The notes below the pieces were generated by a model. The model saw only the letters and a program-made list of their open reading frames with translations, did no database searches and was not told where the DNA came from. This document shows, in pieces, positions 1-64,000 of a stretch of DNA of 64,000 bases. The stretch spans positions 5,376 through 69,375 of the forward strand of contig JAAYMN010000066.1 in the NCBI GenBank assembly GCA_012521345.1, in the 5' to 3' direction. How positions within the stretch are numbered: the stretch's first letter is position 1; the number at the start of each line of letters is the position of its first letter. Made by a program: the position numbers and the translations under genes. This DNA comes from Bacillota bacterium (lineage in GTDB: Bacteria > Bacillota > Dethiobacteria > Dethiobacterales > Dethiobacteraceae).

Positions 1-44
1 GGCGCAAGCCGCGTCGGCCAGCCGCCACCGGCAAAGGCTTCCTT

Positions 45-91
45 GCATCTGCAAGCAAACGTCCCTGGTTGTCCAACACAGCCAGGGACGT
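45..91 (-). terminator. Putative intrinsic terminator downstream of nusB
   Basis: Perfect 10-bp inverted repeat acgtccctgg (59-68) / ccagggacgt (82-91) with a 13-nt loop. On the minus strand it is followed by TTTGCTTGC. Confidence 0.45.
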
Positions 92-123
92 AGTGTAGCA
101 TGATGTATCAATACCGACAAACA

Positions 124-543
124 TTAGCTAACCACCCCGTCGCCCGAACGCTCCCGGGCAATTTTGTCCAGCACGCCGTTTAAAAACTTGGCCGATTCTT
201 CACTGTCGTAGCGCTTGCATAATTCCAGCGCTTCATTAATGGCAACAGCGGCGGGAATATCGGGACAAAAAAGCAGTTCATAGGCAGCCAGGCGCAGAAT
301 GGCGCGGTCTACCGCTGCCAGACGGCTTAATTCCCAGCGCTGCAGGTAACGGCGGATCGCCTGATCAATAGTTTCTTGTTCCCTGACCGCCCCCTCCACC
401 AGCGCGCGGGCAAAGTTCACATATTCACCGCTCAACCCGCTTTCTTCCACCAGTGATGACAGGGCCGGCTCCGTTTCATTTTTTCCCAGGTCCCGCTGGA
501 ACAAAGTCTGAAAAGCTATCTCCCTTGCCAGTCGCCGGCTCAT
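124..543 (-). CDS. nusB: Transcription antitermination factor NusB
   Basis: MSRRLAREIAFQTLFQRDLG... AVDRAILRLAAYELLF...INEALELCKRY is the classic NusB pattern. The ATG at 543 was chosen over the long N-terminal extension of the track ORF (124..693). Confidence 0.93.
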   Translation of the reverse strand: MSRRLAREIAFQTLFQRDLGKNETEPALSSLVEESGLSGEYVNFARALVEGAVREQETIDQAIRRYLQRWELSRLAAVDRAILRLAAYELLFCPDIPAAVAINEALELCKRYDSEESAKFLNGVLDKIARERSGDGVVS

Positions 544-556
544 ACTTTCACTCCCG

Positions 557-775
557 TCACTCTCCGTCCGGCCAGAAACGCTGCAGAAATTGCTGCAGGC
601 CCTCATGGTTGTCGTAAATCCGGCCGATATACACGCCAAGCCCGATGCAGATAAAAAGCAACAGGCTGCGCCAGCCAAACAGCAAGATGGCAAGCCCGAT
701 AATCAACCCCACAAGGCCGCCGATTACTTTTCCCCAGTGTTCAGCCAGAAGCTGCCGCCAGGTTTTTGCCGACAT
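557..775 (-). CDS. Small integral membrane protein, DUF2273-like (Asp23 operon member)
   Basis: About 72 aa with two hydrophobic helices (VIGGLVGLIIGLAILLF / LLLFICIGLGVYIG). Its position after amaP is typical of asp23-amaP-DUF2273 modules. The internal ATG at 775 is preferred. Confidence 0.7.
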   Translation of the reverse strand: MSAKTWRQLLAEHWGKVIGGLVGLIIGLAILLFGWRSLLLFICIGLGVYIGRIYDNHEGLQQFLQRFWPDGE

Positions 776-797
776 GTCCACACCTTCCTTCGGTTCG

Positions 798-1334
798 TTA
801 ACGAGCCGTCTTGACAACATCGCCGGCCACATTTTCAATTAAAACTTTGATTTCCGCCACTGTCGTGCCGGTGGAATCCTCGACGTAACTTTTTACCAGC
901 TGCTGCAGTTCGGCGGTAACCTGCGGGATATTCTGGTCGGGGAGGGAAATGGCACGGAGAAAAATCACCAGACCCCGCTCCGTGTTAAGAATGCGTGTTT
1001 TTACTTCCCGCACGCTTTTGCTGCCGCGTGCCGCTTTCAGGACCAGCGTTTCCACCGCTTTAAAACTGGTTCTTACCTCACCCAGCGGCCCCATTTGGAC
1101 AATGGTCTGCTCGTTGTCCCCGCCCGGCCGCAAACTGCTTAGGAGGAAAAAGACGGCAAAGGCCAGAAGCAGGACGGAAAGGATGGCATACTCCACGCTG
1201 CCGGCAACAGCTTCAATGCTTGTCCGCAAAAGGGAAAGCGGGATCCATCCCATGGCAGCCCCTCCCATGATAACGGCCACTGCGCCCACTATGACGGCCA
1301 GCAGAATCAACAATAGTCTTTCTCGGGCTTTCAC
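798..1334 (-). CDS. amaP: Alkaline shock response membrane anchor protein AmaP-like
   Basis: Two N-terminal TM helices followed by a soluble domain. It lies immediately downstream of asp23, the conserved operon context. Confidence 0.75.
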   Translation of the reverse strand: MKARERLLLILLAVIVGAVAVIMGGAAMGWIPLSLLRTSIEAVAGSVEYAILSVLLLAFAVFFLLSSLRPGGDNEQTIVQMGPLGEVRTSFKAVETLVLKAARGSKSVREVKTRILNTERGLVIFLRAISLPDQNIPQVTAELQQLVKSYVEDSTGTTVAEIKVLIENVAGDVVKTAR

Positions 1335-1409
1335 TTGCTATTCCAACTCCTTTATGCCGTAGGATAGGGAAATGGCTGAAAGCCCCTGGAAGCACAGGGG
1401 CTTTTTCCG

Positions 1410-1811
1410 TTAACGTACACGCAGTTCCTCTTCGCCGTCATCCACCTTGCCTGTATCGAAGCTGACACCCTGGACATGGACGTTGATTCTTTTCACTTCC
1501 AGACCGGTCATGGATTCAACAGCCTGTTTGCAGCGTTCCTGAATTTTCCAGGCCACATCCGGAATGCGAGTGCCGTAGCGGACTAAGACATAAATATCAA
1601 TTGCGGCCTGCTTTTCTCCCACTTCAACCTTAATCCCCTTGGAAAGGTTGCGTTTTCCCAGCATATCGGCAATACCACCGGCAATACCGCCGCTCATTCC
1701 GGCCACGCCTTCCACCTCGGAGGCGGCAATGCCGGCAATAATAGCTACTACTTCATCGGCAATTCTGATACTCCCCAGCGCTGTCGGGGTAACATCCTCC
1801 TGTATGGACAA
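1410..1811 (-). CDS. asp23: Asp23/Gls24 family envelope stress response protein
   Basis: GSIRIADEVVAIIAGIAASEVEGVAGMSGG...KGIKVEVGEKQAAIDIYVLVRYGTRIPDVAWKIQE is the canonical Asp23 pattern. Confidence 0.9.
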   Translation of the reverse strand: MSIQEDVTPTALGSIRIADEVVAIIAGIAASEVEGVAGMSGGIAGGIADMLGKRNLSKGIKVEVGEKQAAIDIYVLVRYGTRIPDVAWKIQERCKQAVESMTGLEVKRINVHVQGVSFDTGKVDDGEEELRVR

Positions 1812-1905
1812 CGATTACACCTCCCAAATTACAACTCTTGCTATATCATTCTATATTATACCAAAGAAACGCAGGCAAAACAATCTTTCGCCCGTGCCGG
1901 ACAGG

Positions 1906-2547
1906 TTATTCTTTGCCCGGCATTTCGCCGTGCTCCAGGACGGCGATATTCTCCATCCTCACACCCATGGCATTGCTGACTGTTTCTGCAATCTGCAAAA
2001 ACTGCTCCTCATTCAGTTTAGCCGCCTGCACCACCACACTGGCCTGGCCGTCCTTTCTGAAAACAATGGCCTCCCTGTAGCCTTGTGCTTTCAGCATGTT
2101 CTCCACCAGCAGCTCTTCTTCCATGGCGGCGGTTAGGGCCAAAAGCTGTGCTTCCGCTTTTTTCTTCCCCTCCGGTGAAATGTTGGGGTTTTCAAGCATC
2201 TGTTCCAGCATTTCAATCTCATTTGCCCGTACACGTTCCCGCTGCAGGCGGTATTCAACAAAAAAGTCCCGGCTGTTTTCCAAATCCCACTCTTTTAGAT
2301 CCAGCCCTGGGCCGGCAGACGCTTCTTCCGCTCCTTCACCGGCCGTCTCTTCCCCTGCCGCAGCCAAGTTTTGTGTCTCACCGCCGTCCCAGACTTCCGT
2401 CTCCTCCTGGTCCGCTTCCTGCGCCGGTGCCACCGGTTTGCCGATGGTAATCCGCCCTTCCCGGTTTTGTTTTACATACCAGAGGGCGGCTGCAGCGACG
2501 AGCAAAATAAGGACGAGAAGCAGTTTTCTCTGGTTTTCAGGACGCAT
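1906..2547 (-). CDS. spoIIIAH: Stage III sporulation protein AH
   Basis: N-terminal TM helix. FFVEYRLQRERVRANEIEMLEQML...AEAQLLAL...ENMLKAQGY..AIVF matches SpoIIIAH. It is the last gene of the spoIIIA operon. Confidence 0.88.
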   Translation of the reverse strand: MRPENQRKLLLVLILLVAAAALWYVKQNREGRITIGKPVAPAQEADQEETEVWDGGETQNLAAAGEETAGEGAEEASAGPGLDLKEWDLENSRDFFVEYRLQRERVRANEIEMLEQMLENPNISPEGKKKAEAQLLALTAAMEEELLVENMLKAQGYREAIVFRKDGQASVVVQAAKLNEEQFLQIAETVSNAMGVRMENIAVLEHGEMPGKE

Positions 2548-2566
2548 TTTTTCCCTCCTTTTTCAT

Positions 2567-3202
2567 TCAATCCATTGGCAGGACTTTCACCCGGTGCGCC
2601 GGCAGGTTGAGGGCCGAGCTGACCGCCTGGGTCACATCGAACAAAAGCTGTGCCCCGCCGCTGCCTTTCACCGTTACCATGACGCCGGCAATTCGCGGCG
2701 TCCATTCCCGGATAACCACCGCTTCCTGCCCGCTGCCGTTTTGGGACATTACAGCCTCCACCCTGGCGGTGTTCTCACCGACCAGCCGGGTTCCGCCGCT
2801 GCCGTCTTCTTCTTCCGTGGTGCGCTTTGTGTTTTCCTCGTTCTGCAGGTAATCGTAGACCGGTCCGCTGTCCAGGGTAACCATCACTTTGACTTCTTTC
2901 ACCCCGGCCACACTTTCCAGCCCCTGCTGCAATTCCCGCTCCAACTGTGCCTTGTAAGCCAAAAGAAAACCGGCCCCGCCTCCCCCGCCCGCATCCTGCG
3001 GCACTGCCGCTCCCTCTTTGCTCGCGGGTGACGCGATAAAATACATGCAGTAAACCCCCAGGGCAAGAAGAGCAATAATAACCCAGGCGGGTATATTTCC
3101 CTTGCCCTTATTATTTCCCTTTCCGCCGGTGATTTCCGCAAGCCGCTGCCAGATACTGTCTGTCATTTCCTGTTTCACCTCTTCTTTCGGCATTTTCTCC
3201 AC
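2567..3202 (-). CDS. spoIIIAG: Stage III sporulation protein AG
   Basis: TM helix plus a C-terminal ring-building motif region (VKEVKVMVTLDSG...PRIAGVMVTVKGSG..LLFDVTQAVSSALNLPAHRVKVLPM). Operon position agrees. Confidence 0.88.
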   Translation of the reverse strand: MEKMPKEEVKQEMTDSIWQRLAEITGGKGNNKGKGNIPAWVIIALLALGVYCMYFIASPASKEGAAVPQDAGGGGGAGFLLAYKAQLERELQQGLESVAGVKEVKVMVTLDSGPVYDYLQNEENTKRTTEEEDGSGGTRLVGENTARVEAVMSQNGSGQEAVVIREWTPRIAGVMVTVKGSGGAQLLFDVTQAVSSALNLPAHRVKVLPMD

Positions 3203-3232
3203 TTACCCGGCCCGGCCGGGACGTTTTAGCTT

Positions 3233-3832
3233 TTAATCCGCAAGCATCCACACCTCCACAACATGCCGTGAAACTCCCAAGGCTTGTATAATGCTTTCTT
3301 CAAGGTCAGGTGCGCGTCTGCCCGCAGGCGCCTCGCTCTTTTCCGCCCTCTTGCCGATTTCCACCTTCTCGACCGGCTGCACAATCCCCACCGGCTGCTG
3401 CTTTGCCTCCCGGGCAAGGACATAAATCTTGCGAGGTGTACCAAATTGCGGGTGGTTAACATCCTCCTCCAGGGCAAATTCCAGGGCAACGGGCTCCCTG
3501 CCGCTTGCCTGAAGCAGCCCCGTAATTTTCTCCTCGATCAGTTCCCGGTAGCGGTCAAGCGTCATTTCCCAGTTAACCTGCTCCAGCTCGGCCAGCCGTG
3601 CCGCCACATCATCATTGCTGACAGCTTCCCGGATTTTCAGCACGGGTTCTTTCAGCCACGGCAGCAACGGCAGCGAGCGCAGCGGCATAAGCAGCATCAG
3701 TATCAGCACCAGACCCACCACCATGTTGACAAAAGGGCGGAAATCCTTGCGCGGCAAAAGCAGTTCCAGGACGGCCACCATGATGACAAGAATGACGAGA
3801 TTGCGAACCATATCAGAAAGGACGGCAAGCAT
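3233..3832 (-). CDS. spoIIIAF: Stage III sporulation protein AF
   Basis: MVRNLVILVIMVAVLELLLPRKDFRPFVNMVVGLVLILMLLMPL is a typical SpoIIIAF N-terminus. Operon position agrees. Confidence 0.88.
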   Translation of the reverse strand: MLAVLSDMVRNLVILVIMVAVLELLLPRKDFRPFVNMVVGLVLILMLLMPLRSLPLLPWLKEPVLKIREAVSNDDVAARLAELEQVNWEMTLDRYRELIEEKITGLLQASGREPVALEFALEEDVNHPQFGTPRKIYVLAREAKQQPVGIVQPVEKVEIGKRAEKSEAPAGRRAPDLEESIIQALGVSRHVVEVWMLAD

Positions 3833-3840
3833 TTTACCAC

Positions 3841-5004
3841 CTACCTTAACATGAAAGAGGCGTTGCCGGCGCCGGCAATAATGGTAATACCCAGGTAGAA
3901 AATGATGCTCACCACAGCCACAGCCGCAAAGACCAGGGCCAGGCAGTTGCCCATGGTATTCAGCGAATCGCAGAGGCTTGTATCCCCCAGGGGCTGGATC
4001 AGGGCGGCCGCCAGCTTATAAATGAAAACCAGGGCCAAAATTTTAATCAGTGGAAAAATCACCAGGGCAAAAAGGATAAAAACGCCGGCTACATGCACCG
4101 CATTCTTTAAAATCAGGGTTGCCCCCGCCACCGTTTCCACCGCATCGGAAAGCAGGCCGCCCACCACCGGCAGAAAAGCGCCGGCGGCAAATTTAGCCGT
4201 GCGAATGGTGACCGCATCCCCCACGGAAGAAGCAACCCCGTGGACAGTCATGAGGCCGACAAAGATGGTCATAGACAGTCCCATGCCCCAGACGGCCACA
4301 TTTTTCAACAGCTCGGCCAGTTTGCTCACAGTAACACGCGGTGAAAAATGATTCACAAGGGAGAGGATGGTGGTCAGGTAAATCAGGGGAAACACCGCAT
4401 CCCGGGTGAGAGAGGCAAAAAAATTCACGGCAAAAACAATAAGCGGGCGGAAAATTGCCGCCGAAGCCAGGCTGCCCAGGGCTGCCAGCAATGCCAGAAG
4501 CAGCGGGATGACAGCCAGGATCAAATCCGCCATTTTGTTGACGGTTTCCCGCCCCAGGGCAACCGCCGCACTGAAACTTTGCATGGCGATTACAATCAGG
4601 GCAAGATAGATAATAGCCTGTGTCAGGCCGGCAATGTTTTCGTTGGCAAAAGCTTTCTCCAGGTTTTTCAGCAGCGCCGCCACTACCGCCAAAAAAAGCA
4701 GTTTCCCGAGCAGGTTCAGGTTAAGATAAAGTTCCCGCCAGAGGAAACGCCACAAACCGGTAAAGACCTCTCCCAGGGAGACTTCTTGTCCCCCGCGGAA
4801 CCATTCCAGGATAGTGGCAAAATTTATCTCAGGCAGGTATTCCTCAGTCTCCTCTTGCAGTTCATGCCAAAAAGCTTCAATTTCCGCAAGATCTATCTGC
4901 TCCAGCTGCTGTCTGGCAAGCTCCTGCGGACTTGTCGCCCAAACCGGGGAGCTGCCGGTAAAAGCAAGCAGCACGACAGATAAAACCACAAAAAATTTTT
5001 TCAT
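3841..5004 (-). CDS. spoIIIAE: Stage III sporulation protein AE
   Basis: Signal peptide followed by a polytopic membrane protein, placed between spoIIIAD and AF. The ATG at 5004 (MKKFFVV) follows AGGTG; the track ORF extends to 5022. Confidence 0.88.
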   Translation of the reverse strand: MKKFFVVLSVVLLAFTGSSPVWATSPQELARQQLEQIDLAEIEAFWHELQEETEEYLPEINFATILEWFRGGQEVSLGEVFTGLWRFLWRELYLNLNLLGKLLFLAVVAALLKNLEKAFANENIAGLTQAIIYLALIVIAMQSFSAAVALGRETVNKMADLILAVIPLLLALLAALGSLASAAIFRPLIVFAVNFFASLTRDAVFPLIYLTTILSLVNHFSPRVTVSKLAELLKNVAVWGMGLSMTIFVGLMTVHGVASSVGDAVTIRTAKFAAGAFLPVVGGLLSDAVETVAGATLILKNAVHVAGVFILFALVIFPLIKILALVFIYKLAAALIQPLGDTSLCDSLNTMGNCLALVFAAVAVVSIIFYLGITIIAGAGNASFMLR

Positions 5005-5011
5005 GACACAC

Positions 5012-5398
5012 CTACGGTACAAATTTGAGAATTGTTTCCAGCACGGCCGTCAGCAACGGCATGGCCAGCACCAGGATTAACAGTTTGCCGGCAAACTCAA
5101 CCTTGCCGGCAATAACGCTTTCACCCGCATCGCGGCAGATTTGGGAGGCGAATTCGGCAATGTAAGCAATGCCGATAATCCTCAGCAGTGTATTCAGGTA
5201 AACCAGGGAGATGCTGGTCTGCAAGGTCATCTCCGTAAGGTAGGAAATTAGCGACGACAAGTAGGTGACAACACGCAGAAAAATCAACACTCCTGCCACC
5301 ACGGCAACCATGGCGGCATAGAAAGGCTTGTATTCCCGCAACACCATTGACATAAAGGCGGCAATCAGTGCAAAAGCCACAATCCGGATGATTTCCAC
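5012..5398 (-). CDS. spoIIIAD: Stage III sporulation protein AD
   Basis: 128-aa four-helix membrane protein with ...IGIAYIAEFASQICRDAGE..., the SpoIIIAD signature. Confidence 0.88.
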   Translation of the reverse strand: MEIIRIVAFALIAAFMSMVLREYKPFYAAMVAVVAGVLIFLRVVTYLSSLISYLTEMTLQTSISLVYLNTLLRIIGIAYIAEFASQICRDAGESVIAGKVEFAGKLLILVLAMPLLTAVLETILKFVP

Positions 5399-5436
5399 TA
5401 AACTCTTCCTTTCTCGTGCTGCCTCTCTTGCGGCTG

Positions 5437-5640
5437 CTACAAATTAAAAATAGTTTTAATGCTGGAGAAAAGTTCGCTAATCAGCTGGATAACCATCAAC
5501 AACACTACGATCACGCCGCCCAGGGTCAGCATTTGTGCCTGCTCCTCTTTCCCGGCCTGTTTCAGGACAATGTTCAGTACGGAAATAAAAATCCCGATGC
5601 CGGCAATACGAAAAATGAGATCAACATTAAATCCGCTCAT
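5437..5640 (-). CDS. spoIIIAC: Stage III sporulation protein AC
   Basis: 67-aa two-helix protein (FRIAGIGIFISVLNIVLKQAGKEEQAQMLTLGGV). Operon position agrees. Confidence 0.88.
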   Translation of the reverse strand: MSGFNVDLIFRIAGIGIFISVLNIVLKQAGKEEQAQMLTLGGVIVVLLMVIQLISELFSSIKTIFNL

Positions 5641-5665
5641 GCTTTCGCTCCCTTCTCGAATCAGA

Positions 5666-6190
5666 CTAGAGCAGCAGGATCACTACAGCCATCCCTGTCA
5701 ACACTCCCAAGTAGCGCCACATCTTTTCCCCGCTTGCCGCCTGCGCGGCAGCCGCCGCGGCATGGTCGGCCAGCTGGGCTTCCGCCGCGCTCAATTGTTT
5801 CAGCTGGTCTTCCCTGCCCAGACCGCCCAGCCCGGCAGCCGCCCGGGAAAGCACAGCCCAGTCTTTTGCTGTCAGTTGCAGCCTGTTTTGCAGGCACCGG
5901 GCTGTCTCCAGCCAGGCCGTACCCGCATCGGCGGCCGCGGCTCCCTGCAGCCTGCGGGTGACAGAAAGAAAAAAAGATTGCACTGCTTCCGTCTCCATAC
6001 GGCAGGCGACCTGCTCCAGAGCCCGTGGCAGCGGCGTAGCCGTATACCCGACTTCCGCCGCCAGCAAGCGCAGTGCCAGGCGAAACTCCTCCAACTGCCG
6101 GAGGCGGCCGCGCAGTTTGGCAATCTCCATATTGCCCCACAGAATTGTGGCGGACAAAATCAGCATGGCACCGAAAGCTTTAGCCCACAT
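5666..6190 (-). CDS. spoIIIAB: Stage III sporulation protein AB
   Basis: N- and C-terminal TM helices flanking a GspF-like soluble domain. The start at ATG 6190 (MWAKAFGAML) overlaps the spoIIIAA stop; the track ORF runs to 6304. Confidence 0.85.
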   Translation of the reverse strand: MWAKAFGAMLILSATILWGNMEIAKLRGRLRQLEEFRLALRLLAAEVGYTATPLPRALEQVACRMETEAVQSFFLSVTRRLQGAAAADAGTAWLETARCLQNRLQLTAKDWAVLSRAAAGLGGLGREDQLKQLSAAEAQLADHAAAAAAQAASGEKMWRYLGVLTGMAVVILLL

Positions 6191-7211
6191 TGCTCCTGTC
6201 CTCCGTGCGCCACCACTTTCGGACAGCTTCCCCTGCATATACTGCTTCAATGGTACCGGGGCCGTGGCGCCTGGATAAAACGACAACCCGCTCAAAAAAA
6301 GCATTTTCCAATAAATATGCCAGGCCGGGGCGTTTTATGAGCTCCGCCGGATTTTCCCCGTGGGCGGTGGTGATCACGCTGGCTCCCGTCGTGACCGCTT
6401 CCTCCACCGCGCGGACATCCTCGGGCCGTCCCAGTTCATCCGCTACCAGCACCTGCGGCGACATGGAGCGTATCAGCATCATCATGCCTTCCGCCTTGGG
6501 GCAGCCGTCCAGCACGTCGGTGCGCATCCCTACATCAAGCTGCGGTTCGCCACGAAAGCACCCTGCAATTTCCGACCGCTCATCCACTATCCCAACCTTC
6601 AGCCCGGGGCGCCCTTCCCTGGCATCACCGTCGGAAAGCAGTCTGGCCAGGTCCCGGAGCATGGTGGTTTTTCCTGCCTGCGGCGGTGAGACAAGCAACG
6701 TGTGGTAGACCCTTTTTTTTTGGCGACAGTAAACATGGGGCAAAAGCTGCAGCGCCGCACCCTTGATTTGCCGGGCAATGCGGATATTAACCGCGTTTAT
6801 GTCGCGCAGCAGCTTTACCCTGCCGTCTTCCAGCACTGTCCGCCCGGCGAAGCCCGCCCTGTGCCCCCCCGGCAAGGCAAGGTAGCCGCGTTTTAGCTCC
6901 TCATCCCGCGCATAGAGGGAAAACTCCGTCATGGCTAAAAGCACCTGCTGCAGTTCCGCCGCCGTCAGGCGCAGCGCCTCCGCCGCCGACCCCGCCACCC
7001 CGCGCTCCCCGCTAAAAAATTCCCCTCGCCCGGTCTGCAAAAGCAGGGGTTGTCCCGCCCGCAGCCGGATTTCTTCCAGTTCCCGGGCCACTTCCGGCGG
7101 CAGGGCAGCCAGTGCCGTCCTGATCCTGGGCGGCAGAAGCGGCACGATATGTTTTTGCCAGCCGCGCTCTCCCATCTTGATCACCACTATATCTATATGG
7201 GGACATGCCAC
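6180..7211 (-). CDS. spoIIIAA: Stage III sporulation protein AA (AAA+ secretion-type ATPase)
   Basis: Walker A SPPQAGKTTMLRDLARLL and Walker B-like VLVADELG. LPPEVARELEEIRLRAGQPLLL resembles the SpoIIIAA N-terminus. The start is either GTG 7211 or ATG 7175. Confidence 0.88.
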   Translation of the reverse strand: MACPHIDIVVIKMGERGWQKHIVPLLPPRIRTALAALPPEVARELEEIRLRAGQPLLLQTGRGEFFSGERGVAGSAAEALRLTAAELQQVLLAMTEFSLYARDEELKRGYLALPGGHRAGFAGRTVLEDGRVKLLRDINAVNIRIARQIKGAALQLLPHVYCRQKKRVYHTLLVSPPQAGKTTMLRDLARLLSDGDAREGRPGLKVGIVDERSEIAGCFRGEPQLDVGMRTDVLDGCPKAEGMMMLIRSMSPQVLVADELGRPEDVRAVEEAVTTGASVITTAHGENPAELIKRPGLAYLLENAFFERVVVLSRRHGPGTIEAVYAGEAVRKWWRTEDRSNVG

Positions 7212-7380
7212 CCTTTATGCCACAAACATGCCCGGTAAAACGGCCCTTCCCGGTCTCACCCAACTTCGCAGGCAGCCTTGCCTGTGGAACCGCCGCCGGC
7301 AGATGCTGCTTCAGATGCGTTTTCGCAACACGCTCTTCAGCATGCCGCCCAGGCAGATACTGCCGCCTGCATATACTGCA

Positions 7381-7459
7381 AATAAAAAAACGGCCCCGGT
7401 GGAGGCCGGCCTGTAACATGGCAAAAAAAAAAGCTCAACTGGTGCAATTGAGCTTTTTA
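7381..7459 (-). terminator. Two tandem intrinsic terminators after the acidic zinc-ribbon gene
   Basis: Hairpin agctcaa(7432-38)/ttgagct(7448-54) is flanked by an A9 run, giving a U-run on the minus strand. A second GC hairpin cggcc(7391-95)/ggccg(7405-09) is followed on the minus strand by TTTTTTTATTT. Confidence 0.65.
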
Positions 7460-7487
7460 CCGGTTTGCCGTAAAACTGTGGGACTTT

Positions 7488-7967
7488 TCATTCCGCTTTT
7501 TCTTTGTCTTCTGCTTTGTATTCACCGAAATCCTCGTAATCTTCTTTATCATTGACAAAAACTACCCGCTCGCAATTGGGGCACAGTATTTCCACCACAT
7601 CATCATCTTCCAGCATATCGTCATCTATGTAGACTATTTCATGACACTCGGGGCATTCAACGGAAAACACTTCGTCATCGTCGTCAAAATCAGTTTCTTC
7701 CTCTTCCTCAGCCTCATCTTTATCCTCATCTTCATCATCAAAGTCGTCATAGAAGTCGTCTTCCAGGTCATTTAAGTCTTCATCAATCGCTTCCGTGTAA
7801 TCGGCAAGCTCGGCATAATCCTCCTGCAGTTTTGTCACCGCATCGGCCAGAACATCAAACAAGTCAATCATGTGGCGAAAAAGCTTCCCCTCGCGGCTGC
7901 TCTCATCCAGGCCAAGTCCTTCGGCCAGTCCTTTAACATACGCAACACGGGCTTTCAAGCCATCCAT
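7488..7967 (-). CDS. Conserved acidic protein with C-terminal CxxC...CxxC zinc ribbon (CD1247 N-terminal-domain family)
   Basis: MDGLKARVAYVKGLAEGLGLDESS...FRHMIDLFDVLADAV is followed by a long D/E tract and then CPECHEIVY...CPNCERVVF. The position between efp and spoIIIA is conserved in Clostridia. Confidence 0.7.
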   Translation of the reverse strand: MDGLKARVAYVKGLAEGLGLDESSREGKLFRHMIDLFDVLADAVTKLQEDYAELADYTEAIDEDLNDLEDDFYDDFDDEDEDKDEAEEEEETDFDDDDEVFSVECPECHEIVYIDDDMLEDDDVVEILCPNCERVVFVNDKEDYEDFGEYKAEDKEKAE

Positions 7968-8008
7968 CGGGCAGATTCCTCCTTAAGAATATTTAGGCTT
8001 CCGGGGCG

Positions 8009-8566
8009 TTATATCCGCTCCAGGTATTCGCCGGTCCGGGTATCAATGCGCAGGGTATCACCAACATTGACAAAGAAAGGAACCTGCACTACCAGGCCGG
8101 TTTCCAGCTTGGCAGGCTTGGAGCCGCCGGAAGCCGTGTCCCCTTTGATACCCGGTTCTGTGTCCACAACAACCAGTTCCACAAAATTGGGCAATTCCAC
8201 GCCAAACACTTTATCCTGGTAGAAAAGGACGGTAACATTCATATTTTCTTTCAGATACTTAACCCCGTCGCCGATCTGGTCCCTGGTCAGGACGTACTGC
8301 TCATACGTCTCATTGTCCATAACGTAATATTCGTCGCCGGAATTGTAAAGATACTGCATTTCCCGGCGGTCCATCATGGCACGCTCCATTTTTTCCCCGG
8401 CCCGGAAAGTACGTTCGGTAACGGCACCGGTACGGGCGTTTTTCAACTTGGTGCGGACAAAGGCGGAACCTTTACCCGGTTTGACATGCTGGAACTCCAC
8501 AATGGTGTATACCTCTCCGTCCACCTCAATTGTCAGGCCTGTCCGAAAATCGCTTGTTGAAATCAT
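8009..8566 (-). CDS. efp: Elongation factor P
   Basis: [43 protein letters not shown]... is near-canonical EF-P. Confidence 0.97.
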
Positions 8567-8579
8567 CTTGACTCCTCCA

Positions 8580-9647
8580 CTAAATACAGAATAATTCCTT
8601 GGGACTTTTTGTCAGATTGCGGTTACCGTCATTCGTAATAACCACCATATCTTCAATGCGGATGCCGAATTCCCCTTTAAAGTAAACTCCGGGCTCCACA
8701 GTAACCACCATGCCGGGCTCCAAAACAACATCACCGGCGGCAGGCGACAGCCTGGGCGCTTCGTGTATTTCCAGCCCCACACCGTGTCCCAGCCCGTGGC
8801 CGAAATACTCCGCCCACCCCAGCCCCTGCAGCACATCCCGGGCAAGCGCATCGCCTTCCCGGCCGCTTAACCCGGCCCGCAGCCGTTCCAGGGCATTCTT
8901 TTGCGCCGCAAGCACCGCATTGTAGACCTGCCGCTGCCTGTCGGAAACGTCACCGATAAAAACTGTCCTGGTCATGTCCGAGCAATAACCGTCGACCACA
9001 CAGCCAAAGTCAAGCACCACCGCATCACCGGGTGCCAGTTTTTTCTGCGAGGCAACGCCGTGGGGCAGGGCTGACCTTGCCCCCGAGGCGACAATCATGG
9101 CAAAAGACATTCCGCCGGCGCCGCGCCTGCGCAGGAAAAATTCCGCCTCCAGGGCTATTTCCGCTTCTGTCATACCTGCTTTCATCTGCCTGAGCAAGTG
9201 GGCGAACGCCTCGTCTGTCAGTGCCTGGGCTCTCGCAATGGCATCAATTTCCGCTTTGCTTTTAATGCGGCGCACTACTTTTACCGGAGAGTCGGTCTCC
9301 TGCAGTCTTAGGTCCGCACAGGCGGCAGCGAGAGCGGCAAATTCTTTCACTGTAAGGTGATCGGCTTCCACCGCCAGGGCAGAAACACCTGTCCCGCCAA
9401 GGAGTTCTGCAATCCGTTTCCAGCCGTCGCCGGCAGTGTCTGTCACAGTAAAAGCAGGAGCCTGTGCCTCCGCCTGCTCCAGGTACCGGAAGTCAGTCAG
9501 CAACCAGGCATCCTGTTCAGTAATGAGCAGCATCCCGGCAGTACCGGTAAACCCGCTGAGATAGACTACATTAACCGGATTAGTTACAAGCAAAGCTTCA
9601 ATCTTTTCTTTTTGCAAAAGCTGTCTTAGTCTCGTTAAATGTTCCAT
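8580..9647 (-). CDS. pepP: Xaa-Pro aminopeptidase / M24 family metallopeptidase
   Basis: Creatinase-like N-terminal domain plus the M24 metal-ligand motifs ([40 protein letters not shown]). The start is set at ATG 9647 ([11 protein letters not shown]). The upstream 95 codons of the track ORF are non-coding read-through. Confidence 0.9.
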
Positions 9648-9726
9648 TGCTTTCTCCCATCTCTTTAACGGATAGTATTTCGCTCTTCCGGAAAAAAAAT
9701 CCTTCTCTTTGCTGAAAACATAGAGA

Positions 9727-10248
9727 TTAAGCCACGTCCTGCCACAGGAGCGCCAGTATCTCCTCGCTGACGGCAATTGGCGTTTTGCCGGTTGTATCAA
9801 CGCGCACATGGGCGGCGTTGCGGTAAAGCTCTTCCCTCCTGTGGTATATCTCCCTGAAATCCACACCGCCTTTAAGCAATGGGCGCGTGTTGTCCCCGGC
9901 AAGTCGCCTGGCCAGTTCTTCCATTTCGGCATCCAGCCAGATTACATAGCCGGTTTCCCGAAGCAGCAAGACATTCTGCGGATTCAGGATAATGCCCCCG
10001 CCGGTAGCCAGCACAAGACCTTTCTGCCTGCAAAGCACGGCAAGGGCCTCGGCTTCCTTTTGTCGGAAAGCGGCTTCCCCCAGCGTGGCGAAAATTTCTT
10101 GCACAGTCATCCTGCTTTCTTTTTCAATCCACGCGTCAGTATCGACAAAGCGGCGGCTCAAAGCCGCAGCCAGCAGCCTGCCCACCTCCGTTTTGCCTGT
10201 CCCCATAAAGCCGATCAGGACCACATGTTTCCCGGCAATGCTTTTCAC
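9727..10248 (-). CDS. aroK: Shikimate kinase
   Basis: P-loop LIGFMGTGKTEVGRLLA, plus DTD and GGG motifs (LATGGGIIL). The length of about 173 aa fits. GTG start with GGGAGG upstream. Confidence 0.9.
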   Translation of the reverse strand: MKSIAGKHVVLIGFMGTGKTEVGRLLAAALSRRFVDTDAWIEKESRMTVQEIFATLGEAAFRQKEAEALAVLCRQKGLVLATGGGIILNPQNVLLLRETGYVIWLDAEMEELARRLAGDNTRPLLKGGVDFREIYHRREELYRNAAHVRVDTTGKTPIAVSEEILALLWQDVA

Positions 10249-10288
10249 TGACCCGGTGCCTCCCGCCCTACATTTTTACTCGCTTTCC

Positions 10289-10318
10289 AGTATACATGAA
10301 TGTGCTGCCGTAAGACAA
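10289..10318 (-). promoter_or_regulatory. Candidate sigma-A promoter for aroK
   Basis: On the minus strand: TTGTCT (10318-10313), an 18-nt spacer, then TATACT (10294-10289), about 40 nt upstream of the aroK GTG. Confidence 0.3.
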
Positions 10319-10386
10319 GCCCGTTTGTATCACCGGTTGGGTATATTGAACATGTCTGTCCAGGCAATGACAGGAGCAAAGCCCGG

Positions 10387-10833
10387 CTAGGGCGGGTTGT
10401 CGTCAACCCGCACGCGGCCTGTAACAGGCGTCACAATAATATATTTTTTTCTTCCCTTTGCATCGGACAGTGCCAGGTGGCCTCCCCTGTTCGGTGCGCC
10501 GGTGAAACGAAAAGCCAGGGTGGGGCGCCTGTCCACCTCGAGAAAATTGACAGCCGCAAAAGACACTCCCTGCGGCAGCTCCCGCCAAACCGTCCCGCCT
10601 AGCAGGTTTAAGCGGTAGCGGCCTCCCGCTTCATAAAACACCAGCGAGCAGGTTAGGCCGTGGGTAATGGCAGTCTCACGCACCTCCCGCATATCACTCG
10701 CCATTTCCCTGACGGCTGTCTGCAGCCGCCAGGAAGCAAGCGCCGACACTGCCGGCACAGCCAGTGCCGCCACTATTGCCAAGAGAAGTAGCACCACAAG
10801 TATTTCCAGCAAGGTAAATCCTTTTTTGCCCAT
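10387..10833 (-). CDS. Type IV minor pilin / GspH-FimT-like pseudopilin
   Basis: Prepilin leader and cleavage motif MGKKG|FTLLEILVVLLLLAIVAALAVPA. Size is 148 aa. Confidence 0.85.
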   Translation of the reverse strand: MGKKGFTLLEILVVLLLLAIVAALAVPAVSALASWRLQTAVREMASDMREVRETAITHGLTCSLVFYEAGGRYRLNLLGGTVWRELPQGVSFAAVNFLEVDRRPTLAFRFTGAPNRGGHLALSDAKGRKKYIIVTPVTGRVRVDDNPP

Positions 10834-10836
10834 ATG

Positions 10837-11883
10837 TCATCTCCGCGGTTCCGGATCGGCCCACTCCAGGTCAAAAGTTGCGCCCAGCCGGAACAACTCT
10901 TTTGGCAGGATCTCCAGGTAAGCCCAAACAGCTTCGTCACAATAGCGCACATGCAGCTTGTTTATCTCCATCTCGCCCGCCACCAGGCAGCCGGCAAAGT
11001 AAAGCATTTCCTCGCCGCTGCGCAGCATGTCCCCTGCGGCATAGAGAAAGAGAGACCCCTCCCAGACGGAGACAGGCGGCAAGATGACATCTCCCGCCGC
11101 CAGGGCAGCCACGCGGCTGCCGGGAGCCACTCCGGCCACAGTAATGTCACCGTCAGCCACAAGAAAGCAGTCTGCCGTCTCCTGCAGGTCAATGACAGCA
11201 TCATCCGGGGCAAAAAGAGGCCCTGCCGCGGGGCCTGTCATGATGTATTCCCCGCCGGCGGAAAGCGGCGGTTCTTCCCAGTTTTCCACCTCTGCCCGCT
11301 GCCGCAGGGCGCTGAAATCAACAGCCGCAGATTGTTGAAGCCAGTCCGGGCAGAGATGGCCGCTCACAGTATAGGTTGCCCCGGCGGCAGTCTCCACCCG
11401 TTCCGCTCGCAGGTCCCCGTCAATGCTGCTTATACCTGACGCAAAAAACACCTTCCGGGCAGTCACATGCCCTTCCGCGGACAGTTCGCCGGCAGCAAGC
11501 TTCCCCGCCACCAGTACCTGCCTGCCCAGCGGCCGGTAGGTTGCCGGCACTTCCACTTTCTGAGCGAGATTACCCGCATATCCGACGGAGGTAATCAGCA
11601 GGGTGCGGTTGTCCTTTTTTTCCGCCTGCACGGCAAAAGCAGGATCATGAGCATGCTCATAAAGCCAGCCCTCTTCCCCTAAATCAATAAAAGACTGCCC
11701 CAGATATGCCACGGCCAGTTCTACCCCCGCCTCGGCCGCGTACTGTGCCCTGGCTGCATTAAGCAGGTGGGCGCTCACTGTAAGCTCCGTACGGGACAAG
11801 CCAAGGAGCGATGTTCCCAGAATCAAAAGCAGAGCAACCAGAAAAAGCAGCCAGAGCATGGCTGCACCGCGCCCGCATGTCAT
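10837..11883 (-). CDS. PilX-N-like pilus assembly protein (large minor pilin-associated protein)
   Basis: N-terminal hydrophobic segment LWLLFLVALLLILGTSLLGLSRTELTVSAH..ARAQYAAEAG is typical of the PilX N-terminal domain. It sits within the minor-pilin block and has a 4-nt overlap with the upstream gene. Confidence 0.65.
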   Translation of the reverse strand: MTCGRGAAMLWLLFLVALLLILGTSLLGLSRTELTVSAHLLNAARAQYAAEAGVELAVAYLGQSFIDLGEEGWLYEHAHDPAFAVQAEKKDNRTLLITSVGYAGNLAQKVEVPATYRPLGRQVLVAGKLAAGELSAEGHVTARKVFFASGISSIDGDLRAERVETAAGATYTVSGHLCPDWLQQSAAVDFSALRQRAEVENWEEPPLSAGGEYIMTGPAAGPLFAPDDAVIDLQETADCFLVADGDITVAGVAPGSRVAALAAGDVILPPVSVWEGSLFLYAAGDMLRSGEEMLYFAGCLVAGEMEINKLHVRYCDEAVWAYLEILPKELFRLGATFDLEWADPEPRR

Positions 11884-12314
11884 GGCACCCCACCTGCCGA
11901 AAGATTCCGCGGCCGCACGGCAGAGCGGACGACTGCCTTCTGTCCCGCTTCTGAAACTTCCAGTGCCACAGTCAAAACCCCACCCGCCGCAAGCCGCCCG
12001 GCAGGTGCAAAAGATAAGCTATCCACACAGGCGGCCAGAGGCACGGACACTCCCTCCGGCAAGCGCAAAAGCAATTGCCGCCCGGAGGTATACAGACGGT
12101 AACGCTTTTCCTCACCCGCTATTTTTTTGTAATATGTAAGATTCTTCCCCGCCGCATCCACTTCCACGCGACAGGCATAAAGCAGCTCATGCAGCACCTC
12201 TTCCATGGCAATTCGCAGGTGCTGCTGCGCTTCCGCCCGGCCGGCTCCCTCTTCCCAGCCCTGTGCCATAAACTGCAAAAACGGCAACAGGGCGGCCACT
12301 GTCACCGCCAGCAA
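11880..12314 (-). CDS. Type IV minor pilin (PilW/PulJ-like); the 5' end appears frameshifted
   Basis: The in-frame sequence upstream of the track start reads ...GFTITEFLVATALLAVTVAALL, a prepilin motif. The only SD-preceded ATG (12361) is in another frame; see the findings. Confidence 0.65.
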   Translation of the reverse strand: MLAVTVAALLPFLQFMAQGWEEGAGRAEAQQHLRIAMEEVLHELLYACRVEVDAAGKNLTYYKKIAGEEKRYRLYTSGRQLLLRLPEGVSVPLAACVDSLSFAPAGRLAAGGVLTVALEVSEAGQKAVVRSAVRPRNLSAGGVP

Positions 12315-12371
12315 AGCTGTGGCGACTAAAAACTCCGTTATGGTAAAGCCTTCTTCCCCATGAGTTTATTC

Positions 12372-12743
12372 TCACCTCCATGTCCGCCACGTCAAAAGCT
12401 GCACAGACTGGCGGCGTACACCCTGCTGCCAGGAAACGGTCACGTTTACCTCTTTCAGCGGCAGGACGCCGGCGGCAGCAGCGACATCCCTTACTTCCAC
12501 AGCCCTTGTATAACCGGCAAAACCGTCCACCTCCGCTTCCCCGGCACTGCTGATTTCACAAAAATGACAACAAGCCATTTCCAGTCCCTCAATTGCCAAA
12601 TTGGCCGCAACAGTCCGCCGTCCAGCCAAAAGCAAGCCTTCCCTGCCCGCAAGCAACAGCGCCGTTAGAGGTGGCGCCAAAAGCGCCAGCAGCGCCAGAA
12701 CCACCAGCAGTTCCAACAATAAAAAACCGCTTTCTTTTCTCAT
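12372..12743 (-). CDS. Type IV minor pilin / pseudopilin
   Basis: MRKESG|FLLLELLVVLALLALLAP shows a prepilin-type N-terminus with E at +5. Confidence 0.8.
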   Translation of the reverse strand: MRKESGFLLLELLVVLALLALLAPPLTALLLAGREGLLLAGRRTVAANLAIEGLEMACCHFCEISSAGEAEVDGFAGYTRAVEVRDVAAAAGVLPLKEVNVTVSWQQGVRRQSVQLLTWRTWR

Positions 12744-12787
12744 CTCTCAGTCTCCAAAGCAAATCTTTTCCAGCAAATACCAGACCT

Positions 12788-13570
12788 TTATGTTTGACCG
12801 GACAAAAACGCAGATAAAAATTCAACAAATCCGCCGGTGCGCAGGTACCAGGCAATAATTTGCTTGCCCCACATGCTGACGAGAAAAGCTGCCAGCACCA
12901 AAAAGGGGCCAAAAGGGATTGCGTCTTTGCGCCTTTTTACTTTCAAAGCCAAGAGAATTACTCCAAACGCACCGCCGCCAAGAAAAGCAAGAAAAATTAA
13001 CGGCAGCAGCAATTTCCAGCCATACCACAGCCCCAACATAGCTGCCAGTTTAACATCTCCCTCTCCCATGCCGCCCCGGCTGAGGGAGGCCAGCAGGAAA
13101 AAGAACCCGCCGCCCAGCAGCATACCCGCCACCGCCTGCAGGAAAAATATTTCCCCGGCCAGCAGGCGGGCAGGCAGAAAAACGGCAAGTAACAATACCA
13201 GGCAGTTGGGAATTACCATGTGGTCCAGGTCAATAAATAAAATAACAATAAGGACGGCAAAAAAAGCGGCATGCCATAACAAGGCGGGCCAGCCGAAACG
13301 CCAGGCTAAGGCGGCAAAAACGAGGCCTGTTAAAATTTCCACCAACAGGTAACGCGGAGAAATTACAGCCCCGCAGCCACGGCAGTGCCCCCGCTGCCAC
13401 AGGTAGCTAACCACCGGTACAAGTTCTGCAGCCTGCAGCCTCCTGCCGCAGGCGGGACAGTGCGACGGCGGATATGCAACAGACTCTTTTCGGGGCAGGC
13501 GATAAATACAGACATTCAGAAATGACCCGCAAAGCAGACCGCAGACAAACGCCATTAACACCGGCAGCAT
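12788..13570 (-). CDS. pilD: Prepilin peptidase (A24 family aspartic peptidase / N-methyltransferase)
   Basis: N-terminal CxxC...CxxC region (CPACGRRL...CRGCGAVI). Polytopic, with DLDHMVIPN and GMGEGDVKLAAMLG motifs. Confidence 0.93.
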   Translation of the reverse strand: MLPVLMAFVCGLLCGSFLNVCIYRLPRKESVAYPPSHCPACGRRLQAAELVPVVSYLWQRGHCRGCGAVISPRYLLVEILTGLVFAALAWRFGWPALLWHAAFFAVLIVILFIDLDHMVIPNCLVLLLAVFLPARLLAGEIFFLQAVAGMLLGGGFFFLLASLSRGGMGEGDVKLAAMLGLWYGWKLLLPLIFLAFLGGGAFGVILLALKVKRRKDAIPFGPFLVLAAFLVSMWGKQIIAWYLRTGGFVEFLSAFLSGQT

Positions 13571-13619
13571 TTTGGCATCCTTCCCGGATCGGAAAGATTT
13601 ATCGCAAGTTTCCGTTCCA

Positions 13620-15326
13620 TTACATAACCACCCTCAATATTTCTTCAATCGACGTAATCCCCTGCTTTACTTTGTACAAACCGTCCTGGCGGAGTGTTAT
13701 CATGCCCTCTTTCACCGCCAGGTTTTTTATTTCCGCCGCCGACCGCTGCTCCAAAGCAAGCTTTTGAATACCCTCCGTCACAAGCAGCAGTTCAAAAATA
13801 CCTATCCTTCCGGCATAACCTGTGTTGCTGCAGCAGAGGCAGCCGTTTTTATGCGGGCGGAAGAGCCTGATCTTATCTTCACCCGGTTCCAGCGGAAAGT
13901 CGGCAATTATTTCCGCCATCTTGCGGGTGATAAAGTATTCTTCCTTGCACTGCGGACACAGTTTGCGCGCCAGCCTCTGGGCCAAAATTCCCACAACCGA
14001 AGAGACTGTCAGGTACGGCTCCACTCCCATTTCCGTCAGGCGGCTGATGGCTCCCGCCGCATCATTTGTATGCAGGGTGGCAAACACCAAGTGTCCTGTC
14101 AGCGCCGACTCAATGGCTATCTGGGCAGTTTCCCTGTCCCGGATTTCCCCAACCATAATAATATCAGGGTCGCTGCGCAGGATGGACCGCAAGCCGGAGG
14201 CAAAAGTCAGCCCGGCTTTGGGATTGATCTGGATCTGGCTAATACCTTCCATCCTGTATTCCACCGGGTCCTCAATTGTAACAACATTTTTGGCCACTCT
14301 GTCCACCGCCGCCAGGCTGGCATAGAGGGTGGTGCTTTTACCGCTGCCCGTTGGTCCCGTCACAGGGATAAAACCGTAAGGCAGGTTGATCAGCTTTTTA
14401 TATTTCTCAAGGATTTGCGGCGCTACCCCCAGTTCTTCCAATGTGATTGCCCGGTCGCTGCGTTCCAGCAGGCGGAGTGTGACCCGCTCGCCGTAGCTGG
14501 CAGGCAGGGTGGCAACCCGCACGTCTACTTTTCGCCCTTCCACCTTAATCGACATGCGCCCGTCCTGAGGAACCCGCCGCTCCGCAATATCCATATTGGC
14601 CATAATTTTAAAACGGGTAACCAGGGGGCCATGCATCCGCCGCGGCGGGTGCATCACATCATGGAGAACACCATCGATACGAAAACGTACCCTTAATGAT
14701 TTTTCATCAACTTCAAGATGGACATCGCTGGCCTTTGCATTCACTGCCTGTGCAAGGATAATGTTGGCCAGCTGCACGGCCGGTTTTTCCGCATCAAAAG
14801 ACGCTATGAGCGCTTCTTCCGCCGGTTCTTCCTCCGGGCTAAAATGGTCTCCTGTTATTCCTTCCACGCTGACACTGGCCTGGCTGTAATTGTTTATTAC
14901 CGCCTCCAGCTCGCTGTCAGTCACCACCACTGCCTGAATGTTGTGTCCCGTAAGCACCCGCAGGTCATCCAAGACAAAGATATCCAGCGGTTGCTCCATG
15001 GCAACCAGCAGACGCCCGTCTTCCGTAAAATCAATAGGCAGCGCCTTGTACCGCCTGGCAATTTCCGCCGGGATGGTCGCCATGGCCGCCTCTTTGAGCG
15101 GGTATTTTTTCAGGCTGATAAAGGGAACACCGGCGCGCCGGGCAACTGTTCTCGCAATATCCTCTTCCGTGCAGAACCCCAGCCGGACAAGAACACTGCC
15201 CAAAGACAGCCTGTCGTCCTCATGTTCTTTCAGATAGTGCATGGCTTCCGCCAGCTGCTCTTCTGTAACAATCACGTCCTGAACAAGCTGTCTCCCCAAA
15301 GAATCATTCAGACCGTATTGCCTCAT
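13620..15326 (-). CDS. pilB: Type IV pilus assembly ATPase PilB (GspE family)
   Basis: T2SSE N-terminal domain, Walker A GPTGSGKSTT, Asp/His boxes, and a tetracysteine motif (CPQC...CLCC). Confidence 0.95.
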   Translation of the reverse strand: MRQYGLNDSLGRQLVQDVIVTEEQLAEAMHYLKEHEDDRLSLGSVLVRLGFCTEEDIARTVARRAGVPFISLKKYPLKEAAMATIPAEIARRYKALPIDFTEDGRLLVAMEQPLDIFVLDDLRVLTGHNIQAVVVTDSELEAVINNYSQASVSVEGITGDHFSPEEEPAEEALIASFDAEKPAVQLANIILAQAVNAKASDVHLEVDEKSLRVRFRIDGVLHDVMHPPRRMHGPLVTRFKIMANMDIAERRVPQDGRMSIKVEGRKVDVRVATLPASYGERVTLRLLERSDRAITLEELGVAPQILEKYKKLINLPYGFIPVTGPTGSGKSTTLYASLAAVDRVAKNVVTIEDPVEYRMEGISQIQINPKAGLTFASGLRSILRSDPDIIMVGEIRDRETAQIAIESALTGHLVFATLHTNDAAGAISRLTEMGVEPYLTVSSVVGILAQRLARKLCPQCKEEYFITRKMAEIIADFPLEPGEDKIRLFRPHKNGCLCCSNTGYAGRIGIFELLLVTEGIQKLALEQRSAAEIKNLAVKEGMITLRQDGLYKVKQGITSIEEILRVVM

Positions 15327-15446
15327 ACTCGCAAACCCCCCGTTAATACCATCCGCTTCGGGCCTGAAAAAATCGCGACCGGACTTCGGCCTCGCCGCCG
15401 GTTTCCGGAAAGCAGCCTCCTCTTGCTGGAGCAGGGGAAGGTCGCT

Positions 15447-15968
15447 TTAAGGCTGGAAAAATGTGCTTGCTTTGATGCTGATAGCAAAATTTCCCTGCTG
15501 CTGGCGCTCATTGATGCGGAGTTCCTGCAGGCGGACGGCCCGCTCCGACAGCCTCAGGTAATCAAGAAAAGCCAAAAGACAGGAATACTTGCCTTCAAGC
15601 TGCAGCTCCAGCGGGATTTCTCTATACCCCTGCCGGTCAATATGCTCCCCGTAACTGATCTGCAGCAGAGTCATCCCTGATAGGTCCGCCCCGGCCTGCA
15701 GATCCAATAAAAGCCTTCCTTCCGCAGGCTCTTCCGGCAAAAGCCGGGTCAACATCTCCAGTTCTGCTGCGAGCTTCTCCCCGATCAGCCTTTGCCCTTG
15801 CAGCATGGCCAGTTTTCTTTCACTTGCCAAAAGCACTTGTTTTGCCGCAGCCAACGCCTCTTTTTGCCTGCGCCATTCCTGAAACTGCAGCCAACATAAA
15901 ACAGCTGCTGCCGCCAGGAGAAAGGACACAACAAGCAGTACCGGAGGAAGCTGTCTGCTTCTCATCAC
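15447..15968 (-). CDS. pilO: Type IV pilus biogenesis protein PilO
   Basis: Single TM helix, coiled coil, then a ferredoxin-like C-terminus (PLELQLEGKYSCLLAFLDYL). It lies downstream of pilN with a 4-nt overlap. Confidence 0.8.
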   Translation of the reverse strand: MMRSRQLPPVLLVVSFLLAAAAVLCWLQFQEWRRQKEALAAAKQVLLASERKLAMLQGQRLIGEKLAAELEMLTRLLPEEPAEGRLLLDLQAGADLSGMTLLQISYGEHIDRQGYREIPLELQLEGKYSCLLAFLDYLRLSERAVRLQELRINERQQQGNFAISIKASTFFQP

Positions 15969-16549
15969 TCTTCACTCCTCCCGGCCGGCTGAGGAAGTTC
16001 CCCGGTAAACACCTCTGCCTCAAGCTTAAAACGTACAAGCTCCCCGTCTGCACCCTGCTCCAACGAGGAAAAGTTGATCCGTACGCCTGAAATATTGGGG
16101 ACAGCTTCCAGTACACCCGCCCAGTCTGCTGCAGCGGAATGACTGTCTGCCAACCCGTGCAGTGTCAAAGTACCCGATGCACCGTCAAAAACAAGCTCCA
16201 GGTTTGTCAGCCGGACACTGGCAGGGATCTGTCCCCCCAGTTCGGCAAGCGTCTCCCGCCAGCCAAATTCAGCCCCCATGGCTATAGTCAACAAGTTTTT
16301 TTTCACGTCGAGACTTTTCTGCAGTTCCGAAAGCGGTTCGTACTGCTCAATGTCCCTTTCTACAAATGCACGCTGCTTCTGTATACCGGCAATTTCAGCC
16401 GCCGTTTGCTGCGCAAGACAATCCAACTTGCCGAATATACCTAACAGCAGCGCCGCCAGGAGAAGAACCGCCAGGGAGCACCACTTCTGCCGGGACTTCC
16501 GCCTTTGCTCAGCCGCAATTTCAGCAGGCAGGAGGTTGATTTTAATCAT
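15965..16549 (-). CDS. pilN: Type IV pilus biogenesis protein PilN
   Basis: MIKINLLPAEIAAEQRRK followed by a TM helix is the canonical PilN N-terminus. Confidence 0.88.
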   Translation of the reverse strand: MIKINLLPAEIAAEQRRKSRQKWCSLAVLLLAALLLGIFGKLDCLAQQTAAEIAGIQKQRAFVERDIEQYEPLSELQKSLDVKKNLLTIAMGAEFGWRETLAELGGQIPASVRLTNLELVFDGASGTLTLHGLADSHSAAADWAGVLEAVPNISGVRINFSSLEQGADGELVRFKLEAEVFTGELPQPAGRSEE

Positions 16550-16551
16550 AC

Positions 16552-17574
16552 CTACACCTCCAGCCCGCGCAGTGCCAACGCCAGGCTGACGGCAAATTCC
16601 GGCTGCGAAAGGTCAACACCCGGTTTTCCCTGTACACCGGCGGCAGCTTGAGGTACAGCCACTTCAGCCGGCAATTGCAGTTCATCCTGCAAGAGTGTCG
16701 CCAGCCCGTGGACACGCGCCCCCAGGCCGCTGAGAACCAGCCTGTCCACTTTCTTGAACCGGTCATGGCGTACATAATAACCGAGGGAGATTTTAATTTC
16801 ACGGGCGACTATTTTGCACCAGTGCCGGACGTACATATCCTCCCCCGTACTCTTTTCCACTGCAGCCGCCACAAACTTGTCGTGCCGCCGGTCTCCGCCT
16901 GCCGCCACTTCCAGGTCTTTCAGGCACTGCTTAAGCGACACAGGCAGCATGCGGGCAAAACGCGGCATACCGTTTACTGCTATGACGATACTGCTCAACC
17001 CCAAAGCCAGGTCAACCATTACAACAATCCCCTGCCTTTTTGCCGGCGGCAGGAGCCGGGGCAGTGCCAGCGGCGACGCATCAACCACCACAGGCGTCAG
17101 TCTGCCGTGCCAAAAGGCTTGCAGGCATGCCATGAGCTGCTCCCGCCTGGCAGCTACCAACAGCACTTCATTAAGCAGCTCATTGTCAGCGTATGCCTCA
17201 CCAACAACAGCAAAATCCAGCACCGTCTGTGAGACGGGAATGGGCAGATGCGCCCCGGCCTGCAGGCGCAGTGCTTTTTTTATTTTCTCCCCCGGCAGCC
17301 TGGGAAAAGTAATCATGCGTATTAACACGCTCCGGTTAAATATTCCCGGCACTACCCGGCGGCTGCCAAACCTTGCTTCCTGCCAAAGGCTTTGCAAGGC
17401 TTTGCCCACCGCAGCTGCATCATTGACAACCCCGTCAATTATTGCCTCTTCCGGAACCTGCACCCGACCGGCTCCCACAACAAACGGCTTGCCGCTTTCC
17501 CCTTTAATTTCCACCGCCCGGAGTACTCCCGTGTCAAGTTCCACACCGACAATTCTGCTACTTCGCAGTTCCAT
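16552..17574 (-). CDS. pilM: Type IV pilus assembly protein PilM (actin-like ATPase fold)
   Basis: IVGVELDTGVLRAVEIK...VVDASPLAL...VMVDLALGLSSIVI is PilM/FtsA-like. It lies directly upstream of pilN. Confidence 0.9.
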   Translation of the reverse strand: MELRSSRIVGVELDTGVLRAVEIKGESGKPFVVGAGRVQVPEEAIIDGVVNDAAAVGKALQSLWQEARFGSRRVVPGIFNRSVLIRMITFPRLPGEKIKKALRLQAGAHLPIPVSQTVLDFAVVGEAYADNELLNEVLLVAARREQLMACLQAFWHGRLTPVVVDASPLALPRLLPPAKRQGIVVMVDLALGLSSIVIAVNGMPRFARMLPVSLKQCLKDLEVAAGGDRRHDKFVAAAVEKSTGEDMYVRHWCKIVAREIKISLGYYVRHDRFKKVDRLVLSGLGARVHGLATLLQDELQLPAEVAVPQAAAGVQGKPGVDLSQPEFAVSLALALRGLEV

Positions 17575-17587
17575 AATCTACCCCCGG

Positions 17588-18286
17588 TCAGACTTTTAGT
17601 ATTTTCGCCAGCTGCTGCAAACTCTTGTGTAAAATTCTGGACACATGCCGCTGGCTGATTCCCAGCAATCTGCCTGCCTGCGACTGGGTTAAGTCCCTGT
17701 AAAACAATAAATAAACTACTTTTTTCTGCAGCCTGCTTAACCGGCTGAAAGCTTCCTCCAGCCAGATTTTTTCTTCAATGGGCAGCCGGAAACTTTCATA
17801 AGACAGTGACCGGATCTGCTTCAGATCTATTTCTTCCAAAGAAACCAGTCCGGCCCGCATGGTCTCGATAATACCTTCCTCTTTGACATTCAGGCAAAGG
17901 GCAATCTCCGCAAGCCCCGGCGGTTCCCCCTTTTCTTTCACCACCGCTTCCACATAAGCATCAATTTTATGCTGCAGGTCTTTTATCACACCGGGCCGGT
18001 AATAAGCCGCCTCCCTGCGGATATAATGCCTGATCTCGCCCATTATACAGTGTGACGCATACGTGGAAAATGCCACTCCCCTGCCGGCATCAAACCTGCG
18101 CACCGCCTTCAGCAGTCCTTCCCTTCCCGCCTGCATCACATCTTCCGCAGCGCCCCCGGTATAAAGGCGGGCAAAATGCCGCACCAGCCGATCGGCCGCA
18201 GCAACAAGCTCTGCCAGGTCATCGTTGCTAAAACTGCTGCTGTAGCGATAATACAGGCTGTCCAAATTTTCCCGCCGCACCGCCAT
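17588..18286 (-). CDS. Group-3 sigma-70 family sigma factor (SigB/F/G-FliA-like) embedded in the pilus operon
   Basis: Region 2 (GREGLLKAVRRFDAGRGVAFSTYASHCIMGEIRHYIRR), a region 3 segment, and a region 4 HTH (LTQSQAGRLLGISQRHVSRILHKSL). Confidence 0.88.
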   Translation of the reverse strand: MAVRRENLDSLYYRYSSSFSNDDLAELVAAADRLVRHFARLYTGGAAEDVMQAGREGLLKAVRRFDAGRGVAFSTYASHCIMGEIRHYIRREAAYYRPGVIKDLQHKIDAYVEAVVKEKGEPPGLAEIALCLNVKEEGIIETMRAGLVSLEEIDLKQIRSLSYESFRLPIEEKIWLEEAFSRLSRLQKKVVYLLFYRDLTQSQAGRLLGISQRHVSRILHKSLQQLAKILKV

Positions 18287-18300
18287 GCCAATCTGTCCCC

Positions 18301-19506
18301 TTATTGCTGGTAAGTGGAAATTACCAAGAACATGGGAAGATAAAGGGCAATGACCATCACTGCAATTATTCCGCCAACACCAATAATCATTACCGGCTCT
18401 ATCAGGCTTGTCAGCCCTTTTGACAAAGCCGCCGCTTCCTGCTCGTAAAAATCGGCTACCCGGTTTAACAACCCGGGCATATCCCCTGTTTCCTCCCCCA
18501 CCGAAATCATTAGCGTCACCATAGGCGGGAAAAGGCCGCTTTCCTTTAGAGGCCGGGCTATATTCTGACCTTCCCTGATACAGTCCATTGCATACCGTAC
18601 AGCTTCCTGTACCAGACTGCTTCCTGCAGCCGGTCCTGCCGTCTCTAACGCCTGCAGGACAGGTATTCCCCCGGCAAGCAGGGCGGACAGCGTTCTTGTA
18701 AAGCGGGCAATTACGGTTCTCTGAACAAGGGGACCCAAAACCGGGATTTTAAATTTCAGCCGGTCGTAAACATGCCGGCCGGGGCCGGCAATATATACCC
18801 GAAGTCCCGAGACAAGCAGTACCCAACCTAAAAAGTAAAAATACCAGTAAGCTCGCAAAGTATCACTGAGGGCAATAAGAAAGCTCGTCAGAAATGGAAG
18901 CTCATAGCCTTCCGGGTAAAACCCTACAAACACCGGTACGATAAAAAGCAGCATGGCAATCATCAGCAGGAAGGCAAATACCAGGACTAATACAGGGTAA
19001 AACATGGCGGCACGAATATTGTCTCGCAGCATTTTTTCGCTCTCCAGCTGCTGCGACAGCTTGACCAGAACCGCCTCCAGCGTGCCCCCCACTTCCCCCG
19101 CATTTACCAGTTCGACATATATCCCGGAGAAAATGTCCCGGTAAGCCCGCAGCGCCTGGGAGAGGCTCATACCGCCTTCCACGCTCCTTGCCACTGCAGG
19201 AAGGACCTTGCCTAAAACAGGTGTCGTCGCCTGCTCCCCCAGGATATAAAGGCATCTGGTGAGCGGAATACCCGCACTTAGCATTGCCGCCAGCTGCCGG
19301 CTGAAAAGTGCCAATTCCCCGATACTGACTTTCCTTTGCAACGGGAAAACTTGACCCCAGGCTGGAGTTTTAACTTCATTTACTTCTAGCGGGATGTAGC
19401 CAAGTTTAAACAAACGTGCAGCAGCAACCAAGTCGCTTTCCGCTTCCAGCTTTCCTGAGACCACCGCACCACCCTTATCAAGCGCCTGATATGCAAATAG
19501 CGGCAT
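18301..19506 (-). CDS. pilC: Type IV pilus inner-membrane platform protein PilC (GspF family)
   Basis: Duplicated T2SSF domains (FSRQLAAMLSAGIPL... / FTRTLSALLAGGIPV...) and three TM segments. Confidence 0.95.
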   Translation of the reverse strand: MPLFAYQALDKGGAVVSGKLEAESDLVAAARLFKLGYIPLEVNEVKTPAWGQVFPLQRKVSIGELALFSRQLAAMLSAGIPLTRCLYILGEQATTPVLGKVLPAVARSVEGGMSLSQALRAYRDIFSGIYVELVNAGEVGGTLEAVLVKLSQQLESEKMLRDNIRAAMFYPVLVLVFAFLLMIAMLLFIVPVFVGFYPEGYELPFLTSFLIALSDTLRAYWYFYFLGWVLLVSGLRVYIAGPGRHVYDRLKFKIPVLGPLVQRTVIARFTRTLSALLAGGIPVLQALETAGPAAGSSLVQEAVRYAMDCIREGQNIARPLKESGLFPPMVTLMISVGEETGDMPGLLNRVADFYEQEAAALSKGLTSLIEPVMIIGVGGIIAVMVIALYLPMFLVISTYQQ

Positions 19507-19698
19507 TAATGCCCTCCATTTCTATTTTTATTCTGTATATACAACATTTTCCATATATATTTCGCCAATAAAGCCGATTCCCCTTCTGGATATCATACAT
19601 ATAAATACATTTTATGTAATATTTTATCATTATGTCTAAATTTGCTTTTTACAGGTATAACAACATTAAAAAGTTGAGTTTAAAGGAGGAAGACAATA

Positions 19699-20082
19699 AT
19701 GGGCAGACTGATTCGCAGGGCACAAAAAAATCAACAAGGCTTCACCCTTGTTGAGCTGATGCTGGTCGTTATCATTATTGGTGTACTTGTGGCCATCGCA
19801 GTACCCATTTATGGGAATGTAACCCAACAGGCTGCAGACAAGGCCCATGAAGCCAACAAGAGAGTATTGCTAGGTGCAGCACAAATGTTGTATGCCGATA
19901 AGGGTCCGGCTGTTGCCGGAACATTTACGAAAGAAGAACCAAAAGAACTTGAAGATTATATCGAAGAATGGCCTGAACTCCCTGAACGTCGCAGCGAAGA
20001 TACCGACTGGACAGGTTATTCTGTAACCCTGAGCGAAGACGGCACTGTCAAAGTGATTAACGCAGGCGGCAGTGAAAATTAG
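19699..20082 (+). CDS. pilA: Type IV major pilin (PilA-like)
   Basis: Strong SD (AAAGGAGGAAG). Leader MGRLIRRAQKNQQG|FTLVELMLVVIIIGVLVAIAVPIY. The gene is 127 aa and divergent from pilC. Confidence 0.9.
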   Translation: MGRLIRRAQKNQQGFTLVELMLVVIIIGVLVAIAVPIYGNVTQQAADKAHEANKRVLLGAAQMLYADKGPAVAGTFTKEEPKELEDYIEEWPELPERRSEDTDWTGYSVTLSEDGTVKVINAGGSEN

Positions 20083-20249
20083 TACGAAGACTTGCTGAGG
20101 GCTTTGCTGCTACTCATGCTGCAACAGGTTTCACAGCCGTCACGCCGGAATTAACAAATTTTTCTTTTATTTGCCGAGCGAAAGCGTCAATAAATTACTT
20201 CCGCATAATGCTTTGGCTGCTGTTTTGGAGTATGGTTTTTACGTAAAAC

Positions 20250-20291
20250 GGCAAGATACTAAAACCGGAACAGCTGATGTCAGCTGTTCCG
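20250..20291 (-). terminator. Intrinsic terminator ending the TasA-like locus
   Basis: 11-bp perfect stem cggaacagctg(20266-76)/cagctgttccg(20281-91) with a 4-nt loop. On the minus strand it is followed by GTTTTAGTATCTT. Confidence 0.6.
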
Positions 20292-20306
20292 ATCAATTAT
20301 TGTCTC

Positions 20307-20333
20307 ACCGGCAATTAAGCCGGTCTGTTTTTT
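20307..20333 (+). terminator. Weak candidate plus-strand terminator (pilA side)
   Basis: accggc(20307-12)/gccggt(20319-24) stem followed by CTGTTTTTT. The stem is only 6 bp and lies 225 nt after the pilA stop. Confidence 0.3.
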
Positions 20334-21147
20334 AGTTTTCTTCCTTATCACGTATTCTTGTAAGCAGAAAGCCTGTTCCCAGGAAGAAAGCACCGAGTAT
20401 CAATAAGGCAAAATTATATCCTCCGGTTCTGGGCAGGTCGACCCCGGGAGTTTCCGGTGGCAACTCAAAATCAACGTCTTCTCCGTCATCTGCACCGGCA
20501 GGCTCTTCCCCGCCGTCTTCCCCATTGCCCGTATCAGGAGGTACGGGCGGTGAATCTATATCTCCGTCTTCGCCATTATCTTCACCGGGAGGTTCAGGCG
20601 GGTTTTCGCCATTATCGGGAGACACAGGCGGCGAATCATCACCATCAGGCCAGGCGGCAATAAACTTCCAGGCCAGGTCAAGGGATTTCCCCTGATACTC
20701 ATTGCCTGCATCCTCTTTTAGGCTTACGGTAAAAGCAAGGTTTTCCGAAGTACCTGCCTGGATTTCTCCAATCTTGATACTGCTGAGGCCACTGATGGGC
20801 CCGCTGTAAAAAGTCTGATTGCTTCCCTGTTGCGAGATGCTGATATTGACCCCGTGGAAAAGCAGGTCGTCTCCTGCTTTCTTTTCCACTTCAATAAACA
20901 GCATAAACTCCCTTTGGCCGGTGTTGGAAATTCTCAGCGGCGAGGTTTCCGCTTTGCCTGGATACAGGTTGTTAATATTGAAGAACTGTTCTTCTTCCGG
21001 CACTACCTGAAGCCCCTTTTCTGTCCCGATAATCTCCAGGGAAGAGGCAAAGGAATGCTCGGCAAGCATCAGGCCGGCGGAAACAACAATGGATAAAAGC
21101 AATAAATATGTAATTGTCCTGCGCAAGCACACGGAAAATGTTTTCAC
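20332..21147 (-). CDS. Secreted TasA/camelysin-like domain protein with Pro/Asp/Gly-rich stalk and LPXTG cell-wall sorting signal
   Basis: Signal peptide ...AEHSFA|SS. NLYPGKAETSPLRISNTGQREF and ENLAFTVSLKEDAGNEYQGKSLDLAWKF match the camelysin/TasA pattern. The C-terminus is LPRTGG, a hydrophobic helix, then RIRDKEEN. Confidence 0.75.
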   Translation of the reverse strand: MKTFSVCLRRTITYLLLLSIVVSAGLMLAEHSFASSLEIIGTEKGLQVVPEEEQFFNINNLYPGKAETSPLRISNTGQREFMLFIEVEKKAGDDLLFHGVNISISQQGSNQTFYSGPISGLSSIKIGEIQAGTSENLAFTVSLKEDAGNEYQGKSLDLAWKFIAAWPDGDDSPPVSPDNGENPPEPPGEDNGEDGDIDSPPVPPDTGNGEDGGEEPAGADDGEDVDFELPPETPGVDLPRTGGYNFALLILGAFFLGTGFLLTRIRDKEEN

Positions 21148-21151
21148 ATTT

Positions 21152-22261
21152 TCACCCCGTTGTTTGATTTTGGTATCCCGCTTTTGTCTTGTATTTCAAC
21201 ATCGAAAGAGAAAGGGGCACAACATCAATAAAGTAAGTATAGATATACTCTGCAGACAGCACAAAGAATGAATGCCTGGCACCTTTCTCCAAATCATTTT
21301 TATAGTAGACGATTGGTTTCCCAAGTTCATCCGCAGTTTTCAGCAGGTCCTCAAAAGAACTGACAACTATGGTTTTCTCCGGCACAATAGTTGCCTGTCC
21401 GGTACATGAAACAATCCTGTCCTGATGTTTTTTTAATATCATGTTCACTTCTTTTTCCTGCAGGTTTATCGCCTGTTGCACCGGGAAAGTCATCAGTAGA
21501 AATGCCAGGAGCAAAACCAAAGAGACACCTGCGGCAATAACAAATCCAAACCGGGCGGTTTCCACGTACGGCAGGAATACGGTTATATCATCGGTAACGT
21601 TACCGGCTGTCTGTTTTTTCAGTTCACCGCCCACTGTAAATGTATTCCCCCGCAAAGGAATAATCATGGTGGGAACAAGCTCTTCCCTGATTACACTGGG
21701 GCTTGTCAAAGCCTCAATCCTGACTTTATACTGAACCTCAAGGTCAAGGTTTTCGGGAGAAAAATCTGTTTCTTCCCTGATCACACGCGCATACTCAAGG
21801 TAGTCGGCAATGGGGACAATAACGTTTTTACGGATATAAACACTGCCTGAGCCGGAAAAACTCTGAGGCGGCAAAAGTTCATCCGTCCTTTCCCAGACAA
21901 CAAGATTTTCACCGCCGACAGAAGCCTTCAGGGCGGCAATAACGCTATACTCCCCCTTTATCGCCACATTGTCGTCCACATGAAAACGGTATGATAAATC
22001 TGTGGAAATGTATTCAGTCCAGTTGGCAATGTACGCCCTTCCCGGCCCCACTACCGATTCAGGCAGTGTTGCACTGGGCAGCATCTGAACCTGGTAATCC
22101 ACCCAAGCTTCCTGGTTATAGGAATAAAGGGTGGTTTCCTCCACCTTTTCCATGGGAATCAGGTAGCTCCACGAAAGCCCTGCAGCTGATAATACCAGCA
22201 GGAAAAGAAAGACAACAATAACGCTTTGCCTGATTCTTTTTTTTACTTTATATTTCTTCAT
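21152..22261 (-). CDS. Bitopic membrane protein, DUF5305-like (recalled as a partner of SipW-type peptidases)
   Basis: N-terminal TM (VIVVFLFLLVLSAAGLSW), an extracytoplasmic domain of about 200 aa, a second TM (FGFVIAAGVSLVLLLAFLLMTF), then a cytoplasmic tail of about 100 aa. The family name is from memory only. Confidence 0.55.
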   Translation of the reverse strand: MKKYKVKKRIRQSVIVVFLFLLVLSAAGLSWSYLIPMEKVEETTLYSYNQEAWVDYQVQMLPSATLPESVVGPGRAYIANWTEYISTDLSYRFHVDDNVAIKGEYSVIAALKASVGGENLVVWERTDELLPPQSFSGSGSVYIRKNVIVPIADYLEYARVIREETDFSPENLDLEVQYKVRIEALTSPSVIREELVPTMIIPLRGNTFTVGGELKKQTAGNVTDDITVFLPYVETARFGFVIAAGVSLVLLLAFLLMTFPVQQAINLQEKEVNMILKKHQDRIVSCTGQATIVPEKTIVVSSFEDLLKTADELGKPIVYYKNDLEKGARHSFFVLSAEYIYTYFIDVVPLSLSMLKYKTKAGYQNQTTG

Positions 22262-22275
22262 GTCTGCATCCCTCT

Positions 22276-23457
22276 CTAGTGTTCATTGCCGGCAAGAAAT
22301 TGATCTGTACTGCGCCACCCAATAGTAATCCAGCCTGCCCGCGGAATCACATGTATCACTTTCCCCACCACCTGCTCAGCAAGCACAGGCTCGCTGTCTA
22401 TTCTTTCATTGGCATCACCTTTGGTAACGAACATGGGAAGTCCTCTTTCATCTTTCCTGATGTCCACCACACGGTGGGCAATTCTGGCTCCCTCCATCCG
22501 AAAAAGCAGTATGTCGTTCAATTCCACTTCATCAGGTTTAATGCGCTTGATGATGGCGATATCGCCCTGCTCTATAGCCGGTGACATGCTGCCTGAGACA
22601 ACAGCCGTGGGGAAAATGCTAAACACGCCAATTGCAAACCATACGATAAGAACGGATAGAACACTTGCCACAACCCATCCCATGGGACTTTCGCTGTCTT
22701 TTTTGCGGACCCGCAGCACCTCTGATTGGTGCAACTGATAAATCAGCACCAGGCAAAAAACCGTGACAAAAGTACTAACCATGGCATGTGCAATCCAGTT
22801 TAAATCCGGTAAAACCGGAGAAAACCAGTGAAAAGCCGCAAGCACCCCCCGGTAAATGATTGCCGGCAGCGGCCCTGCTAAAGAAGCAAGGTATGATGCA
22901 AGAATATTTTCCGATAACACGGGAATAACGGTATTGCCAACAAACTGGGCCGCTTCCTGAAACGTTTTCAACATAACCAAGCGCCTGAGGGAAAAGCCAA
23001 ATAAAGAATAAATGATACCGGTAAGAACAATCCCTATTACTTGGCGCTTGGCAAATAAAGAATTCATCAACCACGAACGGCTAAGCTCCATGCCCGCCAG
23101 CATAGAGCAAAGATAAAAGAGATTTATTATGATGCCGGTAAAACTGTGATCATACGGGCTGCGCCCCAAGCCTGTCATGAAACCAACAGCAAAAACGGCC
23201 ACTACAGTCGCTATCCCGCAAATCAGCCCTGCCCAACAAAACATTTTCCGGTGGCGAGCTTTCACCATAAGCCTGACCTGGTCCAGCCGCAACCTGATGA
23301 TAAGAGCAAGCAAACCCCAGAAAACGGCAGGCAAAATATAATTTCCCCACAGCCCGGTTAAAAACCGCCCGGAAACAAGATTGCTTGCAAGCAGCATGCC
23401 TATAAAAAAAGCAGGATTCCCATACCCTGCCAGGTACGGGCACCGGTAAGCTTGCAC
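22276..23457 (-). CDS. Fusion protein: polytopic membrane domain (about 280 aa, unknown family) plus C-terminal SipW/ER-type S26 signal peptidase I
   Basis: The C-terminus reads VVSGSMSPAIEQGDIAIIKR...RIAHRVVDI...FVTKGDANERID (Ser/His SipW-type motifs). The N-terminal part has about 7-8 hydrophobic helices. GTG start preceded by GGAGGTG. Confidence 0.8.
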   Translation of the reverse strand: MQAYRCPYLAGYGNPAFFIGMLLASNLVSGRFLTGLWGNYILPAVFWGLLALIIRLRLDQVRLMVKARHRKMFCWAGLICGIATVVAVFAVGFMTGLGRSPYDHSFTGIIINLFYLCSMLAGMELSRSWLMNSLFAKRQVIGIVLTGIIYSLFGFSLRRLVMLKTFQEAAQFVGNTVIPVLSENILASYLASLAGPLPAIIYRGVLAAFHWFSPVLPDLNWIAHAMVSTFVTVFCLVLIYQLHQSEVLRVRKKDSESPMGWVVASVLSVLIVWFAIGVFSIFPTAVVSGSMSPAIEQGDIAIIKRIKPDEVELNDILLFRMEGARIAHRVVDIRKDERGLPMFVTKGDANERIDSEPVLAEQVVGKVIHVIPRAGWITIGWRSTDQFLAGNEH

Positions 23458-23484
23458 AACAGGGAAGACACCTCCGTTATCCGG

Positions 23485-24018
23485 CTACTCTGCTTCCGCT
23501 TCTATTGCATCTGCTCCATTGTTACTGCTTGTATCCCCTGCTACCTGTTCTACTTCCGTCTCCATGACGACCTCGTATTCATCGACTGCTTCTTTTCCAT
23601 TGCCGTCAATTTCTTCTACGCTCTGCTCACTCTCTATTGCTTTATTTTCTTCAATGATTTGTCCGTTCTCATCTTCTTTTTTTTGATCTGTCGTTCTTTC
23701 ATATTCTTCCTCAGCATTTTCTCCTTCTGCTCCTTCTTTTTCTTCTTCTTTAACACTGTTGTCTGCTTCTTCTATATCAACGGCATAGCCGACCCCCGGT
23801 TCAGTATCATTTTCAACAGTGCCCGTTTCCGGCCCGGTCTCTGTTTCCGGAACTGCCCATTCAGTGGTTGTAATGCTTCCCTGCACCCGAAGCGAGTCCT
23901 GCCAGGAAGACAAGCCCACGGGAAGCAAAAAAAGAGCAATAACAAGCCAAAACAATACAAAGGGAGCTTTTTTCAGCAAAATTCTCACCTGACCAGTGTT
24001 TTTGTTTTGCGTTCTCAC
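23485..24018 (-). CDS. Secreted protein with SipW-cognate-like N-terminus and long acidic disordered tail
   Basis: KKAPFVLFWLVIALFLLPVGLSS|WQDSLRVQGSITT is followed by about 120 aa rich in E/D. The start is uncertain (GTG 24018 or an internal TTG). Confidence 0.6.
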   Translation of the reverse strand: MRTQNKNTGQVRILLKKAPFVLFWLVIALFLLPVGLSSWQDSLRVQGSITTTEWAVPETETGPETGTVENDTEPGVGYAVDIEEADNSVKEEEKEGAEGENAEEEYERTTDQKKEDENGQIIEENKAIESEQSVEEIDGNGKEAVDEYEVVMETEVEQVAGDTSSNNGADAIEAEAE

Positions 24019-24038
24019 TTTTCGGCAAGGGAGAGCAG

Positions 24039-24068
24039 CCCGGGGAAAGGGTAAACCCTTCCCCCGGG
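24039..24068 (-). promoter_or_regulatory. Intercistronic GC-rich stem-loop between the putative major subunit gene and downstream genes
   Basis: cccggggaaaggg-taa-acccttcccccggg forms a stem of about 12 bp starting 10 nt after the stop at 24078. No U-run follows on the minus strand. Confidence 0.55.
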
Positions 24069-24077
24069 AGTGTACAC

Positions 24078-24803
24078 TTAAACATTAGGATTAGGTTCTA
24101 CATAATTCCATTGTACGAATTCAAATTCAATTTCAAATTCAACGGTTTGATTTTGCAGACTTACACCATTAAGTGTATTAGGTGCTTCAGGGTTTATCCG
24201 GAAATAAAGTGTGTTCTCGCCGCCTTCTTCATCATCAGCGCCGAACCTGATAGTCCACCCCGGGTACAGTACAACATTTACCAAAGCATTGTACAATGTA
24301 TTTTCAAAATCAGAAAGATTTTCCCAGTTATTATTTATTGGAAGCAAAATTTCTCTGAGAACATTATTATTATCATAAAGCATTATATCAGCTTTGCCTT
24401 CTAAATAGTTGTATAGCTGACCAGGTCCGCCAGTATGCTTGATATTAACAGCCTTTACTTTTGACGGCACAGTACCGGTATTCTCAATCCGGAGAGTATA
24501 TTTTGCCACCGCGCCTGGATACATGTTGTACATTCCAATTGGGAGAGCATTGCCGATAAAAGTTTCGTGATCGGGATACCACGATGTAGGGCCATCGAAA
24601 TTGTCAATAGAAATGTAATGCCACTCAGGTTGATATTTAAAAGGATATGATGAAGCATGCTTGGAATATATCCAAGTGTGTTCAAGCTTACCGGTCTGAA
24701 CTGTTCCATCTAGCATCATAGTATTTGCCCAATATGCATACGCTCCGCCCATTAAACCGAACAACAATACCAATGCCAAAGCAAGAAATTTTACCTTTTT
24801 CAC
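24078..24803 (-). CDS. Secreted TasA/camelysin-superfamily-like protein (candidate major fibre subunit)
   Basis: Signal peptide MKKVKFLALALVLLFGLMGGAYA|YWANTMMLDGTVQTGKLE. MYPGAVAKYTLRIENTGTVPSKV resembles the TasA-family L.PGD...V.N.G motif. Confidence 0.7.
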   Translation of the reverse strand: MKKVKFLALALVLLFGLMGGAYAYWANTMMLDGTVQTGKLEHTWIYSKHASSYPFKYQPEWHYISIDNFDGPTSWYPDHETFIGNALPIGMYNMYPGAVAKYTLRIENTGTVPSKVKAVNIKHTGGPGQLYNYLEGKADIMLYDNNNVLREILLPINNNWENLSDFENTLYNALVNVVLYPGWTIRFGADDEEGGENTLYFRINPEAPNTLNGVSLQNQTVEFEIEFEFVQWNYVEPNPNV

Positions 24804-25045
24804 TTAACCTTCCTCCCTAAATCTGAACTCTAACGCTACCACTGTTTACAATCCGCAAAGCTTACTTAGCTGTTGAAATATTAACCTTTTCCCTCACTCC
24901 CTTCAAAAAACTGTGCGGAACGTGCTCGCATACTGTGTAAAAAGCCCCACTGCATTAATGTAAATGATTGAAGATTATAGGGAGTTAATGGATGCAAGTC
25001 CCCGCACTGCCGCTAACACTGTTTGACAGGTTAGTGGTGAGTAAA

Positions 25046-25564
25046 TTACAATTGCACAAAATCCAGACTAAAGCTAAAACTGCACCGACCGGGCTCAGCC
25101 ACATCCTGGATTGTGATTTGAATACAGCCGGTGGCTGTTTCTCCGCTTTTCAGAACTTCCGGTGTCAGTGTATTTCCTAATACTATGGCGCCGGGCTCAA
25201 GCAGGATTTCAGGTTCAGGAAATAAGGACTGCAGCCTTAAAGGCAAACTGCCCCGGTTGACAATCTCGTAGGCGAACAGGGCATTGTACCCGGGATAAGC
25301 ATCTTCAATGAGAATTGAAATTGTTTTTTCGTCCCAATCGATCCGGAAAGTTGGGTTTTTCAGGCCATCGGGTGTTTTGCTGTGGTTATCAAGCCAGCAC
25401 CTGGTAACTACAGGGTCAATCTTCCCGGTGGATGCGGTAACATTGATTGCGAGTTGGTCCCGCCATACAGCGTAACCCAACCCTAGTACACTGAATACCG
25501 CTGTAAGGGTGAAGCAAAAAAGCCACCCCGGCAAGATTAGCTTTTTCGCGCCTTTATTTCTCAC
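25046..25564 (-). CDS. Secreted TasA/camelysin-superfamily-like protein (paralog)
   Basis: The GTG at 25564 is preceded by GGAGAG. The N-terminus is MRNKGAKKLILPGWLFCFTLTAVFSVLGLGYA|VWRDQLAINVTASTGKID, and YPGYNALFAYEIVNRGSLPLRL follows. The track ORF starts at TTG 25579. Confidence 0.7.
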   Translation of the reverse strand: MRNKGAKKLILPGWLFCFTLTAVFSVLGLGYAVWRDQLAINVTASTGKIDPVVTRCWLDNHSKTPDGLKNPTFRIDWDEKTISILIEDAYPGYNALFAYEIVNRGSLPLRLQSLFPEPEILLEPGAIVLGNTLTPEVLKSGETATGCIQITIQDVAEPGRCSFSFSLDFVQL

Positions 25565-25607
25565 AAGCAGCTCTCCCAAAAAACAGAATTATTATTATTA
25601 AAGAGCT

Positions 25608-25841
25608 TTACTTTTTGGCCCATGCATGCTTTCTGTTTGCCAGGTTTTCACTGCTGTTTGTTACAAGTGCTTCATGCATGAGCAAAATCATTTCCAACAT
25701 ACTGCGGAAATGAGCAGTTTTCTTTTCATCAAGCCATTGGATGGTCCCCTGCCAACTGGTATTTTGTCTGAACTGAATTCTGATAAGGAAAGCCGCCCCA
25801 CCAAGCTTGCGGGCGTTTTCCCTATCAATACTAATGTCCAT
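25608..25841 (-). CDS. Small (77 aa) conserved hypothetical protein, no signal peptide
   Basis: Good SD (GGAGG, 9 nt, ATG). The core FLIRIQFRQNTSWQGTIQWLDEKKTAHFRSMLEMILLM resembles a small-protein family I recall from Clostridia with unknown function. Confidence 0.6.
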   Translation of the reverse strand: MDISIDRENARKLGGAAFLIRIQFRQNTSWQGTIQWLDEKKTAHFRSMLEMILLMHEALVTNSSENLANRKHAWAKK

Positions 25842-26081
25842 GAATGCCTGCCTCCAAAAAAAGCCGAAGGCAATGGCATCTTCTTGTCAGGTACGCAACT
25901 CCTTTGGGGATCTGGATTCCTCCGGCTTTTTGTTCATGGCTCAACTATAACAATCTGGAGACTACAACCTGGTCACGGCCAAATCACGTTTGCATCACTT
26001 TGTGGTCACAACTTGATCAAAAAAAGCCTGCTGCCCTAGGCATGCTTATTAAGGCAAAAAAAAAAGAAACCCTCACGGCTT

Positions 26082-27284
26082 TCAAGATTTGTGATACTGT
26101 GGAAATGTTACTGCATAAAGTGAAAGAGGCGCCATCGGCTGAAGTTTGGTGTATAAAACAACATCAGGATGAATTTTTTTAAAATCGCTGCAGATCCGGT
26201 TTAAGACTTTTTCTCCCTGTTCAAAGCTTAGGCCGGGAAGCAGAAGCAAAAACTGCGTATCGTTCCACTTTGTCACCACATCACCCTTGCGCAGACTTGC
26301 AAGCAAGAAGCAAAGCAGGCTGTCGGCTGTCTTGTTGATGTCCGGAACTTTTTGATTGACAGCCGCCAATGTCAGCAGTGCCAAAAACACCGGATTGCCT
26401 GATCTTTCCAGCCTTCTGCGCTCCAACCTGTAAAACTCACCAAAGATGTCGGGTTCACAAAAGTAGGCTTTATCAAATACATGTTCTGCCAGCCGGTATT
26501 GAATTGACAATAAATCAGCTTTAACATTGTCATATTCCGCCTTTAATCTTTGGTAAACATTTTTCATGGCCAGAGACGGTTTAATGCCCAATTCACGGTA
26601 AAAAAGCGATGTTATGTAGCCATAATGGGATTTGGCTTCTTTAATTTTACCCAATGCCAAGAGGGCATCAATAAAGTAGATATGGAAATCCTCTTCAAAT
26701 AACTCGAGAGCAAATACTGATTCGCAGATTTTTATGATTGCATGGTATCTTTGCTTGTTGTGCAACAGCTTTAACAACTCCAGGGCGCCTTGCAGATAGA
26801 TATGGCGATAATAGCTTCTTGCCGGATGCGCCCATTCGTCATACGCACACTCGGGGAGGTAGTCGCCCTTATACAAGGCAATGGCTTCTAAGTAAACTTC
26901 GATGGCTTTTTCGGGGTCACTTGCGGCTAAATCCTGTCCCTGCTTGCAGAGCATCTCAAATTCATCGGCGTCAAGCCAATAATCCCCGGCAAGGCTCCAC
27001 CTGTAGCAACCCTGTGAGTAAACTATATTATCACTGTACTTTGCATTGTTTTCATGAAGCAGCTTGCGCAAGCGGTAGATAGCAGTCCGAAGCGCCTTTT
27101 TGGGGTCGGAGTAATTTTTTTCCGGCCATAGCGTATCCATTATCACTTCAGGGAGAATGTTTTTGTCGCGATTTGTTAAAAGATATTTGAACAGTTTCCA
27201 CAGCTTGTACGACTTGTTGGCATGTTCGGAGACAATTCTATCGCCACATTTAACATAAAATTTACCAAAAGTATGAATTTCCAA
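26082..27284 (-). CDS. SARP-family transcriptional regulator: winged-helix DNA-binding domain, BTAD, and a degenerate GGDEF-like C-terminal domain
   Basis: The N-terminus (FGKFYVKCGDRIV...LFKYLLTNRDKNILPEVIMDTLWPE...ALRTAIYRLRKLL) is OmpR/SARP-type wHTH. A TPR-like BTAD follows (YKGDYLPE...WAHPARSYY). The C-terminus RKGDVVTKWNDTQFLLLLPG aligns to R..D...R.GGDEF..LLP with the GGDEF motif lost. Confidence 0.75.
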   Translation of the reverse strand: MEIHTFGKFYVKCGDRIVSEHANKSYKLWKLFKYLLTNRDKNILPEVIMDTLWPEKNYSDPKKALRTAIYRLRKLLHENNAKYSDNIVYSQGCYRWSLAGDYWLDADEFEMLCKQGQDLAASDPEKAIEVYLEAIALYKGDYLPECAYDEWAHPARSYYRHIYLQGALELLKLLHNKQRYHAIIKICESVFALELFEEDFHIYFIDALLALGKIKEAKSHYGYITSLFYRELGIKPSLAMKNVYQRLKAEYDNVKADLLSIQYRLAEHVFDKAYFCEPDIFGEFYRLERRRLERSGNPVFLALLTLAAVNQKVPDINKTADSLLCFLLASLRKGDVVTKWNDTQFLLLLPGLSFEQGEKVLNRICSDFKKIHPDVVLYTKLQPMAPLSLYAVTFPQYHKS

Positions 27285-27529
27285 GGGTTTTGTACTCCAT
27301 TTTGCGTCTGATATTCAAAAGGATACGCCCCCTATCTGCAAACAAGCTTCAGCACAGGTACATTTTGGTTTTGCCAAACAATGTGGAAATGTGTAGACAT
27401 CCCCTACAAACAGAAAGAGTCCCTGACTAAGACTTTTTTAAACCAGCCAGGAACTTTAGATAATATTATTATTATCAATTAAAGTTGTAAATGTATTATT
27501 CTACATCTGTTTGAAATTTCCTTTTTTGG

Positions 27530-27578
27530 CTGCCAAATCAAAACAAAAAGCGCAACTGCCCCCGCAGGCTGCTGCGCT
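27530..27578 (-). terminator. Intrinsic terminator after the tadG-like gene
   Basis: Imperfect GC stem agcgca..gcc (27549-60) / ggc..tgcgct (27567-78). On the minus strand it is followed by CTTTTTGTTTTGATTT. Confidence 0.55.
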
Positions 27579-27613
27579 TGCTTGTTACTGTGCTTGCTTG
27601 TTTCCGCTTAATA

Positions 27614-28546
27614 TTATCTTATTAAATTTACTGCCGTCACACCGTAATCCGCAGCGTTATCGTCTATTTGGCCGGTAACGATGGTGTCGACGAACCAGCC
27701 CCGTATAATGCTTTGGTTGCCCTGTTTGGGTGGATGGTTTTTGTTGAGGAAGAAGGCGGCAAAACCTACTACCTCCACTTCCTGCCTCCCACCTCCGGTC
27801 GGTTGCTTTATGACCGGAATATAGACCAGGAGGGGGCAGCCGGGTTTGAAATTGGCAAAAGTACAGTTATCCTGGCAGCGGTTGACACGCTCCAGAAAAC
27901 CTGCCCTTGTCGGGCCGGACATGTTGCCCGGCTCCGTTTCCAGGATATCCCCTACTTTTATTTGTCCCTGGTAGCCCCTGCTCAAGTTTTTCTTGTAATT
28001 CGCGGCACCCTTGCCGCCCAAAGCGAGGGCGCCAAAGTTACCCGGTCCAAGTTCACCCGCAGGAAACGATTTCAGATGATATTCCTGCCCCTTGACAAAA
28101 TCCTGTTCCACAATCGTCAGTGGAACGACACCGGTAAGCGCCGAAACTGTTCCCGTCAGGGCGGTGGCGGTAGCGGAGACATCTCCCGTAAAAAAGCCCA
28201 GCACACGGGCAAAGGAATACTGTACATTATCCCTGACCGTGACAGTGACCGCCCGCCCGCCGTGTGACAGGCCGGCTTCGACCACTTCCGGCTCCACGCC
28301 GTTTAAGACGGCATATTCCACTGCCTTCTCCAGGGCCTGGCTGCCTGCCCCCGGATTAAGGACCAGTTCCTGGGCGCCTGCCAGCGCAGCCGCGTCGGCG
28401 GCAGTTGCCAGCGCTCTTCTTTTTGCCGCCAGAAGCCCGTAATCAGTCACCATGGCCGCCGAACCAAGCAAGGCCACCATGGCCAGCATAACAATGACAA
28501 GGGAACTGCCTTTTTCTTCCCTTACCAATCTTGTCAAAAACCTCAT
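27614..28546 (-). CDS. TadG-like (Tad/Flp pilus-associated) pseudopilin-like protein
   Basis: N-terminus REEKGSSLVIVMLAMVALLGSAAMVTDYGLLAAKRRALATAADAAALAGA is the TadE/G-like N-terminal motif (pfam13400-type). Confidence 0.75.
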   Translation of the reverse strand: MRFLTRLVREEKGSSLVIVMLAMVALLGSAAMVTDYGLLAAKRRALATAADAAALAGAQELVLNPGAGSQALEKAVEYAVLNGVEPEVVEAGLSHGGRAVTVTVRDNVQYSFARVLGFFTGDVSATATALTGTVSALTGVVPLTIVEQDFVKGQEYHLKSFPAGELGPGNFGALALGGKGAANYKKNLSRGYQGQIKVGDILETEPGNMSGPTRAGFLERVNRCQDNCTFANFKPGCPLLVYIPVIKQPTGGGRQEVEVVGFAAFFLNKNHPPKQGNQSIIRGWFVDTIVTGQIDDNAADYGVTAVNLIR

Positions 28547-28547
28547 C

Positions 28548-28976
28548 TTAGGTCGCCTCCTGAACGTATTCGACCCTCATGGTCGCATCCGCCTCGTGCC
28601 GGAAGCTTTCTCCGAGAAATAAATCAAAAAAAGGCACAATGACATCTGTTCCCGCCTCAACTGTTACAGTCACAGGCTGCCCGAAGCTTCTTGCCCCCTG
28701 CGGCTCAATGTGTACCGAAACTGCCTCCAGCAGTGGAGAGTTGTGCAGCATGTTTTGCACCTTGACTGATATTTCCGCATCCGTTGCTCCCACGGCAGCC
28801 AGCCTTGCCCCTTCCCGTGCAGCGCTGGAAACGGCGATTTCCCCGCTTAAAATGATGCCGAACTGCACCACTCCAAGCAGCAAAAGCAGGACCAGCGGCA
28901 AGACAAGCGCCGTTTCCACTAGTGCCTGTCCGTTTTCCCGACCGGTTTTGGCCAACATGGCAGCCAGCACAGGCAA
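28548..28976 (-). CDS. TadE-like protein
   Basis: GQALVETALVLPLVLLLLLGVVQFGIIL...AAREGAR is the TadE motif. The likely true start is GTG 28970, 7 nt after AGGAGG. Confidence 0.8.
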   Translation of the reverse strand: MPVLAAMLAKTGRENGQALVETALVLPLVLLLLLGVVQFGIILSGEIAVSSAAREGARLAAVGATDAEISVKVQNMLHNSPLLEAVSVHIEPQGARSFGQPVTVTVEAGTDVIVPFFDLFLGESFRHEADATMRVEYVQEAT

Positions 28977-29144
28977 CCCTCCTGCCCATTATCTTATAAC
29001 TGAGTGTAACTGATTCTGTTTAGTAATTAATGGTGTGAAGGTCTCATTTTTCTGTTACTTTAGTACTATTTTCCCGGGAAACAATGGTTAACGGTTTCAA
29101 CTTAAGATGTTCAACAGTGGTTCTCAGAAATTGAAAAAGTATGG

Positions 29145-29202
29145 CCCCGGCAAAAGCAAAGCTCCCTTCGCCGCCGGCGGAGACCGCCGGCACGAAGGGA
29201 GC
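29145..29202 (-). terminator. Strong intrinsic terminator after the MFS transporter gene
   Basis: gctcccttcg(29161-70)/cgaagggagc(29193-202) is the outer stem and ccggcgg/ccgccgg the inner stem. On the minus strand it is followed by TTTGCTTTTG. Confidence 0.75.
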
Positions 29203-29266
29203 CTTTACGTACTGTCACACTTACTCTGCCCAGCAGCATGATATTTTCGACCACATTAGCTCTTCA

Positions 29267-30478
29267 TTATGCCATTGTCTTTTGCCGGGAAGCTTTCAGA
29301 CCGACAATAAAAATCAGGAGCGCCACCAAGACAGGAATCGCACCCAGCGTGAACATGACAGAATAGCTGTTTGTCAATGAATATGCCAGACCCGCCAGAG
29401 AGGGACCGATAAAATAGCCAAAATCAAGGCCGATAAAATTTGTATTACTGGCCACTCCCCTTCTTACAGGCTCTACGGACTGCAATGCCATAACCTGAAT
29501 GGCCGGCTGGGCAAGTCCGAAACCGAGAGGTGCAAGGATTGCTGTTATCAGCATGGCAGGGAATGAATTGCCCAAGCCAAGAACAAGAAATGACAGGGCA
29601 AAGATTAGGGTACCAGGAATAAGTACTTTGGGAATACCGTATTTATCCACCAGCCTGCCGCCTGCAGGCCGGGCGGCTAGCAGGACAAAGGCGTAAATGG
29701 TAAAGAACAGGCCTACATTGGGTATATTGTTGGCTTGCGCATATGGCTCCATATATATGGTGTAGATGATCTGTGCCATGGAATAAAACAAAACTACAAC
29801 GGTAGGCATCAGGGCTTCTACGGCAATTATATTCTTATACCAGGCGCCCAGTGAAGCCAGTTCTTCCTTGGATCGGTGTCTGTATGGCATTATGCTGCAG
29901 GGAATCAGGGCAAGCAGCATGCAGGCAGCTGCCGTCAGAAAAACTACAGTATAGCCTGCACCTAAGCTGCCGAAAGTGCTTTCACCCCAGGAACGCAGGC
30001 CAATACCGATGGTTGGCGCGATAGCCATGGAGATGGCAATAGCTGCACTGAAAAGACCAAGGCCGGAAGCCATTTTTTCCTCGGGGAGGCTGTCGGCGGC
30101 AAGTGTCATATTTAGTGAGCCGATAAAAGCAAATTGGATTCCGTGCAGCACCCTTGCCGCAATAAATTGCGGCATGCCGCCGGCCATTGCATAACCGAAA
30201 TTGACAATTGCACCGAGAACATACGAAAATAGCATAATCAGCTTCTTGTTCATTTTTGTGATTATAGGTCCTGAAAAAGGCCTGGCAGCAACGGAAACTC
30301 CAAAATACAACCCGGAGACCAAACCTACCATAAAATCGCTTGCACCCAAATAATCCGTGTAAGTTGCAATCAGCGGGTTGACAATATACTGTGAGATGCC
30401 AAGCAGAAAATTAGCTATTATCGTACAGGTAAACGCCTTGTTCCAGATTGTTGTTGCTTTTACATCTGCTATATCCAT
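29267..30478 (-). CDS. MFS transporter
   Basis: Pattern of about 12 TM helices with the loop motif GPIITKMNKK. The ATG at 30478 follows GGAGGAA; the track ORF extends to 30520. Confidence 0.85.
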   Translation of the reverse strand: MDIADVKATTIWNKAFTCTIIANFLLGISQYIVNPLIATYTDYLGASDFMVGLVSGLYFGVSVAARPFSGPIITKMNKKLIMLFSYVLGAIVNFGYAMAGGMPQFIAARVLHGIQFAFIGSLNMTLAADSLPEEKMASGLGLFSAAIAISMAIAPTIGIGLRSWGESTFGSLGAGYTVVFLTAAACMLLALIPCSIMPYRHRSKEELASLGAWYKNIIAVEALMPTVVVLFYSMAQIIYTIYMEPYAQANNIPNVGLFFTIYAFVLLAARPAGGRLVDKYGIPKVLIPGTLIFALSFLVLGLGNSFPAMLITAILAPLGFGLAQPAIQVMALQSVEPVRRGVASNTNFIGLDFGYFIGPSLAGLAYSLTNSYSVMFTLGAIPVLVALLIFIVGLKASRQKTMA

Positions 30479-30510
30479 GTTAGACAATTCCTCCGCTTGT
30501 TGTCCAGGAG

Positions 30511-31407
30511 CTAGAGCCATGTCACTTCCGGCCGGGCACTGAATTCAACCTGCAGTGCATAATACGGCTTTTTTATTTTGCGGCAAATCACCGGCAGATG
30601 CGGCAAGTTAGGCGGTACAACAACGACAGAAGCTTCCGTCAGGAGGTGTTCCTCTCTTTCTTCCCCGAGGCAGACGGCAACCTCCGCTCCCAGGTCATTG
30701 GGATTTTCCGCATTATTGCCGAAAAAGACCAGCAGTTTATTATACGGGTTGACCAGCGCCCCCTTGCCCGGATACCAGCTTCCTTCCCGGCTATACATGC
30801 CCATGGCTACCGTCAGCGGTGTCCCTTCCAGGTCGTCGCCTGTAAAGAAAAAGCCTGCCTCCGCCCCTTCCGGTTTTGGCGCCTGGGAAAATTTCTTTAT
30901 CAGGTGGGCATATTTTGTCCCGTCAGTGCTGCCATCCTGCTCCACCATTGTTGTCGCTCCCGCCAATCCATGATCGATGCTTAAAGCTATATGCATGTGG
31001 GCATAAGGCCGTTTACACTCTTCCGTGTATAGCGGGCAGTGAGGCAGGTGCGGCGGCGCCACAACCAGGGAAGGCTCGGTGATAATATGCTGTTCGTATT
31101 CCTTCCCAAGCGAAAGATTAATCCTGGCTCCCAGGTTGTCCAAACCGTCTGCGCCATAGCCGTAAAAGAAAAGCAGTTCTGAGAAAGTGTGGGCATGGGC
31201 AACAGGTCGCGGGGTAATGTTCCTGTCCACGGTATCCTTGTAGCCGCGTTTCGGCGCCCACAACCCCACCAGATCATATACGCCGATCACAAAGTTTACC
31301 GCGACGTCGTTTAAATCGGCGGCTTCCATGTATACTTTGAGCAATGCGGGAGTACCGCCCATATTCTCCCGGAAGTGCAGCCGCTTAATGAGATTGTCGT
31401 ATTTCAA
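30511..31407 (-). CDS. Bicupin protein of unknown function
   Basis: The first half has cupin motifs HAHTFSELLFFYG and PPHLPHCPL. The second half is a degenerate repeat (LLVFFGNNAENPNDLGAEV...PPNLPHLPV). Paralogous to 63588..64000. Confidence 0.65.
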   Translation of the reverse strand: MKYDNLIKRLHFRENMGGTPALLKVYMEAADLNDVAVNFVIGVYDLVGLWAPKRGYKDTVDRNITPRPVAHAHTFSELLFFYGYGADGLDNLGARINLSLGKEYEQHIITEPSLVVAPPHLPHCPLYTEECKRPYAHMHIALSIDHGLAGATTMVEQDGSTDGTKYAHLIKKFSQAPKPEGAEAGFFFTGDDLEGTPLTVAMGMYSREGSWYPGKGALVNPYNKLLVFFGNNAENPNDLGAEVAVCLGEEREEHLLTEASVVVVPPNLPHLPVICRKIKKPYYALQVEFSARPEVTWL

Positions 31408-31580
31408 TGCATGCCATCTCCTTTCGTTTTTTATTTGGCAGAATTGCCCCCTATTTACCTTTTATCATATTTTGCCTGCCGCTACAATTGTTCTATGTAT
31501 ATGAAGAAAAAAGATAACCGTTTATTGGCTCTACAAACTTGTTTAGGCACAGTCGGGTTTTGGAAAGAATGGAAAAAGTA

Positions 31581-31611
31581 TTGACTGTCCCCTTGGGTGA
31601 TGGCTTATGAT
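31581..31611 (+). promoter_or_regulatory. Candidate MerR-type promoter with 19-bp spacer
   Basis: TTGACT (31581-86), a 19-nt spacer, then TATGAT (31606-11). It lies about 30 nt upstream of the merR-family gene. Confidence 0.4.
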
Positions 31612-31641
31612 TGGTTTTGAAGTGATTGGGAGGTGATTTGT

Positions 31642-32517
31642 ATGTTAATTGCCGAAGTGAGTAAAGTTACCAGCTTAACCAAAAAGGCCATTGAATACTA
31701 CATCGAACAGGGTCTGGTCAATCCTGTTGTGCTGGACAACGGCTACAGGGATTTCAGTGAAACTGATGTGGAGCGCCTGCAAAAAATTGCCGTTTTGCGC
31801 AAGCTTGGCTTCAGCATTGAAGAAATTAGGGAAGTGCTTGCCGATCAGACTAACAGTACCTTGCAAAAATTATCTGTACAGAGAGAACTGAAAATCCGGG
31901 CGGAAGAAGCAAAAAAAGCCATCATTGAAAAGCTAATCCGCGGACACGGCTATGATGAAATAAGTGCAGAGCTAAAAGCCGTTGAACAGGGTACAACTGC
32001 AGCGGAAAAAATCCTGGCAGCTTTTCCGGGATATTACGGCCAGTTTGTCTGCCTGCATTTTGCACGTTTTCTGCAGGAGCCGATAACCACCGCCGAACAA
32101 CAGGCCGCCTATGAAGAAATCATTGCTTTTCTGGACAATGTGCCGCCTCTGGCAATCCCGGAAGATTTGCAGGCCTTTCTGGACGAAAGCACCAAGCATT
32201 TCAATACGGAAAACATAGAGGAGATGATTGAGAATACAAGGCAGGCTGTCGCAGACCCTGAAAAGTTTTTTACTGAAAACAGGAAAATCATGGAACAATA
32301 CCTGGAGTACCGCCGGTCTGATGAGTATAAAAACTCACCTGCTTACAAGCTCCAGACCCTGCTGAAAGAATTTTATCAGACAAGCGGCTATTATGACATC
32401 TTCATTCCGGCCATGAAAAAGTTGAGTCTTGCCTACGCGGAATACTACAAGCAACTGGAAGCGGCAAACAAAAAGTTTCTTACCTTATATCCCGAAGCGG
32501 CCCAGCAGGAAAACTGA
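31642..32517 (+). CDS. MerR family transcriptional regulator with long helical C-terminal domain
   Basis: HTH IAEVSKVTSLTKKAIEYYIEQGLV...GYRDFSETDVERLQKIAVLRKLGFSIEEIREVL. The ATG at 31642 follows GGGAGGTG; the track start is GTG 31633. Confidence 0.88.
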   Translation: MLIAEVSKVTSLTKKAIEYYIEQGLVNPVVLDNGYRDFSETDVERLQKIAVLRKLGFSIEEIREVLADQTNSTLQKLSVQRELKIRAEEAKKAIIEKLIRGHGYDEISAELKAVEQGTTAAEKILAAFPGYYGQFVCLHFARFLQEPITTAEQQAAYEEIIAFLDNVPPLAIPEDLQAFLDESTKHFNTENIEEMIENTRQAVADPEKFFTENRKIMEQYLEYRRSDEYKNSPAYKLQTLLKEFYQTSGYYDIFIPAMKKLSLAYAEYYKQLEAANKKFLTLYPEAAQQEN

Positions 32518-32607
32518 CTTCCGTCAAAGGGTTTCACGGCAACCCGTAACAGCCCCGCTATGCTTGCAAGTCAAAACCCAGCCGGAAAGCGATTGCCTAA
32601 CATATAG

Positions 32608-32655
32608 AAAAGCGGCTGCAACGCAAAACTTTTCGCTGCAGCCGCTTTTCTTTGG
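32608..32655. terminator. Bidirectional intrinsic terminator between the merR-family gene and the convergent envelope-stress operon
   Basis: aaagcggctgca(32608-20)/tgcagccgcttt(32637-48), flanked by A- and T-runs. Confidence 0.7.
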
Positions 32656-32682
32656 CGGCAGAACCTGATTGTCATGCCGCTT

Positions 32683-33615
32683 TTAAATTTCATCCACCTT
32701 GATTTCCCCGTTTTCAAGAAGAATTTTTAATTTGTTTTTGCCTGTTCCCCACAGGACTGTGCCTTTATGCTTGAGGTCTGTATTGCCGGTATCATTTATT
32801 ATTTCTGCCGGCTGCCAGTTGGCACTGCCGCACAACTGCTGCACATCCCTGACATAAGCATCAATGGTTAAGTCCGATAACTTGGCAACAGTTACATTAA
32901 TCCGGCCGCTGCCCCTGATCAGCCAGTTTTCGCCAACGGCTTGGCCGTCAAGATCAAGGTCGAAGTAGTTGCCGGAATCATTTATTTCCACGGCTATGTT
33001 TGCAGGCAGAAGCAGGGTATGGCGGATTTCTTTGATATAGGGTTTAAAATCTCCCGGGTAGACGGTTGCAGGATACTTGATAAACAGGGTGTCACCTTCC
33101 CGCCGCATAACTACCCGGTGCTGCTCCAGCAATGACTCGGCTTCCTGCCTGTCTGCGGCATTGACAACAGCCTGCCCGAAGGTGGTCACTTCCAGTGTGC
33201 TGCTCCTTTTGATTTCCAGCCTGCCCTCAGGAGCAGATACGACAATGTTTTTTATTCTCTCGTCCGCCGTTGTCCGCAGTGGCGGCACATCCACAGTCAT
33301 GTTGCTGCTGCTTACAGCCCGGCAAATTTTGTCAAGCATGCCGGTGGCGGTCAGGCCGTACATGCCGATACTGCAAAAAAGCATGACGGCGACAAAAAAG
33401 ATGCTGAAAAGATCGTATTTGATTTTAGGTTCCGGCTCCTTTGCCGTAAAAACATAAAACAGTATTTCACCACCGAGCAGGACTAGCACCACCGGCCACC
33501 ATGTAAGCAAGACCTGCAGGATGAATTGCCGTTTGAACTGGGCGACAAGCAGCACAACTCCCAGCGCAATTAACAGGATTCCCAGAGACAGCGTTCCTAC
33601 TCTCCACCTGCGCAT
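32683..33615 (-). CDS. LiaF-like TM domain plus DUF4097-like beta-repeat protein (cell-envelope stress module)
   Basis: N-terminal multi-TM region (GTLSLGILLIALGVVLLV..WWPVVLVLLGGEILF) followed by a repetitive beta-rich C-terminal domain. Last gene of the ECF operon. Confidence 0.6.
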   Translation of the reverse strand: MRRWRVGTLSLGILLIALGVVLLVAQFKRQFILQVLLTWWPVVLVLLGGEILFYVFTAKEPEPKIKYDLFSIFFVAVMLFCSIGMYGLTATGMLDKICRAVSSSNMTVDVPPLRTTADERIKNIVVSAPEGRLEIKRSSTLEVTTFGQAVVNAADRQEAESLLEQHRVVMRREGDTLFIKYPATVYPGDFKPYIKEIRHTLLLPANIAVEINDSGNYFDLDLDGQAVGENWLIRGSGRINVTVAKLSDLTIDAYVRDVQQLCGSANWQPAEIINDTGNTDLKHKGTVLWGTGKNKLKILLENGEIKVDEI

Positions 33616-34403
33616 TTGTCCGCTACCTCCCCGCTCTCGCTGGAACCGCGCCCGCCCGACAGTATCTTGATTCCCCCTGCAATGAGCAGGATGGCAACTA
33701 TGCCTGTTTGCAGCGAATTTTTTATTTCGTACGGTATGAGCGGCGAAATTATTTTGTCAAAGATCAGCAGCAGTCCCAGGCCAACCAGCACGTAGCCCAG
33801 GAGCTTGGAGCCGCTCCGGCTGATGCCGTTTTGCCCCCACAGGGCTAAGAGGGAAAAGCCTGCTTCTTCCCCCGGCTCTTGCGCTGTTTTGTGCAGTGCG
33901 TCAAACATGCTGTAAAACCAGATTACCGGGAGGATAAACATAAAGAAGCTAATCCGCAGCCAGTCTATCAGGAACAGGCAGAAGAAAAACAGAGACATCA
34001 GCTCCAGCCCCGGCATCATATAGCCTAAAAACATGTGCCCTGCTCCCGGGACAATGGACAGGATACAGGTGAGTATTTTCCTGTTCTGCGCATCCAGAAT
34101 TCCGGCAATGCTGCCGCCTGTTTCTGCAACAATGCCGGCTGTCTCCAGCCCCTGGCTCCTGTTGACTATTTCCGTCAATGTCATGCTGTCTACCAGGGCA
34201 ATAAACCACAGGACAGGCAAGCCAAGCAGCACAATAAAAATCTCATCACCGTAAAGCACGGTGGTAAGCCCCAGGGTCAGCAAAACAACTCCCGCCGTGG
34301 CTCCCAGGAAGATATATCCCCTGCGGGAAAAGCCAAGGTAAAGGTGGCTCAACCCCGGCAAAAACGAGAGGATAAAGACGACAAACTTGCTTTTCTTATT
34401 CAC
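33597..34403 (-). CDS. Polytopic membrane protein with duplicated PGxxHxxLG motif
   Basis: FLPGLSHLYLG and IVPGAGHMFLGYM motifs, about 8 hydrophobic helices, and overlaps with both neighbouring genes. Confidence 0.55.
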   Translation of the reverse strand: MNKKSKFVVFILSFLPGLSHLYLGFSRRGYIFLGATAGVVLLTLGLTTVLYGDEIFIVLLGLPVLWFIALVDSMTLTEIVNRSQGLETAGIVAETGGSIAGILDAQNRKILTCILSIVPGAGHMFLGYMMPGLELMSLFFFCLFLIDWLRISFFMFILPVIWFYSMFDALHKTAQEPGEEAGFSLLALWGQNGISRSGSKLLGYVLVGLGLLLIFDKIISPLIPYEIKNSLQTGIVAILLIAGGIKILSGGRGSSESGEVADKCAGGE

Positions 34404-34882
34404 TCTCTTACCTCCTCGTCAGGTGTTAATGCATCCAGCAGGTGTAAAGCATTATTCATCAACCTGTCCGACCAGCCAAATTTGAGAACGCTCTGTTCCC
34501 GCGCTGCGGGAATAATCAACCGGTTTTCTTTTATCTCCGGTATCTCCGGTATTGTTTCCGTCAGGTGGCGGAAGATGCCGGCGGAAGTCAGCCAAAGTGT
34601 AAGACAGGCCGCAGCTGCATAGTAAAAAAGCAGGCGCTTTTTGGCGCTTTCTTTTTTCTTCTGCGCAGCATAAGCATTTATCTTTTGCATTACCTGTGCG
34701 GTAAACTGCGGGCTGATCTGCATGCCGGAAAAGACTTCCTGCTTTGTGGCAATGAAGGTAAGATACTCATTTAAGCATTCATCACATGCCAGCAGGTGTT
34801 CTTCCATTTTACCGCGTTTTTTCTCGTCAGCAGTCCGCCCTTCCGTAAATGCTTTCCATTCCTGCCGGGTGTAATGCGTCAT
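34400..34882 (-). CDS. Anti-sigma factor (zf-HC2-like) with one TM helix
   Basis: HLLACDECLNEY zinc-finger-like motif and a TM helix (LLFYYAAAACLTLWLTSAGIF). Its ATG forms an ATGA overlap with the sigma gene stop. Confidence 0.75.
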   Translation of the reverse strand: MTHYTRQEWKAFTEGRTADEKKRGKMEEHLLACDECLNEYLTFIATKQEVFSGMQISPQFTAQVMQKINAYAAQKKKESAKKRLLFYYAAAACLTLWLTSAGIFRHLTETIPEIPEIKENRLIIPAAREQSVLKFGWSDRLMNNALHLLDALTPDEEVRE

Positions 34883-35430
34883 CCCTGTTCCTCCTTCCAC
34901 CATGCCTGCAATTTTTTCCGGGCCCTGTAGAGCCTTGTCTCCACTGTTTTTACCGCTACGCCTTCTTCTCCGGCTATCTCCTGGTAACTCTTTCCTGCAA
35001 AGTAATACTTCTTAACTACTCTTTGATAACTTTCCGGCAGCTTCCGGCAAAGACGCCTGATTTTTTCTGCCTCTTCCTGCTGGATGAGCTTCTCTTCTAC
35101 GCCGCCGTATTCCACCTGCACCGCCAGACGTTCCCTGTCCGCCAGCAGGCGCTCCTTCGCTTGTCTTCTCTGCTGCTTTCTCTTCCAGTCAATGGCCTTG
35201 TGGACAGCAATCCTGCCCAGCCACGTCCTGAAACCTTCAAACCGGTACTGGGGCAAAGAGATGTACATCTGCAGGAATACTTCCTGGGCGATGGTTTCTG
35301 TATTGCAACCGTCGCCTGTGAGATTGAGAATGATGGCAAGAACATATGCCTGATATTTTTTCACCAGTTGCTCACAGGCAGCCTTGTCTCCGGAAACTGC
35401 GCGCTTAACGAGCAAATCCTCGGAGTTCAT
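34879..35430 (-). CDS. ECF (group 4) sigma-70 family sigma factor
   Basis: Region 2 (AQEVFLQMYISLPQY..FRTWLGRIAVHKAIDWKR) and region 4 (SYQEIAGEEGVAVKTVETRLYRARKKL). The ATG at 35430 follows a G-rich SD. Confidence 0.88.
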   Translation of the reverse strand: MNSEDLLVKRAVSGDKAACEQLVKKYQAYVLAIILNLTGDGCNTETIAQEVFLQMYISLPQYRFEGFRTWLGRIAVHKAIDWKRKQQRRQAKERLLADRERLAVQVEYGGVEEKLIQQEEAEKIRRLCRKLPESYQRVVKKYYFAGKSYQEIAGEEGVAVKTVETRLYRARKKLQAWWKEEQG

Positions 35431-35647
35431 CTCTTCCCCCCTTTTCCGGCCGTTTGCCTTTCCTTTATATAGACGCAATGAAAAAGTTTATCCCTTCAAC
35501 TTTTGCGTGAAATTATACGTTTTGTTTGCCGCATCGTTGTTTTCTATGTACCTTCCCGCCCATATTGATAATCTCTATTTGTTGCGTGAAAAAAGGTACA
35601 GGTATAATTATCACGAACACGCATACCCAATAAAGGAGTGATGTAAC

Positions 35648-36736
35648 ATGGACCGCAGAAAAATTCTGCTCAGTGGTTTGTTGGTAGGTTTTTTAGGCGT
35701 TCTGCTTGTTTATTTCGGCAATCCGGCAAACATGGGAGTATGTGTGGCCTGTTTTATCCGTGATATAGCGGGCGGACTCGGCCTGCACAGGGCAGAACCG
35801 GTACAGTACATACGCCCGGAAATTAGCGGTTTTATCCTTGGCGCTTTTCTGACGGCACTGCTGACAGGTGAATTTCGTGCCCGCGGCGGCTCTTCACCGC
35901 TTGTGCGCTTTTTTATCGGGATGGCAATAATGATCGGTGCCTTGACCTTTTTAGGCTGCCCGCTGCGCATGGTGCTGCGCCTGGCCGCTGGCGACCTGAA
36001 CGCCCTGGTAGGTCTTGTTGGTTTTGTTTTTGGCATTTTTATCGGTGTGCAGTTTTTGAAAAAAGACTTCTCCCTCGGGCGCAGCCACAGGCTGCCTGCG
36101 GCAAACGGATTTGCCATGCCGGCATTCGCTCTGGTATTATTAATTCTGGTAGTGACAGCCCCTGCTTTTATTTTCTTCAGTGAAAGCGGTCCGGCTGCGT
36201 CAAGGGCACCAGTTGTTATCTCACTGGCAGCGGGCCTGCTGATTGGTTTTGCCGTGCAGCGGACCCGCCTGTGCCAGGTTGGCTGTTTCCGCGATCTGAT
36301 ATTAATTAAGGACCCGCACCTGCTCTACGGCACGGCCGGCATCTTTGCCGCAGCGCTGATTATGAATCTAACCTTTGGCTATTTTAAACTTGGTTTTGTT
36401 GATCAGCCTGTTGCCCATACCGACGGACTCTGGAATTTCATCGGACTGGCTGTAGTTGGCCTGGGGGCAACCCTTCTGGGCGGCTGCCCGCTGCGCCAGC
36501 TTGTCCTCTCCGGTGAAGGCGATACCGACGCGGCTTTTACCGTTTTTGGCCTTTTGGCGGGAGCAGCAGTTTCCCACAATTTCGGCCTTGCCGCCAGCGC
36601 CAACGGTGTCACCGCGGCCGGGCAAATAGGTGTCCTGATTGCAGCCGCTTTCCTGCTTGTTGTCGGCTTTGCCTTCACGAAAAGCGAAATCACTGTCAGG
36701 CAAAAAGGAGGCGCAACGCATGAGCACACTGACTAA
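35648..36736 (+). CDS. yedE: YedE/YeeE family selenium/sulfur-compound transport membrane protein
   Basis: Polytopic, with duplicated GCPLR motifs (LGCPLRMVLRLAAGD / LGGCPLRQLVLSGEGD) and VCVACF near the N-terminus. Confidence 0.85.
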   Translation: MDRRKILLSGLLVGFLGVLLVYFGNPANMGVCVACFIRDIAGGLGLHRAEPVQYIRPEISGFILGAFLTALLTGEFRARGGSSPLVRFFIGMAIMIGALTFLGCPLRMVLRLAAGDLNALVGLVGFVFGIFIGVQFLKKDFSLGRSHRLPAANGFAMPAFALVLLILVVTAPAFIFFSESGPAASRAPVVISLAAGLLIGFAVQRTRLCQVGCFRDLILIKDPHLLYGTAGIFAAALIMNLTFGYFKLGFVDQPVAHTDGLWNFIGLAVVGLGATLLGGCPLRQLVLSGEGDTDAAFTVFGLLAGAAVSHNFGLAASANGVTAAGQIGVLIAAAFLLVVGFAFTKSEITVRQKGGATHEHTD

Positions 36737-36944
36737 ACTGGACGTGCGCGGCCTGTCCTGCCCCGAGCCGGTCATCAGGGTGAAAAAAGCAATTGAAGCA
36801 AACCCCGGCGAGCCGCTGACCGTTTTGTGCGACAGCTTTGTCGCTGCCGAAAACATCCGCCGGCTCTCCGGCTCTCTGGGCTACAAGTGTGAGACAGTCG
36901 AAAATGATGATGAATTTGTCCTGACACTCACGAAGAAGGTGTAA
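36720..36944 (+). CDS. yedF: TusA/SirA-like sulfurtransferase (YedF-like)
   Basis: LDVRGLSCPEPVIRVKKAI contains the CPxP active-site motif. About 74 aa. It overlaps the yedE 3' end. Confidence 0.85.
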   Translation: MSTLTKLDVRGLSCPEPVIRVKKAIEANPGEPLTVLCDSFVAAENIRRLSGSLGYKCETVENDDEFVLTLTKKV

Positions 36945-36946
36945 AC

Positions 36947-37219
36947 TTGACCACTTATTATGTTGCTTCTTTCCATTCCGTTTCCCAGGCGCTCCGCTTT
37001 GAAAAGCTGCTGCAGGAAAAAGCAATTCCGGTAAAGATGATTCCAGTACCCCGGCTGCTCTCTTCCTCCTGCGGAATTGCCGCCCGTTTTGAAGCCGACG
37101 ATTACCCTAAAGTAGCTTCCCTGCTGGCAGCAGGAGGAGAAAACGCTTATGAAGTATACCTCTTTACCTCAGACGGAAAAAATGTCCAGGCGGAACGGGT
37201 ATGGAAAGCAAATGCTTAA
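36947..37219 (+). CDS. DUF3343 domain protein (putative Se/S carrier)
   Basis: YYVASFHSVSQALRFEKLLQEKAIPVKMIPVPRLLSSSCGIAARF is the DUF3343 pattern. TTG start. Confidence 0.75.
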   Translation: MTTYYVASFHSVSQALRFEKLLQEKAIPVKMIPVPRLLSSSCGIAARFEADDYPKVASLLAAGGENAYEVYLFTSDGKNVQAERVWKANA

Positions 37220-37347
37220 AATAAAGTCACAACTTGGATTCTGTACGCATTTTCGCTGTTGACCTGTTCTTCCCCTTCCCGACTGTTCCACCTGAAAGAA
37301 TAACATCTGCCACTTACAATCTGCTGTTCTCAGTCTAATTCAAGAAT

Positions 37348-37390
37348 AAGAGGTGCCGAATGCAGCTGCGGCGCCTCTTTTCGTTTCTTT
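37348..37390 (+). terminator. Intrinsic terminator of the yedE-yedF-DUF3343 operon
   Basis: aagaggtgccg(37348-58)/cggcgcctctt(37369-79) followed by TTTTCGTTT. Confidence 0.75.
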
Positions 37391-37511
37391 ATTCTTCGTC
37401 ACTAAATTTCCGGATTTTGCTCTTTTGTATAGTGATTGCTTAAAGAAAATTTTTAATATATAATCAGGCTAGAATGTTACTGATTTTTCCTTTACAGGGA
37501 GATTATAAGGG

Positions 37512-38438
37512 ATGTGCAAAAAAAAGATATTGGTCATTGACGATACTGAGTTTATGACTAAACTGATCTCCAATATCTTGACTGACGCCGGCTTCGACGT
37601 TGTCATTGCCAAGGACGGCTTCGAGGGGCTGGAGAAGGTAAAAACCGAAAAACCAGATCTCGTCATACTTGATATCGTTATGCCCGGAATCAACGGTTTT
37701 GAAGTATGCAAAATCTTGCGGGAGGATGCCCGTTACAACCTGATGCCCATTATCATGCTTACCTCCCAGGAAAATGAAGACGACAAGCTGACGGGATTGG
37801 AACTCGGGGCGGATGATTACATTATCAAGCCTTTTAACAGCAGGGAACTGGTCAACAGGGTCCGGAACACTTTAATACGCATCGACAGAAACAGGTGGGC
37901 CAACCCGCTGACAGGCCTGCGGGGCAATATTGAAATTCAGCTGGAAATCAATCGGAGAATAGCCAGCAAACAGCTTTTTGCCGTTATCTACGCCGATATT
38001 GACAACTTTAAGACCTACAACGATTTGTATGGCTATGCCAACGGAGACAGGGCCATAAAGCTGGTGGCAGATATCATTACCGATAATGTAAAAATATTCG
38101 GCAATGCGAATGATTTTATCGGCCATATAGGCGGCGATGACTTTCTGGTTGTCTCAACGCCCGAGAAAGCGGAAGCAATCTGCAAGGGAATTATCTGCGA
38201 CTTTGACAGCAAGAAAATAGAGCTTTATCCAGAGGAGGATATACGGAGAAAGTATTTAGTCACCAGCAACAGGCAGGGACAGGTCACCCAGCTCCCCTTA
38301 ATCACCATCTCACTTGCCATAGTGACCAATGAAGCAAAGGAGCTGACAAGCCAGCTCCAAATCTCAGAAATTGTGGCAAAACTGAAACAAATAGCAAAAT
38401 CTATGCCGGGCAGTACTTTTCTGAAAAATAGTCTGTGA
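37512..38438 (+). CDS. Response regulator receiver plus GGDEF-domain protein (GGDDF variant)
   Basis: Rec domain (KILVIDD...DLVILDIVMPGINGFE...LTS). GGDEF domain (IYADIDNFKTYNDLYGYANGDRAI...IGHIGGDDFLVV). Confidence 0.88.
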   Translation: MCKKKILVIDDTEFMTKLISNILTDAGFDVVIAKDGFEGLEKVKTEKPDLVILDIVMPGINGFEVCKILREDARYNLMPIIMLTSQENEDDKLTGLELGADDYIIKPFNSRELVNRVRNTLIRIDRNRWANPLTGLRGNIEIQLEINRRIASKQLFAVIYADIDNFKTYNDLYGYANGDRAIKLVADIITDNVKIFGNANDFIGHIGGDDFLVVSTPEKAEAICKGIICDFDSKKIELYPEEDIRRKYLVTSNRQGQVTQLPLITISLAIVTNEAKELTSQLQISEIVAKLKQIAKSMPGSTFLKNSL

Positions 38439-38604
38439 TTTTTTGTTTCTTCGGCGGATTTTTACCATACAAGAGTTAATTACAGCCAACAATGAAGGTG
38501 ATGAGAAACAAAATTTCCCATGCCTGGTAGCCACCTTTGAGCCGCCTGCTTATGTCTCCTTTGCCGTACCAACAATTGGTTTACTTGACAATATGATCGA
38601 GTAT

Positions 38605-38656
38605 AAAGGCACAGCATCTGCGGACAACTGCTCCGTAAGTGCTGTGCCTTTTATCT
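38605..38656. terminator. Bidirectional terminator between convergent genes
   Basis: aaaggcacagca(38605-16)/tgctgtgccttt(38640-51), a 12-bp stem with a 23-nt loop and a T-run on the plus side. Confidence 0.55.
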
Positions 38657-38686
38657 GCAGAAAATATTTCGCTGCTGTGCCCTCCC

Positions 38687-39955
38687 CTACGCCCAGATCA
38701 GCCAGATGAGCACATACCCGGTAAGAACGGCGGCAAGCGTAAAGGGTATGCCTATTTTCATGAATTCCGTGACGCTGACTTCATAACCTTCCTTGCGCAG
38801 AATCCCCAGGCCTGTAATATTGGCTGAGGCCCCGATGGGGGTTAGATTTCCGCCCAGCGTCGCACCTGTTAATAAACCAAAATACAAAAGTGTGGGCTCG
38901 ATGCCAATCAATTGGGCAGTCCCCGCCGCAACAGGCAGCATGGTGGCTACATAAGGGATATTGTCAATAAAAGCGGAGAGGAGGACGGATGCCCAGACAA
39001 TCAGGGTGTAAATCACAAAAACATTATCCTTGCTTATCTTGACAAATAGTTTGCTGATATCTTCAACCACACCCGCTTCAGTGATACTGCCGATAACAAT
39101 AAAAAGGCCCACCAAAAGGAAAATGGTGAAATAATCAATTTCTTTCAGGGCATTAAGAATAAGTTTGCCGTCTTTCCAGACGAGATAACTCCTGATAAAA
39201 CCGATAATACATAAAGAAACACAGATAATACCGTTGATTGTTTTTGGCATGTTGCCCAAAAAAGAGGCGAGAATCAAAAGGGCAATCATACCGACAAGCA
39301 GGATGGTCGGGAAATAGTCTGAAACTTCCGTTCTTCCCGGAGACTGAACAGGAGAGTTTTCTTTCCTAAAAAGATACAGCAAGACAAAAGTTGAAGCCAC
39401 TGCGCCGGCCTGTACAACCCAAAACATGCCGGGTTTCCCCTGAAAAACAAAAAAATCCAGGAAGTTCATGCCGGCATGTCCGCCAAGCAGAATAGAAGTT
39501 GTGTCCCCGACCAAGGTAGCCGCTCCCTGCAAATTGGAAGCCACAGAAATAGCTATAATACTGTTGACGGGAGAGATCTGCAGTTTTTTGGCAATGGTAA
39601 CGGCTACCGGGGCAACCATTAACACCGTGGCCACATTGTCTATAAAGGCGGAAATAAAACCTGCAAAAAGGGACAGGGAAACTATTGCCCACTTAACGTT
39701 GGGAGTTTTTTCAATAATCAGGTCCGCCAGCAGGGAGGGCATCCTAGACTCGATAAACAAAGAAACTATACCCATGGTACCGGCAATCATCATAATAACA
39801 TTCCAGTCCACGGCACTTAAGACTTTTGTTGCCGGCATAATCCCCAGCAAAACAAAGGCCAGGGCTGAAAGCAGGGCAATGTAGGCGCGAATTTTCGGAA
39901 AAATTAAAAGCAGCACATAAGTTAAGAGAAAAAGTGCAATGGCTGTAGTCTTCAT
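38687..39955 (-). CDS. ArsB/NhaD-superfamily anion permease
   Basis: Polytopic, 422 aa, with duplicated FIDN(V/I)..V motifs (SAFIDNVATVLMVAPV / SAFIDNIPYVATMLPV). Confidence 0.75.
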   Translation of the reverse strand: MKTTAIALFLLTYVLLLIFPKIRAYIALLSALAFVLLGIMPATKVLSAVDWNVIMMIAGTMGIVSLFIESRMPSLLADLIIEKTPNVKWAIVSLSLFAGFISAFIDNVATVLMVAPVAVTIAKKLQISPVNSIIAISVASNLQGAATLVGDTTSILLGGHAGMNFLDFFVFQGKPGMFWVVQAGAVASTFVLLYLFRKENSPVQSPGRTEVSDYFPTILLVGMIALLILASFLGNMPKTINGIICVSLCIIGFIRSYLVWKDGKLILNALKEIDYFTIFLLVGLFIVIGSITEAGVVEDISKLFVKISKDNVFVIYTLIVWASVLLSAFIDNIPYVATMLPVAAGTAQLIGIEPTLLYFGLLTGATLGGNLTPIGASANITGLGILRKEGYEVSVTEFMKIGIPFTLAAVLTGYVLIWLIWA

Positions 39956-39967
39956 TTGCTGGTCCCC

Positions 39968-40342
39968 TTAGTTTATCTCATAATTGCCTAATGAGGCATA
40001 CCAATACCTTATTATAGCAGTTTGCCCTTCCTTTATCAATGTTCGGTCCGTGGCCGGCACTTCATATCTTTCTTTGCACACCAGCTGCCATTCTGCAGTT
40101 GGGAAAAAGCCAAATCTTACCCAGCCTGCAAATACTTTGCCATCTTTTTCATATAGGAATTTATAAATAGTCTCGCTTTTGCGAATCCCGGCAAAAGGTC
40201 CTACCTTTTTTTTCTCCACCCGGAGTACTGTTCCTCCCAGCGATATTATACGCGCTTTAATTTTTTGCCGGTGGAACAAGTTCTGCAGCAATGCCAAGGC
40301 AGCAACGACAATGATAAACGCCGCAATGACAGTAAATTCCAT
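39968..40342 (-). CDS. Small membrane-anchored hypothetical protein
   Basis: The ATG at 40342 follows GGAGGGAG. One N-terminal TM helix (VIAAFIIVVAALALLQNLF). No recognisable family. Confidence 0.5.
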   Translation of the reverse strand: MEFTVIAAFIIVVAALALLQNLFHRQKIKARIISLGGTVLRVEKKKVGPFAGIRKSETIYKFLYEKDGKVFAGWVRFGFFPTAEWQLVCKERYEVPATDRTLIKEGQTAIIRYWYASLGNYEIN

Positions 40343-40500
40343 ACCGGCTCCCTCCGGGCAGAATATGGTGAGCTTTTTATTATATTCACCATGAGCCTGC
40401 CTTGCGCCAACCAGAAAAGACGCCGCGGCAGGAAAAAAAGCCGGCAACCGGTACCGGCTTTCCAGCCCTTGTCAAGGCGTTTTGCCAATCTCGCCCGCAT

Positions 40501-41160
40501 CTATTGCGCATGCATGTCTTCGTAAATATCAACGGCAACAATATTATACCCGCGCGTTTTCAGCACATCAGTAATGGAGGTATCGGCGGCAGTAAGCCTG
40601 ATGATCACGAAAGCTTTATCCGCATTTTCCCGGAAAACGGCAATCCGCGAGATATTGGCGCCGTAGTCCCTGATGACTTCCGTCACATCGGCCAGGACGC
40701 CTGGTTTGTCTTCCGTTAAGATGGTAATGCGGATGCCTGCTTCCCTGACTCCCAAAAGATCGATAAAGGCATCAAAAATATTTGTCTCTGTAATGATTCC
40801 AACCAGTTTGCCGTTTTCACAAACAGGCAGCGCCCCGATCTTGTGATCCCGCATCAAAAGAGCCGCTTCTTCCAGCAGCGCATCCGGGGCAACTGTGATC
40901 ACGTTCTGCTGCTTGGGGATCACATCGCCTATTTTCGTTTTTGCCAGCAGGTAATTAATTTCAAAGACACTCAGACTGGTGGCCGGCGAGGGAGACAATT
41001 CCATTAAATCCCGCTCCGTAACAATGCCCACCAGCTTGCCCTTTTCCATCACAGGCAGGCGGCGAATGCTGTTGTTCCGCATTATATCCAAGGCTTCGGC
41101 AATGGTGGTCTGGCGGGTGATGGTAATGGGATCCTTGGTCATCCGCGATCGCACGTACAT
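40501..41160 (-). CDS. CBS-pair plus ACT domain protein (AcuB-like)
   Basis: Two CBS motifs (RRLPVMEKGKLVGIVTERDL / GALPVCENGKLVGIITETNI) followed by an ACT-like domain (IRITILTEDKPGVLADVTEVI). Confidence 0.8.
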   Translation of the reverse strand: MYVRSRMTKDPITITRQTTIAEALDIMRNNSIRRLPVMEKGKLVGIVTERDLMELSPSPATSLSVFEINYLLAKTKIGDVIPKQQNVITVAPDALLEEAALLMRDHKIGALPVCENGKLVGIITETNIFDAFIDLLGVREAGIRITILTEDKPGVLADVTEVIRDYGANISRIAVFRENADKAFVIIRLTAADTSITDVLKTRGYNIVAVDIYEDMHAQ

Positions 41161-41183
41161 CTCAAAACACCTCCTCCTTTGTA

Positions 41184-41888
41184 TTACCCCCCCAGGTAAG
41201 CCTTTTTAATCTGCTCGCTTTCCGCCAGTTCCTTCGCGGCTCCGGAGGACACAATGCGCCCCGTTTCCAGGACATATGCCCGGTGGGCAACAGATAAAGC
41301 CATATTTGCATTTTGCTCTACTAAAAGAATGGTGGTGCCTGCTTCGTTAATTTCTTTAATAATGGAGAAGATTTCTTTCACCAGAATGGGCGCCAGGCCC
41401 ATGGAAGGTTCATCCAAGAGCAGAAGCTTTGGCTGGGACATTAAAGCCCGTCCTATGGCCAGCATTTGCTGCTCCCCGCCGCTTAAAGTACCTGCCTGTT
41501 GATGGATTCTTTCACGCAAGCGGGGAAATCTATCAAAGACTTTTTCCAGGGTCTGTTTAATTCCTCTCTTGTCCTGCCGCAGGTAAGCGCCCATTTCCAA
41601 ATTCTCAAGCACTGATAAGTTGGCAAAGATTCTGCGGCCTTCAGGCACCTGGGAAAGGCCCATTCTAACGATTTCCTGAGCAGGCGTCTGCGTAATATTA
41701 TGCCCGTTAAACGTTATTATGCCATTTTTGGGCCTGATCAGGCCCGAAATTGTTTTGAGAGATGTGCTTTTGCCTGCCCCGTTGGCGCCAATCAGGGTAA
41801 CTATTTCCCCTTCTTCCACTTCCAGGGAAAAATCTTTTAAAGCATGAATAGCGCCGTAATAAACATCAATATTTTCTACTCTTAACAC
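41184..41888 (-). CDS. livF: Branched-chain amino acid ABC transporter ATP-binding protein LivF
   Basis: Walker A GANGAGKST, signature LSGGEQQML, Walker B LLLLDEPS. Operon context agrees. Confidence 0.92.
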   Translation of the reverse strand: MLRVENIDVYYGAIHALKDFSLEVEEGEIVTLIGANGAGKSTSLKTISGLIRPKNGIITFNGHNITQTPAQEIVRMGLSQVPEGRRIFANLSVLENLEMGAYLRQDKRGIKQTLEKVFDRFPRLRERIHQQAGTLSGGEQQMLAIGRALMSQPKLLLLDEPSMGLAPILVKEIFSIIKEINEAGTTILLVEQNANMALSVAHRAYVLETGRIVSSGAAKELAESEQIKKAYLGG

Positions 41889-41889
41889 T

Positions 41890-42648
41890 TTAAGCCTCCT
41901 CTCCCAGGTAGGCTTCTATTACCCGCTTGTTGTTTTTGATTTCCTCCGGCGTCCCCTGGGCAATTACTTTGCCATAATCCAGAACATAAATGCGTTCGCA
42001 AATCCCCATCACCAAAGACATGTCATGTTCAATCAACAGAATGGTAAGCCCGAAAAGCCGGCGAATTTTCTTGATCAGTTCCATCAAATCCTTTGTTTCC
42101 AGGGGATTCATGCCGGCTGCAGGTTCGTCCAGCAAGAGCAGTTTGGGCTTTGCGGCCAAAGCGCGGACAATTTCCAGCCGGCGCTGCTCTCCATAAGGCA
42201 GGCTGTTGGCCGGCTCGTCCTTTTTTTCGGCCAGGTTAAACATCTCCAGCAGTTCCAGGGCATTTTCCTGCATCTGCCTTTCACCGTTGACACAGCTTTT
42301 TAAGCGCAGGAGCGCACCGGCCAGAGAGTAGCGGCTGTGCCAGTGGCAGGCCACTTTTACATTTTCAATAACCGATAAAGAGTTAAACAAACGAATATTT
42401 TGAAAGGTCCGAGCCATGCCCCTGGCCGTTATTTGATACGGTTTCAGGCCGACAACGCTTTTGCCTTCCAGGATTATATCACCCTCGGTGGGTGTGTAGA
42501 CACCGGTTAGCAAGTTAAAAACTGTGGTTTTTCCAGCACCGTTGGGACCGATGAGACCGACCAGTTCCCCCTGCTGCAATTCCAAATCCAGGTTGGATAC
42601 AGCCGCCAAACCACCGAATGTTTTCGTCAGACGTTTGGTTGCCAGCAT
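41890..42648 (-). CDS. livG: Branched-chain amino acid ABC transporter ATP-binding protein LivG
   Basis: GPNGAGKTT, LPYGEQRRLEI, LLLLDEPAAGMNP. Confidence 0.92.
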   Translation of the reverse strand: MLATKRLTKTFGGLAAVSNLDLELQQGELVGLIGPNGAGKTTVFNLLTGVYTPTEGDIILEGKSVVGLKPYQITARGMARTFQNIRLFNSLSVIENVKVACHWHSRYSLAGALLRLKSCVNGERQMQENALELLEMFNLAEKKDEPANSLPYGEQRRLEIVRALAAKPKLLLLDEPAAGMNPLETKDLMELIKKIRRLFGLTILLIEHDMSLVMGICERIYVLDYGKVIAQGTPEEIKNNKRVIEAYLGEEA

Positions 42649-43583
42649 TAGCTGCTCCCCCCTTCCTTAACCCGGAAAAGATGCTTGAGTGTAAACTCTT
42701 TTGTGCCCATCAGACCCTGGGGGCGGAAGACCATGATGATTACCAGCAACAAAGCATAAATGATCATTCTGAGGGAGCCAAAATTAATTAGGGCTGCATT
42801 CATGAAAGTTACTGCCATGGCGGCGATAATGGAGCCGGTAATGCTGCCCAGCCCGCCAAAAACAACCATCACTAAAGCATCAAAGGATTTCATAAAACTA
42901 AAGGTTGCAGGCTGGATTAAAAAGAAATAGTGGGCATACAGCGCCCCCGCAATACCGGCAAAGAACGCTCCAATGCTAAAAGCCAGCACTTTATAGTAAG
43001 TTGTGTTTATGCCCATGGTTTCGGCAGCCAGCTCGTTGTCTCTGATGGCAATACAGGCTCTGCCGTGGGTGGAGTTGACAAAGTTTTTGATGCTGAAAAC
43101 AGTTAACAGGGTGAAAAGATAGAGCCAAGTCCAGTTGGTAAGCTTGGGAATGCCGTTAATGCCTGCCGCTCCGCCGACATAATCGATATTCACCAGAAGA
43201 CCGCGTATAATCTCGCCAAAGCCAAGCGTAGCTATGGCCAGATAGTCGCCTGTCAGGCGCAGCGTAGGCAGGCCGATAATTATTCCAATCACAAAGGCAC
43301 AGACTGCGCCTGCCAGAATGGCCGGAAGGAAAGGTTGTCCCAATTTCAGGGTCAGGACGGCAGAAACATAAGCGCCGACAGCCATAAAACCTGCGTGCCC
43401 CAGGGCCAGCTGCCCCGTAAAGCCGACAATCAGATTTAAGCTAACTGCCGCAATGATATTAATTCCCATGAGGTAGAGGTTGACCTGATAGTAAGGCGCG
43501 ATCAGTCCGGTGCCAATGGCTGCATAAACCGCCAGGTACAGAGCTATAAGCAGGATACCAATGAGGATATTTTTGTGTTTCAT
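42648..43583 (-). CDS. livM: Branched-chain amino acid ABC transporter permease LivM
   Basis: Polytopic, with GQLALGHAGFMAVGAY as the LivM signature. Confidence 0.9.
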   Translation of the reverse strand: MKHKNILIGILLIALYLAVYAAIGTGLIAPYYQVNLYLMGINIIAAVSLNLIVGFTGQLALGHAGFMAVGAYVSAVLTLKLGQPFLPAILAGAVCAFVIGIIIGLPTLRLTGDYLAIATLGFGEIIRGLLVNIDYVGGAAGINGIPKLTNWTWLYLFTLLTVFSIKNFVNSTHGRACIAIRDNELAAETMGINTTYYKVLAFSIGAFFAGIAGALYAHYFFLIQPATFSFMKSFDALVMVVFGGLGSITGSIIAAMAVTFMNAALINFGSLRMIIYALLLVIIMVFRPQGLMGTKEFTLKHLFRVKEGGSS

Positions 43584-43591
43584 TTTTCCAC

Positions 43592-44476
43592 CTACACTTT
43601 CTCACGGGTATCTTTGCCTAAAAGCCCCGCAGGTTTTACGATTAAGATGACAATTAACAGGCCGAAAACTACCACGTCTCTGTAAGTGGTGCTCCAGTAG
43701 CCGCTGACAAAAGTCTCAATGATGCCAAGCAAGAAGCCGCCGGCCATGGCACCGGGAATAATTCCGATGCCTCCCAGGACGGCTGCCACAAAAGCTTTCA
43801 AACCAGGCATCGTTCCCATCAGAGGATAAATTGTCTGGTAGTACATCCCCAGCAATACACCGGCCACGGCCGCTAGGGCAGAGCCGATGGCAAAAGTAAT
43901 GCTAATAACAGAATCAACATTTATACCCATCAGGAGGGCGGCATCTTTATCAAAAGAAACGGCTCGCATAGCTTTGCCCGTTTTTGTTTTCAGCACTATA
44001 TATTGCAGGACTAACATCATTACAATAGTAACAATTAATATTAGAATCTGGTGACTGGTAACAGTTACACTTCCGCCAAGCAACTTATAAGTAACCTTAT
44101 TGACAGCCTGGGGAAAAGAAACATAATCCGCACCAAACACGACCAGGCCGCCGTTCTGCAGAAACAAGGACACACCGATCGCTGTAATCAAAGCTGCCAG
44201 TCTGGGCGAATTGCGCAGCGGCCTGTATGCCGCAAGCTCAATGATAATCCCCAGCAAGGCGGAAACAACCATAGCAAAGATCAAGGCCAAAAAAAAGTTA
44301 AGCTTTAATTTTGTAATGGCGTAAAACCCGGCAAAAGCCCCGATCATCAGGACCTCGCCGTGGGCAAAATTAATCAATTGAATAATTCCATATACCATGG
44401 TATATCCCAAAGCAATCAAAGCATAGATACTGCCCAGAGAAAGCCCGTTTAGCAGTTGCGCAATAAACGTTTCCAT
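43592..44476 (-). CDS. livH: Branched-chain amino acid ABC transporter permease LivH
   Basis: LNGLSLGSIYALIALGYTMVYGI...INFAHGE is the LivH N-terminus. The ATG at 44476 is chosen (GAGGTG 4 nt upstream). Confidence 0.9.
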   Translation of the reverse strand: METFIAQLLNGLSLGSIYALIALGYTMVYGIIQLINFAHGEVLMIGAFAGFYAITKLKLNFFLALIFAMVVSALLGIIIELAAYRPLRNSPRLAALITAIGVSLFLQNGGLVVFGADYVSFPQAVNKVTYKLLGGSVTVTSHQILILIVTIVMMLVLQYIVLKTKTGKAMRAVSFDKDAALLMGINVDSVISITFAIGSALAAVAGVLLGMYYQTIYPLMGTMPGLKAFVAAVLGGIGIIPGAMAGGFLLGIIETFVSGYWSTTYRDVVVFGLLIVILIVKPAGLLGKDTREKV

Positions 44477-44555
44477 CATGCACCTCATTAATTACATATT
44501 ATCATATTAAATATCGGATTGTCCTGGGAAACTCTTGGCAAGGAGGATGCATTGT

Positions 44556-44586
44556 AAAAGGGGGGGCCAGCCCCCCTTTTTATTGC
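44556..44586 (-). terminator. Intrinsic terminator after the liv substrate-binding gene
   Basis: aaaaggggggg-cca-gcccccctttt overlaps or abuts the stop at 44580. A- and T-runs lie on both sides. Confidence 0.7.
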
Positions 44587-45752
44587 TTCGGAGTAATTTT
44601 AGTTTTCAGGGTTTGTTCTCCATTTACCATTTCAATAATGGATACTTCTTTCACAGGGTTGTGCTGTTCATCGAAGGAGAATTTGCCGGTTATACCGTCA
44701 AAGTCCTTGGTTTCGGCCAAGGCTTTGGTAATAGCCACCGTGTCGGTTGAACCGGCCCTCTTGATGGCATCGGCCAAAAGATATGCCGCATCGTAGGCAG
44801 TTGCCGAGAATGATGCCGGAATGGAACCATATCTTTCTTTATATGCCTTGACAAAGTTTTGCACTTTCTCACTGGGATCTTGCGGAGAATAATGGTTGGT
44901 AAAGAAAGTATTATTCAGCGCTTCAGGTCCTGCCACTTCCACCAAATCGGGTGAATCCCAACCGTCGGCTCCTAGGAAGGGCACATCGATACCCAGTTCC
45001 CTGGCCTGGCTGATGATCTTGGCGACTTTTTCATAGTAGCCGGGGATGTAAATCAATTCGGCGCCGGACTGTTTGAATTTGGTGAGGGTCGGCCTGAATT
45101 CCTGGTCTTCCTTGACATAGCCTTCTTCGGCCACGATTTCTCCGCCCAGGGCGATTACCTGTTCCTTAAATACCTGGTACAGGCCTTTGCTGTAGTCGTT
45201 TGTATTGTCATAATAGACGGCCATTTTCTTCTTGCCAAGCTGATTTACCGCGAATTCAGCAGCCACTACGGCCTGGGGAGGATCTATAAAGCAGGTACGG
45301 AAGACATATTCTCTCGTTTCCTTGGTTTGGGGATCAACAGTAACGTCCGGGTTGGTAGCAGAGTTGGTAATCAGCGGAACCTTGTACTCCGTACAAACAG
45401 GAACTACGTTTAAAGTGGCGCCTGTTGTCGCCGGCCCCAAATGCGCGACAACCTTCTCTTGCGTGATCAGCTTGGTTGCCACATTCAAAGCTTCCGCTGC
45501 ATCGGATTTGTTGTCCAAAACAACGGCTTCAATTTTTTTGCCAAGAACCCCGCCGGCCGCGTTAATCTCGTCAAAGGCCAGCAAAATGGCGTCTTTCGCT
45601 GTAGTGCCGTATGCAGCTACTTCGCCCGATAATTCATAGTTAACACCAACTTTGATTGTATCTGAAGTCTCCTTCTTGCCGCACCCGGTTGCCGCCAGTG
45701 AGACTGCCAGCATCATAATCAGCGAAACAACCAGCCATTTGTAAGTTTTCAT
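44580..45752 (-). CDS. livJ: Branched-chain amino acid ABC transporter substrate-binding lipoprotein (LivJ/K-like)
   Basis: Lipobox LAATGC. GVNYELSGEVAAYGTTAKDAILLAFDEINAAGGVLGKKIE is a type-I PBP pattern. The start is ATG 45752 (MKTYKWLVV). Confidence 0.9.
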   Translation of the reverse strand: MKTYKWLVVSLIMMLAVSLAATGCGKKETSDTIKVGVNYELSGEVAAYGTTAKDAILLAFDEINAAGGVLGKKIEAVVLDNKSDAAEALNVATKLITQEKVVAHLGPATTGATLNVVPVCTEYKVPLITNSATNPDVTVDPQTKETREYVFRTCFIDPPQAVVAAEFAVNQLGKKKMAVYYDNTNDYSKGLYQVFKEQVIALGGEIVAEEGYVKEDQEFRPTLTKFKQSGAELIYIPGYYEKVAKIISQARELGIDVPFLGADGWDSPDLVEVAGPEALNNTFFTNHYSPQDPSEKVQNFVKAYKERYGSIPASFSATAYDAAYLLADAIKRAGSTDTVAITKALAETKDFDGITGKFSFDEQHNPVKEVSIIEMVNGEQTLKTKITPKQ

Positions 45753-45887
45753 CGTCAACCACCTCTTTTTTTGATTTAACCGAGAAAACTGCCCTTTCAC
45801 ACCGTACTCCCCCTTCCCCGGTACCTATTCCAGCCCGCCAAATCAACACGGAAGTTCTCCTTTATTCCCCCGTGTCATTATAGGAAG

Positions 45888-45917
45888 ATTATATAATAGC
45901 ACAAAAAGGACTGTCAA
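45888..45917 (-). promoter_or_regulatory. Near-consensus sigma-A promoter for the liv operon
   Basis: On the minus strand: TTGACA (45917-12), an 18-nt spacer, then TATAAT (45893-88). Confidence 0.55.
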
Positions 45918-45940
45918 TTCTTTGTCTCTAGCAATTTAAA

Positions 45941-45972
45941 CAATTAAATCAATAAAGCAACCGGCCGGTTGC
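45941..45972 (-). terminator. Intrinsic terminator after metQ
   Basis: Palindrome gcaaccggccggttgc (45957-72). On the minus strand it is followed by TTTATTGATTTAATTG. Confidence 0.6.
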
Positions 45973-45976
45973 AGGT

Positions 45977-46780
45977 TTAAAACGCCGGAATCACGCTTCC
46001 CGCATAATTGTCCTCAATAAACTTTTTCACTTCCGGCGACTGCAGAGCCCGGGCAAGCTTTTGAACGCTTTCCTTATCCTTGTCTTCTTTCCGGACGACA
46101 AGCACATTGGCAAAGGGAGAATCTTTTGGTTCCATGAAAATGGAGTCTTCCACCGGGTTAAGATTGGCTTCAAGCGCATAGTTGCTGTTAATTACGCAGA
46201 CATCAAGGTCATCCAGTGCCCGGGGCAGCATGGCGGCGTCCATCATTTGGATTTTCAGGTTTTTCGGGTTTTCAACAATGTCGGCATCAGTTGCGGTAAC
46301 GCCTGCCCCTTCTCTCAGCTTAATCAGTCCGGCGGAAGCAAGAACATTGAGAGCACGGCCGCCGTTGGTAGCATCATTTGGTATCCCGATGGTCGCCCCT
46401 TCAGCCAGCTTGTCCAGGCTGTCTATCTTATTGGAGTAAACACCCATGGGCTCGGTGTGTACTTTGACAACCCAGACCAGGTCGGCATTATTTTTGGTAT
46501 TGTAGTCCTCAAGGTACGGTATATGCTGGAAGAAGTTGGCATCAATCTTTTTATCCTTCAGGGCCGGGTTGATTAAAACATAATCCGTAAACTCTTCGAT
46601 TTCTATTTCTACGCCTTCCTTTTGCAGCAACGGCTTAACTACCTCCAGGATTTCCGCGTGCGGTTTGGCGGTTGCCCCCACCACCAGTTTGGCATCCTTG
46701 CCTGCATTACTTCCTCCACAACCGGTTACAGCAACACTGAACAGCAACAAGAAACAGAAAAAAGCCGCAATTTTTTTCAT
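45977..46780 (-). CDS. metQ: Methionine ABC transporter substrate-binding lipoprotein MetQ
   Basis: Lipobox VTGCGG. The pattern is MetQ/NlpA family (LVVGATAKPHAEILE...NFFQHIPYL). Confidence 0.92.
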   Translation of the reverse strand: MKKIAAFFCFLLLFSVAVTGCGGSNAGKDAKLVVGATAKPHAEILEVVKPLLQKEGVEIEIEEFTDYVLINPALKDKKIDANFFQHIPYLEDYNTKNNADLVWVVKVHTEPMGVYSNKIDSLDKLAEGATIGIPNDATNGGRALNVLASAGLIKLREGAGVTATDADIVENPKNLKIQMMDAAMLPRALDDLDVCVINSNYALEANLNPVEDSIFMEPKDSPFANVLVVRKEDKDKESVQKLARALQSPEVKKFIEDNYAGSVIPAF

Positions 46781-46785
46781 TAATC

Positions 46786-47448
46786 TTACCCCCTGTTTTT
46801 ACTTGCTTTTTGGGCGAGTTTCTCGCCAAGCAACTGCACGCCCTGAACGATGATAATCAGGACGATGACAGTTGCCCACATGATTGTGTTTTCATAACGC
46901 TGGTAACCATAATAATAAGCCAGTGTACCCAAGCCACCTCCTCCGACAATTCCTGCCATTGCTGAATATCCTACCAGACTAATGGTCGTTATGGCAACCC
47001 CCAAAAGCAGGGAGGGCTTCGCTTCCGGCAACAGGACCTTGGTAATGATGGTCCACGAGTTTGCCCCCATGGACAGGGCCGCTTCAATCAGTCCCCAGTC
47101 AATCTCTTTCAATGAAGTCTCCACCAGTCTCGCCACAAAGGGAATGGCAGCCAGTGTCAGCGGTACAATAGATGCCACCGTGCCGATGTATGTCCCGACC
47201 AGCAGCCTGGTAATGGGAATGATTAAAATCAAAAATATAATAAAAGGTATGGACCGGGTTGCATTAATAATCCACCCCAGCACCCGGTTTACCACACTGT
47301 TTTCCATGATATGGCCCCGGGCGGTAACAACTAGGATAACACCCAGGGGCAGACCGAACAAGTAGCTGAAAAAGGTCGATGTGGCCACCATGTAAATGGT
47401 TTCCCAGGTTGCAACCAGCAATCTTCCCAGAAGCCAGCCATCAGACAT
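46786..47448 (-). CDS. metI: Methionine ABC transporter permease MetI
   Basis: [25 protein letters not shown]... with the EAA-like loop [15 protein letters not shown]. Confidence 0.92.
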
Positions 47449-48472
47449 CGTTTAACACCTCGATTTCCAGACCCCGGTTCTGCAGGTAGGCCAAAGCTTC
47501 CTGCAAAGCCCGGGGCTGACCGATCAATTCCAGTGTCAGGTTGCCGAAAGGCGTGTCCTTGATCCGATCGATGTTGCCGTACAGAATGTTGGCATCTACA
47601 TTAAACTTGCGGATCAGGGATGAAATAATGGGTTCGCCGGCGGAAGAGCCGATAAAAGCAACGCGGACCAGCCTGGTATGCACCTGTCCGTTCACAGCAG
47701 AAGAGCGGTGCAGCAGTTCCGTGGGTACTTCCCTGTTCAGCACTGAATTGACAAAACTGCGTGCAGTTGGCGAGGCGGGAGCGGTAAAAACGCTCATGAC
47801 ATCGCCCACTTCAACAATGCGGGAGTCGTCAATTACCGCCACCCGGTCACAGACTTCCTTAATTACATTCATATCGTGGGTAATCAGCAAAACGGTCAGG
47901 TTGAACTGCCTGTTAATGTCCCTTATTAACTGCAAAATGGAACGGGTGGTCTGGGGGTCCAGGGCCGATGTGGCCTCATCGGACAACAGCAGCTTGGGGT
48001 TGTTGGCCAAGGCGCGGGCAATGCCGACTCTTTGCTTTTGTCCCCCGCTCAACTGAGCAGGGTAAACATCGGCTTTGTCGGCGAGCCCTACCAGCTCCAG
48101 GAGTTCGCGCGTCCGCCTGACGGCGTCCTTTCTTGGCACCTTGGCTATTTCCAGCGGGAACATGATGTTGTCAAAAACCGTTCTGGAAGACAACAGGTTG
48201 AAATGCTGAAAGATCATGCCGATTTTTTGCCGGACAGCCCGCAACTCATCCTTTTTCAGGGCAGTGATCTCCTGACCGTTCACCATAATCGAGCCTGCAG
48301 TCGGTTTTTCCAGCATGTTGATGCATCTGACCAGCGTGCTTTTGCCGGCACCGCTCAGGCCAATAATGCCAAAAATCTCGCCTTTATTTACGGTAAGGCT
48401 CACTTTATCCAAAGCAACTATTTTTTGACCGGAGGCTGTATATATCTTGGTCAGGTTTTTTATTTCAATCAA
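47441..48472 (-). CDS. metN: Methionine ABC transporter ATP-binding protein MetN
   Basis: [36 protein letters not shown], and a C-terminal NIL domain. The TTG start at 48472 lies 7 nt after GGGAGGG. Confidence 0.92.
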
Positions 48473-48865
48473 TTTATTGCCCTCCCACAATATTTTGTGC
48501 GAGAACAAGGCTCTCTTTTCCCAAAATCATAAATATAACATATTCAGCAACGAAGCAAGAAAACCTGCTGCCCGTACAAAGAAAAAAGCTTCCTGACAAA
48601 CAAAAATTTAACCAGACAGCTGCGAACAGATGCAAGCATAGCATGACAAGCCGCGGCAAGAGCGGGAAAAAGCACCTGGCAAAGCGGCAAGTCCGGCAAT
48701 GCTGAACGGGTAAACGATAGCTGGGAGCGGCATTACCCGGGAGCGTGTCAGGCGGACTCAAGTGCAAAAAGAGGAATCACGGGTATGAGGTAGAAGTTTA
48801 CCCCATATTTTGTTAACCGGTGAGTATTCTATACTTGTATCTGTCTAATAATCCGGGAGGTAAAA

Positions 48866-50347
48866 ATGATGGGGAAAAAAGTTTATGTTGAGGCTGCCAA
48901 TACCCTGCCTGTATACGACGAGTGTGACATACTTGTCGTCGGCGGCGGCAGTGCCGGGCACAGTGCGGCCATTGCTGCCGCCCGGGCCGGGGCACGCAAT
49001 ATTATCATCATGGAGCGTTACGGCTACATGGGCGGTGATGTTACAGGCGGTTATGTCATTATGGTGCCGAAGCTTTCCTGGTATAATATGTCCTTTGTCC
49101 GCGGCCTGCAGGAAGAATGGTTCAGACGCCTGGGAAAAATCCCCGGCGCCGTCTTAGGCCCGCGCCTTGACCAGATAGGCAATACCGACCCGGCCATGAT
49201 CAACGCCTGGAGGGCCATTCATGGCTGTGTAAGCGAAAGCAAGCCGCACAGGCTGGTCAGGGCGGTTTATTTTGACCCGCAGCAGCTGAAAATTGAATTG
49301 GATAAAATGCTGCTGGAGGAAAAAGACAATATCAGGGTTCTCTACCACAGTTGGGGCACAAAGCCGATTATGGAAGGCAATGCAGTGAAAGGAGTAATTT
49401 TTGAAAGCAAAGAGGGGCGCCAGGCCGTCTTTGCCAAGGTTGTCATTGATGCCACAGGCGACGGGGACATTTTCCGCCAGACAGGAACACCTTATAAAGC
49501 TTTGGCTGACAGCCATACCCGTTCCAATACAACGGCGCTTGTGTGGCGTATTGGCGGCATCAATTGGGATCTTTACTACGAGTGGCAGAAAGCAAATCCG
49601 GAAGCAAGTGCCGCCCTGCGCAAAGGTCTGGCCGCAGTCGCCGGCTACCGCTGCGCTCCCATCCCTTCCAACAGAAACGATATCTGCTGGATAAACAACT
49701 GGCATGCAAATAAAGATTGTGCCAAAATTGAAGATATGACGGAAACGGAAATCCAGACGCGCAAAACAATGCGTGATGTCATCGCATACTTGCGCGAGGC
49801 GTGCCCAATTGCTTTTAGAAATGCCTACCTGTATGATATAGCGCCGCAGCTCGGCTCACGCTGCAGCTATCGGCTGCAGGGCGAATATGTCATGACGCCT
49901 TCCGACTTTGCCTTTGCGCCCAAATTTGATGATGTCATTGCCTGGCATTCAACAATTTGCATGATTAACGACTGCGGCCCCGTGGAGATACCTTACCGTG
50001 CCATACTGCCCAAAAACGTTGAAAATCTTTTATGCCCCGGACGGCATTTATCCGCAGATGATGTGGCCATTGACTGGCTGACGCTCATCCCCCAGTGCAT
50101 AGGCACCGGTCAGGCGGCAGGCGTGGCAGCCGCTGTTGCAGTGATGGACGGCACGTCCGTGCGGAACGTAAATATTAAAAAGGTGCAGGATATCCTGGTT
50201 GAACAGGATGTGCCGCTGCCAAGAAACGAAAAAACAGACCCGGCTTATACGCAGTGCTGTGAAGAGCATCAATACGGCCTTTACACCGAACTGGCCCAAA
50301 AAGCAAGAACTGAAGCCGACGCATTGCAAAACTACCGCCAGTGGTAA
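48866..50347 (+). CDS. FAD-dependent oxidoreductase (FAD_oxidored / pfam12831-like)
   Basis: Dinucleotide-binding motif ILVVGGGSAGHSAAIAAARAG. SD GGGAGG upstream. Confidence 0.8.
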   Translation: MMGKKVYVEAANTLPVYDECDILVVGGGSAGHSAAIAAARAGARNIIIMERYGYMGGDVTGGYVIMVPKLSWYNMSFVRGLQEEWFRRLGKIPGAVLGPRLDQIGNTDPAMINAWRAIHGCVSESKPHRLVRAVYFDPQQLKIELDKMLLEEKDNIRVLYHSWGTKPIMEGNAVKGVIFESKEGRQAVFAKVVIDATGDGDIFRQTGTPYKALADSHTRSNTTALVWRIGGINWDLYYEWQKANPEASAALRKGLAAVAGYRCAPIPSNRNDICWINNWHANKDCAKIEDMTETEIQTRKTMRDVIAYLREACPIAFRNAYLYDIAPQLGSRCSYRLQGEYVMTPSDFAFAPKFDDVIAWHSTICMINDCGPVEIPYRAILPKNVENLLCPGRHLSADDVAIDWLTLIPQCIGTGQAAGVAAAVAVMDGTSVRNVNIKKVQDILVEQDVPLPRNEKTDPAYTQCCEEHQYGLYTELAQKARTEADALQNYRQW

Positions 50348-50401
50348 CAAGAGAGTTTGCCCTAAGATTTTCAGAAATTCAATAAGACAGGAGGCGGGAA
50401 C

Positions 50402-51376
50402 ATGAGAGTTGCCTTGCTGGTAAATAAAGACAATGTGGAAAGATACACGCCGCCGGGAACCATTCCGGCAGACTGGGAGTTGTTCCACCTCGGGAACGAT
50501 TCACCGCCCGATGTGGATAAGCTGATTGCCACAAACGCTGAAGCAGTGCTTGTCGACCCGATCCTGCCGTTTACGGCCGCCATGATCAAAGGCCTGCCGC
50601 AGCTGAAATTAATTCACTCCCAGGGCGTTGCTTACAACCTGATAGATCTGGAAGCTGCCAGGAAAGCAGGAGTCTATGTTTGCAACTGCGCCGGTGTCAA
50701 TGCCCCTGCCGTCGCCGAGCAGGCAATACTGCTGATGCTTGCCCTGCTGCGCCGTTTTGGCGAGTATGAAAAAATGGTCTACGCCGCCAGGCAAATTGAA
50801 GCAAAAAATGCCTGCTTCAAAAATGGCCTGACGGAACTTGCCAGTTGCCATGTCGGCATTATCGGCTTGGGTGCAACCGGTCGCGAACTGGCAAAAAGGC
50901 TGCAGGCATTTGGCTGCAAGGTCAGCTACTATTCAAGACGGGAAGTGCCCGGTTGCGGCCTGCCGAGAATTCCACTTGACGAAATTTACAGGCAGTGCGA
51001 TATTATCTCTCTCCACGTACCGGTAACTGCTGAAACGACGGGAATGATCAATGATGCTGCCTTTAATAAAATGAAACGCGGTGCAATACTTATTAACACT
51101 GCCAGGGGCGAACTTGTAGACCAGGAAGCTCTCTGCCGGGCGCTTATGGACGGCAGGCTCGGAGGAGCAGGGCTCGACACCTTGTCGCCGGAACCGGTCC
51201 GGCCTGATAACCCGGTTATTAATTTGCCGGAGGAAGTCAGGCATAAAGTGGCGCTTTCTCCCCATATAGCCGGCATCACTGCAGAAAGTTTCCGCCGTTC
51301 ATCTGCAGTCATCTGGGATAATATGAAAAGAGTCAGCACGGGACAAAGGCCGCTCAATATCGTCAACGGCCTGTAG
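50402..51376 (+). CDS. D-isomer-specific 2-hydroxyacid dehydrogenase family protein
   Basis: NAD-binding GIIGLGATGRELAKRL, the catalytic region INTARGELVD, and SPHIAG. Confidence 0.88.
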   Translation: MRVALLVNKDNVERYTPPGTIPADWELFHLGNDSPPDVDKLIATNAEAVLVDPILPFTAAMIKGLPQLKLIHSQGVAYNLIDLEAARKAGVYVCNCAGVNAPAVAEQAILLMLALLRRFGEYEKMVYAARQIEAKNACFKNGLTELASCHVGIIGLGATGRELAKRLQAFGCKVSYYSRREVPGCGLPRIPLDEIYRQCDIISLHVPVTAETTGMINDAAFNKMKRGAILINTARGELVDQEALCRALMDGRLGGAGLDTLSPEPVRPDNPVINLPEEVRHKVALSPHIAGITAESFRRSSAVIWDNMKRVSTGQRPLNIVNGL

Positions 51377-51460
51377 CTCCTTGAGGGAAAGTTTAAAGTG
51401 CCGGCACGATGCAGCTTGCAGCCGAAAAAATCCCGGGAATTTATCTTCCCGGGATTCATG

Positions 51461-52681
51461 TCAGAAGGTGAAATTTCCCTGTCTAAATACCTCAACCTGC
51501 TTGCCGCCGGCGGTTGTGCCGACAATTTGCAGGTCCCCCGTCCCGATCATAAAATCAACATGGAGCAGGGAATCGTTGCAGCCACGCTCGTTTAATTCCT
51601 CCCGGGTCATGCTGCCGCCGTTTTGCAGGCAGCCGGGGTAGCCTCTGCCAATAGCAAAATGGCAGGAGGCATTTTCATCAAAAAGCGAGTTGTAAAAAAG
51701 GATGCCGCTCTGCGAGATTGGTGAATCGTTAGGAACAAGCGCCACTTCGCCAAAGTGACGGGAGCCCTCATCCGTTTCCAGCAGGTGCTGCAGGTGCACC
51801 GCCCCGACTTTGGCGTAAAAGTCAACGACGCGCCCGTCTTTCAGGGTCAGGGAAAAGCCGTCAATGATATTGCCATTATAGACAAGCGGCCGTGAATTGC
51901 AAACAATTCCTGAGACGCCGTTTTTTTTGGGCACTGTAAATATTTCTTCCGTCGGCATATTGGGGATAAACTCTACACCGCCCTCAGTCAGTTCGCTTCC
52001 ACCCTGCCAGATATGGCCTTCCGGCAGTTCCACCACCAGGTCGGTTCCCAGGCTGTTTTTGAACGACAAGCTCCTGAAACGGTAAGCATTTAAAAGCTCG
52101 ACCCGGCGTGAAAGCTGCTTTTTATGCTCTTCCCAGGCCGCCACAGGGTTGTCATGGTCAACACGGACACTGCGCAGAATGGCCTGCCATAATTTTTCCA
52201 CCGCCCCGTCACCCGGGAACACCTTGCGGGCCCAGGCCTCGGTGGGAACGGCAATGACACACCAGGCATTCCGGTTGTTCATCATTCTTTCCCGGTATTC
52301 CTGCAGGTGTATACCGGCCGTTTTTTGCGCCAGGGCAATGCGCTGCGGGTCCGTATCCTGCAATAATTCAGGGTCAGAAGCGTAAATGTTCACAAAACCG
52401 GCGCCAGCCCTGGCATAAGACAGGTAAAAGTCTTTTTTCCACTGGGGGAACTCGGCAAAAACTTCATCAGGCGCATATAAAAAGCGGATTTTTGCAAATT
52501 GCTCGTCATCCCAGTTCATGACCACATCCCGGGCGCCTGCCAGGTAGGCGGCTTTGGCCACCTGCCTGGCGAATTCCGCGCACTCCAGGGGTGAAGATAT
52601 CACCAGGGTCTGCCCTTTTTGCAGGTTGATGCCTGTTTTCACCACTAGCTCCGCATACTTTGCGATTTGCTGTTCAAGCAT
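51461..52681 (-). CDS. M29 family aminopeptidase (AmpS/PepS-like)
   Basis: KYAELVVKTGINLQKGQTLVISSP...AYLAGARDV and NASCHFAIGRGY...HVDFMIG match the M29 pattern. Confidence 0.88.
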   Translation of the reverse strand: MLEQQIAKYAELVVKTGINLQKGQTLVISSPLECAEFARQVAKAAYLAGARDVVMNWDDEQFAKIRFLYAPDEVFAEFPQWKKDFYLSYARAGAGFVNIYASDPELLQDTDPQRIALAQKTAGIHLQEYRERMMNNRNAWCVIAVPTEAWARKVFPGDGAVEKLWQAILRSVRVDHDNPVAAWEEHKKQLSRRVELLNAYRFRSLSFKNSLGTDLVVELPEGHIWQGGSELTEGGVEFIPNMPTEEIFTVPKKNGVSGIVCNSRPLVYNGNIIDGFSLTLKDGRVVDFYAKVGAVHLQHLLETDEGSRHFGEVALVPNDSPISQSGILFYNSLFDENASCHFAIGRGYPGCLQNGGSMTREELNERGCNDSLLHVDFMIGTGDLQIVGTTAGGKQVEVFRQGNFTF

Positions 52682-52964
52682 TGAACAACACCCTTTTCTC
52701 GAAAATCTTCAAATCCAAACAGCCGTTTTCCTTTCCACGGATACTAGCAACATTATACCCCGTTGCGTGGCGGCAAAGCAATGCGATAAAACATGCAGCC
52801 TGTCTCCGGCCGCTTATGACGGCGGTTTGCTGAAGCTGTCCCGCGCCTGGGGCATTAAAACCCTGAAAAGACAAGCAATGCCATTATACACTTGTCTAAT
52901 TGCTTCAGATTATATATAGTTTTATGTAGCAGGTCAAATCAGTTAAATATGGAGGTATCAATGG

Positions 52965-53960
52965 ATGGGTAATCGCTTAAGCGGGAAAGTTGCACTTGTC
53001 ACCGGCTCAGGACAGGGCATCGGGCGGGCTATTGCCATAGCGCTTGCCGAAGAAGGCGCCAAGGTCGTCACCAACAATCGCGCACCGGTCAAAAAGAATG
53101 TGGCCAACCAGCTGGACGAGGCCAAGCTGGCGCGGCTGACACCCGAACAGCTTAAATGGTACCAGGAAGAGATCGAAAAATATACAGGTGATGCTGAGAC
53201 AACGGCACAAGCTATCAGGGCGGCCGGTTATGAGGCGGCGGCCGTTTTTGGCGACATCACTGATTTCTATGTAGCCAAAAACATCGTGGACAAGGCGGCG
53301 GAAATTTACGGCTCGGTTGATATCGTAGTGAACGTTGCCGGTGCATTTGGTTTTGCGCCGATTGAAAAAATCACACCGGAGCTGTGGGACAAGGTCACAG
53401 CCGCCAAACCTAAGGGACACTTCAATATCATCCGCCATGCCGTTCCTTACATGAGGAAGAACAAGTGGGGCCGCATCATCAACTGCGCCTCGCCTGCCTG
53501 GACAGGCGGAGGCGGACTCCGCCAGTCCGAATACTGCGCCGCCAATGCAGGAACGGTGGGCCTGACATGGGCGCTGGCGGAAGAACTGGCCGAAGACGGG
53601 ATCACAGTCAATGCCTTCTGCCCCGCCGCCAAGACAAGGGCATCCATTGATATGGAACTGTTTGACAAAGTTGTCAACGAAGATGAACGGGCTACCAAAA
53701 CCGGCGAGCCTTTTGTTCCATATGACCAGACTCCTCCGCCGGAATTGTTTGCCGCTTTCATCGCCTACCTGGCCTCCGACGAAGCTGCCCATGTCACCGG
53801 TTCTGTCTTTATGACCATGGGGAACTTTATTGGCCTCTATTCCTACCCGACTATCATCGCAAGCATGGTCAACGAGGGCGGTCCCTGGACAATGGAAAAA
53901 ATCATTGAAATGGCGCCGAAGACATTATTCAAAGACTATAGGAATATCAACCAGAAATAA
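52965..53960 (+). CDS. SDR family oxidoreductase (extended C-terminus)
   Basis: VALVTGSGQGIGRAIAIALAEEGAKVV (TGxxxGxG motif), NVAG, and YCAANAG as the YxxxN/K region. SD GGAGGT. Confidence 0.85.
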   Translation: MGNRLSGKVALVTGSGQGIGRAIAIALAEEGAKVVTNNRAPVKKNVANQLDEAKLARLTPEQLKWYQEEIEKYTGDAETTAQAIRAAGYEAAAVFGDITDFYVAKNIVDKAAEIYGSVDIVVNVAGAFGFAPIEKITPELWDKVTAAKPKGHFNIIRHAVPYMRKNKWGRIINCASPAWTGGGGLRQSEYCAANAGTVGLTWALAEELAEDGITVNAFCPAAKTRASIDMELFDKVVNEDERATKTGEPFVPYDQTPPPELFAAFIAYLASDEAAHVTGSVFMTMGNFIGLYSYPTIIASMVNEGGPWTMEKIIEMAPKTLFKDYRNINQK

Positions 53961-54516
53961 ACGGAGAGTCTTAAGCGGTTGATAAAGGGGTGGCCTTTCA
54001 TTGCCGCCCCTTTTGCCTGCCACCGTAAAGCAGCTTTATGCCACAGTTTTTAACTGTGTTTTTTCTTTTTTAAGTAAACTACTACTGACGGCAAATGATT
54101 TATCATAGTATGCTTCAGCAAGGTTATTATGCTCTCTTTAACAGAGCAGATAAAGACCAGTGTCCTTCTTGACGTCAAGGGCCTTGTAAAAATGTACTCC
54201 AAAACCCGGGCAAACGTTTTCCTGAAGCTTGTTTCTTTCTGAAAACACCACCTGTACAGCAGGACAAAAAGCACAAAATAGCTGCTCGCAGTGCATCTAT
54301 GCGTATAGTGAGATGCTATATACATCCGTATGACAACATCTTCCATCCTGTCTGTCTCTTATCATTGAATCCAATAGGTTACAATCCGCTCACCTTACAA
54401 TTCTGCCACCGATTTTTGAACCTTCTCATCAGCACATGAATATGATGTGGTGACAGCAAAAAGAGACCGGTTTGTCTTTTTGCCAAGCAATATTTAAAAA
54501 GAAAGGTAGTTGTTAT

Positions 54517-55200
54517 ATGGCTGACGAAATGCTGAAAGAGCAAAATGTTGAACTGGAAGCAGAGGAAAAAGATGTGGCCGGCGCAGGTCTGGAACCATGT
54601 GAATGCGATGAGGAAGAAACGCTGGACCAGTCATACCCGCCTACACATCATAAAAAAGATGATTGCTTCTGCCTGCGGGTATACGGCAAAACACTGGAAG
54701 CAATCCTGGAGGCACAAAAACAAATTCTGTGGTGCTCTCCGCCCGTTGCTTCTTCAGCAGACGAATTAACTGCCCTCCAGGCAACATGCCGCCAGCCCAC
54801 GTCCTGCCCGCCCGGGTTCCAGGGGCGCTATACAGTACGGCCGGGTGATACCATGTTCCTGATCGCTCGCCGTTTCGGCGTCTCTCTGCAGGCATTAATC
54901 AACGCCAATCCGCATATCACAAATCCCAATTTGATTTTCCCCTGTGACGTACTTTGCGTGCCGGGCGCACAGGACTGCCGTGTCCCGACTTCCTGTCCTC
55001 CCGGGTTCAAGGGGCGCTATACGGTACGGCCGGGTGACACCATGTTCCTGATCGCCAGACGTTTTGGCGTCTCCCTGCAGGCACTGATCAATGCCAACCC
55101 GCATATTACAAACCCCAACCTGATTTTCCCCTGCGACGTACTTTGCGTGCCGCAAGCAAGAAAATCTGAAGAAAACGACGAAGAGGAAGAAGAGGAATAA
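54517..55200 (+). CDS. Cys-rich protein with two tandem LysM domains and acidic termini
   Basis: YTVRPGDTMFLIARRFGVSLQALINANPHITNPNLIFPCDVLCVP occurs twice. The ATG at 54517 is chosen (MADEMLKEQ). Confidence 0.85.
   Translation: MADEMLKEQNVELEAEEKDVAGAGLEPCECDEEETLDQSYPPTHHKKDDCFCLRVYGKTLEAILEAQKQILWCSPPVASSADELTALQATCRQPTSCPPGFQGRYTVRPGDTMFLIARRFGVSLQALINANPHITNPNLIFPCDVLCVPGAQDCRVPTSCPPGFKGRYTVRPGDTMFLIARRFGVSLQALINANPHITNPNLIFPCDVLCVPQARKSEENDEEEEEE
54799..55152 (+). repeat. Tandem in-frame duplication (two 165-nt units, 189-nt period) encoding the LysM modules
   Basis: Unit 1 (54799-54963) and unit 2 (54988-55152) align without gaps. By hand alignment there are about 20 substitutions, and all but one are synonymous. 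Confidence 0.9.
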
Positions 55201-55210
55201 TACCCGCAGG

Positions 55211-55261
55211 AAAGGGTCCGACTTAAGGTACCGCAACCTACCGAAGTCGAACCCTTTTTTG
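55211..55261 (+). terminator. Intrinsic terminator after the LysM gene
   Basis: aaagggtccgactt / gaagtcgaaccctttt stem with one mismatch, followed by a T6 run. Confidence 0.7.
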
Positions 55262-55407
55262 TTGGCCTGCTTTTTCTCGTTGTCCCCTGTATGTGCCGCC
55301 GCTGCTCTGTCTCTCCAGGATAAGTTCAGGGTCTTTTTTTACCCCCAAAGGGCAAATGCCCCGGCAAGGAGAATATATATACGAAAAAACGAAGGAGTGA
55401 ACCAGCT

Positions 55408-56094
55408 ATGCGATATGAAATTAAAGGTGACACCTTGCCGGTTGTTATTACTTATCTGTCCGGCGGAGAGACAGTTTACACCCAGTCGGGCGGCATGGCC
55501 TGGATGTCAGGTAATATAAAAATGGATACCAATATGAAAGGCGGCTTGCTTGGCGGCCTGAAAAGGGCTTTCACTGGCGAATCAATGTTCATGACTTTTT
55601 ACAGCTGCCAGCAGGGTGAAGGCATGGTAGCTTTCGCCTCTTCGTTTCCCGGGGAAATAAGACCCGTCCGGCTTGAAGCGGGCCAGTCCATCGTCTGCCA
55701 GAAGGATGCTTTCCTGTGTGCAGAAGAAAGCGTAAAGCTGGAAATATTTATTCAACGCAAACTTGGCGCAGGCTTTTTTGGCGGCGAAGGCTTCATCCTG
55801 CAGAAGCTGACCGGACCCGGCCTGGCTTTTGTGGAACTGGACGGCAAGGTGATTGAATACGAATTGCAGCCGGACCAGGTGCTGAAAGTAGATACGGGTC
55901 ATGTGGCCATGTTTGAACCGACTGTCAGCCTGGATATTGAAATGGTAAGAGGGTTCCGCAATATTTTCTTCGGCGGCGAAGGATTGTTTTTAACCACCCT
56001 GCGGGGGCCGGGGAAGGTCTGGCTGCAGACTATGCCCCTGGCAAACCTGGTAAACCTGGTGGCTGCCAGACACAGCCACGGTGATAAAGAATAA
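55408..56094 (+). CDS. AIM24 / TIGR00266 (DUF124) family protein
   Basis: [46 protein letters not shown]...GESMFMTFY is characteristic of the family. Confidence 0.85.
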
Positions 56095-56108
56095 GGGCGC
56101 AAAACCAA

Positions 56109-56153
56109 AGGTCCTGTTAGAACACTCTCCTCCTAACAGGACCTGATTTTTTT
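56109..56153. terminator. Terminator between convergent AIM24-family and acyl-CoA synthetase genes
   Basis: 12-bp perfect stem aggtcctgttag(56109-20)/ctaacaggacct(56133-44) followed by GATTTTTTT. Confidence 0.75.
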
Positions 56154-56168
56154 CCCACCTTTGTCCGG

Positions 56169-57815
56169 TCAAGAAACAACGCGTCTTTCCGTCTGGATGG
56201 CTACAATCTTGCTGGCTCCGTATTTCTCTCTCAGGCGCGGTTTTTCAATTTTACCGGTCGGGTTCCGGGGAACCTGATCAAAAATGATTCTGCGCGGCCG
56301 TTTGTAGCGCGGCAGCGTTTTGCAGAATTGCCTAATATCTTCTTCTGTACAATGCTTGCCCGGTTTTATTTCGATAATTGCCGCGGCAATCTCGCCCAGG
56401 CGCTTGTCGGGTAAACCGATTACCGCTGCATCCTTGATGGCATCGTGAGCCCGCAAAAAGTCTTCAATTTGAACCGGGTAGATGTTTTCACCGCCGCTGA
56501 TGATAACATCCTTCTTGCGGTCAACCAGGTAAATAAAACCGTCTTTGTCCATACTGGCCATATCGCCTGTCAGCAGCCACCCGTCTTTCAGTACTGCAGC
56601 AGTGGCTTCCGGGTCTTTATAATAACATTTCATAAGGCCGGGACCTTTAACGGCCAGTTCTCCTATCTGCCCCTGCGGTACAGGCTGACACTTTTCATCC
56701 ACTATTTTTGCTTCCCAACCGTATCCCGGCACCCCGATGGCGCCGACTTTTTCAATATTCTCGACACCCAGATGAACGCAGCCGGGACCGCAAGATTCAC
56801 TTAAACCGTAATTGGTATCGTAAAGATGGTGGGGAAAATATTTTTTCCAGCGCCGAATCAGGCTGGGAGGCACAGGTTGTGCACCAATATGCATCAGCCG
56901 CCACTGGGAAAGCTCATACTCTTCCAGCCTGACGGTACCGCTTTCAATGGCGTCCAGCAAGTCCTGCGCCCAGGGCACCAAAAGCCAGACAATAGTGACT
57001 TTCTCTTCAGAAACTGTTTTCAGAATCCATTCGGGCCTTACCCCGCGCAGCAAAACGGCTTTGCTGCCGCTAAGCAGGCTTCCGAACCAGTGCATTTTGG
57101 CGCCGGTATGATAAAGCGGCGGAATGCACAGAAAATTATCTTCACGTGTCTGCCCGTGGTGCTTCTGTTCCGTATAGCAGGCTGACAGCAAACTCCTGTG
57201 CGTATGCAGGATTGCTTTGGGAAAACCGGTCGTGCCCGAGGAAAAATAGATGGCCGCGTCATCATCATCAGTCAGCTCAATACCTGGGGCCTCGGAGCTG
57301 CAGTTTGCCGTCAGGCGGTCATAGCTTTCGGCAAAGGGCGGCCTGTTTTCTCCGGCATAAAAAAGCGCTTTTATTTTAGGCAAATCATGATATATTGTTT
57401 CGAGCCGGCTGATAAATTCGGGACCGAAAATCAATACCTTGGCGTCGGACAAATCCAGGCAATACTTGATTTCTTCAGCCGTATAGCGGAAATTCAAAGG
57501 GACAGCCACGGCACCCGCCTTTAAAATGCCAAAATAAACAGGCAGCCATTCCAGGCAGTTCATCAGCAGGATTGCCACTTTGTCCCCTTTTTTTACGCCT
57601 CTTTTAATCAGCAGATTGGCCAGGCGGTTCGCTTTTTCGTCAAATACCCTCCAGGTCATATCCCTGCGGTATTCTCCGGCAGGGTTGTTCTCAATCAGCT
57701 CATACTCAAGCCAGGTAACATTATGTTCTTCCTGAAGATCCATGTTGATTTCAGTCAGGCATTTCTCCTGTCCGTACAACCGTGCATTGCGCTCCAGCAA
57801 CTCCGTAATAGGCAT
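56169..57815 (-). CDS. AMP-dependent acyl-CoA synthetase/ligase
   Basis: AMP-binding motif YFSSGTTGFPKAI, plus YGLSE, TGDMASMDKDGFIYLVDRKKDVI, and the C-terminal PRNPTGKIEK. Confidence 0.9.
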   Translation of the reverse strand: MPITELLERNARLYGQEKCLTEINMDLQEEHNVTWLEYELIENNPAGEYRRDMTWRVFDEKANRLANLLIKRGVKKGDKVAILLMNCLEWLPVYFGILKAGAVAVPLNFRYTAEEIKYCLDLSDAKVLIFGPEFISRLETIYHDLPKIKALFYAGENRPPFAESYDRLTANCSSEAPGIELTDDDDAAIYFSSGTTGFPKAILHTHRSLLSACYTEQKHHGQTREDNFLCIPPLYHTGAKMHWFGSLLSGSKAVLLRGVRPEWILKTVSEEKVTIVWLLVPWAQDLLDAIESGTVRLEEYELSQWRLMHIGAQPVPPSLIRRWKKYFPHHLYDTNYGLSESCGPGCVHLGVENIEKVGAIGVPGYGWEAKIVDEKCQPVPQGQIGELAVKGPGLMKCYYKDPEATAAVLKDGWLLTGDMASMDKDGFIYLVDRKKDVIISGGENIYPVQIEDFLRAHDAIKDAAVIGLPDKRLGEIAAAIIEIKPGKHCTEEDIRQFCKTLPRYKRPRRIIFDQVPRNPTGKIEKPRLREKYGASKIVAIQTERRVVS

Positions 57816-58199
57816 ACTTTTTCCTCCCGTTCTACCATTCTACAAAAAAAATTCTGGTTCTCCAACCAGTTCTGCAAATTGTTACTTTACATTATAATAC
57901 GTGCCCGCTAGTTAATCAACCTGTTCTTTTCCCTGCGCAGCCCCTGCCATGCCGGATAAAAGCCGCTGCGGCTTTGAGCAGCGCTTTGGAAGGAAATTCA
58001 AACCTGTTTCTGGGTTAAAAAATATCGGGGTAATGCAGGAAAAAGAAAAGCATTTGGCCGAATGCATCCGTTCTTCAGCCGAAGGAGGCCGCATTCGCCA
58101 AATGCTTGACATTTTAGCCAAATATTTTTCTAAATGATGTACTTATTGAAAGTGCACTGCAAGATGCTTTACAATATGCATCCCTTTACCTGACAGGCA

Positions 58200-59774
58200 T
58201 CATTCCCAGTACATATCCTGGTAGTAGATACTGCCGGCAATCATATACTCAACGCCCTTGAGTTCAGGTGCTATGGCTAAGGTTGAAACAACCTCGCACA
58301 GTCCGTACCACGGGCAGAAATCTACAAATACTTTGATTGCTTCAAACAACTGCTCCTGCCGGCTGGCCGGGTCATAAGTTGTTAATGCTCCCATGCTAAG
58401 CTGTCCGTAGATGTCACGTTCGGGTCCGGTCCAGCCAAGCGGGATGAATGTCAGGTACATGGCCAGAATATCTACTGCCAGCATACTGGGGGCGGACGGT
58501 GTAAAGATGGCAATTTCGAAATTGTTTGCATCCATAATTGTCCCGAAGTAGGTAGCCTGGTCGTAGTTGATGATTTCCGATTCTACACCTATTGCAAGCA
58601 AATTTTCCTGGATGATTTCCGAAATTGTAACTGCATCCGAAGAACCGTTGTTGATAATGCGCAGCTTTTTGCCCACAAGGCCCGACTGCTCGGCAAGCTC
58701 CCTTGCTTTTTCAGGATTGTAGCCAATCGAGTATGTTTCATGGAGATTGAGGAAGCGCTCCTCAAAATCGGCAAGGTGGTGGGAAGCCGGGTAGTCGGTG
58801 ATTGTAGATTTGCCATCGTAAATGAGATCAACAATAGCCTCACGGTCAATGGCGTGGCAGACCGCCCAGCGGGCTTCTTTCGAGCCTAGTGGACCGTCCG
58901 GCAGCATGCTGAACAAAGTAACATAGTTGTAGCGGCCATTTGAGATGCGAATATTATAGCCGAGCGATTCCACATAATCTGCTTCCGAAATCGGGACTCT
59001 CGCCAGATCGAGAGCGCCCGTTTCTAGAGCGTTTATAACCTGTGCTTCTTCATTGATGATCCTGAATTCAATGTTCTTGATTTTGGGCTTTTCACCCCAA
59101 TAATCGTCGCGCGCTGTAACTTTAAGATGGCTGTTGACCACATAGTCTGTTACCACGTAGGGGCCTGTGCCGATGGGGTTGCGTGACAGCGCGACTTCAT
59201 CGAAGGATTCTTTGTCCAGAACAAACATGGAGGCAAAGCCCGGCTCCTGGGAAGCATTGTATTCAGTGTACCAGAGATCAATTGTATAATCGTCGACAAC
59301 TTTCGTCTTTTCAAAGTCAACAACTTTAACGTTCAGGAAGAATTGCGGGTCATCCCTGCAAAGTTCCATGGAAAACATAACGTCCTCGGCCGTAAGCGGG
59401 TTGCCGTTTGAGAACGTCACGCCCTCACGAATAGTAAGCTTGTAGTTCAGGTCGGTAATCCGCTCAAGCCCGGTGGCAAGCACCCATCTGCGCGAACCGT
59501 CTGCCCTTGTGTCATACAGCGGCTCGTAGAACGCATACAACGGGCCGATGAAGCCGCCTGTGACCCCCAGCGGATAAAGCGTACCGCTGTCTTGCGTGGC
59601 CTGGATCCTGAGCGTCCTATCGGCATCGTCAGGCTCTTCCACAACATTGCTGTTGTTGCTGTTGTTGCTCCCCGTGCTGCTATTGTCGTCGGTTTTTTTG
59701 CCGGCACAGGACAAAAGCAGAAACAGCAGCAGAATGGCAAGCAGCAGTACCAGCGCTTTTTTGGTTTTCGCCAT
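58200..59774 (-). CDS. ABC transporter substrate-binding lipoprotein, family 5 (peptide/nickel/opine type)
   Basis: Lipobox LLLSCAG, an Asn/Ser-rich linker, then a family-5 SBP pattern (LRIQATQDSGTLYPLG...FSNGNPLTAEDV). Confidence 0.85.
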   Translation of the reverse strand: MAKTKKALVLLLAILLLFLLLSCAGKKTDDNSSTGSNNSNNSNVVEEPDDADRTLRIQATQDSGTLYPLGVTGGFIGPLYAFYEPLYDTRADGSRRWVLATGLERITDLNYKLTIREGVTFSNGNPLTAEDVMFSMELCRDDPQFFLNVKVVDFEKTKVVDDYTIDLWYTEYNASQEPGFASMFVLDKESFDEVALSRNPIGTGPYVVTDYVVNSHLKVTARDDYWGEKPKIKNIEFRIINEEAQVINALETGALDLARVPISEADYVESLGYNIRISNGRYNYVTLFSMLPDGPLGSKEARWAVCHAIDREAIVDLIYDGKSTITDYPASHHLADFEERFLNLHETYSIGYNPEKARELAEQSGLVGKKLRIINNGSSDAVTISEIIQENLLAIGVESEIINYDQATYFGTIMDANNFEIAIFTPSAPSMLAVDILAMYLTFIPLGWTGPERDIYGQLSMGALTTYDPASRQEQLFEAIKVFVDFCPWYGLCEVVSTLAIAPELKGVEYMIAGSIYYQDMYWE

Positions 59775-59788
59775 TTTCCTTCTTCCTC

Positions 59789-60745
59789 CTAACTGTTCAT
59801 GATTTCCTTATAACGGCAGCATGCGACAAAATGCCCCGGTGAACTTTCTTCGAGAACTTGCGGTTCATTGCACTTTTCCATGGCATAATCGCAGCGCGCC
59901 ATAAAACGGCACCCCGGTTTCGGATTGATCGGCGACGTTAACTCCCCGCGCAACAGTATCCGCTTTCTCTTTTTGTGAATGTTGGGAATCGGTATCGCCG
60001 ACAGCAGCGCCTTGGAGTAAGGATGAAGAGTGTTGGCAAACAGTTCGTCGGACGGAGCCTTTTCCACCACCTGCCCCAGATACATCACCATGATTTCGTC
60101 TGAAATGTATTTGACGACGGACAGGTCGTGGGTTACAAACATATAAGTGAGGCCGAACTCCTCCTGCAGATCAAGCATCAGGTTTATGATCTGTGCCTGA
60201 ATGGAAACGTCAAGCGCAGAGACAGGTTCATCGCAGACAATAAATTTCGGTTTCAGCGCCAGCGCACGTGCGATGCCGATCCGCTGACGCCGGCCGCCGT
60301 CAAGCTCGTGCGGGTAGGAGTTTTCAAACCGGGCGGCCAGGCCCACCGTATCCATGAGACTCCGCGTCTCTTCAAGCATCTCATCTCTAGACATGCCACC
60401 GCGCAGGATCAGCGGTTCCATGATGGCTTCACTAACAGTCATGCGGGGGTTGAGCGAGGAATACGGGTCCTGAAAAATAATCTGCATTTCCTCACGTAAT
60501 TTGCGCAACTCCTTTTTTCGCGGGTACGTGATATCCCTGCCCTCAAAAAAGATCTGTCCGTCGGTCGGCTCTGTCAGATGCAGCACCGTGCGGCCAAGCG
60601 TTGTCTTCCCGCAGCCGGACTCGCCCACAACACCGAGGGTCTTGCCTTTTTCCAGAGTGAAGCTGACATCGTCCACCGCATGCAGAGTGCCGTAACGCGT
60701 TTTGAAATATTTCCTCAGGTTGCGTACTTCAAGCAACGGAGTCAT
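59789..60745 (-). CDS. Oligopeptide/dipeptide-type ABC transporter ATP-binding protein (OppF/DppF-like)
   Basis: [37 protein letters not shown], and the C-terminal oligopeptide-type extension. Confidence 0.9.
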
Positions 60746-61716
60746 GCCGCACCCCCCCTGGCCTTAATGCACTTGACCGTATGGCCGGGCGCTACTTCCA
60801 CATCCGGCGGCGGCCCTTCCGCACACTCTGCAGTTGCCTCGGGGCAGCGCTCATAAAAACGGCAGCCCGGCGGCAGGTTCGTCGGATCCGGCATCATCCC
60901 TTTAATGGGCTTGAGGCGGGGCTCTTTCGAATCAAGTTGAGGCAGGGAGCCAAACAGGCCCAGCGTATAGGGATGAGCGGCAAAATCAAAGATGTGCTCC
61001 ACAGTGCCGCGCTCTACGATTTCGCCGGCATAGACCACGGCGACTGAGTCGCAGGTATCGGCGACAACGCCAAGGTCATGCGTTATCAGGACAACTGATG
61101 TCCCGAGCTGCCTTTTCAGCGATTCCATCATATCCAGCACCTGTGCCTGGATTGTAACGTCCAGGGCAGTGGTCGGCTCATCGGCCAGAAGCAGTTCCGG
61201 GTTGCAGGAAAGTGCCATGGCAATCACGACACGCTGTTTCATGCCGCCGGAAAACTGGTGTGGATATTCGCTGTAGCGCTCCATCGGTATGCCGACCATT
61301 TCCAGCATTTCGGATGCACGTTTTACGGCTTCGAAACGTGTAATTTTATTGTGGCGCTGAATTGCCTCCGCAATTTGAAAACCAACCGTTTCAATGGGAT
61401 TAAGCGCCGTCATTGGATCCTGGAATATCATGGCAATTTTATTGCCGCGTATTTTTTGCATTTCTTTTTCGGAAAGTTTCAACAAGTCAGTGCCGTTGAA
61501 AAAGATTTCGCCCGAGACTATCCTTGCCGTTGGCGGCGGCAAAATCCGGAGAATGCTGCGCGCAATCGTTGTTTTTCCTGCACCCGTTTCGCCGACCAGT
61601 CCGATCGTCTCACCTTTTTTCACCGTAAGATTAACGTTGTTTACGGCATAAACCACTGCCTCGTCAGTATGATATTCAACCGCAAGATTGCGTATTTCAA
61701 GCAGTTTTTCGTCCAT
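60742..61716 (-). CDS. Oligopeptide/dipeptide-type ABC transporter ATP-binding protein (OppD/DppD-like)
   Basis: GETGAGKTT, QFSGGMKQRVVIAMAL, LLLADEPTTALD, and the C-terminal CxFxxRC motif. Confidence 0.9.
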   Translation of the reverse strand: MDEKLLEIRNLAVEYHTDEAVVYAVNNVNLTVKKGETIGLVGETGAGKTTIARSILRILPPPTARIVSGEIFFNGTDLLKLSEKEMQKIRGNKIAMIFQDPMTALNPIETVGFQIAEAIQRHNKITRFEAVKRASEMLEMVGIPMERYSEYPHQFSGGMKQRVVIAMALSCNPELLLADEPTTALDVTIQAQVLDMMESLKRQLGTSVVLITHDLGVVADTCDSVAVVYAGEIVERGTVEHIFDFAAHPYTLGLFGSLPQLDSKEPRLKPIKGMMPDPTNLPPGCRFYERCPEATAECAEGPPPDVEVAPGHTVKCIKARGGAA

Positions 61717-61725
61717 GTGGCCACC

Positions 61726-62583
61726 TCAGTTTTTCAGGCGCGGGTCTAACGCGTCCCGCAGCCCGTCTCCAAGCAAATTGCAGGCAAGAACACTGATCAT
61801 GACGCAAAGGCCGGGGTACAGTGCATGGGTCGGGTGCTCACGCATCACTCTCCTTGCATCGGAAATCATCGCACCCCACTCGGGAATCGGCGGTTGTACG
61901 CCGAGGCCGATAAAACTAAGCGCAGAACCGGCCAGTATGCAGGCGCCCACGCCCATGGTAATTTGCACAATCAGCGGCCCAATTGCGTTTGGTATAATAT
62001 ATTTCCAAATAATCCGGAAATCGCTTGCATTGATCGCCTTGGCAGCCTCTATGTATTCTTTTTCCCGCACCGTCAAGACTGACGCCCGCATAATCCGTGC
62101 ATAACCCGGCACCGTACCGATACCCAGGGCGATGATTGCGTTGCGCAGGCTTGGCCCCAGAATTGCCGCAAGTGAGACGCTGAGCAGAAACATGGGTATT
62201 GCCTGGTAGATATCAAGCAGACGCATGCTCAAGTTGTCTACCCAGCCGCCGTAATATCCCGCCACAGAGCCAATCAGGATGCCGATAACAGCCGCGATCG
62301 CCACGGAAACAATGCCCATTTGCATTGACTGCCTCGTTCCGTAGATCAGGCGGCTTAAGATGTCGCGCCCGAGCCTGTCGTTGCCAAGCGGATGCTCTCT
62401 GCTCGGCCCGGCGTTTGCCAGCTTTGAATTTTGCTTTTCATAAGGATGCGGCGCCAGGAAAGGAGCAAAAATGGCCACCAGAATCAGCAGAACAAGAATA
62501 AAGAGAGCAACAACGGCCACTTTATTTTTTTTGAGCTGATGCCAAACCTCATGTAGTCTCGACTGTTTTCGTCTCTTTTGCAA
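61726..62583 (-). CDS. ABC transporter permease (OppC/DppC-like)
   Basis: N-terminal OppC-type segment (HPLGNDRLGRDILSRLIYG) and an EAA loop (YIEAAKAINASDFRII). Confidence 0.9.
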   Translation of the reverse strand: MQKRRKQSRLHEVWHQLKKNKVAVVALFILVLLILVAIFAPFLAPHPYEKQNSKLANAGPSREHPLGNDRLGRDILSRLIYGTRQSMQMGIVSVAIAAVIGILIGSVAGYYGGWVDNLSMRLLDIYQAIPMFLLSVSLAAILGPSLRNAIIALGIGTVPGYARIMRASVLTVREKEYIEAAKAINASDFRIIWKYIIPNAIGPLIVQITMGVGACILAGSALSFIGLGVQPPIPEWGAMISDARRVMREHPTHALYPGLCVMISVLACNLLGDGLRDALDPRLKN

Positions 62584-63538
62584 GCTGCCGTCCCGCCTTT
62601 CTTTTCTCTTTTCTGGTGTACTGCGAGCGTATTCTTGGATCTACCAGAGCAAAAATCACGTCCACAATAAGAATGATTACCGCGAACATCCCCGATACAA
62701 CAAGGATGCCGCTCTGAATAACCGGGTAATCACGGTTGTAAAGCGCTGTCATAATATACTGGCCAAGACCCGGTATAGAATAGATGACCTCGGTGATCAG
62801 CGAACCGCCGAGCATAACGCCAAAAATACCGCCAATAACCATGATCACAGGGATCATCGCATTTTTTAGCGCATGGCGGTAGACCACCCTGCGTTCACTA
62901 AGTCCCTTTGCTCTCGCAGTTGTTATAAAGTCCTGCCGCAACACCTCAAGCATGTCTGACCGCATTTGCCTTGCTATCAATGCAGTCAGACCGAGAGCCA
63001 TGGCGACACTGGGCAGAACCCAGCCTTTCCAGTCATCCACTCCGGAAACAGGCAGCCAACCCAGGTAGACGCCGAAAAACCGTATCAGCAATAAGGCGAA
63101 CCAAAAGCTTGGCATAGATACTGAAATCAGGGCGAGAAAAATTGCCGTGTTGTCTTTCCATGTCCGCTGGTGAACTGCCGCATAGATGCCAATCGGGATG
63201 CCGATGAGCACGGAAAGCGTGGTGCCCAGCACAACGAGTGTCAGCGTGTAGGGGAAACGCTCCCACATTTCGGTAGCCACGGGACGTTTGGTCATCAATG
63301 AAGTGCCCAAATCTCCATGCAGAAGCTGCCAGATGAAACGCCCGTACCGTACGGGAAGCGGGTCATTAAGGCCAAGCTCCTCCCGCAGTGCATTCACCTG
63401 TTCCTGCGTAGCCTGAGCGCCAAGCATCATCCTGGCAGGGTCGCCGGGAGTAACGTCAATGAGAATCAGCACCACCAGCGAGATGCCCAGCAAGACTGGT
63501 ATTAGCATCAGTAGTCGTTTGATGACGAATCTTACCAT
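62549..63538 (-). CDS. ABC transporter permease (OppB/DppB-like)
   Basis: MVRFVIKRLLMLIPVLLGISLVVLILIDVTPGDP is the canonical OppB N-terminus. EAA loop ITTARAKGLSERRVV. Confidence 0.9.
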   Translation of the reverse strand: MVRFVIKRLLMLIPVLLGISLVVLILIDVTPGDPARMMLGAQATQEQVNALREELGLNDPLPVRYGRFIWQLLHGDLGTSLMTKRPVATEMWERFPYTLTLVVLGTTLSVLIGIPIGIYAAVHQRTWKDNTAIFLALISVSMPSFWFALLLIRFFGVYLGWLPVSGVDDWKGWVLPSVAMALGLTALIARQMRSDMLEVLRQDFITTARAKGLSERRVVYRHALKNAMIPVIMVIGGIFGVMLGGSLITEVIYSIPGLGQYIMTALYNRDYPVIQSGILVVSGMFAVIILIVDVIFALVDPRIRSQYTRKEKRKAGRQLAKETKTVETT

Positions 63539-63587
63539 TTTGCACTTACCTCTGCTCGTAATTCAAAATGGTTGGTCTCCGGCAAAC

Positions 63588-64000
63588 CTAAACTCTCCAG
63601 TCTTCCTCAAGGCATTTCCCACAGGCATCACACTTTTTCCCGGCGTCATACTTGCAGGGAATAGGCCCGTTGTACCGCAGCTCCTTGGGACCCTCCGGCG
63701 TGTCGTAAATGCCGCTGAACATCGGCTCCATGAGTGCAGCCTGGAAAAAGATGGGCTTATCTACTCTTTTAAAGTTGAGCGGGCAATGATAAACACCGGC
63801 GGGAATGCGAATTATTGTCGGTTTGGTGATGTGAAACACTTCCGCATCTTCGCCAATTTTGCCAATCGTAAATTCAATGTCTGCATCAAAATCAAAAACA
63901 TCCGGGAAAGAGCCGCCCAAAAAAATAAGATATTCATCCTGGTTGTGGCGGTGAGGTATCCGGTCAAGGAAAAACGGCTTGACGAAAATCTGAAAACCGA
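63588..64000 (-). CDS. Cupin-domain protein with C-terminal Cys cluster; 5' end truncated by the window edge
   Basis: The frame stays open to position 64000 (...IPHRHNQDEYLIFFGGSFPDVFDF...). Cupin motifs are HRHNQDEYLIFFG and PAGVYHCPLNF. The tail is CKYDAGKKCDACGKC. Paralog of 30511..31407. Confidence 0.65.
   Translation of the reverse strand, partial: GFQIFVKPFFLDRIPHRHNQDEYLIFLGGSFPDVFDFDADIEFTIGKIGEDAEVFHITKPTIIRIPAGVYHCPLNFKRVDKPIFFQAALMEPMFSGIYDTPEGPKELRYNGPIPCKYDAGKKCDACGKCLEEDWRV

Follow-up and report, generated by a model that had tools for sequence, protein, structure and literature searches.

The window analysed here, a 64-kb stretch of DNA from an uncultured anaerobic-digester Firmicute, contains an operon of seven co-directional ORFs on the minus strand, g1 to g7, all of which were found with the boundaries given in a first-pass annotation made from the letters alone. 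The operon and the adjoining features are as follows.

26082..27284, minus strand: probable locus regulator, SARP-type winged helix, BTAD and degenerate GGDEF
25608-25841, minus strand: g1, 77 aa, first gene of the operon, SD GGAGG
25046-25564, minus strand: g2, 172 aa, counted from a GTG start with GGGAG ahead
24078-24803, minus strand: g3, 241 aa
24039-24068, minus strand: stem-loop directly 3' of the g3 stop codon, perfect 13-bp stem, no U-tract
23485-24018 or 23485-23979, minus strand: g4, 177 or 164 aa
22276-23457, minus strand: g5, 393 aa
21152-22261, minus strand: g6, 369 aa
20332-21147, minus strand: g7, 271 aa, last gene before the terminator
20263-20294, minus strand: intrinsic terminator closing the operon, 14-bp stem followed by UUUU
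about 10387-20082: complete T4P cluster (PilD, PilB, PilO, PilN, PilM, sigma factor, PilC, pilins), directly abutting g7

Both ends of the operon were recognized correctly at first pass: GGAGG lies 9 nt 5' of the g1 ATG, and RNA folding of the 81-nt terminator region gave z = -7.4 versus shuffles. The start codon of g4 is ambiguous, either GTG at 24018 or TTG at 23979. The strongest SD of the operon, AGGGAGGAAGG, precedes g3, which has an upstream spacer of 240 nt. The stem-loop behind g3 was absent from the first-pass annotation; the 61-nt stretch that contains it folds at -28 kcal/mol (z = -3.1), and it possibly acts as a transcript stabiliser or attenuator that would lift expression of g3 over that of the downstream genes.

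The small g1 product is basic (pI ~10), lacks a signal peptide and found no relative in Pfam or PDB searches; its homologs form five protein clusters, every one encoded inside homologous loci (L005, L006, L007, L009, L010). The regulator matches BTAD (2e-16), Trans_reg_C (5e-6) and GGDEF (0.029) in Pfam. Its GGDEF site reads NDTQF, with the RxxD I-site kept as RKGD five residues upstream. Homologs are encoded beside the locus in eight other genomes, plus two re-assemblies of the host organism, and each of them combines R(K/R)GD with a degenerate active-site motif. It is a probable c-di-GMP receptor.

Jelly-roll subunits and a donor-strand-only protein

By profile comparison g2 is classed as an AbpX-like minor subunit within the AbpX clade of the TasA superfamily, and g3 as a further AbpX-like subunit of that clade, probably the major one. 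In both, the signal peptide is followed by a donor strand (GYA↓VWRDQLAINVTASTGKID in g2, AYA↓YWANTMMLDGTVQTGKLE in g3) and then by a jelly-roll core. Screened against PDB, the g2 family profile (A8) retrieved AbpX 9sj2 with E=2e-12, and the g3 family profile (A3) retrieved AbpX 9sj2 with E=5e-17 and TasA 8aur with E=2e-4; the alignment to AbpX sets in right at the donor strand with mature Trp2 and spans the YPGA...EN.GT.P strand. The nearest characterised protein is archaeal AbpX rather than B. subtilis TasA or camelysin. An AF2 model of g3 (pLDDT 85) leaves residues 26-41 unstructured, in line with what is reported for monomeric AbpX. Foldseek placed the TasA fibre 8aur_A at the top of the PDB matches for this model (probability 1.0; a modest match, TM 0.40, E=2e-3) and AbpA 7ueg fourth. 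Homologs of g3 amount to 1537 cluster representatives at E<=1e-3.

The paralogy of g2 and g3, also noted at first pass, is weak but real (BLASTP E=5e-5, 23% identity; hhalign of the two families 99.7% probability, E=1.5e-25). That g3 rather than g2 is the probable major subunit is judged only from its stronger SD, from the hairpin behind it and by comparison with other loci. The shared sequence following the cleavage sites turned out to be family-wide: [small]-x-[AGS]↓x-(W/Y/F)-x-x...TG was present in 208 of 231 subunit-like ORFs (84 loci), with the consensus GYA↓xWTDxxxIxxTVxTGxL among 118 g3 relatives, and the YPG...N.G..P strand is common to g2, g3 and g7. AbpX is more acidic (pI ~4.0, ~15% D+E) than the subunits here (pI ~4.6, 4.57 for mature g2, and 12-13% D+E), hence calcium dependence is uncertain. 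Mature position 4 of g3 is Asn, not the conserved acidic residue.

In g4 a signal peptide is followed by the strand S-W-Q-D-S-L-R-V-Q-G-S-I-T-T and a disordered acidic tail of ~120 aa (36% D+E), and the jelly-roll core is absent. Cleavage probably occurs at GLS↓SWQD, one residue before the LSS site predicted earlier, so that Trp becomes the second residue of the mature protein, where g2, g3 and AbpX also have it. TapA of B. subtilis is a donor-only initiator whose gene lies directly upstream of sipW (PMC10151520). A donor-only gene immediately precedes the peptidase gene in 46 of 67 loci, and since g4 and TapA share this place, g4 corresponds to TapA by position, and we propose for g4 a role as TapA-like initiator or cap. 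The two are not homologous, g4 having an acidic tail only and no folded Ig domain.

Peptidase, DUF5305 protein and predicted wall anchor

The g5 product is identified by homology as a dedicated signal peptidase I of the ER/archaeal type (TIGR02228, E=2e-22). An eight-helix N-terminal membrane domain (residues ~1-250) precedes an anchor helix and the catalytic domain (S290, H328, D348/D354); Ser, His and Asp are invariant across 95 homologs, and more than 224 full-length homologs were found. The AF2 model (pLDDT 90.6) has ten helices overall and resembles human SEC11A/C (TM 0.65) and S. pyogenes SipA in Foldseek, where the N-terminal domain alone showed a weak fold resemblance to Rce1. The next product, g6, had been called bitopic; it is predicted to be a two-pass membrane protein of the DUF5305 family (PF17231, E=1.3e-26) with TM segments 13-31 and 238-256, an outside domain of ~205 aa (32-237) and a cytoplasmic one of ~113 aa (257-369). 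It is a putative peptidase accessory or assembly factor, a role proposed for DUF5305 proteins as 'SPase accessory' (bioRxiv 10.64898/2026.01.04.697558).

The last product, g7, is assigned as a cell-wall anchor with an AbpX/TasA-type core: a signal peptide (HSFA↓SS), the core, an acidic Pro-rich stalk, LPRTG, a TM segment and a basic tail. It matches Pfam Peptidase_M73 with E=5.8e-5, above the Pfam cut-off, and its family aligns with the g3 family over the core only (hhalign 98.5%, E=2.8e-15). The core lacks the Trp (W-x-D) donor strand and keeps a short N-terminal LEIIG segment. An LPXTG sorting signal on g7, together with a sortase gene adjacent to one related locus (L009), could also indicate a SpaA-type Gram-positive pilus in which a pilus-specific sortase would link this protein and the paralogs covalently. 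We give this very little credence: the LPXTG signal is restricted to g7 and absent from g2, g3 and g4, the 64-kb window encodes no sortase, Pfam detected no CnaB, SpaA or pilin-motif domain, and the homologs of the subunits polymerise non-covalently, through donor strands.

Conserved neighbourhood and described systems

A neighbourhood survey seeded with the g5-type peptidase covered 80 further species genomes and 84 loci (81 distinct). The gene set is conserved: a DUF5305 gene adjoins the peptidase in 77 of 84 loci, AbpX-like subunits (1-6 per locus) stand beside it in 73-74, most loci have a member of the g2 orthologous class upstream of the peptidase, and L005 and L006/7, the nearest relatives, have the same gene order as the operon described here.

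The T4P cluster abutting g7 raises the question whether the secreted proteins are substrates of T4P/type-II-secretion-like machinery that pushes folded matrix proteins through the peptidoglycan, a route suggested for the bsa operon of C. perfringens. In that species BsaC and BsaA oligomers are secreted efficiently only with T4P genes (PMC11580942). However, this adjacency is limited to the host organism and its closest relative L005, and among the other ~78 genomes the surroundings of the peptidase gene yielded no T4P genes beyond PilB-like matches in two loci; the AbpX-type locus is self-contained elsewhere, which makes dependence on this machinery improbable.

The donor-strand fibre has closer counterparts. 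A preprint of January 2026 (bioRxiv 10.64898/2026.01.04.697558) describes from genome comparisons a 'bacterial abpX locus' with AbpX-like major and minor subunits, a ten-TM signal peptidase I, DUF5305, LPXTG or SLH anchors, and c-di-GMP or two-component regulators. The present locus shares with it subunits homologous to AbpX (PDB 9sj2, 9rhp) that have Trp as second mature residue and carry an amphipathic donor strand, the ten-helix peptidase, the DUF5305 accessory, a subunit-like LPXTG anchor and a c-di-GMP-type regulator nearby. It differs in gene order, g3 being upstream of the peptidase, in the SARP and degenerate GGDEF regulator instead of a histidine kinase with response regulator, and in the additional g1. 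A search with the window's peptidase brought up one of the preprint's example loci, that of Natronincola peptidivorans, whose nine genes match the nine accessions in the preprint table. The seven-gene architecture is thus already described from genome comparisons (2025-2026), and while the functional reading of the first-pass annotation holds, its claim that the locus matches no described system fails.

As in B. subtilis tapA-sipW-tasA, an ER-type peptidase is dedicated to jelly-roll subunits that polymerise (here by prediction) via N-terminal donor strands. Yet g2 and g3 fall outside Pfam Peptidase_M73, g5 scores 60 against the SipW equivalog cut-off of 190 bits and has eight extra helices, and B. 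subtilis lacks a DUF5305 protein and LPXTG anchor. The clostridial sipW-bsaA-bsaB-bsaC operon of C. perfringens (PMC7395162, PMC11580942) likewise combines a SipW-type peptidase with more than one TasA-family paralog; donor-strand exchange is predicted for it, and T4P genes have been linked to export. TasA/BsaA paralogs also occur in operons that encode LPXTG proteins, signal peptidases and sortases (Kivimaki et al., PMC11580942). By contrast, g3 scores 16.8 against the BsaA family cut-off of 60 bits, the conserved Asn-Glu-Lys isopeptide triad is not evident, the von Willebrand A protein is absent, and the present locus has a different peptidase architecture and a DUF5305 protein. Haloarchaeal Tat-fimbriae (tafi; PMC11821415, PMC12337348) are donor-strand fibres of the wider TasA superfamily whose cluster encodes a polytopic S26 peptidase (TafD) and a DUF5305 protein (TafG), but they use Tat signal peptides, whereas here Sec-type signals and LPXTG anchoring occur in a bacterial host.

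Proposed assembly

Our preferred reading, to which we assign a probability of about 0.8, is that the operon encodes a bacterial AbpX-type TasA-superfamily system that uses donor-strand complementation to build a wall-tethered extracellular fibre. What the analysis shows is homology, fold, domain content and conserved synteny, whereas processing by g5, polymer formation and the order of subunits in it, a need for calcium, attachment by a sortase and the mode of regulation are inferred. Products g2, g3, g4 and g7 would be exported via Sec with signal peptides whose -2 residue is aromatic and whose -1 residue is small, and g5, probably with g6 as partner, would remove these signal peptides. The cut would leave g2, g3 and g4 with an exposed amphipathic strand at the N-terminus (x-W-x-D/N-x-L-x-I...), able to enter the open jelly-roll groove of the next subunit, with calcium possibly bound at the strand-groove interface as in AbpX.

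Since g2 and g3 have strand and groove, g4 a strand only and g7 a groove only, the sole consistent linear order would be g4 -> (g3/g2)n -> g7, although the LEIIG segment of g7 might still act as a strand and so weaken this strict argument. The g7 protein would be the terminal acceptor, its LPRTG joined to peptidoglycan by a sortase encoded elsewhere in the genome, and g4 would start the fibre or cap its distal end, showing its polyanionic tail there. The regulator, of a divergent class and encoded upstream, would probably tie expression to c-di-GMP through its intact I-site. A logical analogue is offered by chaperone-usher (Fim/Pap) pili, where possession of strand or groove also sets heteropolymer order. 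In these pili the tip adhesin is groove-only and a terminator blocks further growth. Here the groove-only protein is the wall anchor instead of the tip, no chaperone or usher is present, the folds are unrelated in sequence, and the envelope is Gram-positive.

Whether the fibre is tethered deserves separate consideration. LPXTG proteins occur near the peptidase in 18 of 81 distinct loci (15 of these 18 proteins being AbpX/TasA-like themselves) and SLH anchors in 20, while in 43 an anchor gene is absent within 8 kb. AbpX of P. abyssi assembles into lattices or hydrogels, not discrete pili, and BsaA oligomers of C. perfringens are reported to be associated with the membrane rather than the wall. 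These points suit a secreted, non-filamentous or loosely associated biofilm-matrix set resembling matrix-released TasA/BsaA, with g7 as a separate surface protein. We consider this unlikely, since g7 has an AbpX/TasA-type core, is the final gene of the shared transcript, just ahead of the terminator, and, lacking a donor strand, makes sense only as a terminal acceptor; AF3 moreover places LPXTG anchors in donor-strand oligomers with subunits (bioRxiv 10.64898/2026.01.04.697558).

Profile, fold and neighbourhood evidence accordingly supports the wall-tethered fibre with SipW-type peptidase, paralogs and LPXTG anchor, as first suggested. To the preprint, whose text discusses neither a donor-strand-only protein class nor a fold for the peptidase membrane domain, the present analysis adds two small points: the donor-only gene just upstream of the peptidase, which is the tapA-sipW arrangement, and the weak resemblance of that domain's fold to Rce1. 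The system is real and coherent, and the locus is a further member of the bacterial abpX kind, so far described from genome comparisons alone.

Layout and conservation of the operon

The seven co-directional minus-strand genes proposed in the first-pass annotation were borne out as open reading frames, here called g1 to g7 in transcription order, with GGAGG as ribosome-binding site 9 nt upstream of the g1 ATG and a terminator at the 3' end of the operon, where a 14-bp stem is followed by UUUU (20263-20294; z = -7.4).

Genes of the operon in transcription order (window coordinates)
g1: 25608-25841, minus strand, 77-aa basic protein
g2: 25046-25564, minus strand, 172-aa secreted subunit, GTG start after GGGAG
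g3: 24078-24803, minus strand, 241-aa secreted subunit
g4: 23485-24018 (or 23979), minus strand, 177- or 164-aa secreted donor-strand-only protein
g5: 22276-23457, minus strand, 393-aa signal peptidase fusion
g6: 21152-22261, minus strand, 369-aa DUF5305 membrane protein
g7: 20332-21147, minus strand, 271-aa wall anchor

The strongest ribosome-binding site of the operon belongs to g3, which follows a 240-nt spacer. This spacer is not conserved with that of L005, a locus of one of the nearest relatives, and its minus strand has no consensus sigma-70 site; a riboswitch and leader search of 19500-28000 gave a sole match, at chance level and inside the g5 coding sequence. The g3 stop codon is directly trailed by a perfect 13-bp GC-rich hairpin without U-tract (24039-24068, minus strand), which may serve as a transcript stabiliser or partial terminator for the presumed major subunit. 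An identical locus is present in several metagenome assemblies from anaerobic digesters and biogas, and in NCBI its products carry the label hypothetical protein, assigned to a 'Firmicutes bacterium' MAG.

More than 224 full-length homologs share the architecture of g5. A gene-neighbourhood survey of this fused peptidase, in which each species was represented by a single genome, yielded 80 loci, with hosts among Syntrophomonadaceae, Peptococcaceae, Thermincola, Phosphitispora, Desulfitobacterium, Sedimentibacter, Tissierellia, Natronincola, Geosporobacter and Clostridium. The gene set is conserved: DUF5305 occurs in 77/84 loci and AbpX-like subunits in 73-74/84, with one to six subunits per locus (mode three, counted after a single iteration of the profile). 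In the nearest relatives (L005, L006/7) the order is likewise regulator, g1, g2, g3, g4, g5, g6, g7; distant loci are arranged as histidine kinase, LuxR-type response regulator, g2-like gene, g4-like gene, peptidase, one to four g3-like genes, DUF5305 and anchor. Among 81 distinct loci an LPXTG protein is nearby in 18 (15 of these proteins are AbpX/TasA-like) and an SLH protein in 20, with no anchor detected within 8 kb in 43. Some related loci carry large additional proteins inserted between the subunit genes and DUF5305, such as a 1030-aa protein with CarboxypepD_reg and Y_Y_Y-like repeats (L080, 14941-18033) and a 391-aa protein with a bacterial Ig-like domain (L027, 12860-14035), which may be tip adhesins.

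Upstream of g1 lies a regulator gene (26082-27284, minus strand) that joins a SARP winged-helix and BTAD module to a GGDEF domain. The GGDEF active site is degenerate (NDTQF), with an RxxD I-site (RKGD) exactly 5 residues upstream that is kept in 10/10 aligned regulators, namely that of the window and nine homologs beside related loci. This combination suggests c-di-GMP-responsive activation and makes the protein, as judged from its sequence, a candidate c-di-GMP-sensing transcriptional activator. The g1 product has no signal peptide and shows the conserved pattern F..R.QF...SWQG.IQWL.....FRS.LE..L..EA..W; about five protein clusters are known in all, every one inside loci of the window's sub-clade, and searches of Pfam and PDB detected no relative of family or structure. 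In L009, a Peptococcaceae locus, the homolog of g1 has moved to the far end.

A gene for a TadE/TadG-like protein (27614-28546, minus strand; Pfam Tad, Tad_C) lies a short way upstream of the regulator, with homologs close to the related loci of L005, L009 and L028. On the other side, a complete type IV pilus cluster (10387-20082) directly abuts g7 and includes minor pilins, prepilin peptidase PilD, PilB, PilO, PilN, PilM, a sigma-70 family factor, PilC and a convergent GFTLVE pilin (19699-20082). Type IV pilus genes assist export of a TasA-family matrix operon in C. perfringens (PMC11580942). A similar linkage was considered for the fibre locus and set aside as unlikely, the adjacency being limited to the window's organism and its nearest relative, L005.

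Subunits, donor-strand-only protein and wall anchor

The paralogy of g2 and g3 held, albeit at a distance (BLASTP E=5e-5; family profiles, hhalign probability 99.7%). A word-indexed homolog search with g3 found one non-self relative only and had to be replaced by an exhaustive HMMER profile search, which gave 1537 cluster representatives at E<=1e-3. Alignment of 118 g3-family sequences yields the consensus GYA, cleavage site, xWTDxxxIxxTVxTGxL...NLYPG......N.GTIP. The g3-family profile matches AbpX of Pyrodictium abyssi, solved by cryo-EM (9sj2), at E=5e-17, as against 2e-4 to 5e-4 for B. subtilis TasA (8aur, 5of1), and the g2-class profile matched AbpX at 2e-12 and did not reach TasA. By these profile comparisons g2 and g3 are nearer to AbpX than to TasA. 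The AbpX alignments start at mature Trp2, in the donor strand (the N-terminal strand inserted in the groove of the next subunit's jelly-roll core), and extend through the YPGA...EN.GT.P strand. In the solved AbpX fibril subunits are joined by donor-strand complementation with calcium at the strand-groove interface, W2 being an aromatic clamp and E4 a calcium ligand (10.64898/2026.01.04.697558).

The motif seen directly after the cleavage sites of the secreted products is kept in 208/231 subunit-like ORFs, with W (123), Y (55) or F (30) at mature position 2. Mature g2 begins VWRDQLAINV, g3 YWANTMMLDG and g4 SWQDSLRVQG; position 2 is Trp in g2 and g3, and also in g4 if cleavage falls between GLS and S. 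At position 4, where AbpX has its calcium ligand E4, g2 and g4 have Asp and g3 has Asn, the g3-family consensus being W-T-D. Mature g2 (pI 4.57, 12.9% D+E) and g3 (pI 4.59, 11.9% D+E) are acidic, yet less so than AbpX (pI ~4.0, ~15% Asp+Glu), and acidic clusters (DWDE in g2, PDHE in g3) can be placed, by manual alignment only, close to the counterpart of the AbpX D46/D48/E52 loop. For g2, with D4 and the DWDE loop, a dependence on calcium is plausible; for g3, with N4 and an acidity below that of AbpX, it is uncertain.

An AlphaFold2 model of g3 (pLDDT 85) has a beta-rich core and leaves residues 26-41 unstructured, the pattern that the AbpX authors describe for monomers without a partner for their donor strand. 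Foldseek comparison of this model with PDB, a check proposed in the first-pass annotation, placed the TasA fibre first (probability 1.0, TM 0.40) and archaeal AbpA fourth. Single-sequence scans of g2, g3 and g4 against Pfam and NCBIfam gave nothing, or SipW-cognate matches below threshold. The g3 product is probably the major subunit, as indicated by its strong ribosome-binding site, the hairpin behind its coding sequence and the label given to the equivalent gene class in the preprint on AbpX.

The g7 protein matches Pfam Peptidase_M73 at 23.5 bits, marginally over the 22.5-bit cut-off, and the alignment of its family with that of g3 is confined to the core (hhalign 98.5%, E=2.8e-15). The products of g2, g3 and g7 thus belong to the TasA superfamily by a jelly-roll core homologous to that of TasA, AbpA and AbpX. 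A camelysin 'metalloprotease' reading was rejected: in the literature the family name is held to stem, probably, from CalY having been mistaken for a peptidase. The mature N-terminus of g7, SSLEIIGTEKGLQV, is without a Trp-x-Asp strand, and its core is followed by an acidic proline-rich stalk, LPRTG, a hydrophobic segment and a basic tail. In two Syntrophomonadaceae loci (L006, 12347-13465; L007, 12348-13484) the g7 homolog lacks LPXTG and has a C-terminal transmembrane segment and a ~100-aa cytoplasmic domain; it is a form of the groove-only anchor that is tethered to the membrane. In the Peptococcaceae locus L009 there are two groove-only anchors with LPXTG and a sortase gene alongside (8869-9705, 13308-14192, 14265-14927; Pfam Sortase, 7e-28). 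No ORF with the sortase motif TLxTC was found in the 64-kb window. A sortase-assembled SpaA-type pilus was also considered and rejected, LPXTG being present on g7 only, no sortase being encoded in the window and CnaB or pilin-motif Pfam domains being absent.

The g4 product consists of a signal peptide, the strand S-W-Q-D-S-L-R-V-Q-G-S-I-T-T and, in place of a core, ~120 residues at 36% Asp+Glu. A gene for such a donor-strand-only protein stands immediately upstream of the peptidase in 46/67 loci; the tail of the class measures 31-344 aa, is usually acidic and is conserved among close relatives only. A search for TapA homology in family profile libraries gave no match to g4. TapA is a donor-only initiator with no part in the filament past initiation (PMC10151520), and since g4 and the peptidase gene occupy the positions of tapA and sipW, we propose that g4 would be a non-homologous analogue of TapA that initiates or caps the distal fibre end. 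The donor-only class is a modest new lead, its role not being spelled out in the preprint text.

The fused signal peptidase and its DUF5305 partner

The C-terminal third of g5 is a signal peptidase of the ER/archaeal type (TIGR02228, 2e-22), with Ser290, His328, Asp348 and Asp354 invariant in 95 homologs. An AlphaFold2 model (pLDDT 90.6) has ten helices. Foldseek aligned its catalytic domain with human SEC11A and SEC11C (TM 0.65, 27-28% identity) and next with SipA of S. pyogenes, a peptidase homologue that pilus polymerisation requires.

The eight-helix N-terminal domain (22276-23040 of the window, residues ~1-255) is strongly conserved, with a G(R/K)SPYDHS loop and the motif GMELSRAWLxN, in which E124 and R127 (MELSR) are invariant. 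It has no sequence relative among Pfam and PDB profiles. In fold it comes closest to the CAAX protease Rce1 (4cad_C; probability 0.98, TM 0.40/0.57, the latter on the target, 262 columns, E=0.18). That the domain is itself a CPBP/Rce1 protease has no support beyond this fold match: no CPBP (PF02517) match appeared in the Pfam and PDB profile searches and the motifs EExxxR, FxxxH and HxxxN are missing, only E124-x-x-R127 being invariant and the g5 domain having no invariant His. As the CPBP histidine motifs are absent, the predicted resemblance to Rce1 is kept as a modest new lead and not as a claim. The g6 product matches PF17231 (DUF5305) at 1.3e-26; its topology, an N-terminal transmembrane segment, a ~205-aa outside domain, a second transmembrane segment and a ~113-aa cytoplasmic domain, agrees with the two-segment DUF5305 description in the preprint.

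Relation to known systems and a proposed model of the fibre

Homology, fold, domain content and synteny all support the original reading of the locus as a TasA-superfamily fibre system. The further view that it matches no described system did not survive. Archaeal and bacterial 'abpX loci' were described in January 2026 (bioRxiv 10.64898/2026.01.04.697558), with a major AbpX, AbpX-like minor subunits, tip proteins, a ten-TM signal peptidase I and a DUF5305 'SPase accessory', and in bacteria also LPXTG/SLH anchors, sortases, histidine kinases and c-di-GMP enzymes; among the examples are Clostridium amylolyticum, with an LPXTG anchor, and Natronincola peptidivorans, with an SLH anchor. The window's locus likewise has a ten-helix peptidase (g5) and DUF5305 (g6), and one of our surveyed loci (L064) is the Natronincola example itself, nine genes from the kinase to a triple-SLH protein matching nine accessions of Table S3. 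Moreover, Kivimaki et al. reported that BsaA/TasA paralogs often share an operon with genes for LPXTG proteins, signal peptidases and sortases (PMC11580942). In view of these two reports the locus belongs to a described kind, although the bacterial abpX type is described only from genome comparison and structure prediction. DUF5305 (TafG) also accompanies a polytopic peptidase (TafD) in haloarchaeal Tat-fimbriae.

The locus differs from tapA-sipW-tasA in several respects. The g5 protein scores 60.2 bits against the 190-bit cut-off of the SipW equivalog NF046067; g2 and g3 have no Pfam match, only g7 passing, marginally, for Peptidase_M73, the TasA/camelysin family; and g4 is an analogue of TapA in position and proposed function only, not a homolog. 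It differs also from the BsaA isopeptide-lock subgroup, g3 scoring 16.8 bits against the 60-bit TIGR04090 cut-off, and the 118-sequence g3-family alignment having no invariant Lys or Glu for the BsaA Asn-Glu-Lys triad.

The cleavage sites of the exported proteins have an aromatic residue at -2 and a small one at -1 (GYA, AYA, SFA); that of g4 is GLS, with GYG or GYS in most homologs of its class. Such a signature fits recognition by one dedicated peptidase, g5, which would cleave all four exported proteins, probably aided by g6. Cleavage would free the strand x-W-x-(D/N)-x-L-x-I to complete the jelly roll of the next subunit. With strand and groove in g2 and g3, a strand only in g4 and a groove only in g7, the sole consistent order is g4 -> (g3/g2)n -> g7, and g7 would then be joined to peptidoglycan by a sortase encoded outside the window.

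A more tentative reading of these bacterial loci, to which we assign a probability of roughly 0.3, has two halves. The first would be a fibre that orders itself, three kinds of part setting polarity and length: a donor-only initiator or cap with a variable polyanionic tail, strand-plus-groove subunits and a sortase-linked groove-only anchor. The second would be an assembly platform in which the Rce1-like, His-less membrane domain of g5 and DUF5305 would resemble the eukaryotic signal peptidase complex and link the removal of signal peptides to the passing on of the strand. The text of the preprint sets out neither idea.

TasA-superfamily donor-strand fibres are an emerging cross-domain route to biofilm matrices, and the locus is a compact and complete example, with regulator, two subunits, donor-only protein, peptidase, accessory protein and wall anchor. 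The division into strand-only, strand-plus-groove and groove-only proteins offers a testable model of polarity, initiation and wall attachment without chaperone or usher. The pairing of a polytopic peptidase with DUF5305 is a tractable prokaryotic counterpart of signal peptidase complexes with several subunits. The locus would make a good experimental entry to AbpX-type fibres, known in bacteria from genomes and predicted structures, and it lies in syntrophic anaerobic-digester Firmicutes, where cell-cell aggregation counts for granule formation and interspecies metabolism.

Follow-up and report, generated by a model that had tools for sequence, protein, structure and literature searches.

The question raised by this locus is why a signal peptidase lying among genes for secreted fibre subunits is carried at the C-terminal end of a much longer polytopic membrane protein, and what the N-terminal part of that protein does. 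The window analyzed here is a stretch of 64,000 nucleotides from a Bacillota genome (contig JAAYMN010000066.1). In a first-pass annotation, made from the letters of the window, the gene had been described as a SipW-type peptidase joined to "7-8 hydrophobic helices" that could not be assigned to any family, and the fusion had been taken to couple the processing of neighbouring TasA-like subunits to another membrane function such as export, polymerisation or a docking platform. Features of the locus are collected in Table 1.

Table 1. Features of the fused signal peptidase gene, its domains and its neighbours (positions in the window).
Feature	Position	Strand	Basis or remark
Whole fusion gene, predicted CPBP-fold domain plus SipW-type signal peptidase, 393 aa	22276..23457	-	GTG start; alternative ATG at 23397 = Met21
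N-terminal 8-TM domain (N-domain), residues 1-257, predicted CPBP/Rce1/SpdC-like fold, N-terminus cytoplasmic	22687..23457	-	AF2, Foldseek, loop charges
Outer TM3-TM4 loop GLGRSPYDHS (family consensus GFGKSPYxHS), one mini-sheet strand	23143..23172	-	Conservation, AF2
E124-L-S-R127, TM4 near cytoplasmic end, candidate remnant of CPBP motif 1 (EExxxR)	23077..23088	-	Conservation, hhalign
Outer TM7-TM8 loop SPVLPDLNW, second mini-sheet strand	22795..22821	-	Conservation, AF2
Basic cytoplasmic linker RVRKKDSES, from putative scaffold domain to peptidase anchor	22687..22713	-	Mean K+R 4.3 per sequence
TM9, peptidase membrane anchor, N-in/C-out	22612..22686	-	Anchor helix 258-276; pLDDT 64-73
Extracytoplasmic S26 catalytic domain (predicted)	22276..22611	-	TIGR02228 2e-22; short C-terminal amphipathic helix 375-390
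Ser290	22588-22590	-	SGSMSP motif
His328	22474-22476	-	HR motif
Asp348	22414-22416	-	GDANERID motif
Asp354	22396-22398	-	GDANERID motif
TasA/camelysin-like cell-wall anchor subunit, C-terminal LPRTG sortase signal at residue 237	20332..21147	-	Pfam Peptidase_M73 5.8e-5; subunit profile
DUF5305 protein, 369 aa, 14 nt downstream of fusion gene	21152..22261	-	Pfam PF17231 1.3e-26
Donor-strand-only secreted acidic protein, 27 nt upstream of fusion gene	23485..24018	-	Signal peptide, then SWQDSLRVQGSITT, then acidic tail
AbpX-like fibre subunit, 241 aa, predicted cleavage GGAYA/YW	24078..24803	-	AbpX 9sj2
AbpX-like fibre subunit, 177 aa, predicted cleavage LGYA/VWRD	25046..25579	-	
SARP/BTAD transcriptional activator, GGDEF-like C-terminal region, upstream of operon	26082..27284	-	Pfam BTAD 2.1e-16, Trans_reg_C

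The fused reading frame is genuine and not an artefact. In the ORF listing it runs unbroken from 23457 to 22276, with no internal stop. A GGAGG sequence is found 13 nt 5' of the GTG start; inspection of the start-codon context at Met21 found no Shine-Dalgarno sequence. Where translation starts can be fixed only to within 20 codons, since the public gene call for an identical protein begins at Met21 (373 aa). The GTG start brings back the first transmembrane (TM) helix, TM1, which is kept in all homologues. A full-length search returned 224 significant homologues, the best 120 of which are mostly 380-420 aa long with a query coverage of 78-98%; the public copies among the matches listed all carry the annotation "signal peptidase I" only. 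A profile of the N-domain recovered at least 1,388 protein clusters, 955 of them at E<=1e-10, and the best 150 of the 1,388 are mostly 380-440 aa, which is long enough to hold a peptidase.

Comparison loci were retrieved with an alignment of 7 closer sequences; an alignment of 23 sequences had no conserved stretch. Because of this query the set of about 80 loci leans to Bacillota and Chloroflexota, and the archaeal members reported by a preprint (10.64898/2026.01.04.697558) lie outside it. N-domain and S26 domain form a single ORF in 83 of 84 loci from these two phyla, the exception being a locus that ends at a contig edge. The fusion is far beyond chance, and it is a fixed architecture tied to the AbpX-type operon described below. 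An annotation or assembly artefact, in which two genes are read as one or the true start lies near residue 250, could call on the public gene call at Met21, on a hairpin and T-run inside codons 9-16 and on a rare split form (L084/L085), but it is hardly credible: the window ORF has no stop, the same single ORF recurs in 83 loci of independent genomes, and sequence conservation runs unbroken over the junction between N-domain and peptidase. In the split form itself a single in-frame stop interrupts the cytoplasmic linker, a 133-aa mini-peptidase with its own anchor follows, and both modules remain side by side. This natural split suggests that N-domain and peptidase can exist as separate proteins; it was the one genuine in-frame-stop split found. 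An N-domain gene without a downstream peptidase was also seen on a short contig (L086). The short homologues met in the search for split or stand-alone versions are mostly fragments or frameshifted calls.

Judged from its motifs and profile matches, the module formed by residues 258-393 is an intact Ser/His signal peptidase I of the ER/archaeal type (SipW/Sec11-like), predicted on the outer face of the membrane. It had been rightly recognized as a C-terminal module by its SGSMSP, HR and GDANERID motifs; its start had been put near residue 290, whereas with its anchor the module begins near residue 258. TIGR02228 (sigpep_I_arch) matches residues 264-377 with 79.7 bits against a curated cut-off of 51.85, and Pfam Peptidase_S26 (PF10502) matches with 25.1 bits against a cut-off of 22.9. 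The Bacillus SipW equivalog NF046067 gives 60.2 bits, below its cut-off of 190; on these scores the fused peptidase is related to B. subtilis SipW but is no orthologue of it. The Ser nucleophile, the His (not Lys) base and the Asp residues are kept in every family member that contains the S26 domain. With Foldseek, the structure closest to the catalytic domain is human SEC11A (7p2p_A, E=2.4e-5). In the full-length model, confidence in the placement of the anchor helix is only moderate (pLDDT 64-73).

By profile and motif matches the locus is an AbpX-type fibre operon of the TasA superfamily, made of subunits, the fused peptidase, DUF5305 and an LPXTG-anchored subunit. The description of the neighbours as TasA-like subunits is borne out: the subunit profile matches AbpX (9sj2) at E=3.7e-11 and TasA (8aur) at 9e-4, and the top PDB sequence match of the 241-aa subunit is AbpX 9sj2, starting from mature residue 2 of the latter. 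The context of subunit genes, fused peptidase and DUF5305 is conserved across loci. In particular, a DUF5305 gene follows downstream of the fused peptidase both in the window and in 70 of 83 comparison loci, either next to it or with one or two subunit genes in between. DUF5305 has been proposed as a signal-peptidase accessory subunit, and fusions of DUF5305 with signal peptidases occur in other lineages (10.64898/2026.01.04.697558; PMC11821415). Some two dozen further loci also have a gene of the donor-strand-only type as the immediate upstream neighbour of the peptidase. Residues 288-373 of the SARP/BTAD protein show weak similarity to the SiaD diguanylate cyclase.

The subunits carry standard Sec-type signal peptides. 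Around the predicted cleavage sites of 183 subunits, Trp is found at P2' in 166/180 and Asp or Glu at P4' in 124/182; an aromatic residue at P2' is known for SipW/TafD-type substrates (PMC10269814). As in the tapA-sipW-tasA operon of B. subtilis and with TafD of Haloarcula hispanica, a dedicated peptidase of the ER/archaeal type stands beside subunits of the TasA superfamily. Experiments show that the processing of subunits requires TafD, which likewise has a DUF5305 protein as its partner (PMC11821415). From synteny and from the TafD/SipW genetics (PMC11821415), the signal peptides of the neighbouring subunits are probably the substrates of the fused peptidase. The known enzymes are built differently, and both lack an N-terminal 8-TM bundle: SipW, of about 190 aa, crosses the membrane once or twice, whereas TafD crosses it four times and carries a further domain at its C-terminus. 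The concept of a catalytic subunit ringed by non-catalytic membrane partners that shape substrate choice is shared with the eukaryotic signal peptidase complex (SEC11 with SPCS1-3; 7p2p), but the accessory subunits of that complex are separate polypeptides with a fold unrelated to that of the N-domain.

The N-domain proved unassignable by sequence, as the first-pass annotation had found: neither Pfam nor NCBIfam gave a family match to it, even at E<=1, in the window protein, in 41 full-length homologues or in 23 N-domains, and Pfam gave none for the N-domain of 10 long relatives. Matches to YqhR, cytochrome b561, exosortase XrtS and PspM were dismissed as chance-level. The count of helices agrees with the AF2 model, which predicts eight in the N-domain (residues 7-28, 36-57, 67-95, 106-133, 139-154, 166-194, 196-212 and 221-248), so that the whole protein has 8+1 TM helices with the peptidase anchor included. 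Positive-inside analysis of 333 sequences predicts a cytoplasmic N-terminus, nine TM helices and an outer C-terminus. The peptidase domain is thus predicted to face outward, on the same side of the membrane as the TM3-TM4 and TM7-TM8 loops (333 sequences), in line with the extracellular LysM, SdrD_B or CBM96 modules that come after it in some relatives.

A one-sentence remark in a preprint of January 2026 attributes "ten TM helices" to the AbpX-associated signal peptidase I (10.64898/2026.01.04.697558). The preprint counts helices and gives the extra domain no fold, homology, identity or function (10.64898/2026.01.04.697558). The two systems have in common AbpX-like subunits, DUF5305, an LPXTG anchor subunit and regulators in the operon, as well as the occurrence in Bacillota and Chloroflexota, a TIGR02228-type peptidase and many extra TM helices. 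They differ in the count, ten TM helices in the preprint against 8+1 and a short C-terminal amphipathic helix here. Matched by description, the fused peptidase almost certainly belongs to the same family, and less novelty remains than the first-pass annotation implied, the ten-TM enzyme having already been noted (10.64898/2026.01.04.697558).

Conservation in the N-domain, examined in the same 333 sequences, is concentrated on few positions. Glu124 is present in 332/333 sequences and Arg127 in 333/333; Asn112 and Tyr202 are conserved at 98% and 96%. Beyond the Glu/Arg pair, the best-conserved elements are the two outer loops, TM3-TM4 (G98 97%, S100 93%, P101 98%, Y102 86%) and TM7-TM8 (P214 332/333, L216 97%, P217 331/333, W221 95%), which contribute the strands of the mini-sheet in the AF2 model (residues 97-99 and 215-217). 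No His is conserved in the N-domain among the 333 sequences, His210 and His224 being variable.

The N-domain was modelled alone because Foldseek with the full-length model gave matches to the peptidase domain only, which masked it. The AF2 model of the isolated domain has a pLDDT of 87.3 and a pTM of 0.85. Its best structural match is 6u0o_A, from the S. aureus SagB-SpdC complex (TM 0.56/0.58 over 262 columns, probability 1.00), followed by Rce1 (4cad_C, TM 0.50/0.51, probability 1.00). Chain A of 6u0o would be SpdC and not SagB, from its chain length and the all-helical alignment of 262 columns. The runner-up after the CPBP structures is the gamma-secretase subunit APH-1 (TM 0.34-0.37), and all others are at or below 0.30. 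According to these models, the N-domain is an eight-helix bundle with the CPBP (CAAX protease/Rce1/Abi) fold, the likeness being at the level of fold only. Like Rce1 and other CPBP proteins (PF02517; 4cad), it has an acidic/basic pair on TM4 by the cytoplasmic face. The docking platform among the functions suggested for the extra domain fits this CPBP-like fold; nothing points to export or transport, transporter folds reaching TM<=0.27, or to a polymerase. That the N-domain is a transporter or channel, for instance for Ca2+ or for subunit export, is a very improbable reading: the domain is polytopic and conserves polar residues inside the membrane (N112, E124), AbpX fibres bind Ca2+, and weak Foldseek matches to ZIP transporters are listed, but these matches have a probability <=0.2, neither internal repeat symmetry nor a transporter family match was found, and the subunits have Sec-type signal peptides of the standard kind. 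The ZIP reading was dropped on its Foldseek TM of 0.14-0.17.

The sequence counterpart of this structural likeness is faint. PF02517 matched 0/41 family members at E<=1 and 0/10 long relatives, the NCBIfam CPBP model matched none of 23 members, and the N-domain profile found nothing at E<=10 among PDB sequences. An hhalign comparison with PF02517 proteins, for which the template alignment was built from a CPBP gene in one of the loci (L061), gave a probability of 1.4%; larger alignments raised it to 18% in local and 26% in global mode, with a score of 30.6 and pairwise E values of 1.3e-3 and 1.4e-4. This signal is weak and does not reach accepted thresholds, but it is suggestive and consistent in register; the reversed-template control gave a score of 14.8, E 0.26 and a probability of 0.2%. 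The C-terminal halves alone gave no signal with hhalign. The alignment sets GME--LSR against VEELVFR, so that E124/R127 fall on EExxxR only through a gap of 2 residues, the spacing in TM4 being ExxR against EExxxR in CPBP motif 1. The domain lacks motif 2 (FxxxH), whose position is aligned to a variable L/F/I, and it lacks motif 3 (HxxxN/D); by spacing (P198-x3-Y202), the His of motif 3 may correspond to Y202. An intact CPBP protease, read from "ELSR", "AAFHWF" and "IAHAMV", was dropped since His210 and His224 are not conserved.

These results bear on the possibility, tentative at best, that the N-domain is a family-specific membrane platform which resembles CPBP proteins by convergence, and which anchors the base of the fibre or docks DUF5305 and the LPXTG subunit without acting on the peptidase. 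It would agree with the non-significant CPBP homology at the sequence level, with DUF5305 in 70/83 comparison loci and the window, with the fusion of DUF5305 to signal peptidases elsewhere (10.64898/2026.01.04.697558; PMC11821415), and with outer loops that could bind partners other than the peptidase. However, the only PDB structures at TM>=0.5 are CPBP-fold ones, aligned along the whole domain, and the invariant Glu/Arg pair lies on the same helix number and at the same membrane depth as motif 1. The obligate fusion, moreover, is to the peptidase and not to DUF5305 or a subunit, which argues that the peptidase is the partner of the N-domain.

Two systems of S. aureus offer models for such a partnership. 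In SpbR-SpsB a degenerate, CAAX-protease-like polytopic protein is bound to a type I signal peptidase (PMC12260438); SpbR contacts SpsB through the TM helix and the extracellular domain of the latter, and inhibits its cleavage (PMC12260438). The motifs of SpbR (HELYMR/FIYLD/QIVAI) keep the Glu/Arg of motif 1 and have lost the His motifs; the protein is non-catalytic (PMC12260438). SpbR and SpsB are two proteins, SpsB is a bacterial P-type enzyme with a Ser/Lys dyad whereas the window peptidase is of the Ser/His SipW type, and SpbR is recognized as a CAAX-protease homologue by HMM whereas the window N-domain has no HMM match. In SpdC-SagB (6u0o), whose chain A is the best structural match reported above, SpdC is a non-catalytic CPBP scaffold that orients the single-pass SagB by means of TM3 and the TM3-TM4 loop (10.1101/2020.05.21.109470), the loop binding the catalytic domain of SagB (10.1101/2020.05.21.109470). 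The assembly has 8+1 TM helices, as here; its partner is a glucosaminidase, the complex is non-covalent and no sequence similarity between SpdC and the N-domain was detected. With scaffolds of the SpbR/SpdC type the N-domain shares degenerate motifs and a single-pass hydrolase partner, covalently joined in its case. Since experiments have shown degenerate bacterial CPBP members to scaffold or regulate single-pass extracytoplasmic hydrolases, a type I signal peptidase among them (PMC12260438; 10.1101/2020.05.21.109470), a scaffold role is plausible for the N-domain.

We therefore favour, with a probability of about 55%, the reading in which an AbpX-type fibre operon has in this gene its own dedicated signal peptidase, and in which the CPBP-like N-domain serves that enzyme as a built-in scaffold or gate, probably without catalysis of its own; the protein would then be a fused counterpart of SpbR-SpsB and SpdC-SagB. 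Pre-subunits (MKKxK, a hydrophobic core, then G-x-G-Y-A before the cut and x-W-x-D/E after it) would pass through Sec, their signal peptide keeping them tethered. The scaffold would position the active site of the peptidase, and the two conserved outer loops may shape or gate access to the unusual, aromatic-flanked cleavage site. Cleavage would yield a mature N-terminus which is the donor strand needed for polymerisation. As this N-terminus drives polymerisation, signal-peptide cleavage would be the step that arms each subunit, and restricting cleavage would couple subunit release to fibre growth; control of its place and time, probably together with DUF5305, may thus link release to growth of the fibre at the surface.

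The conservation of Glu124 and Arg127 nevertheless matches that of the catalytic residues of the peptidase. It exceeds what a passive scaffold needs and leaves room for catalysis or for specific ligand binding. The N-domain could itself be an active intramembrane protease of a non-canonical kind, in which Glu124 works with Arg127, Asn112 or Tyr202, and one protein would then hold two proteases; the S26 domain would remove the signal peptide, and the CPBP-like site in the inner leaflet would degrade the retained signal peptide, as a built-in signal-peptide peptidase, or recut the subunit or anchor. We consider this unlikely. E124 (332/333) and R127 (333/333) equal Ser290 and His328 in conservation, N112 (98%) and Y202 (96%) follow, and E124 stands towards the cytoplasmic end of TM4, the site of the catalytic Glu of Rce1 motif 1, with which hhalign pairs it; some bacterial CPBP proteins are real proteases, MroQ being described as a genuine one in work cited by PMC12260438. 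Yet motifs 2 and 3 are missing and the N-domain has not one conserved His, Asp, Ser or Cys, while catalysis by Rce1 requires Glu together with His and Asn (Manolaridis 2013, as cited in PMC12260438). The non-catalytic SpbR also keeps the Glu/Arg of motif 1, and mutating both had no functional effect (PMC12260438). Only E124, R127 and N112 could serve canonical catalysis, and the altered ExxR spacing, the lack of His motifs and the lack of an HMM match make such catalysis unlikely. In a further version, which we hold to be equally doubtful, the N-domain would be an intramembrane hydrolase or receptor of a mechanistically new class, with its site formed by Glu124/Arg127 at the inner leaflet (with Asn112 and Tyr202). 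Two cuts would follow one another: S26 would free the donor strand on the outside, and the inner site would capture the basic MKKxK n-region and clear the signal peptide. If true, this would be a self-contained "signal peptidase plus signal-peptide peptidase" machine timing fibre polymerisation.

What is new here is that the N-domain model matches only CPBP-fold structures, with Glu124/Arg127 near-invariant and the His motifs absent. Under the scaffold reading, a peptidase permanently tied to a CAAX-protease-like scaffold suggests that the arming step is controlled in space or time. The recently established principle that extracytoplasmic hydrolases are scaffolded or regulated in the membrane by degenerate bacterial CAAX-protease homologues would also gain a covalently fused case, in which the link itself is ready-made evidence for the identity of the partner. 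The family is large: Bacillota and Chloroflexota account for at least 1,388 sequence clusters, and the preprint reports members in archaea as well (10.64898/2026.01.04.697558). The N-domain merits a family model of its own, public annotation being limited to "signal peptidase I". Targets for mutagenesis are E124, R127, N112, Y202 and the GFGxSPY and SPxLPxxW loops.

The linker tolerates changes among relatives: besides the in-frame stop of the split form, it holds a K/R-rich insertion of about 170 aa in one of them (P0148).

The C-terminal part of the protein was characterized as a signal peptidase, as the first-pass annotation had proposed (SipW-type). Residues 264-377, numbered from the GTG start, match the NCBIfam model TIGR02228 (archaeal/ER-type signal peptidase I) with 79.7 bits, where the curated cut-off is 51.85; Pfam Peptidase_S26 is also matched, and no element of the catalytic signature is lacking (SGS290MSP, H328R and GD348ANERID354). 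Structurally, the AlphaFold model of the full-length protein (pLDDT 87, pTM 0.74) is matched best by human SEC11A (7p2p_A, E=2.4e-5). Since the Bacillus SipW equivalog model reaches 60 bits for a cut-off of 190, the peptidase is, judged by sequence, a relative of SipW and not an orthologue. The public gene call of an identical protein begins at Met21, which leaves the start codon uncertain by 20 codons; a GGAGG is located 13 nt upstream of the GTG, and TM1 is kept in homologues, aligning with residues upstream of Met21. Between the two starts there is a terminator-like hairpin with seven consecutive T after it; this may be a coincidence, the T run coding for Phe-Phe of TM1, or be tied to the start ambiguity.

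The fused ORF is neither an artefact nor rare. That two separate genes were read as one, as the first-pass annotation had considered, is hardly conceivable: the N-domain (residues 1-257) and the S26 peptidase domain, scored with HMMs built for this analysis, occur within one ORF in 83 of 84 loci, the sole exception being truncated by a contig end. A word-indexed search with the window protein gave 224 significant full-length homologues; the best 120 are mostly 380-420 aa long with query coverage of 78-98% (67-70% for a few short fragments), and all named entries among them are labelled "signal peptidase I". A profile of the N-domain only retrieved 1,388 clusters at E<=1e-3 (955 at E<=1e-10) from 1.84 billion representative proteins, and most of the 150 listed have 380-440 aa, which leaves room for a peptidase. 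Scanning species-representative genomes yielded 80 loci, on the Bacillota side from Syntrophomonadaceae, Peptococcaceae, Moorellales, Heliobacterium, Desulfitobacterium, Pelotomaculum, Sedimentibacter, Tissierellia, Lutispora and Holtiella, and also from Dehalococcoidia/Chloroflexota. A split variant is present on contigs from two different samples (L084 and L085): a single in-frame TAA lies in the cytoplasmic linker, and 18 nt past it an ATG opens a mini-peptidase of 133 aa with its own TM anchor; DUF5305 is absent downstream of both. One N-domain gene (L086; P0196, 263 aa) sits on a short contig in which the 520 nt left over contain no detectable S26 domain; the locus may have decayed, or the gene may encode a scaffold that works alone. 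Extra modules also occur: an insertion of ~170 aa, rich in K/R, in the TM8-TM9 cytoplasmic linker of P0148; three LysM, SdrD_B/SpaA or CBM96, which are extracellular wall- or carbohydrate-binding modules, after the peptidase domain of some relatives (among P0188, P0187, P0185 and P0148); and cytoplasmic N-terminal extensions of 100-130 aa in several other members.

Eight helices are predicted in residues 1-257, in agreement with the seven or eight noticed initially, and the peptidase anchor helix TM9 comes next (258-276; moderate confidence only in the full-length model, pLDDT 64-73). Averaged over 333 family members, net charge is +3.8 for the TM2-3 loop and +2.2 for TM4-5, the TM8-9 linker holds 4.3 K+R, and outer loops are around 0 or negative. 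These charges predict an N-in, nine-TM, C-out topology, with the catalytic domain outside, as required.

The first-pass annotation could not assign the N-terminal part to any family. This holds for profile searches, as neither Pfam/NCBIfam (run on up to 41 members) nor a profile search of PDB sequences gave a match, but the fold itself is assignable. In the full-length model every fold match falls on the peptidase part and none on the N-domain. Residues 1-258, modelled alone with AlphaFold from 23 aligned sequences (pLDDT 87.3, pTM 0.85), match 6u0o_A of the SagB-SpdC complex (E=7.6e-3, probability 1.00, TM 0.56/0.58, 262 columns), a chain that we take to be SpdC from its 248-residue length and all-helical alignment, and the CAAX protease Rce1 (4cad_C, probability 1.00, TM 0.50/0.51). 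SpdC has eight TM and a structure similar to Rce1 (bioRxiv 10.1101/2020.05.21.109470). Next comes gamma-secretase APH-1 (TM 0.34-0.37), itself regarded as derived from the CPBP (CAAX protease/Rce1/Abi) group (Pei et al. 2011, cited in PMC12260438); all remaining targets have TM<=0.30. The fold comparison thus disfavours a transporter, which we consider very unlikely.

A canonical CPBP gene (PF02517; EELVFR, FAILH, HTIIN) was found at L061, directly upstream of subunit genes in an AbpX-type locus which also has a fused peptidase. A reference set of 56 CPBP sequences, collected after this finding, was compared with the N-domain. The profile-profile probability was 1.4% with small alignments, and with 333 N-domains 18% (local) and 26% (global), with pairwise E of 1.3e-3 and 1.4e-4 and a score of 30.6, against 14.8 (E 0.26) for a reversed-template control; at the sequence level this signal is weak, under any accepted threshold. 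Both runs give the same register, with G-M-E124--L-S-R127 opposite (V)EELVFR of motif 1 and TM5 opposite the helix of motif 2. The C-terminal halves alone give no signal. The predicted model has the CPBP fold, a candidate motif 1 exists in altered form only (ExxR), and the HMM match and motifs 2 and 3 are missing; the N-domain is therefore described, on the strength of its model, as having a CPBP fold with degenerate motifs, and it is not filed under PF02517.

Among 333 non-identical members, E124 is conserved in 332 and R127 in all, N112 in 98% and Y202 in 96%; P179, G195, P214 and P217 are at or near 99%. Beyond E124/R127 the strongest conservation is in outer loops, TM3-TM4 included (GFGxSPY, 96-102; SPxLPxxW, 213-221). 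No histidine is conserved in the N-domain across these members (His210 is E/H/Q, His224 K/Q/T). The invariance of E124/R127 also fits a signal-peptide receptor or an active, non-canonical second protease in the inner leaflet; the latter, in favour of which their motif-1-like position also speaks, is improbable, the His and Asn residues being missing and SpbR offering a precedent against it. SpbR is a degenerate homologue (HELYMR/FIYLD/QIVAI) whose residual His, Glu and Arg can be mutated with no functional effect (PMC12260438).

SpbR with signal peptidase SpsB, and SpdC-SagB, both characterised by experiment, are the mechanistically closest systems. SpdC, a degenerate CAAX-protease homologue, scaffolds the single-pass glucosaminidase SagB through its TM3 and TM3-TM4 loop in a nine-helix (8+1) assembly, its putative catalytic residue being dispensable (bioRxiv 10.1101/2020.05.21.109470). 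The window protein likewise has 8+1 helices, but in one chain, and like SpbR has a Glu and an Arg, here a candidate remnant of motif 1, with the His motifs lost. From these features and the conserved outer loops we infer, by analogy, that the N-domain is a built-in, probably non-catalytic scaffold or gate, which would contact the peptidase domain, position Ser290/His328 and control entry of the GYA|xW cleavage region. As the donor strand of mature AbpX starts at residue 2 (bioRxiv 10.64898/2026.01.04.697558), cleavage would create this strand, and its gating would gate polymerisation. DUF5305, proposed by others as a peptidase accessory subunit (bioRxiv 10.64898/2026.01.04.697558; PMC11821415), plausibly acts together with the fused peptidase in gating. 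CPBP homology at the fold level only would also suit convergence, with the N-domain serving as a family-specific platform on which DUF5305 or the fibre base docks; we regard this as unlikely. The closest known entity is the AbpX-associated SPase I, reported in one sentence, without assignment or function, to "possess ten transmembrane helices" (bioRxiv 10.64898/2026.01.04.697558), very probably the same family. Peptidase type, operon type and CPBP-scaffold principle are thus each known; the covalent combination and the CPBP-like identity of the extra domain appear new, a literature search having found no description of a CPBP/CAAX-protease fusion with a signal peptidase. For this large and unannotated family, the scaffold or gate reading is a clear-cut hypothesis that can be tested.

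Coordinates of the fused peptidase gene, its neighbours and features in comparison loci (L-numbers)
Feature	Coordinates	Strand	Remark
SARP/BTAD regulator	26082-27284	-	same cluster as fused peptidase
Secreted subunit	25046-25579	-	same cluster
Secreted subunit	24078-24803	-	same cluster
Donor-strand-only acidic protein	23485-24018	-	same cluster
Fused peptidase	23457-22276	-	393 aa from GTG, uninterrupted
Hairpin and seven-T run	23410-23431	-	codons 9-16
DUF5305 protein	21152-22261	-	14 nt downstream of fused peptidase
Camelysin/TasA-like subunit	20332-21147	-	same cluster; ends in LPRTG
GC-rich hairpin	20307-20324
Type IV pilus gene set	13620-20082; 27614-28976		both sides of fibre operon
Canonical CPBP gene	L061 3966-4712
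Split variants	L084 4001-5212; L085 1197-2408
N-domain gene	L086 2309-3100
Donor-strand-only genes	L053 5673-5879; L041 5631-5867; L028 1971-2228; L004 5490-5924; L060 5424-5918

The fused peptidase belongs to a tightly spaced cluster. The TasA-like nature ascribed to its neighbours was borne out: a profile of the window subunits and counterparts from two other loci matches the AbpX fibre protein (9sj2, E=3.7e-11) and TasA (8aur, 9e-4). The same gene order, with subunits before the fused peptidase and DUF5305 after it, is found repeatedly; in 70 of 83 comparison loci and in the window, DUF5305 lies downstream of the peptidase, either immediately or with one or two subunit genes in between. A common pattern marks the cleavage region in 183 subunit genes (MKKxK, hydrophobic core, G-x-G-Y-A|x-W-[ST]-[DE]-x-L-x-I-x-x-T-V-x-T-G), with Ala at P1 (155/182), Tyr at P2 (128/182) and Trp at P2' (166/180). 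The donor-strand-only gene codes for a signal peptide and donor strand of the AbpX type (..GGYG|xW[QRE]xxLxIxG..); proteins of this type continue with an acidic or Pro-rich low-complexity tail only, without jelly-roll core, and their genes directly precede the fused peptidase in about two dozen others of the 84 loci examined. They could be a fibre cap, an initiator or a strand plug. The last subunit carries a sortase signal (LPRTG, hydrophobic stretch, basic tail), and no ORF of the 64-kb window contains the sortase motif TLxTC. A palindromic terminator-like hairpin separates its gene from a convergent prepilin gene. The regulator, encoded upstream of the operon, joins a SARP/BTAD DNA-binding activator to a C-terminal region (residues 288-373) weakly resembling the diguanylate cyclase SiaD (E=6.7e-6, far under cut-off), possibly a degenerate GGDEF sensor domain. 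The type IV pilus set comprises PilB/T2SSE, PilO, PilN, PilM, a sigma-70-family factor, PilC/T2SSF, a divergent prepilin and TadE/TadG-like genes; as such genes are linked to biofilm matrix protein secretion in C. perfringens (PMC11580942), their adjacency to the fibre operon may be functional.
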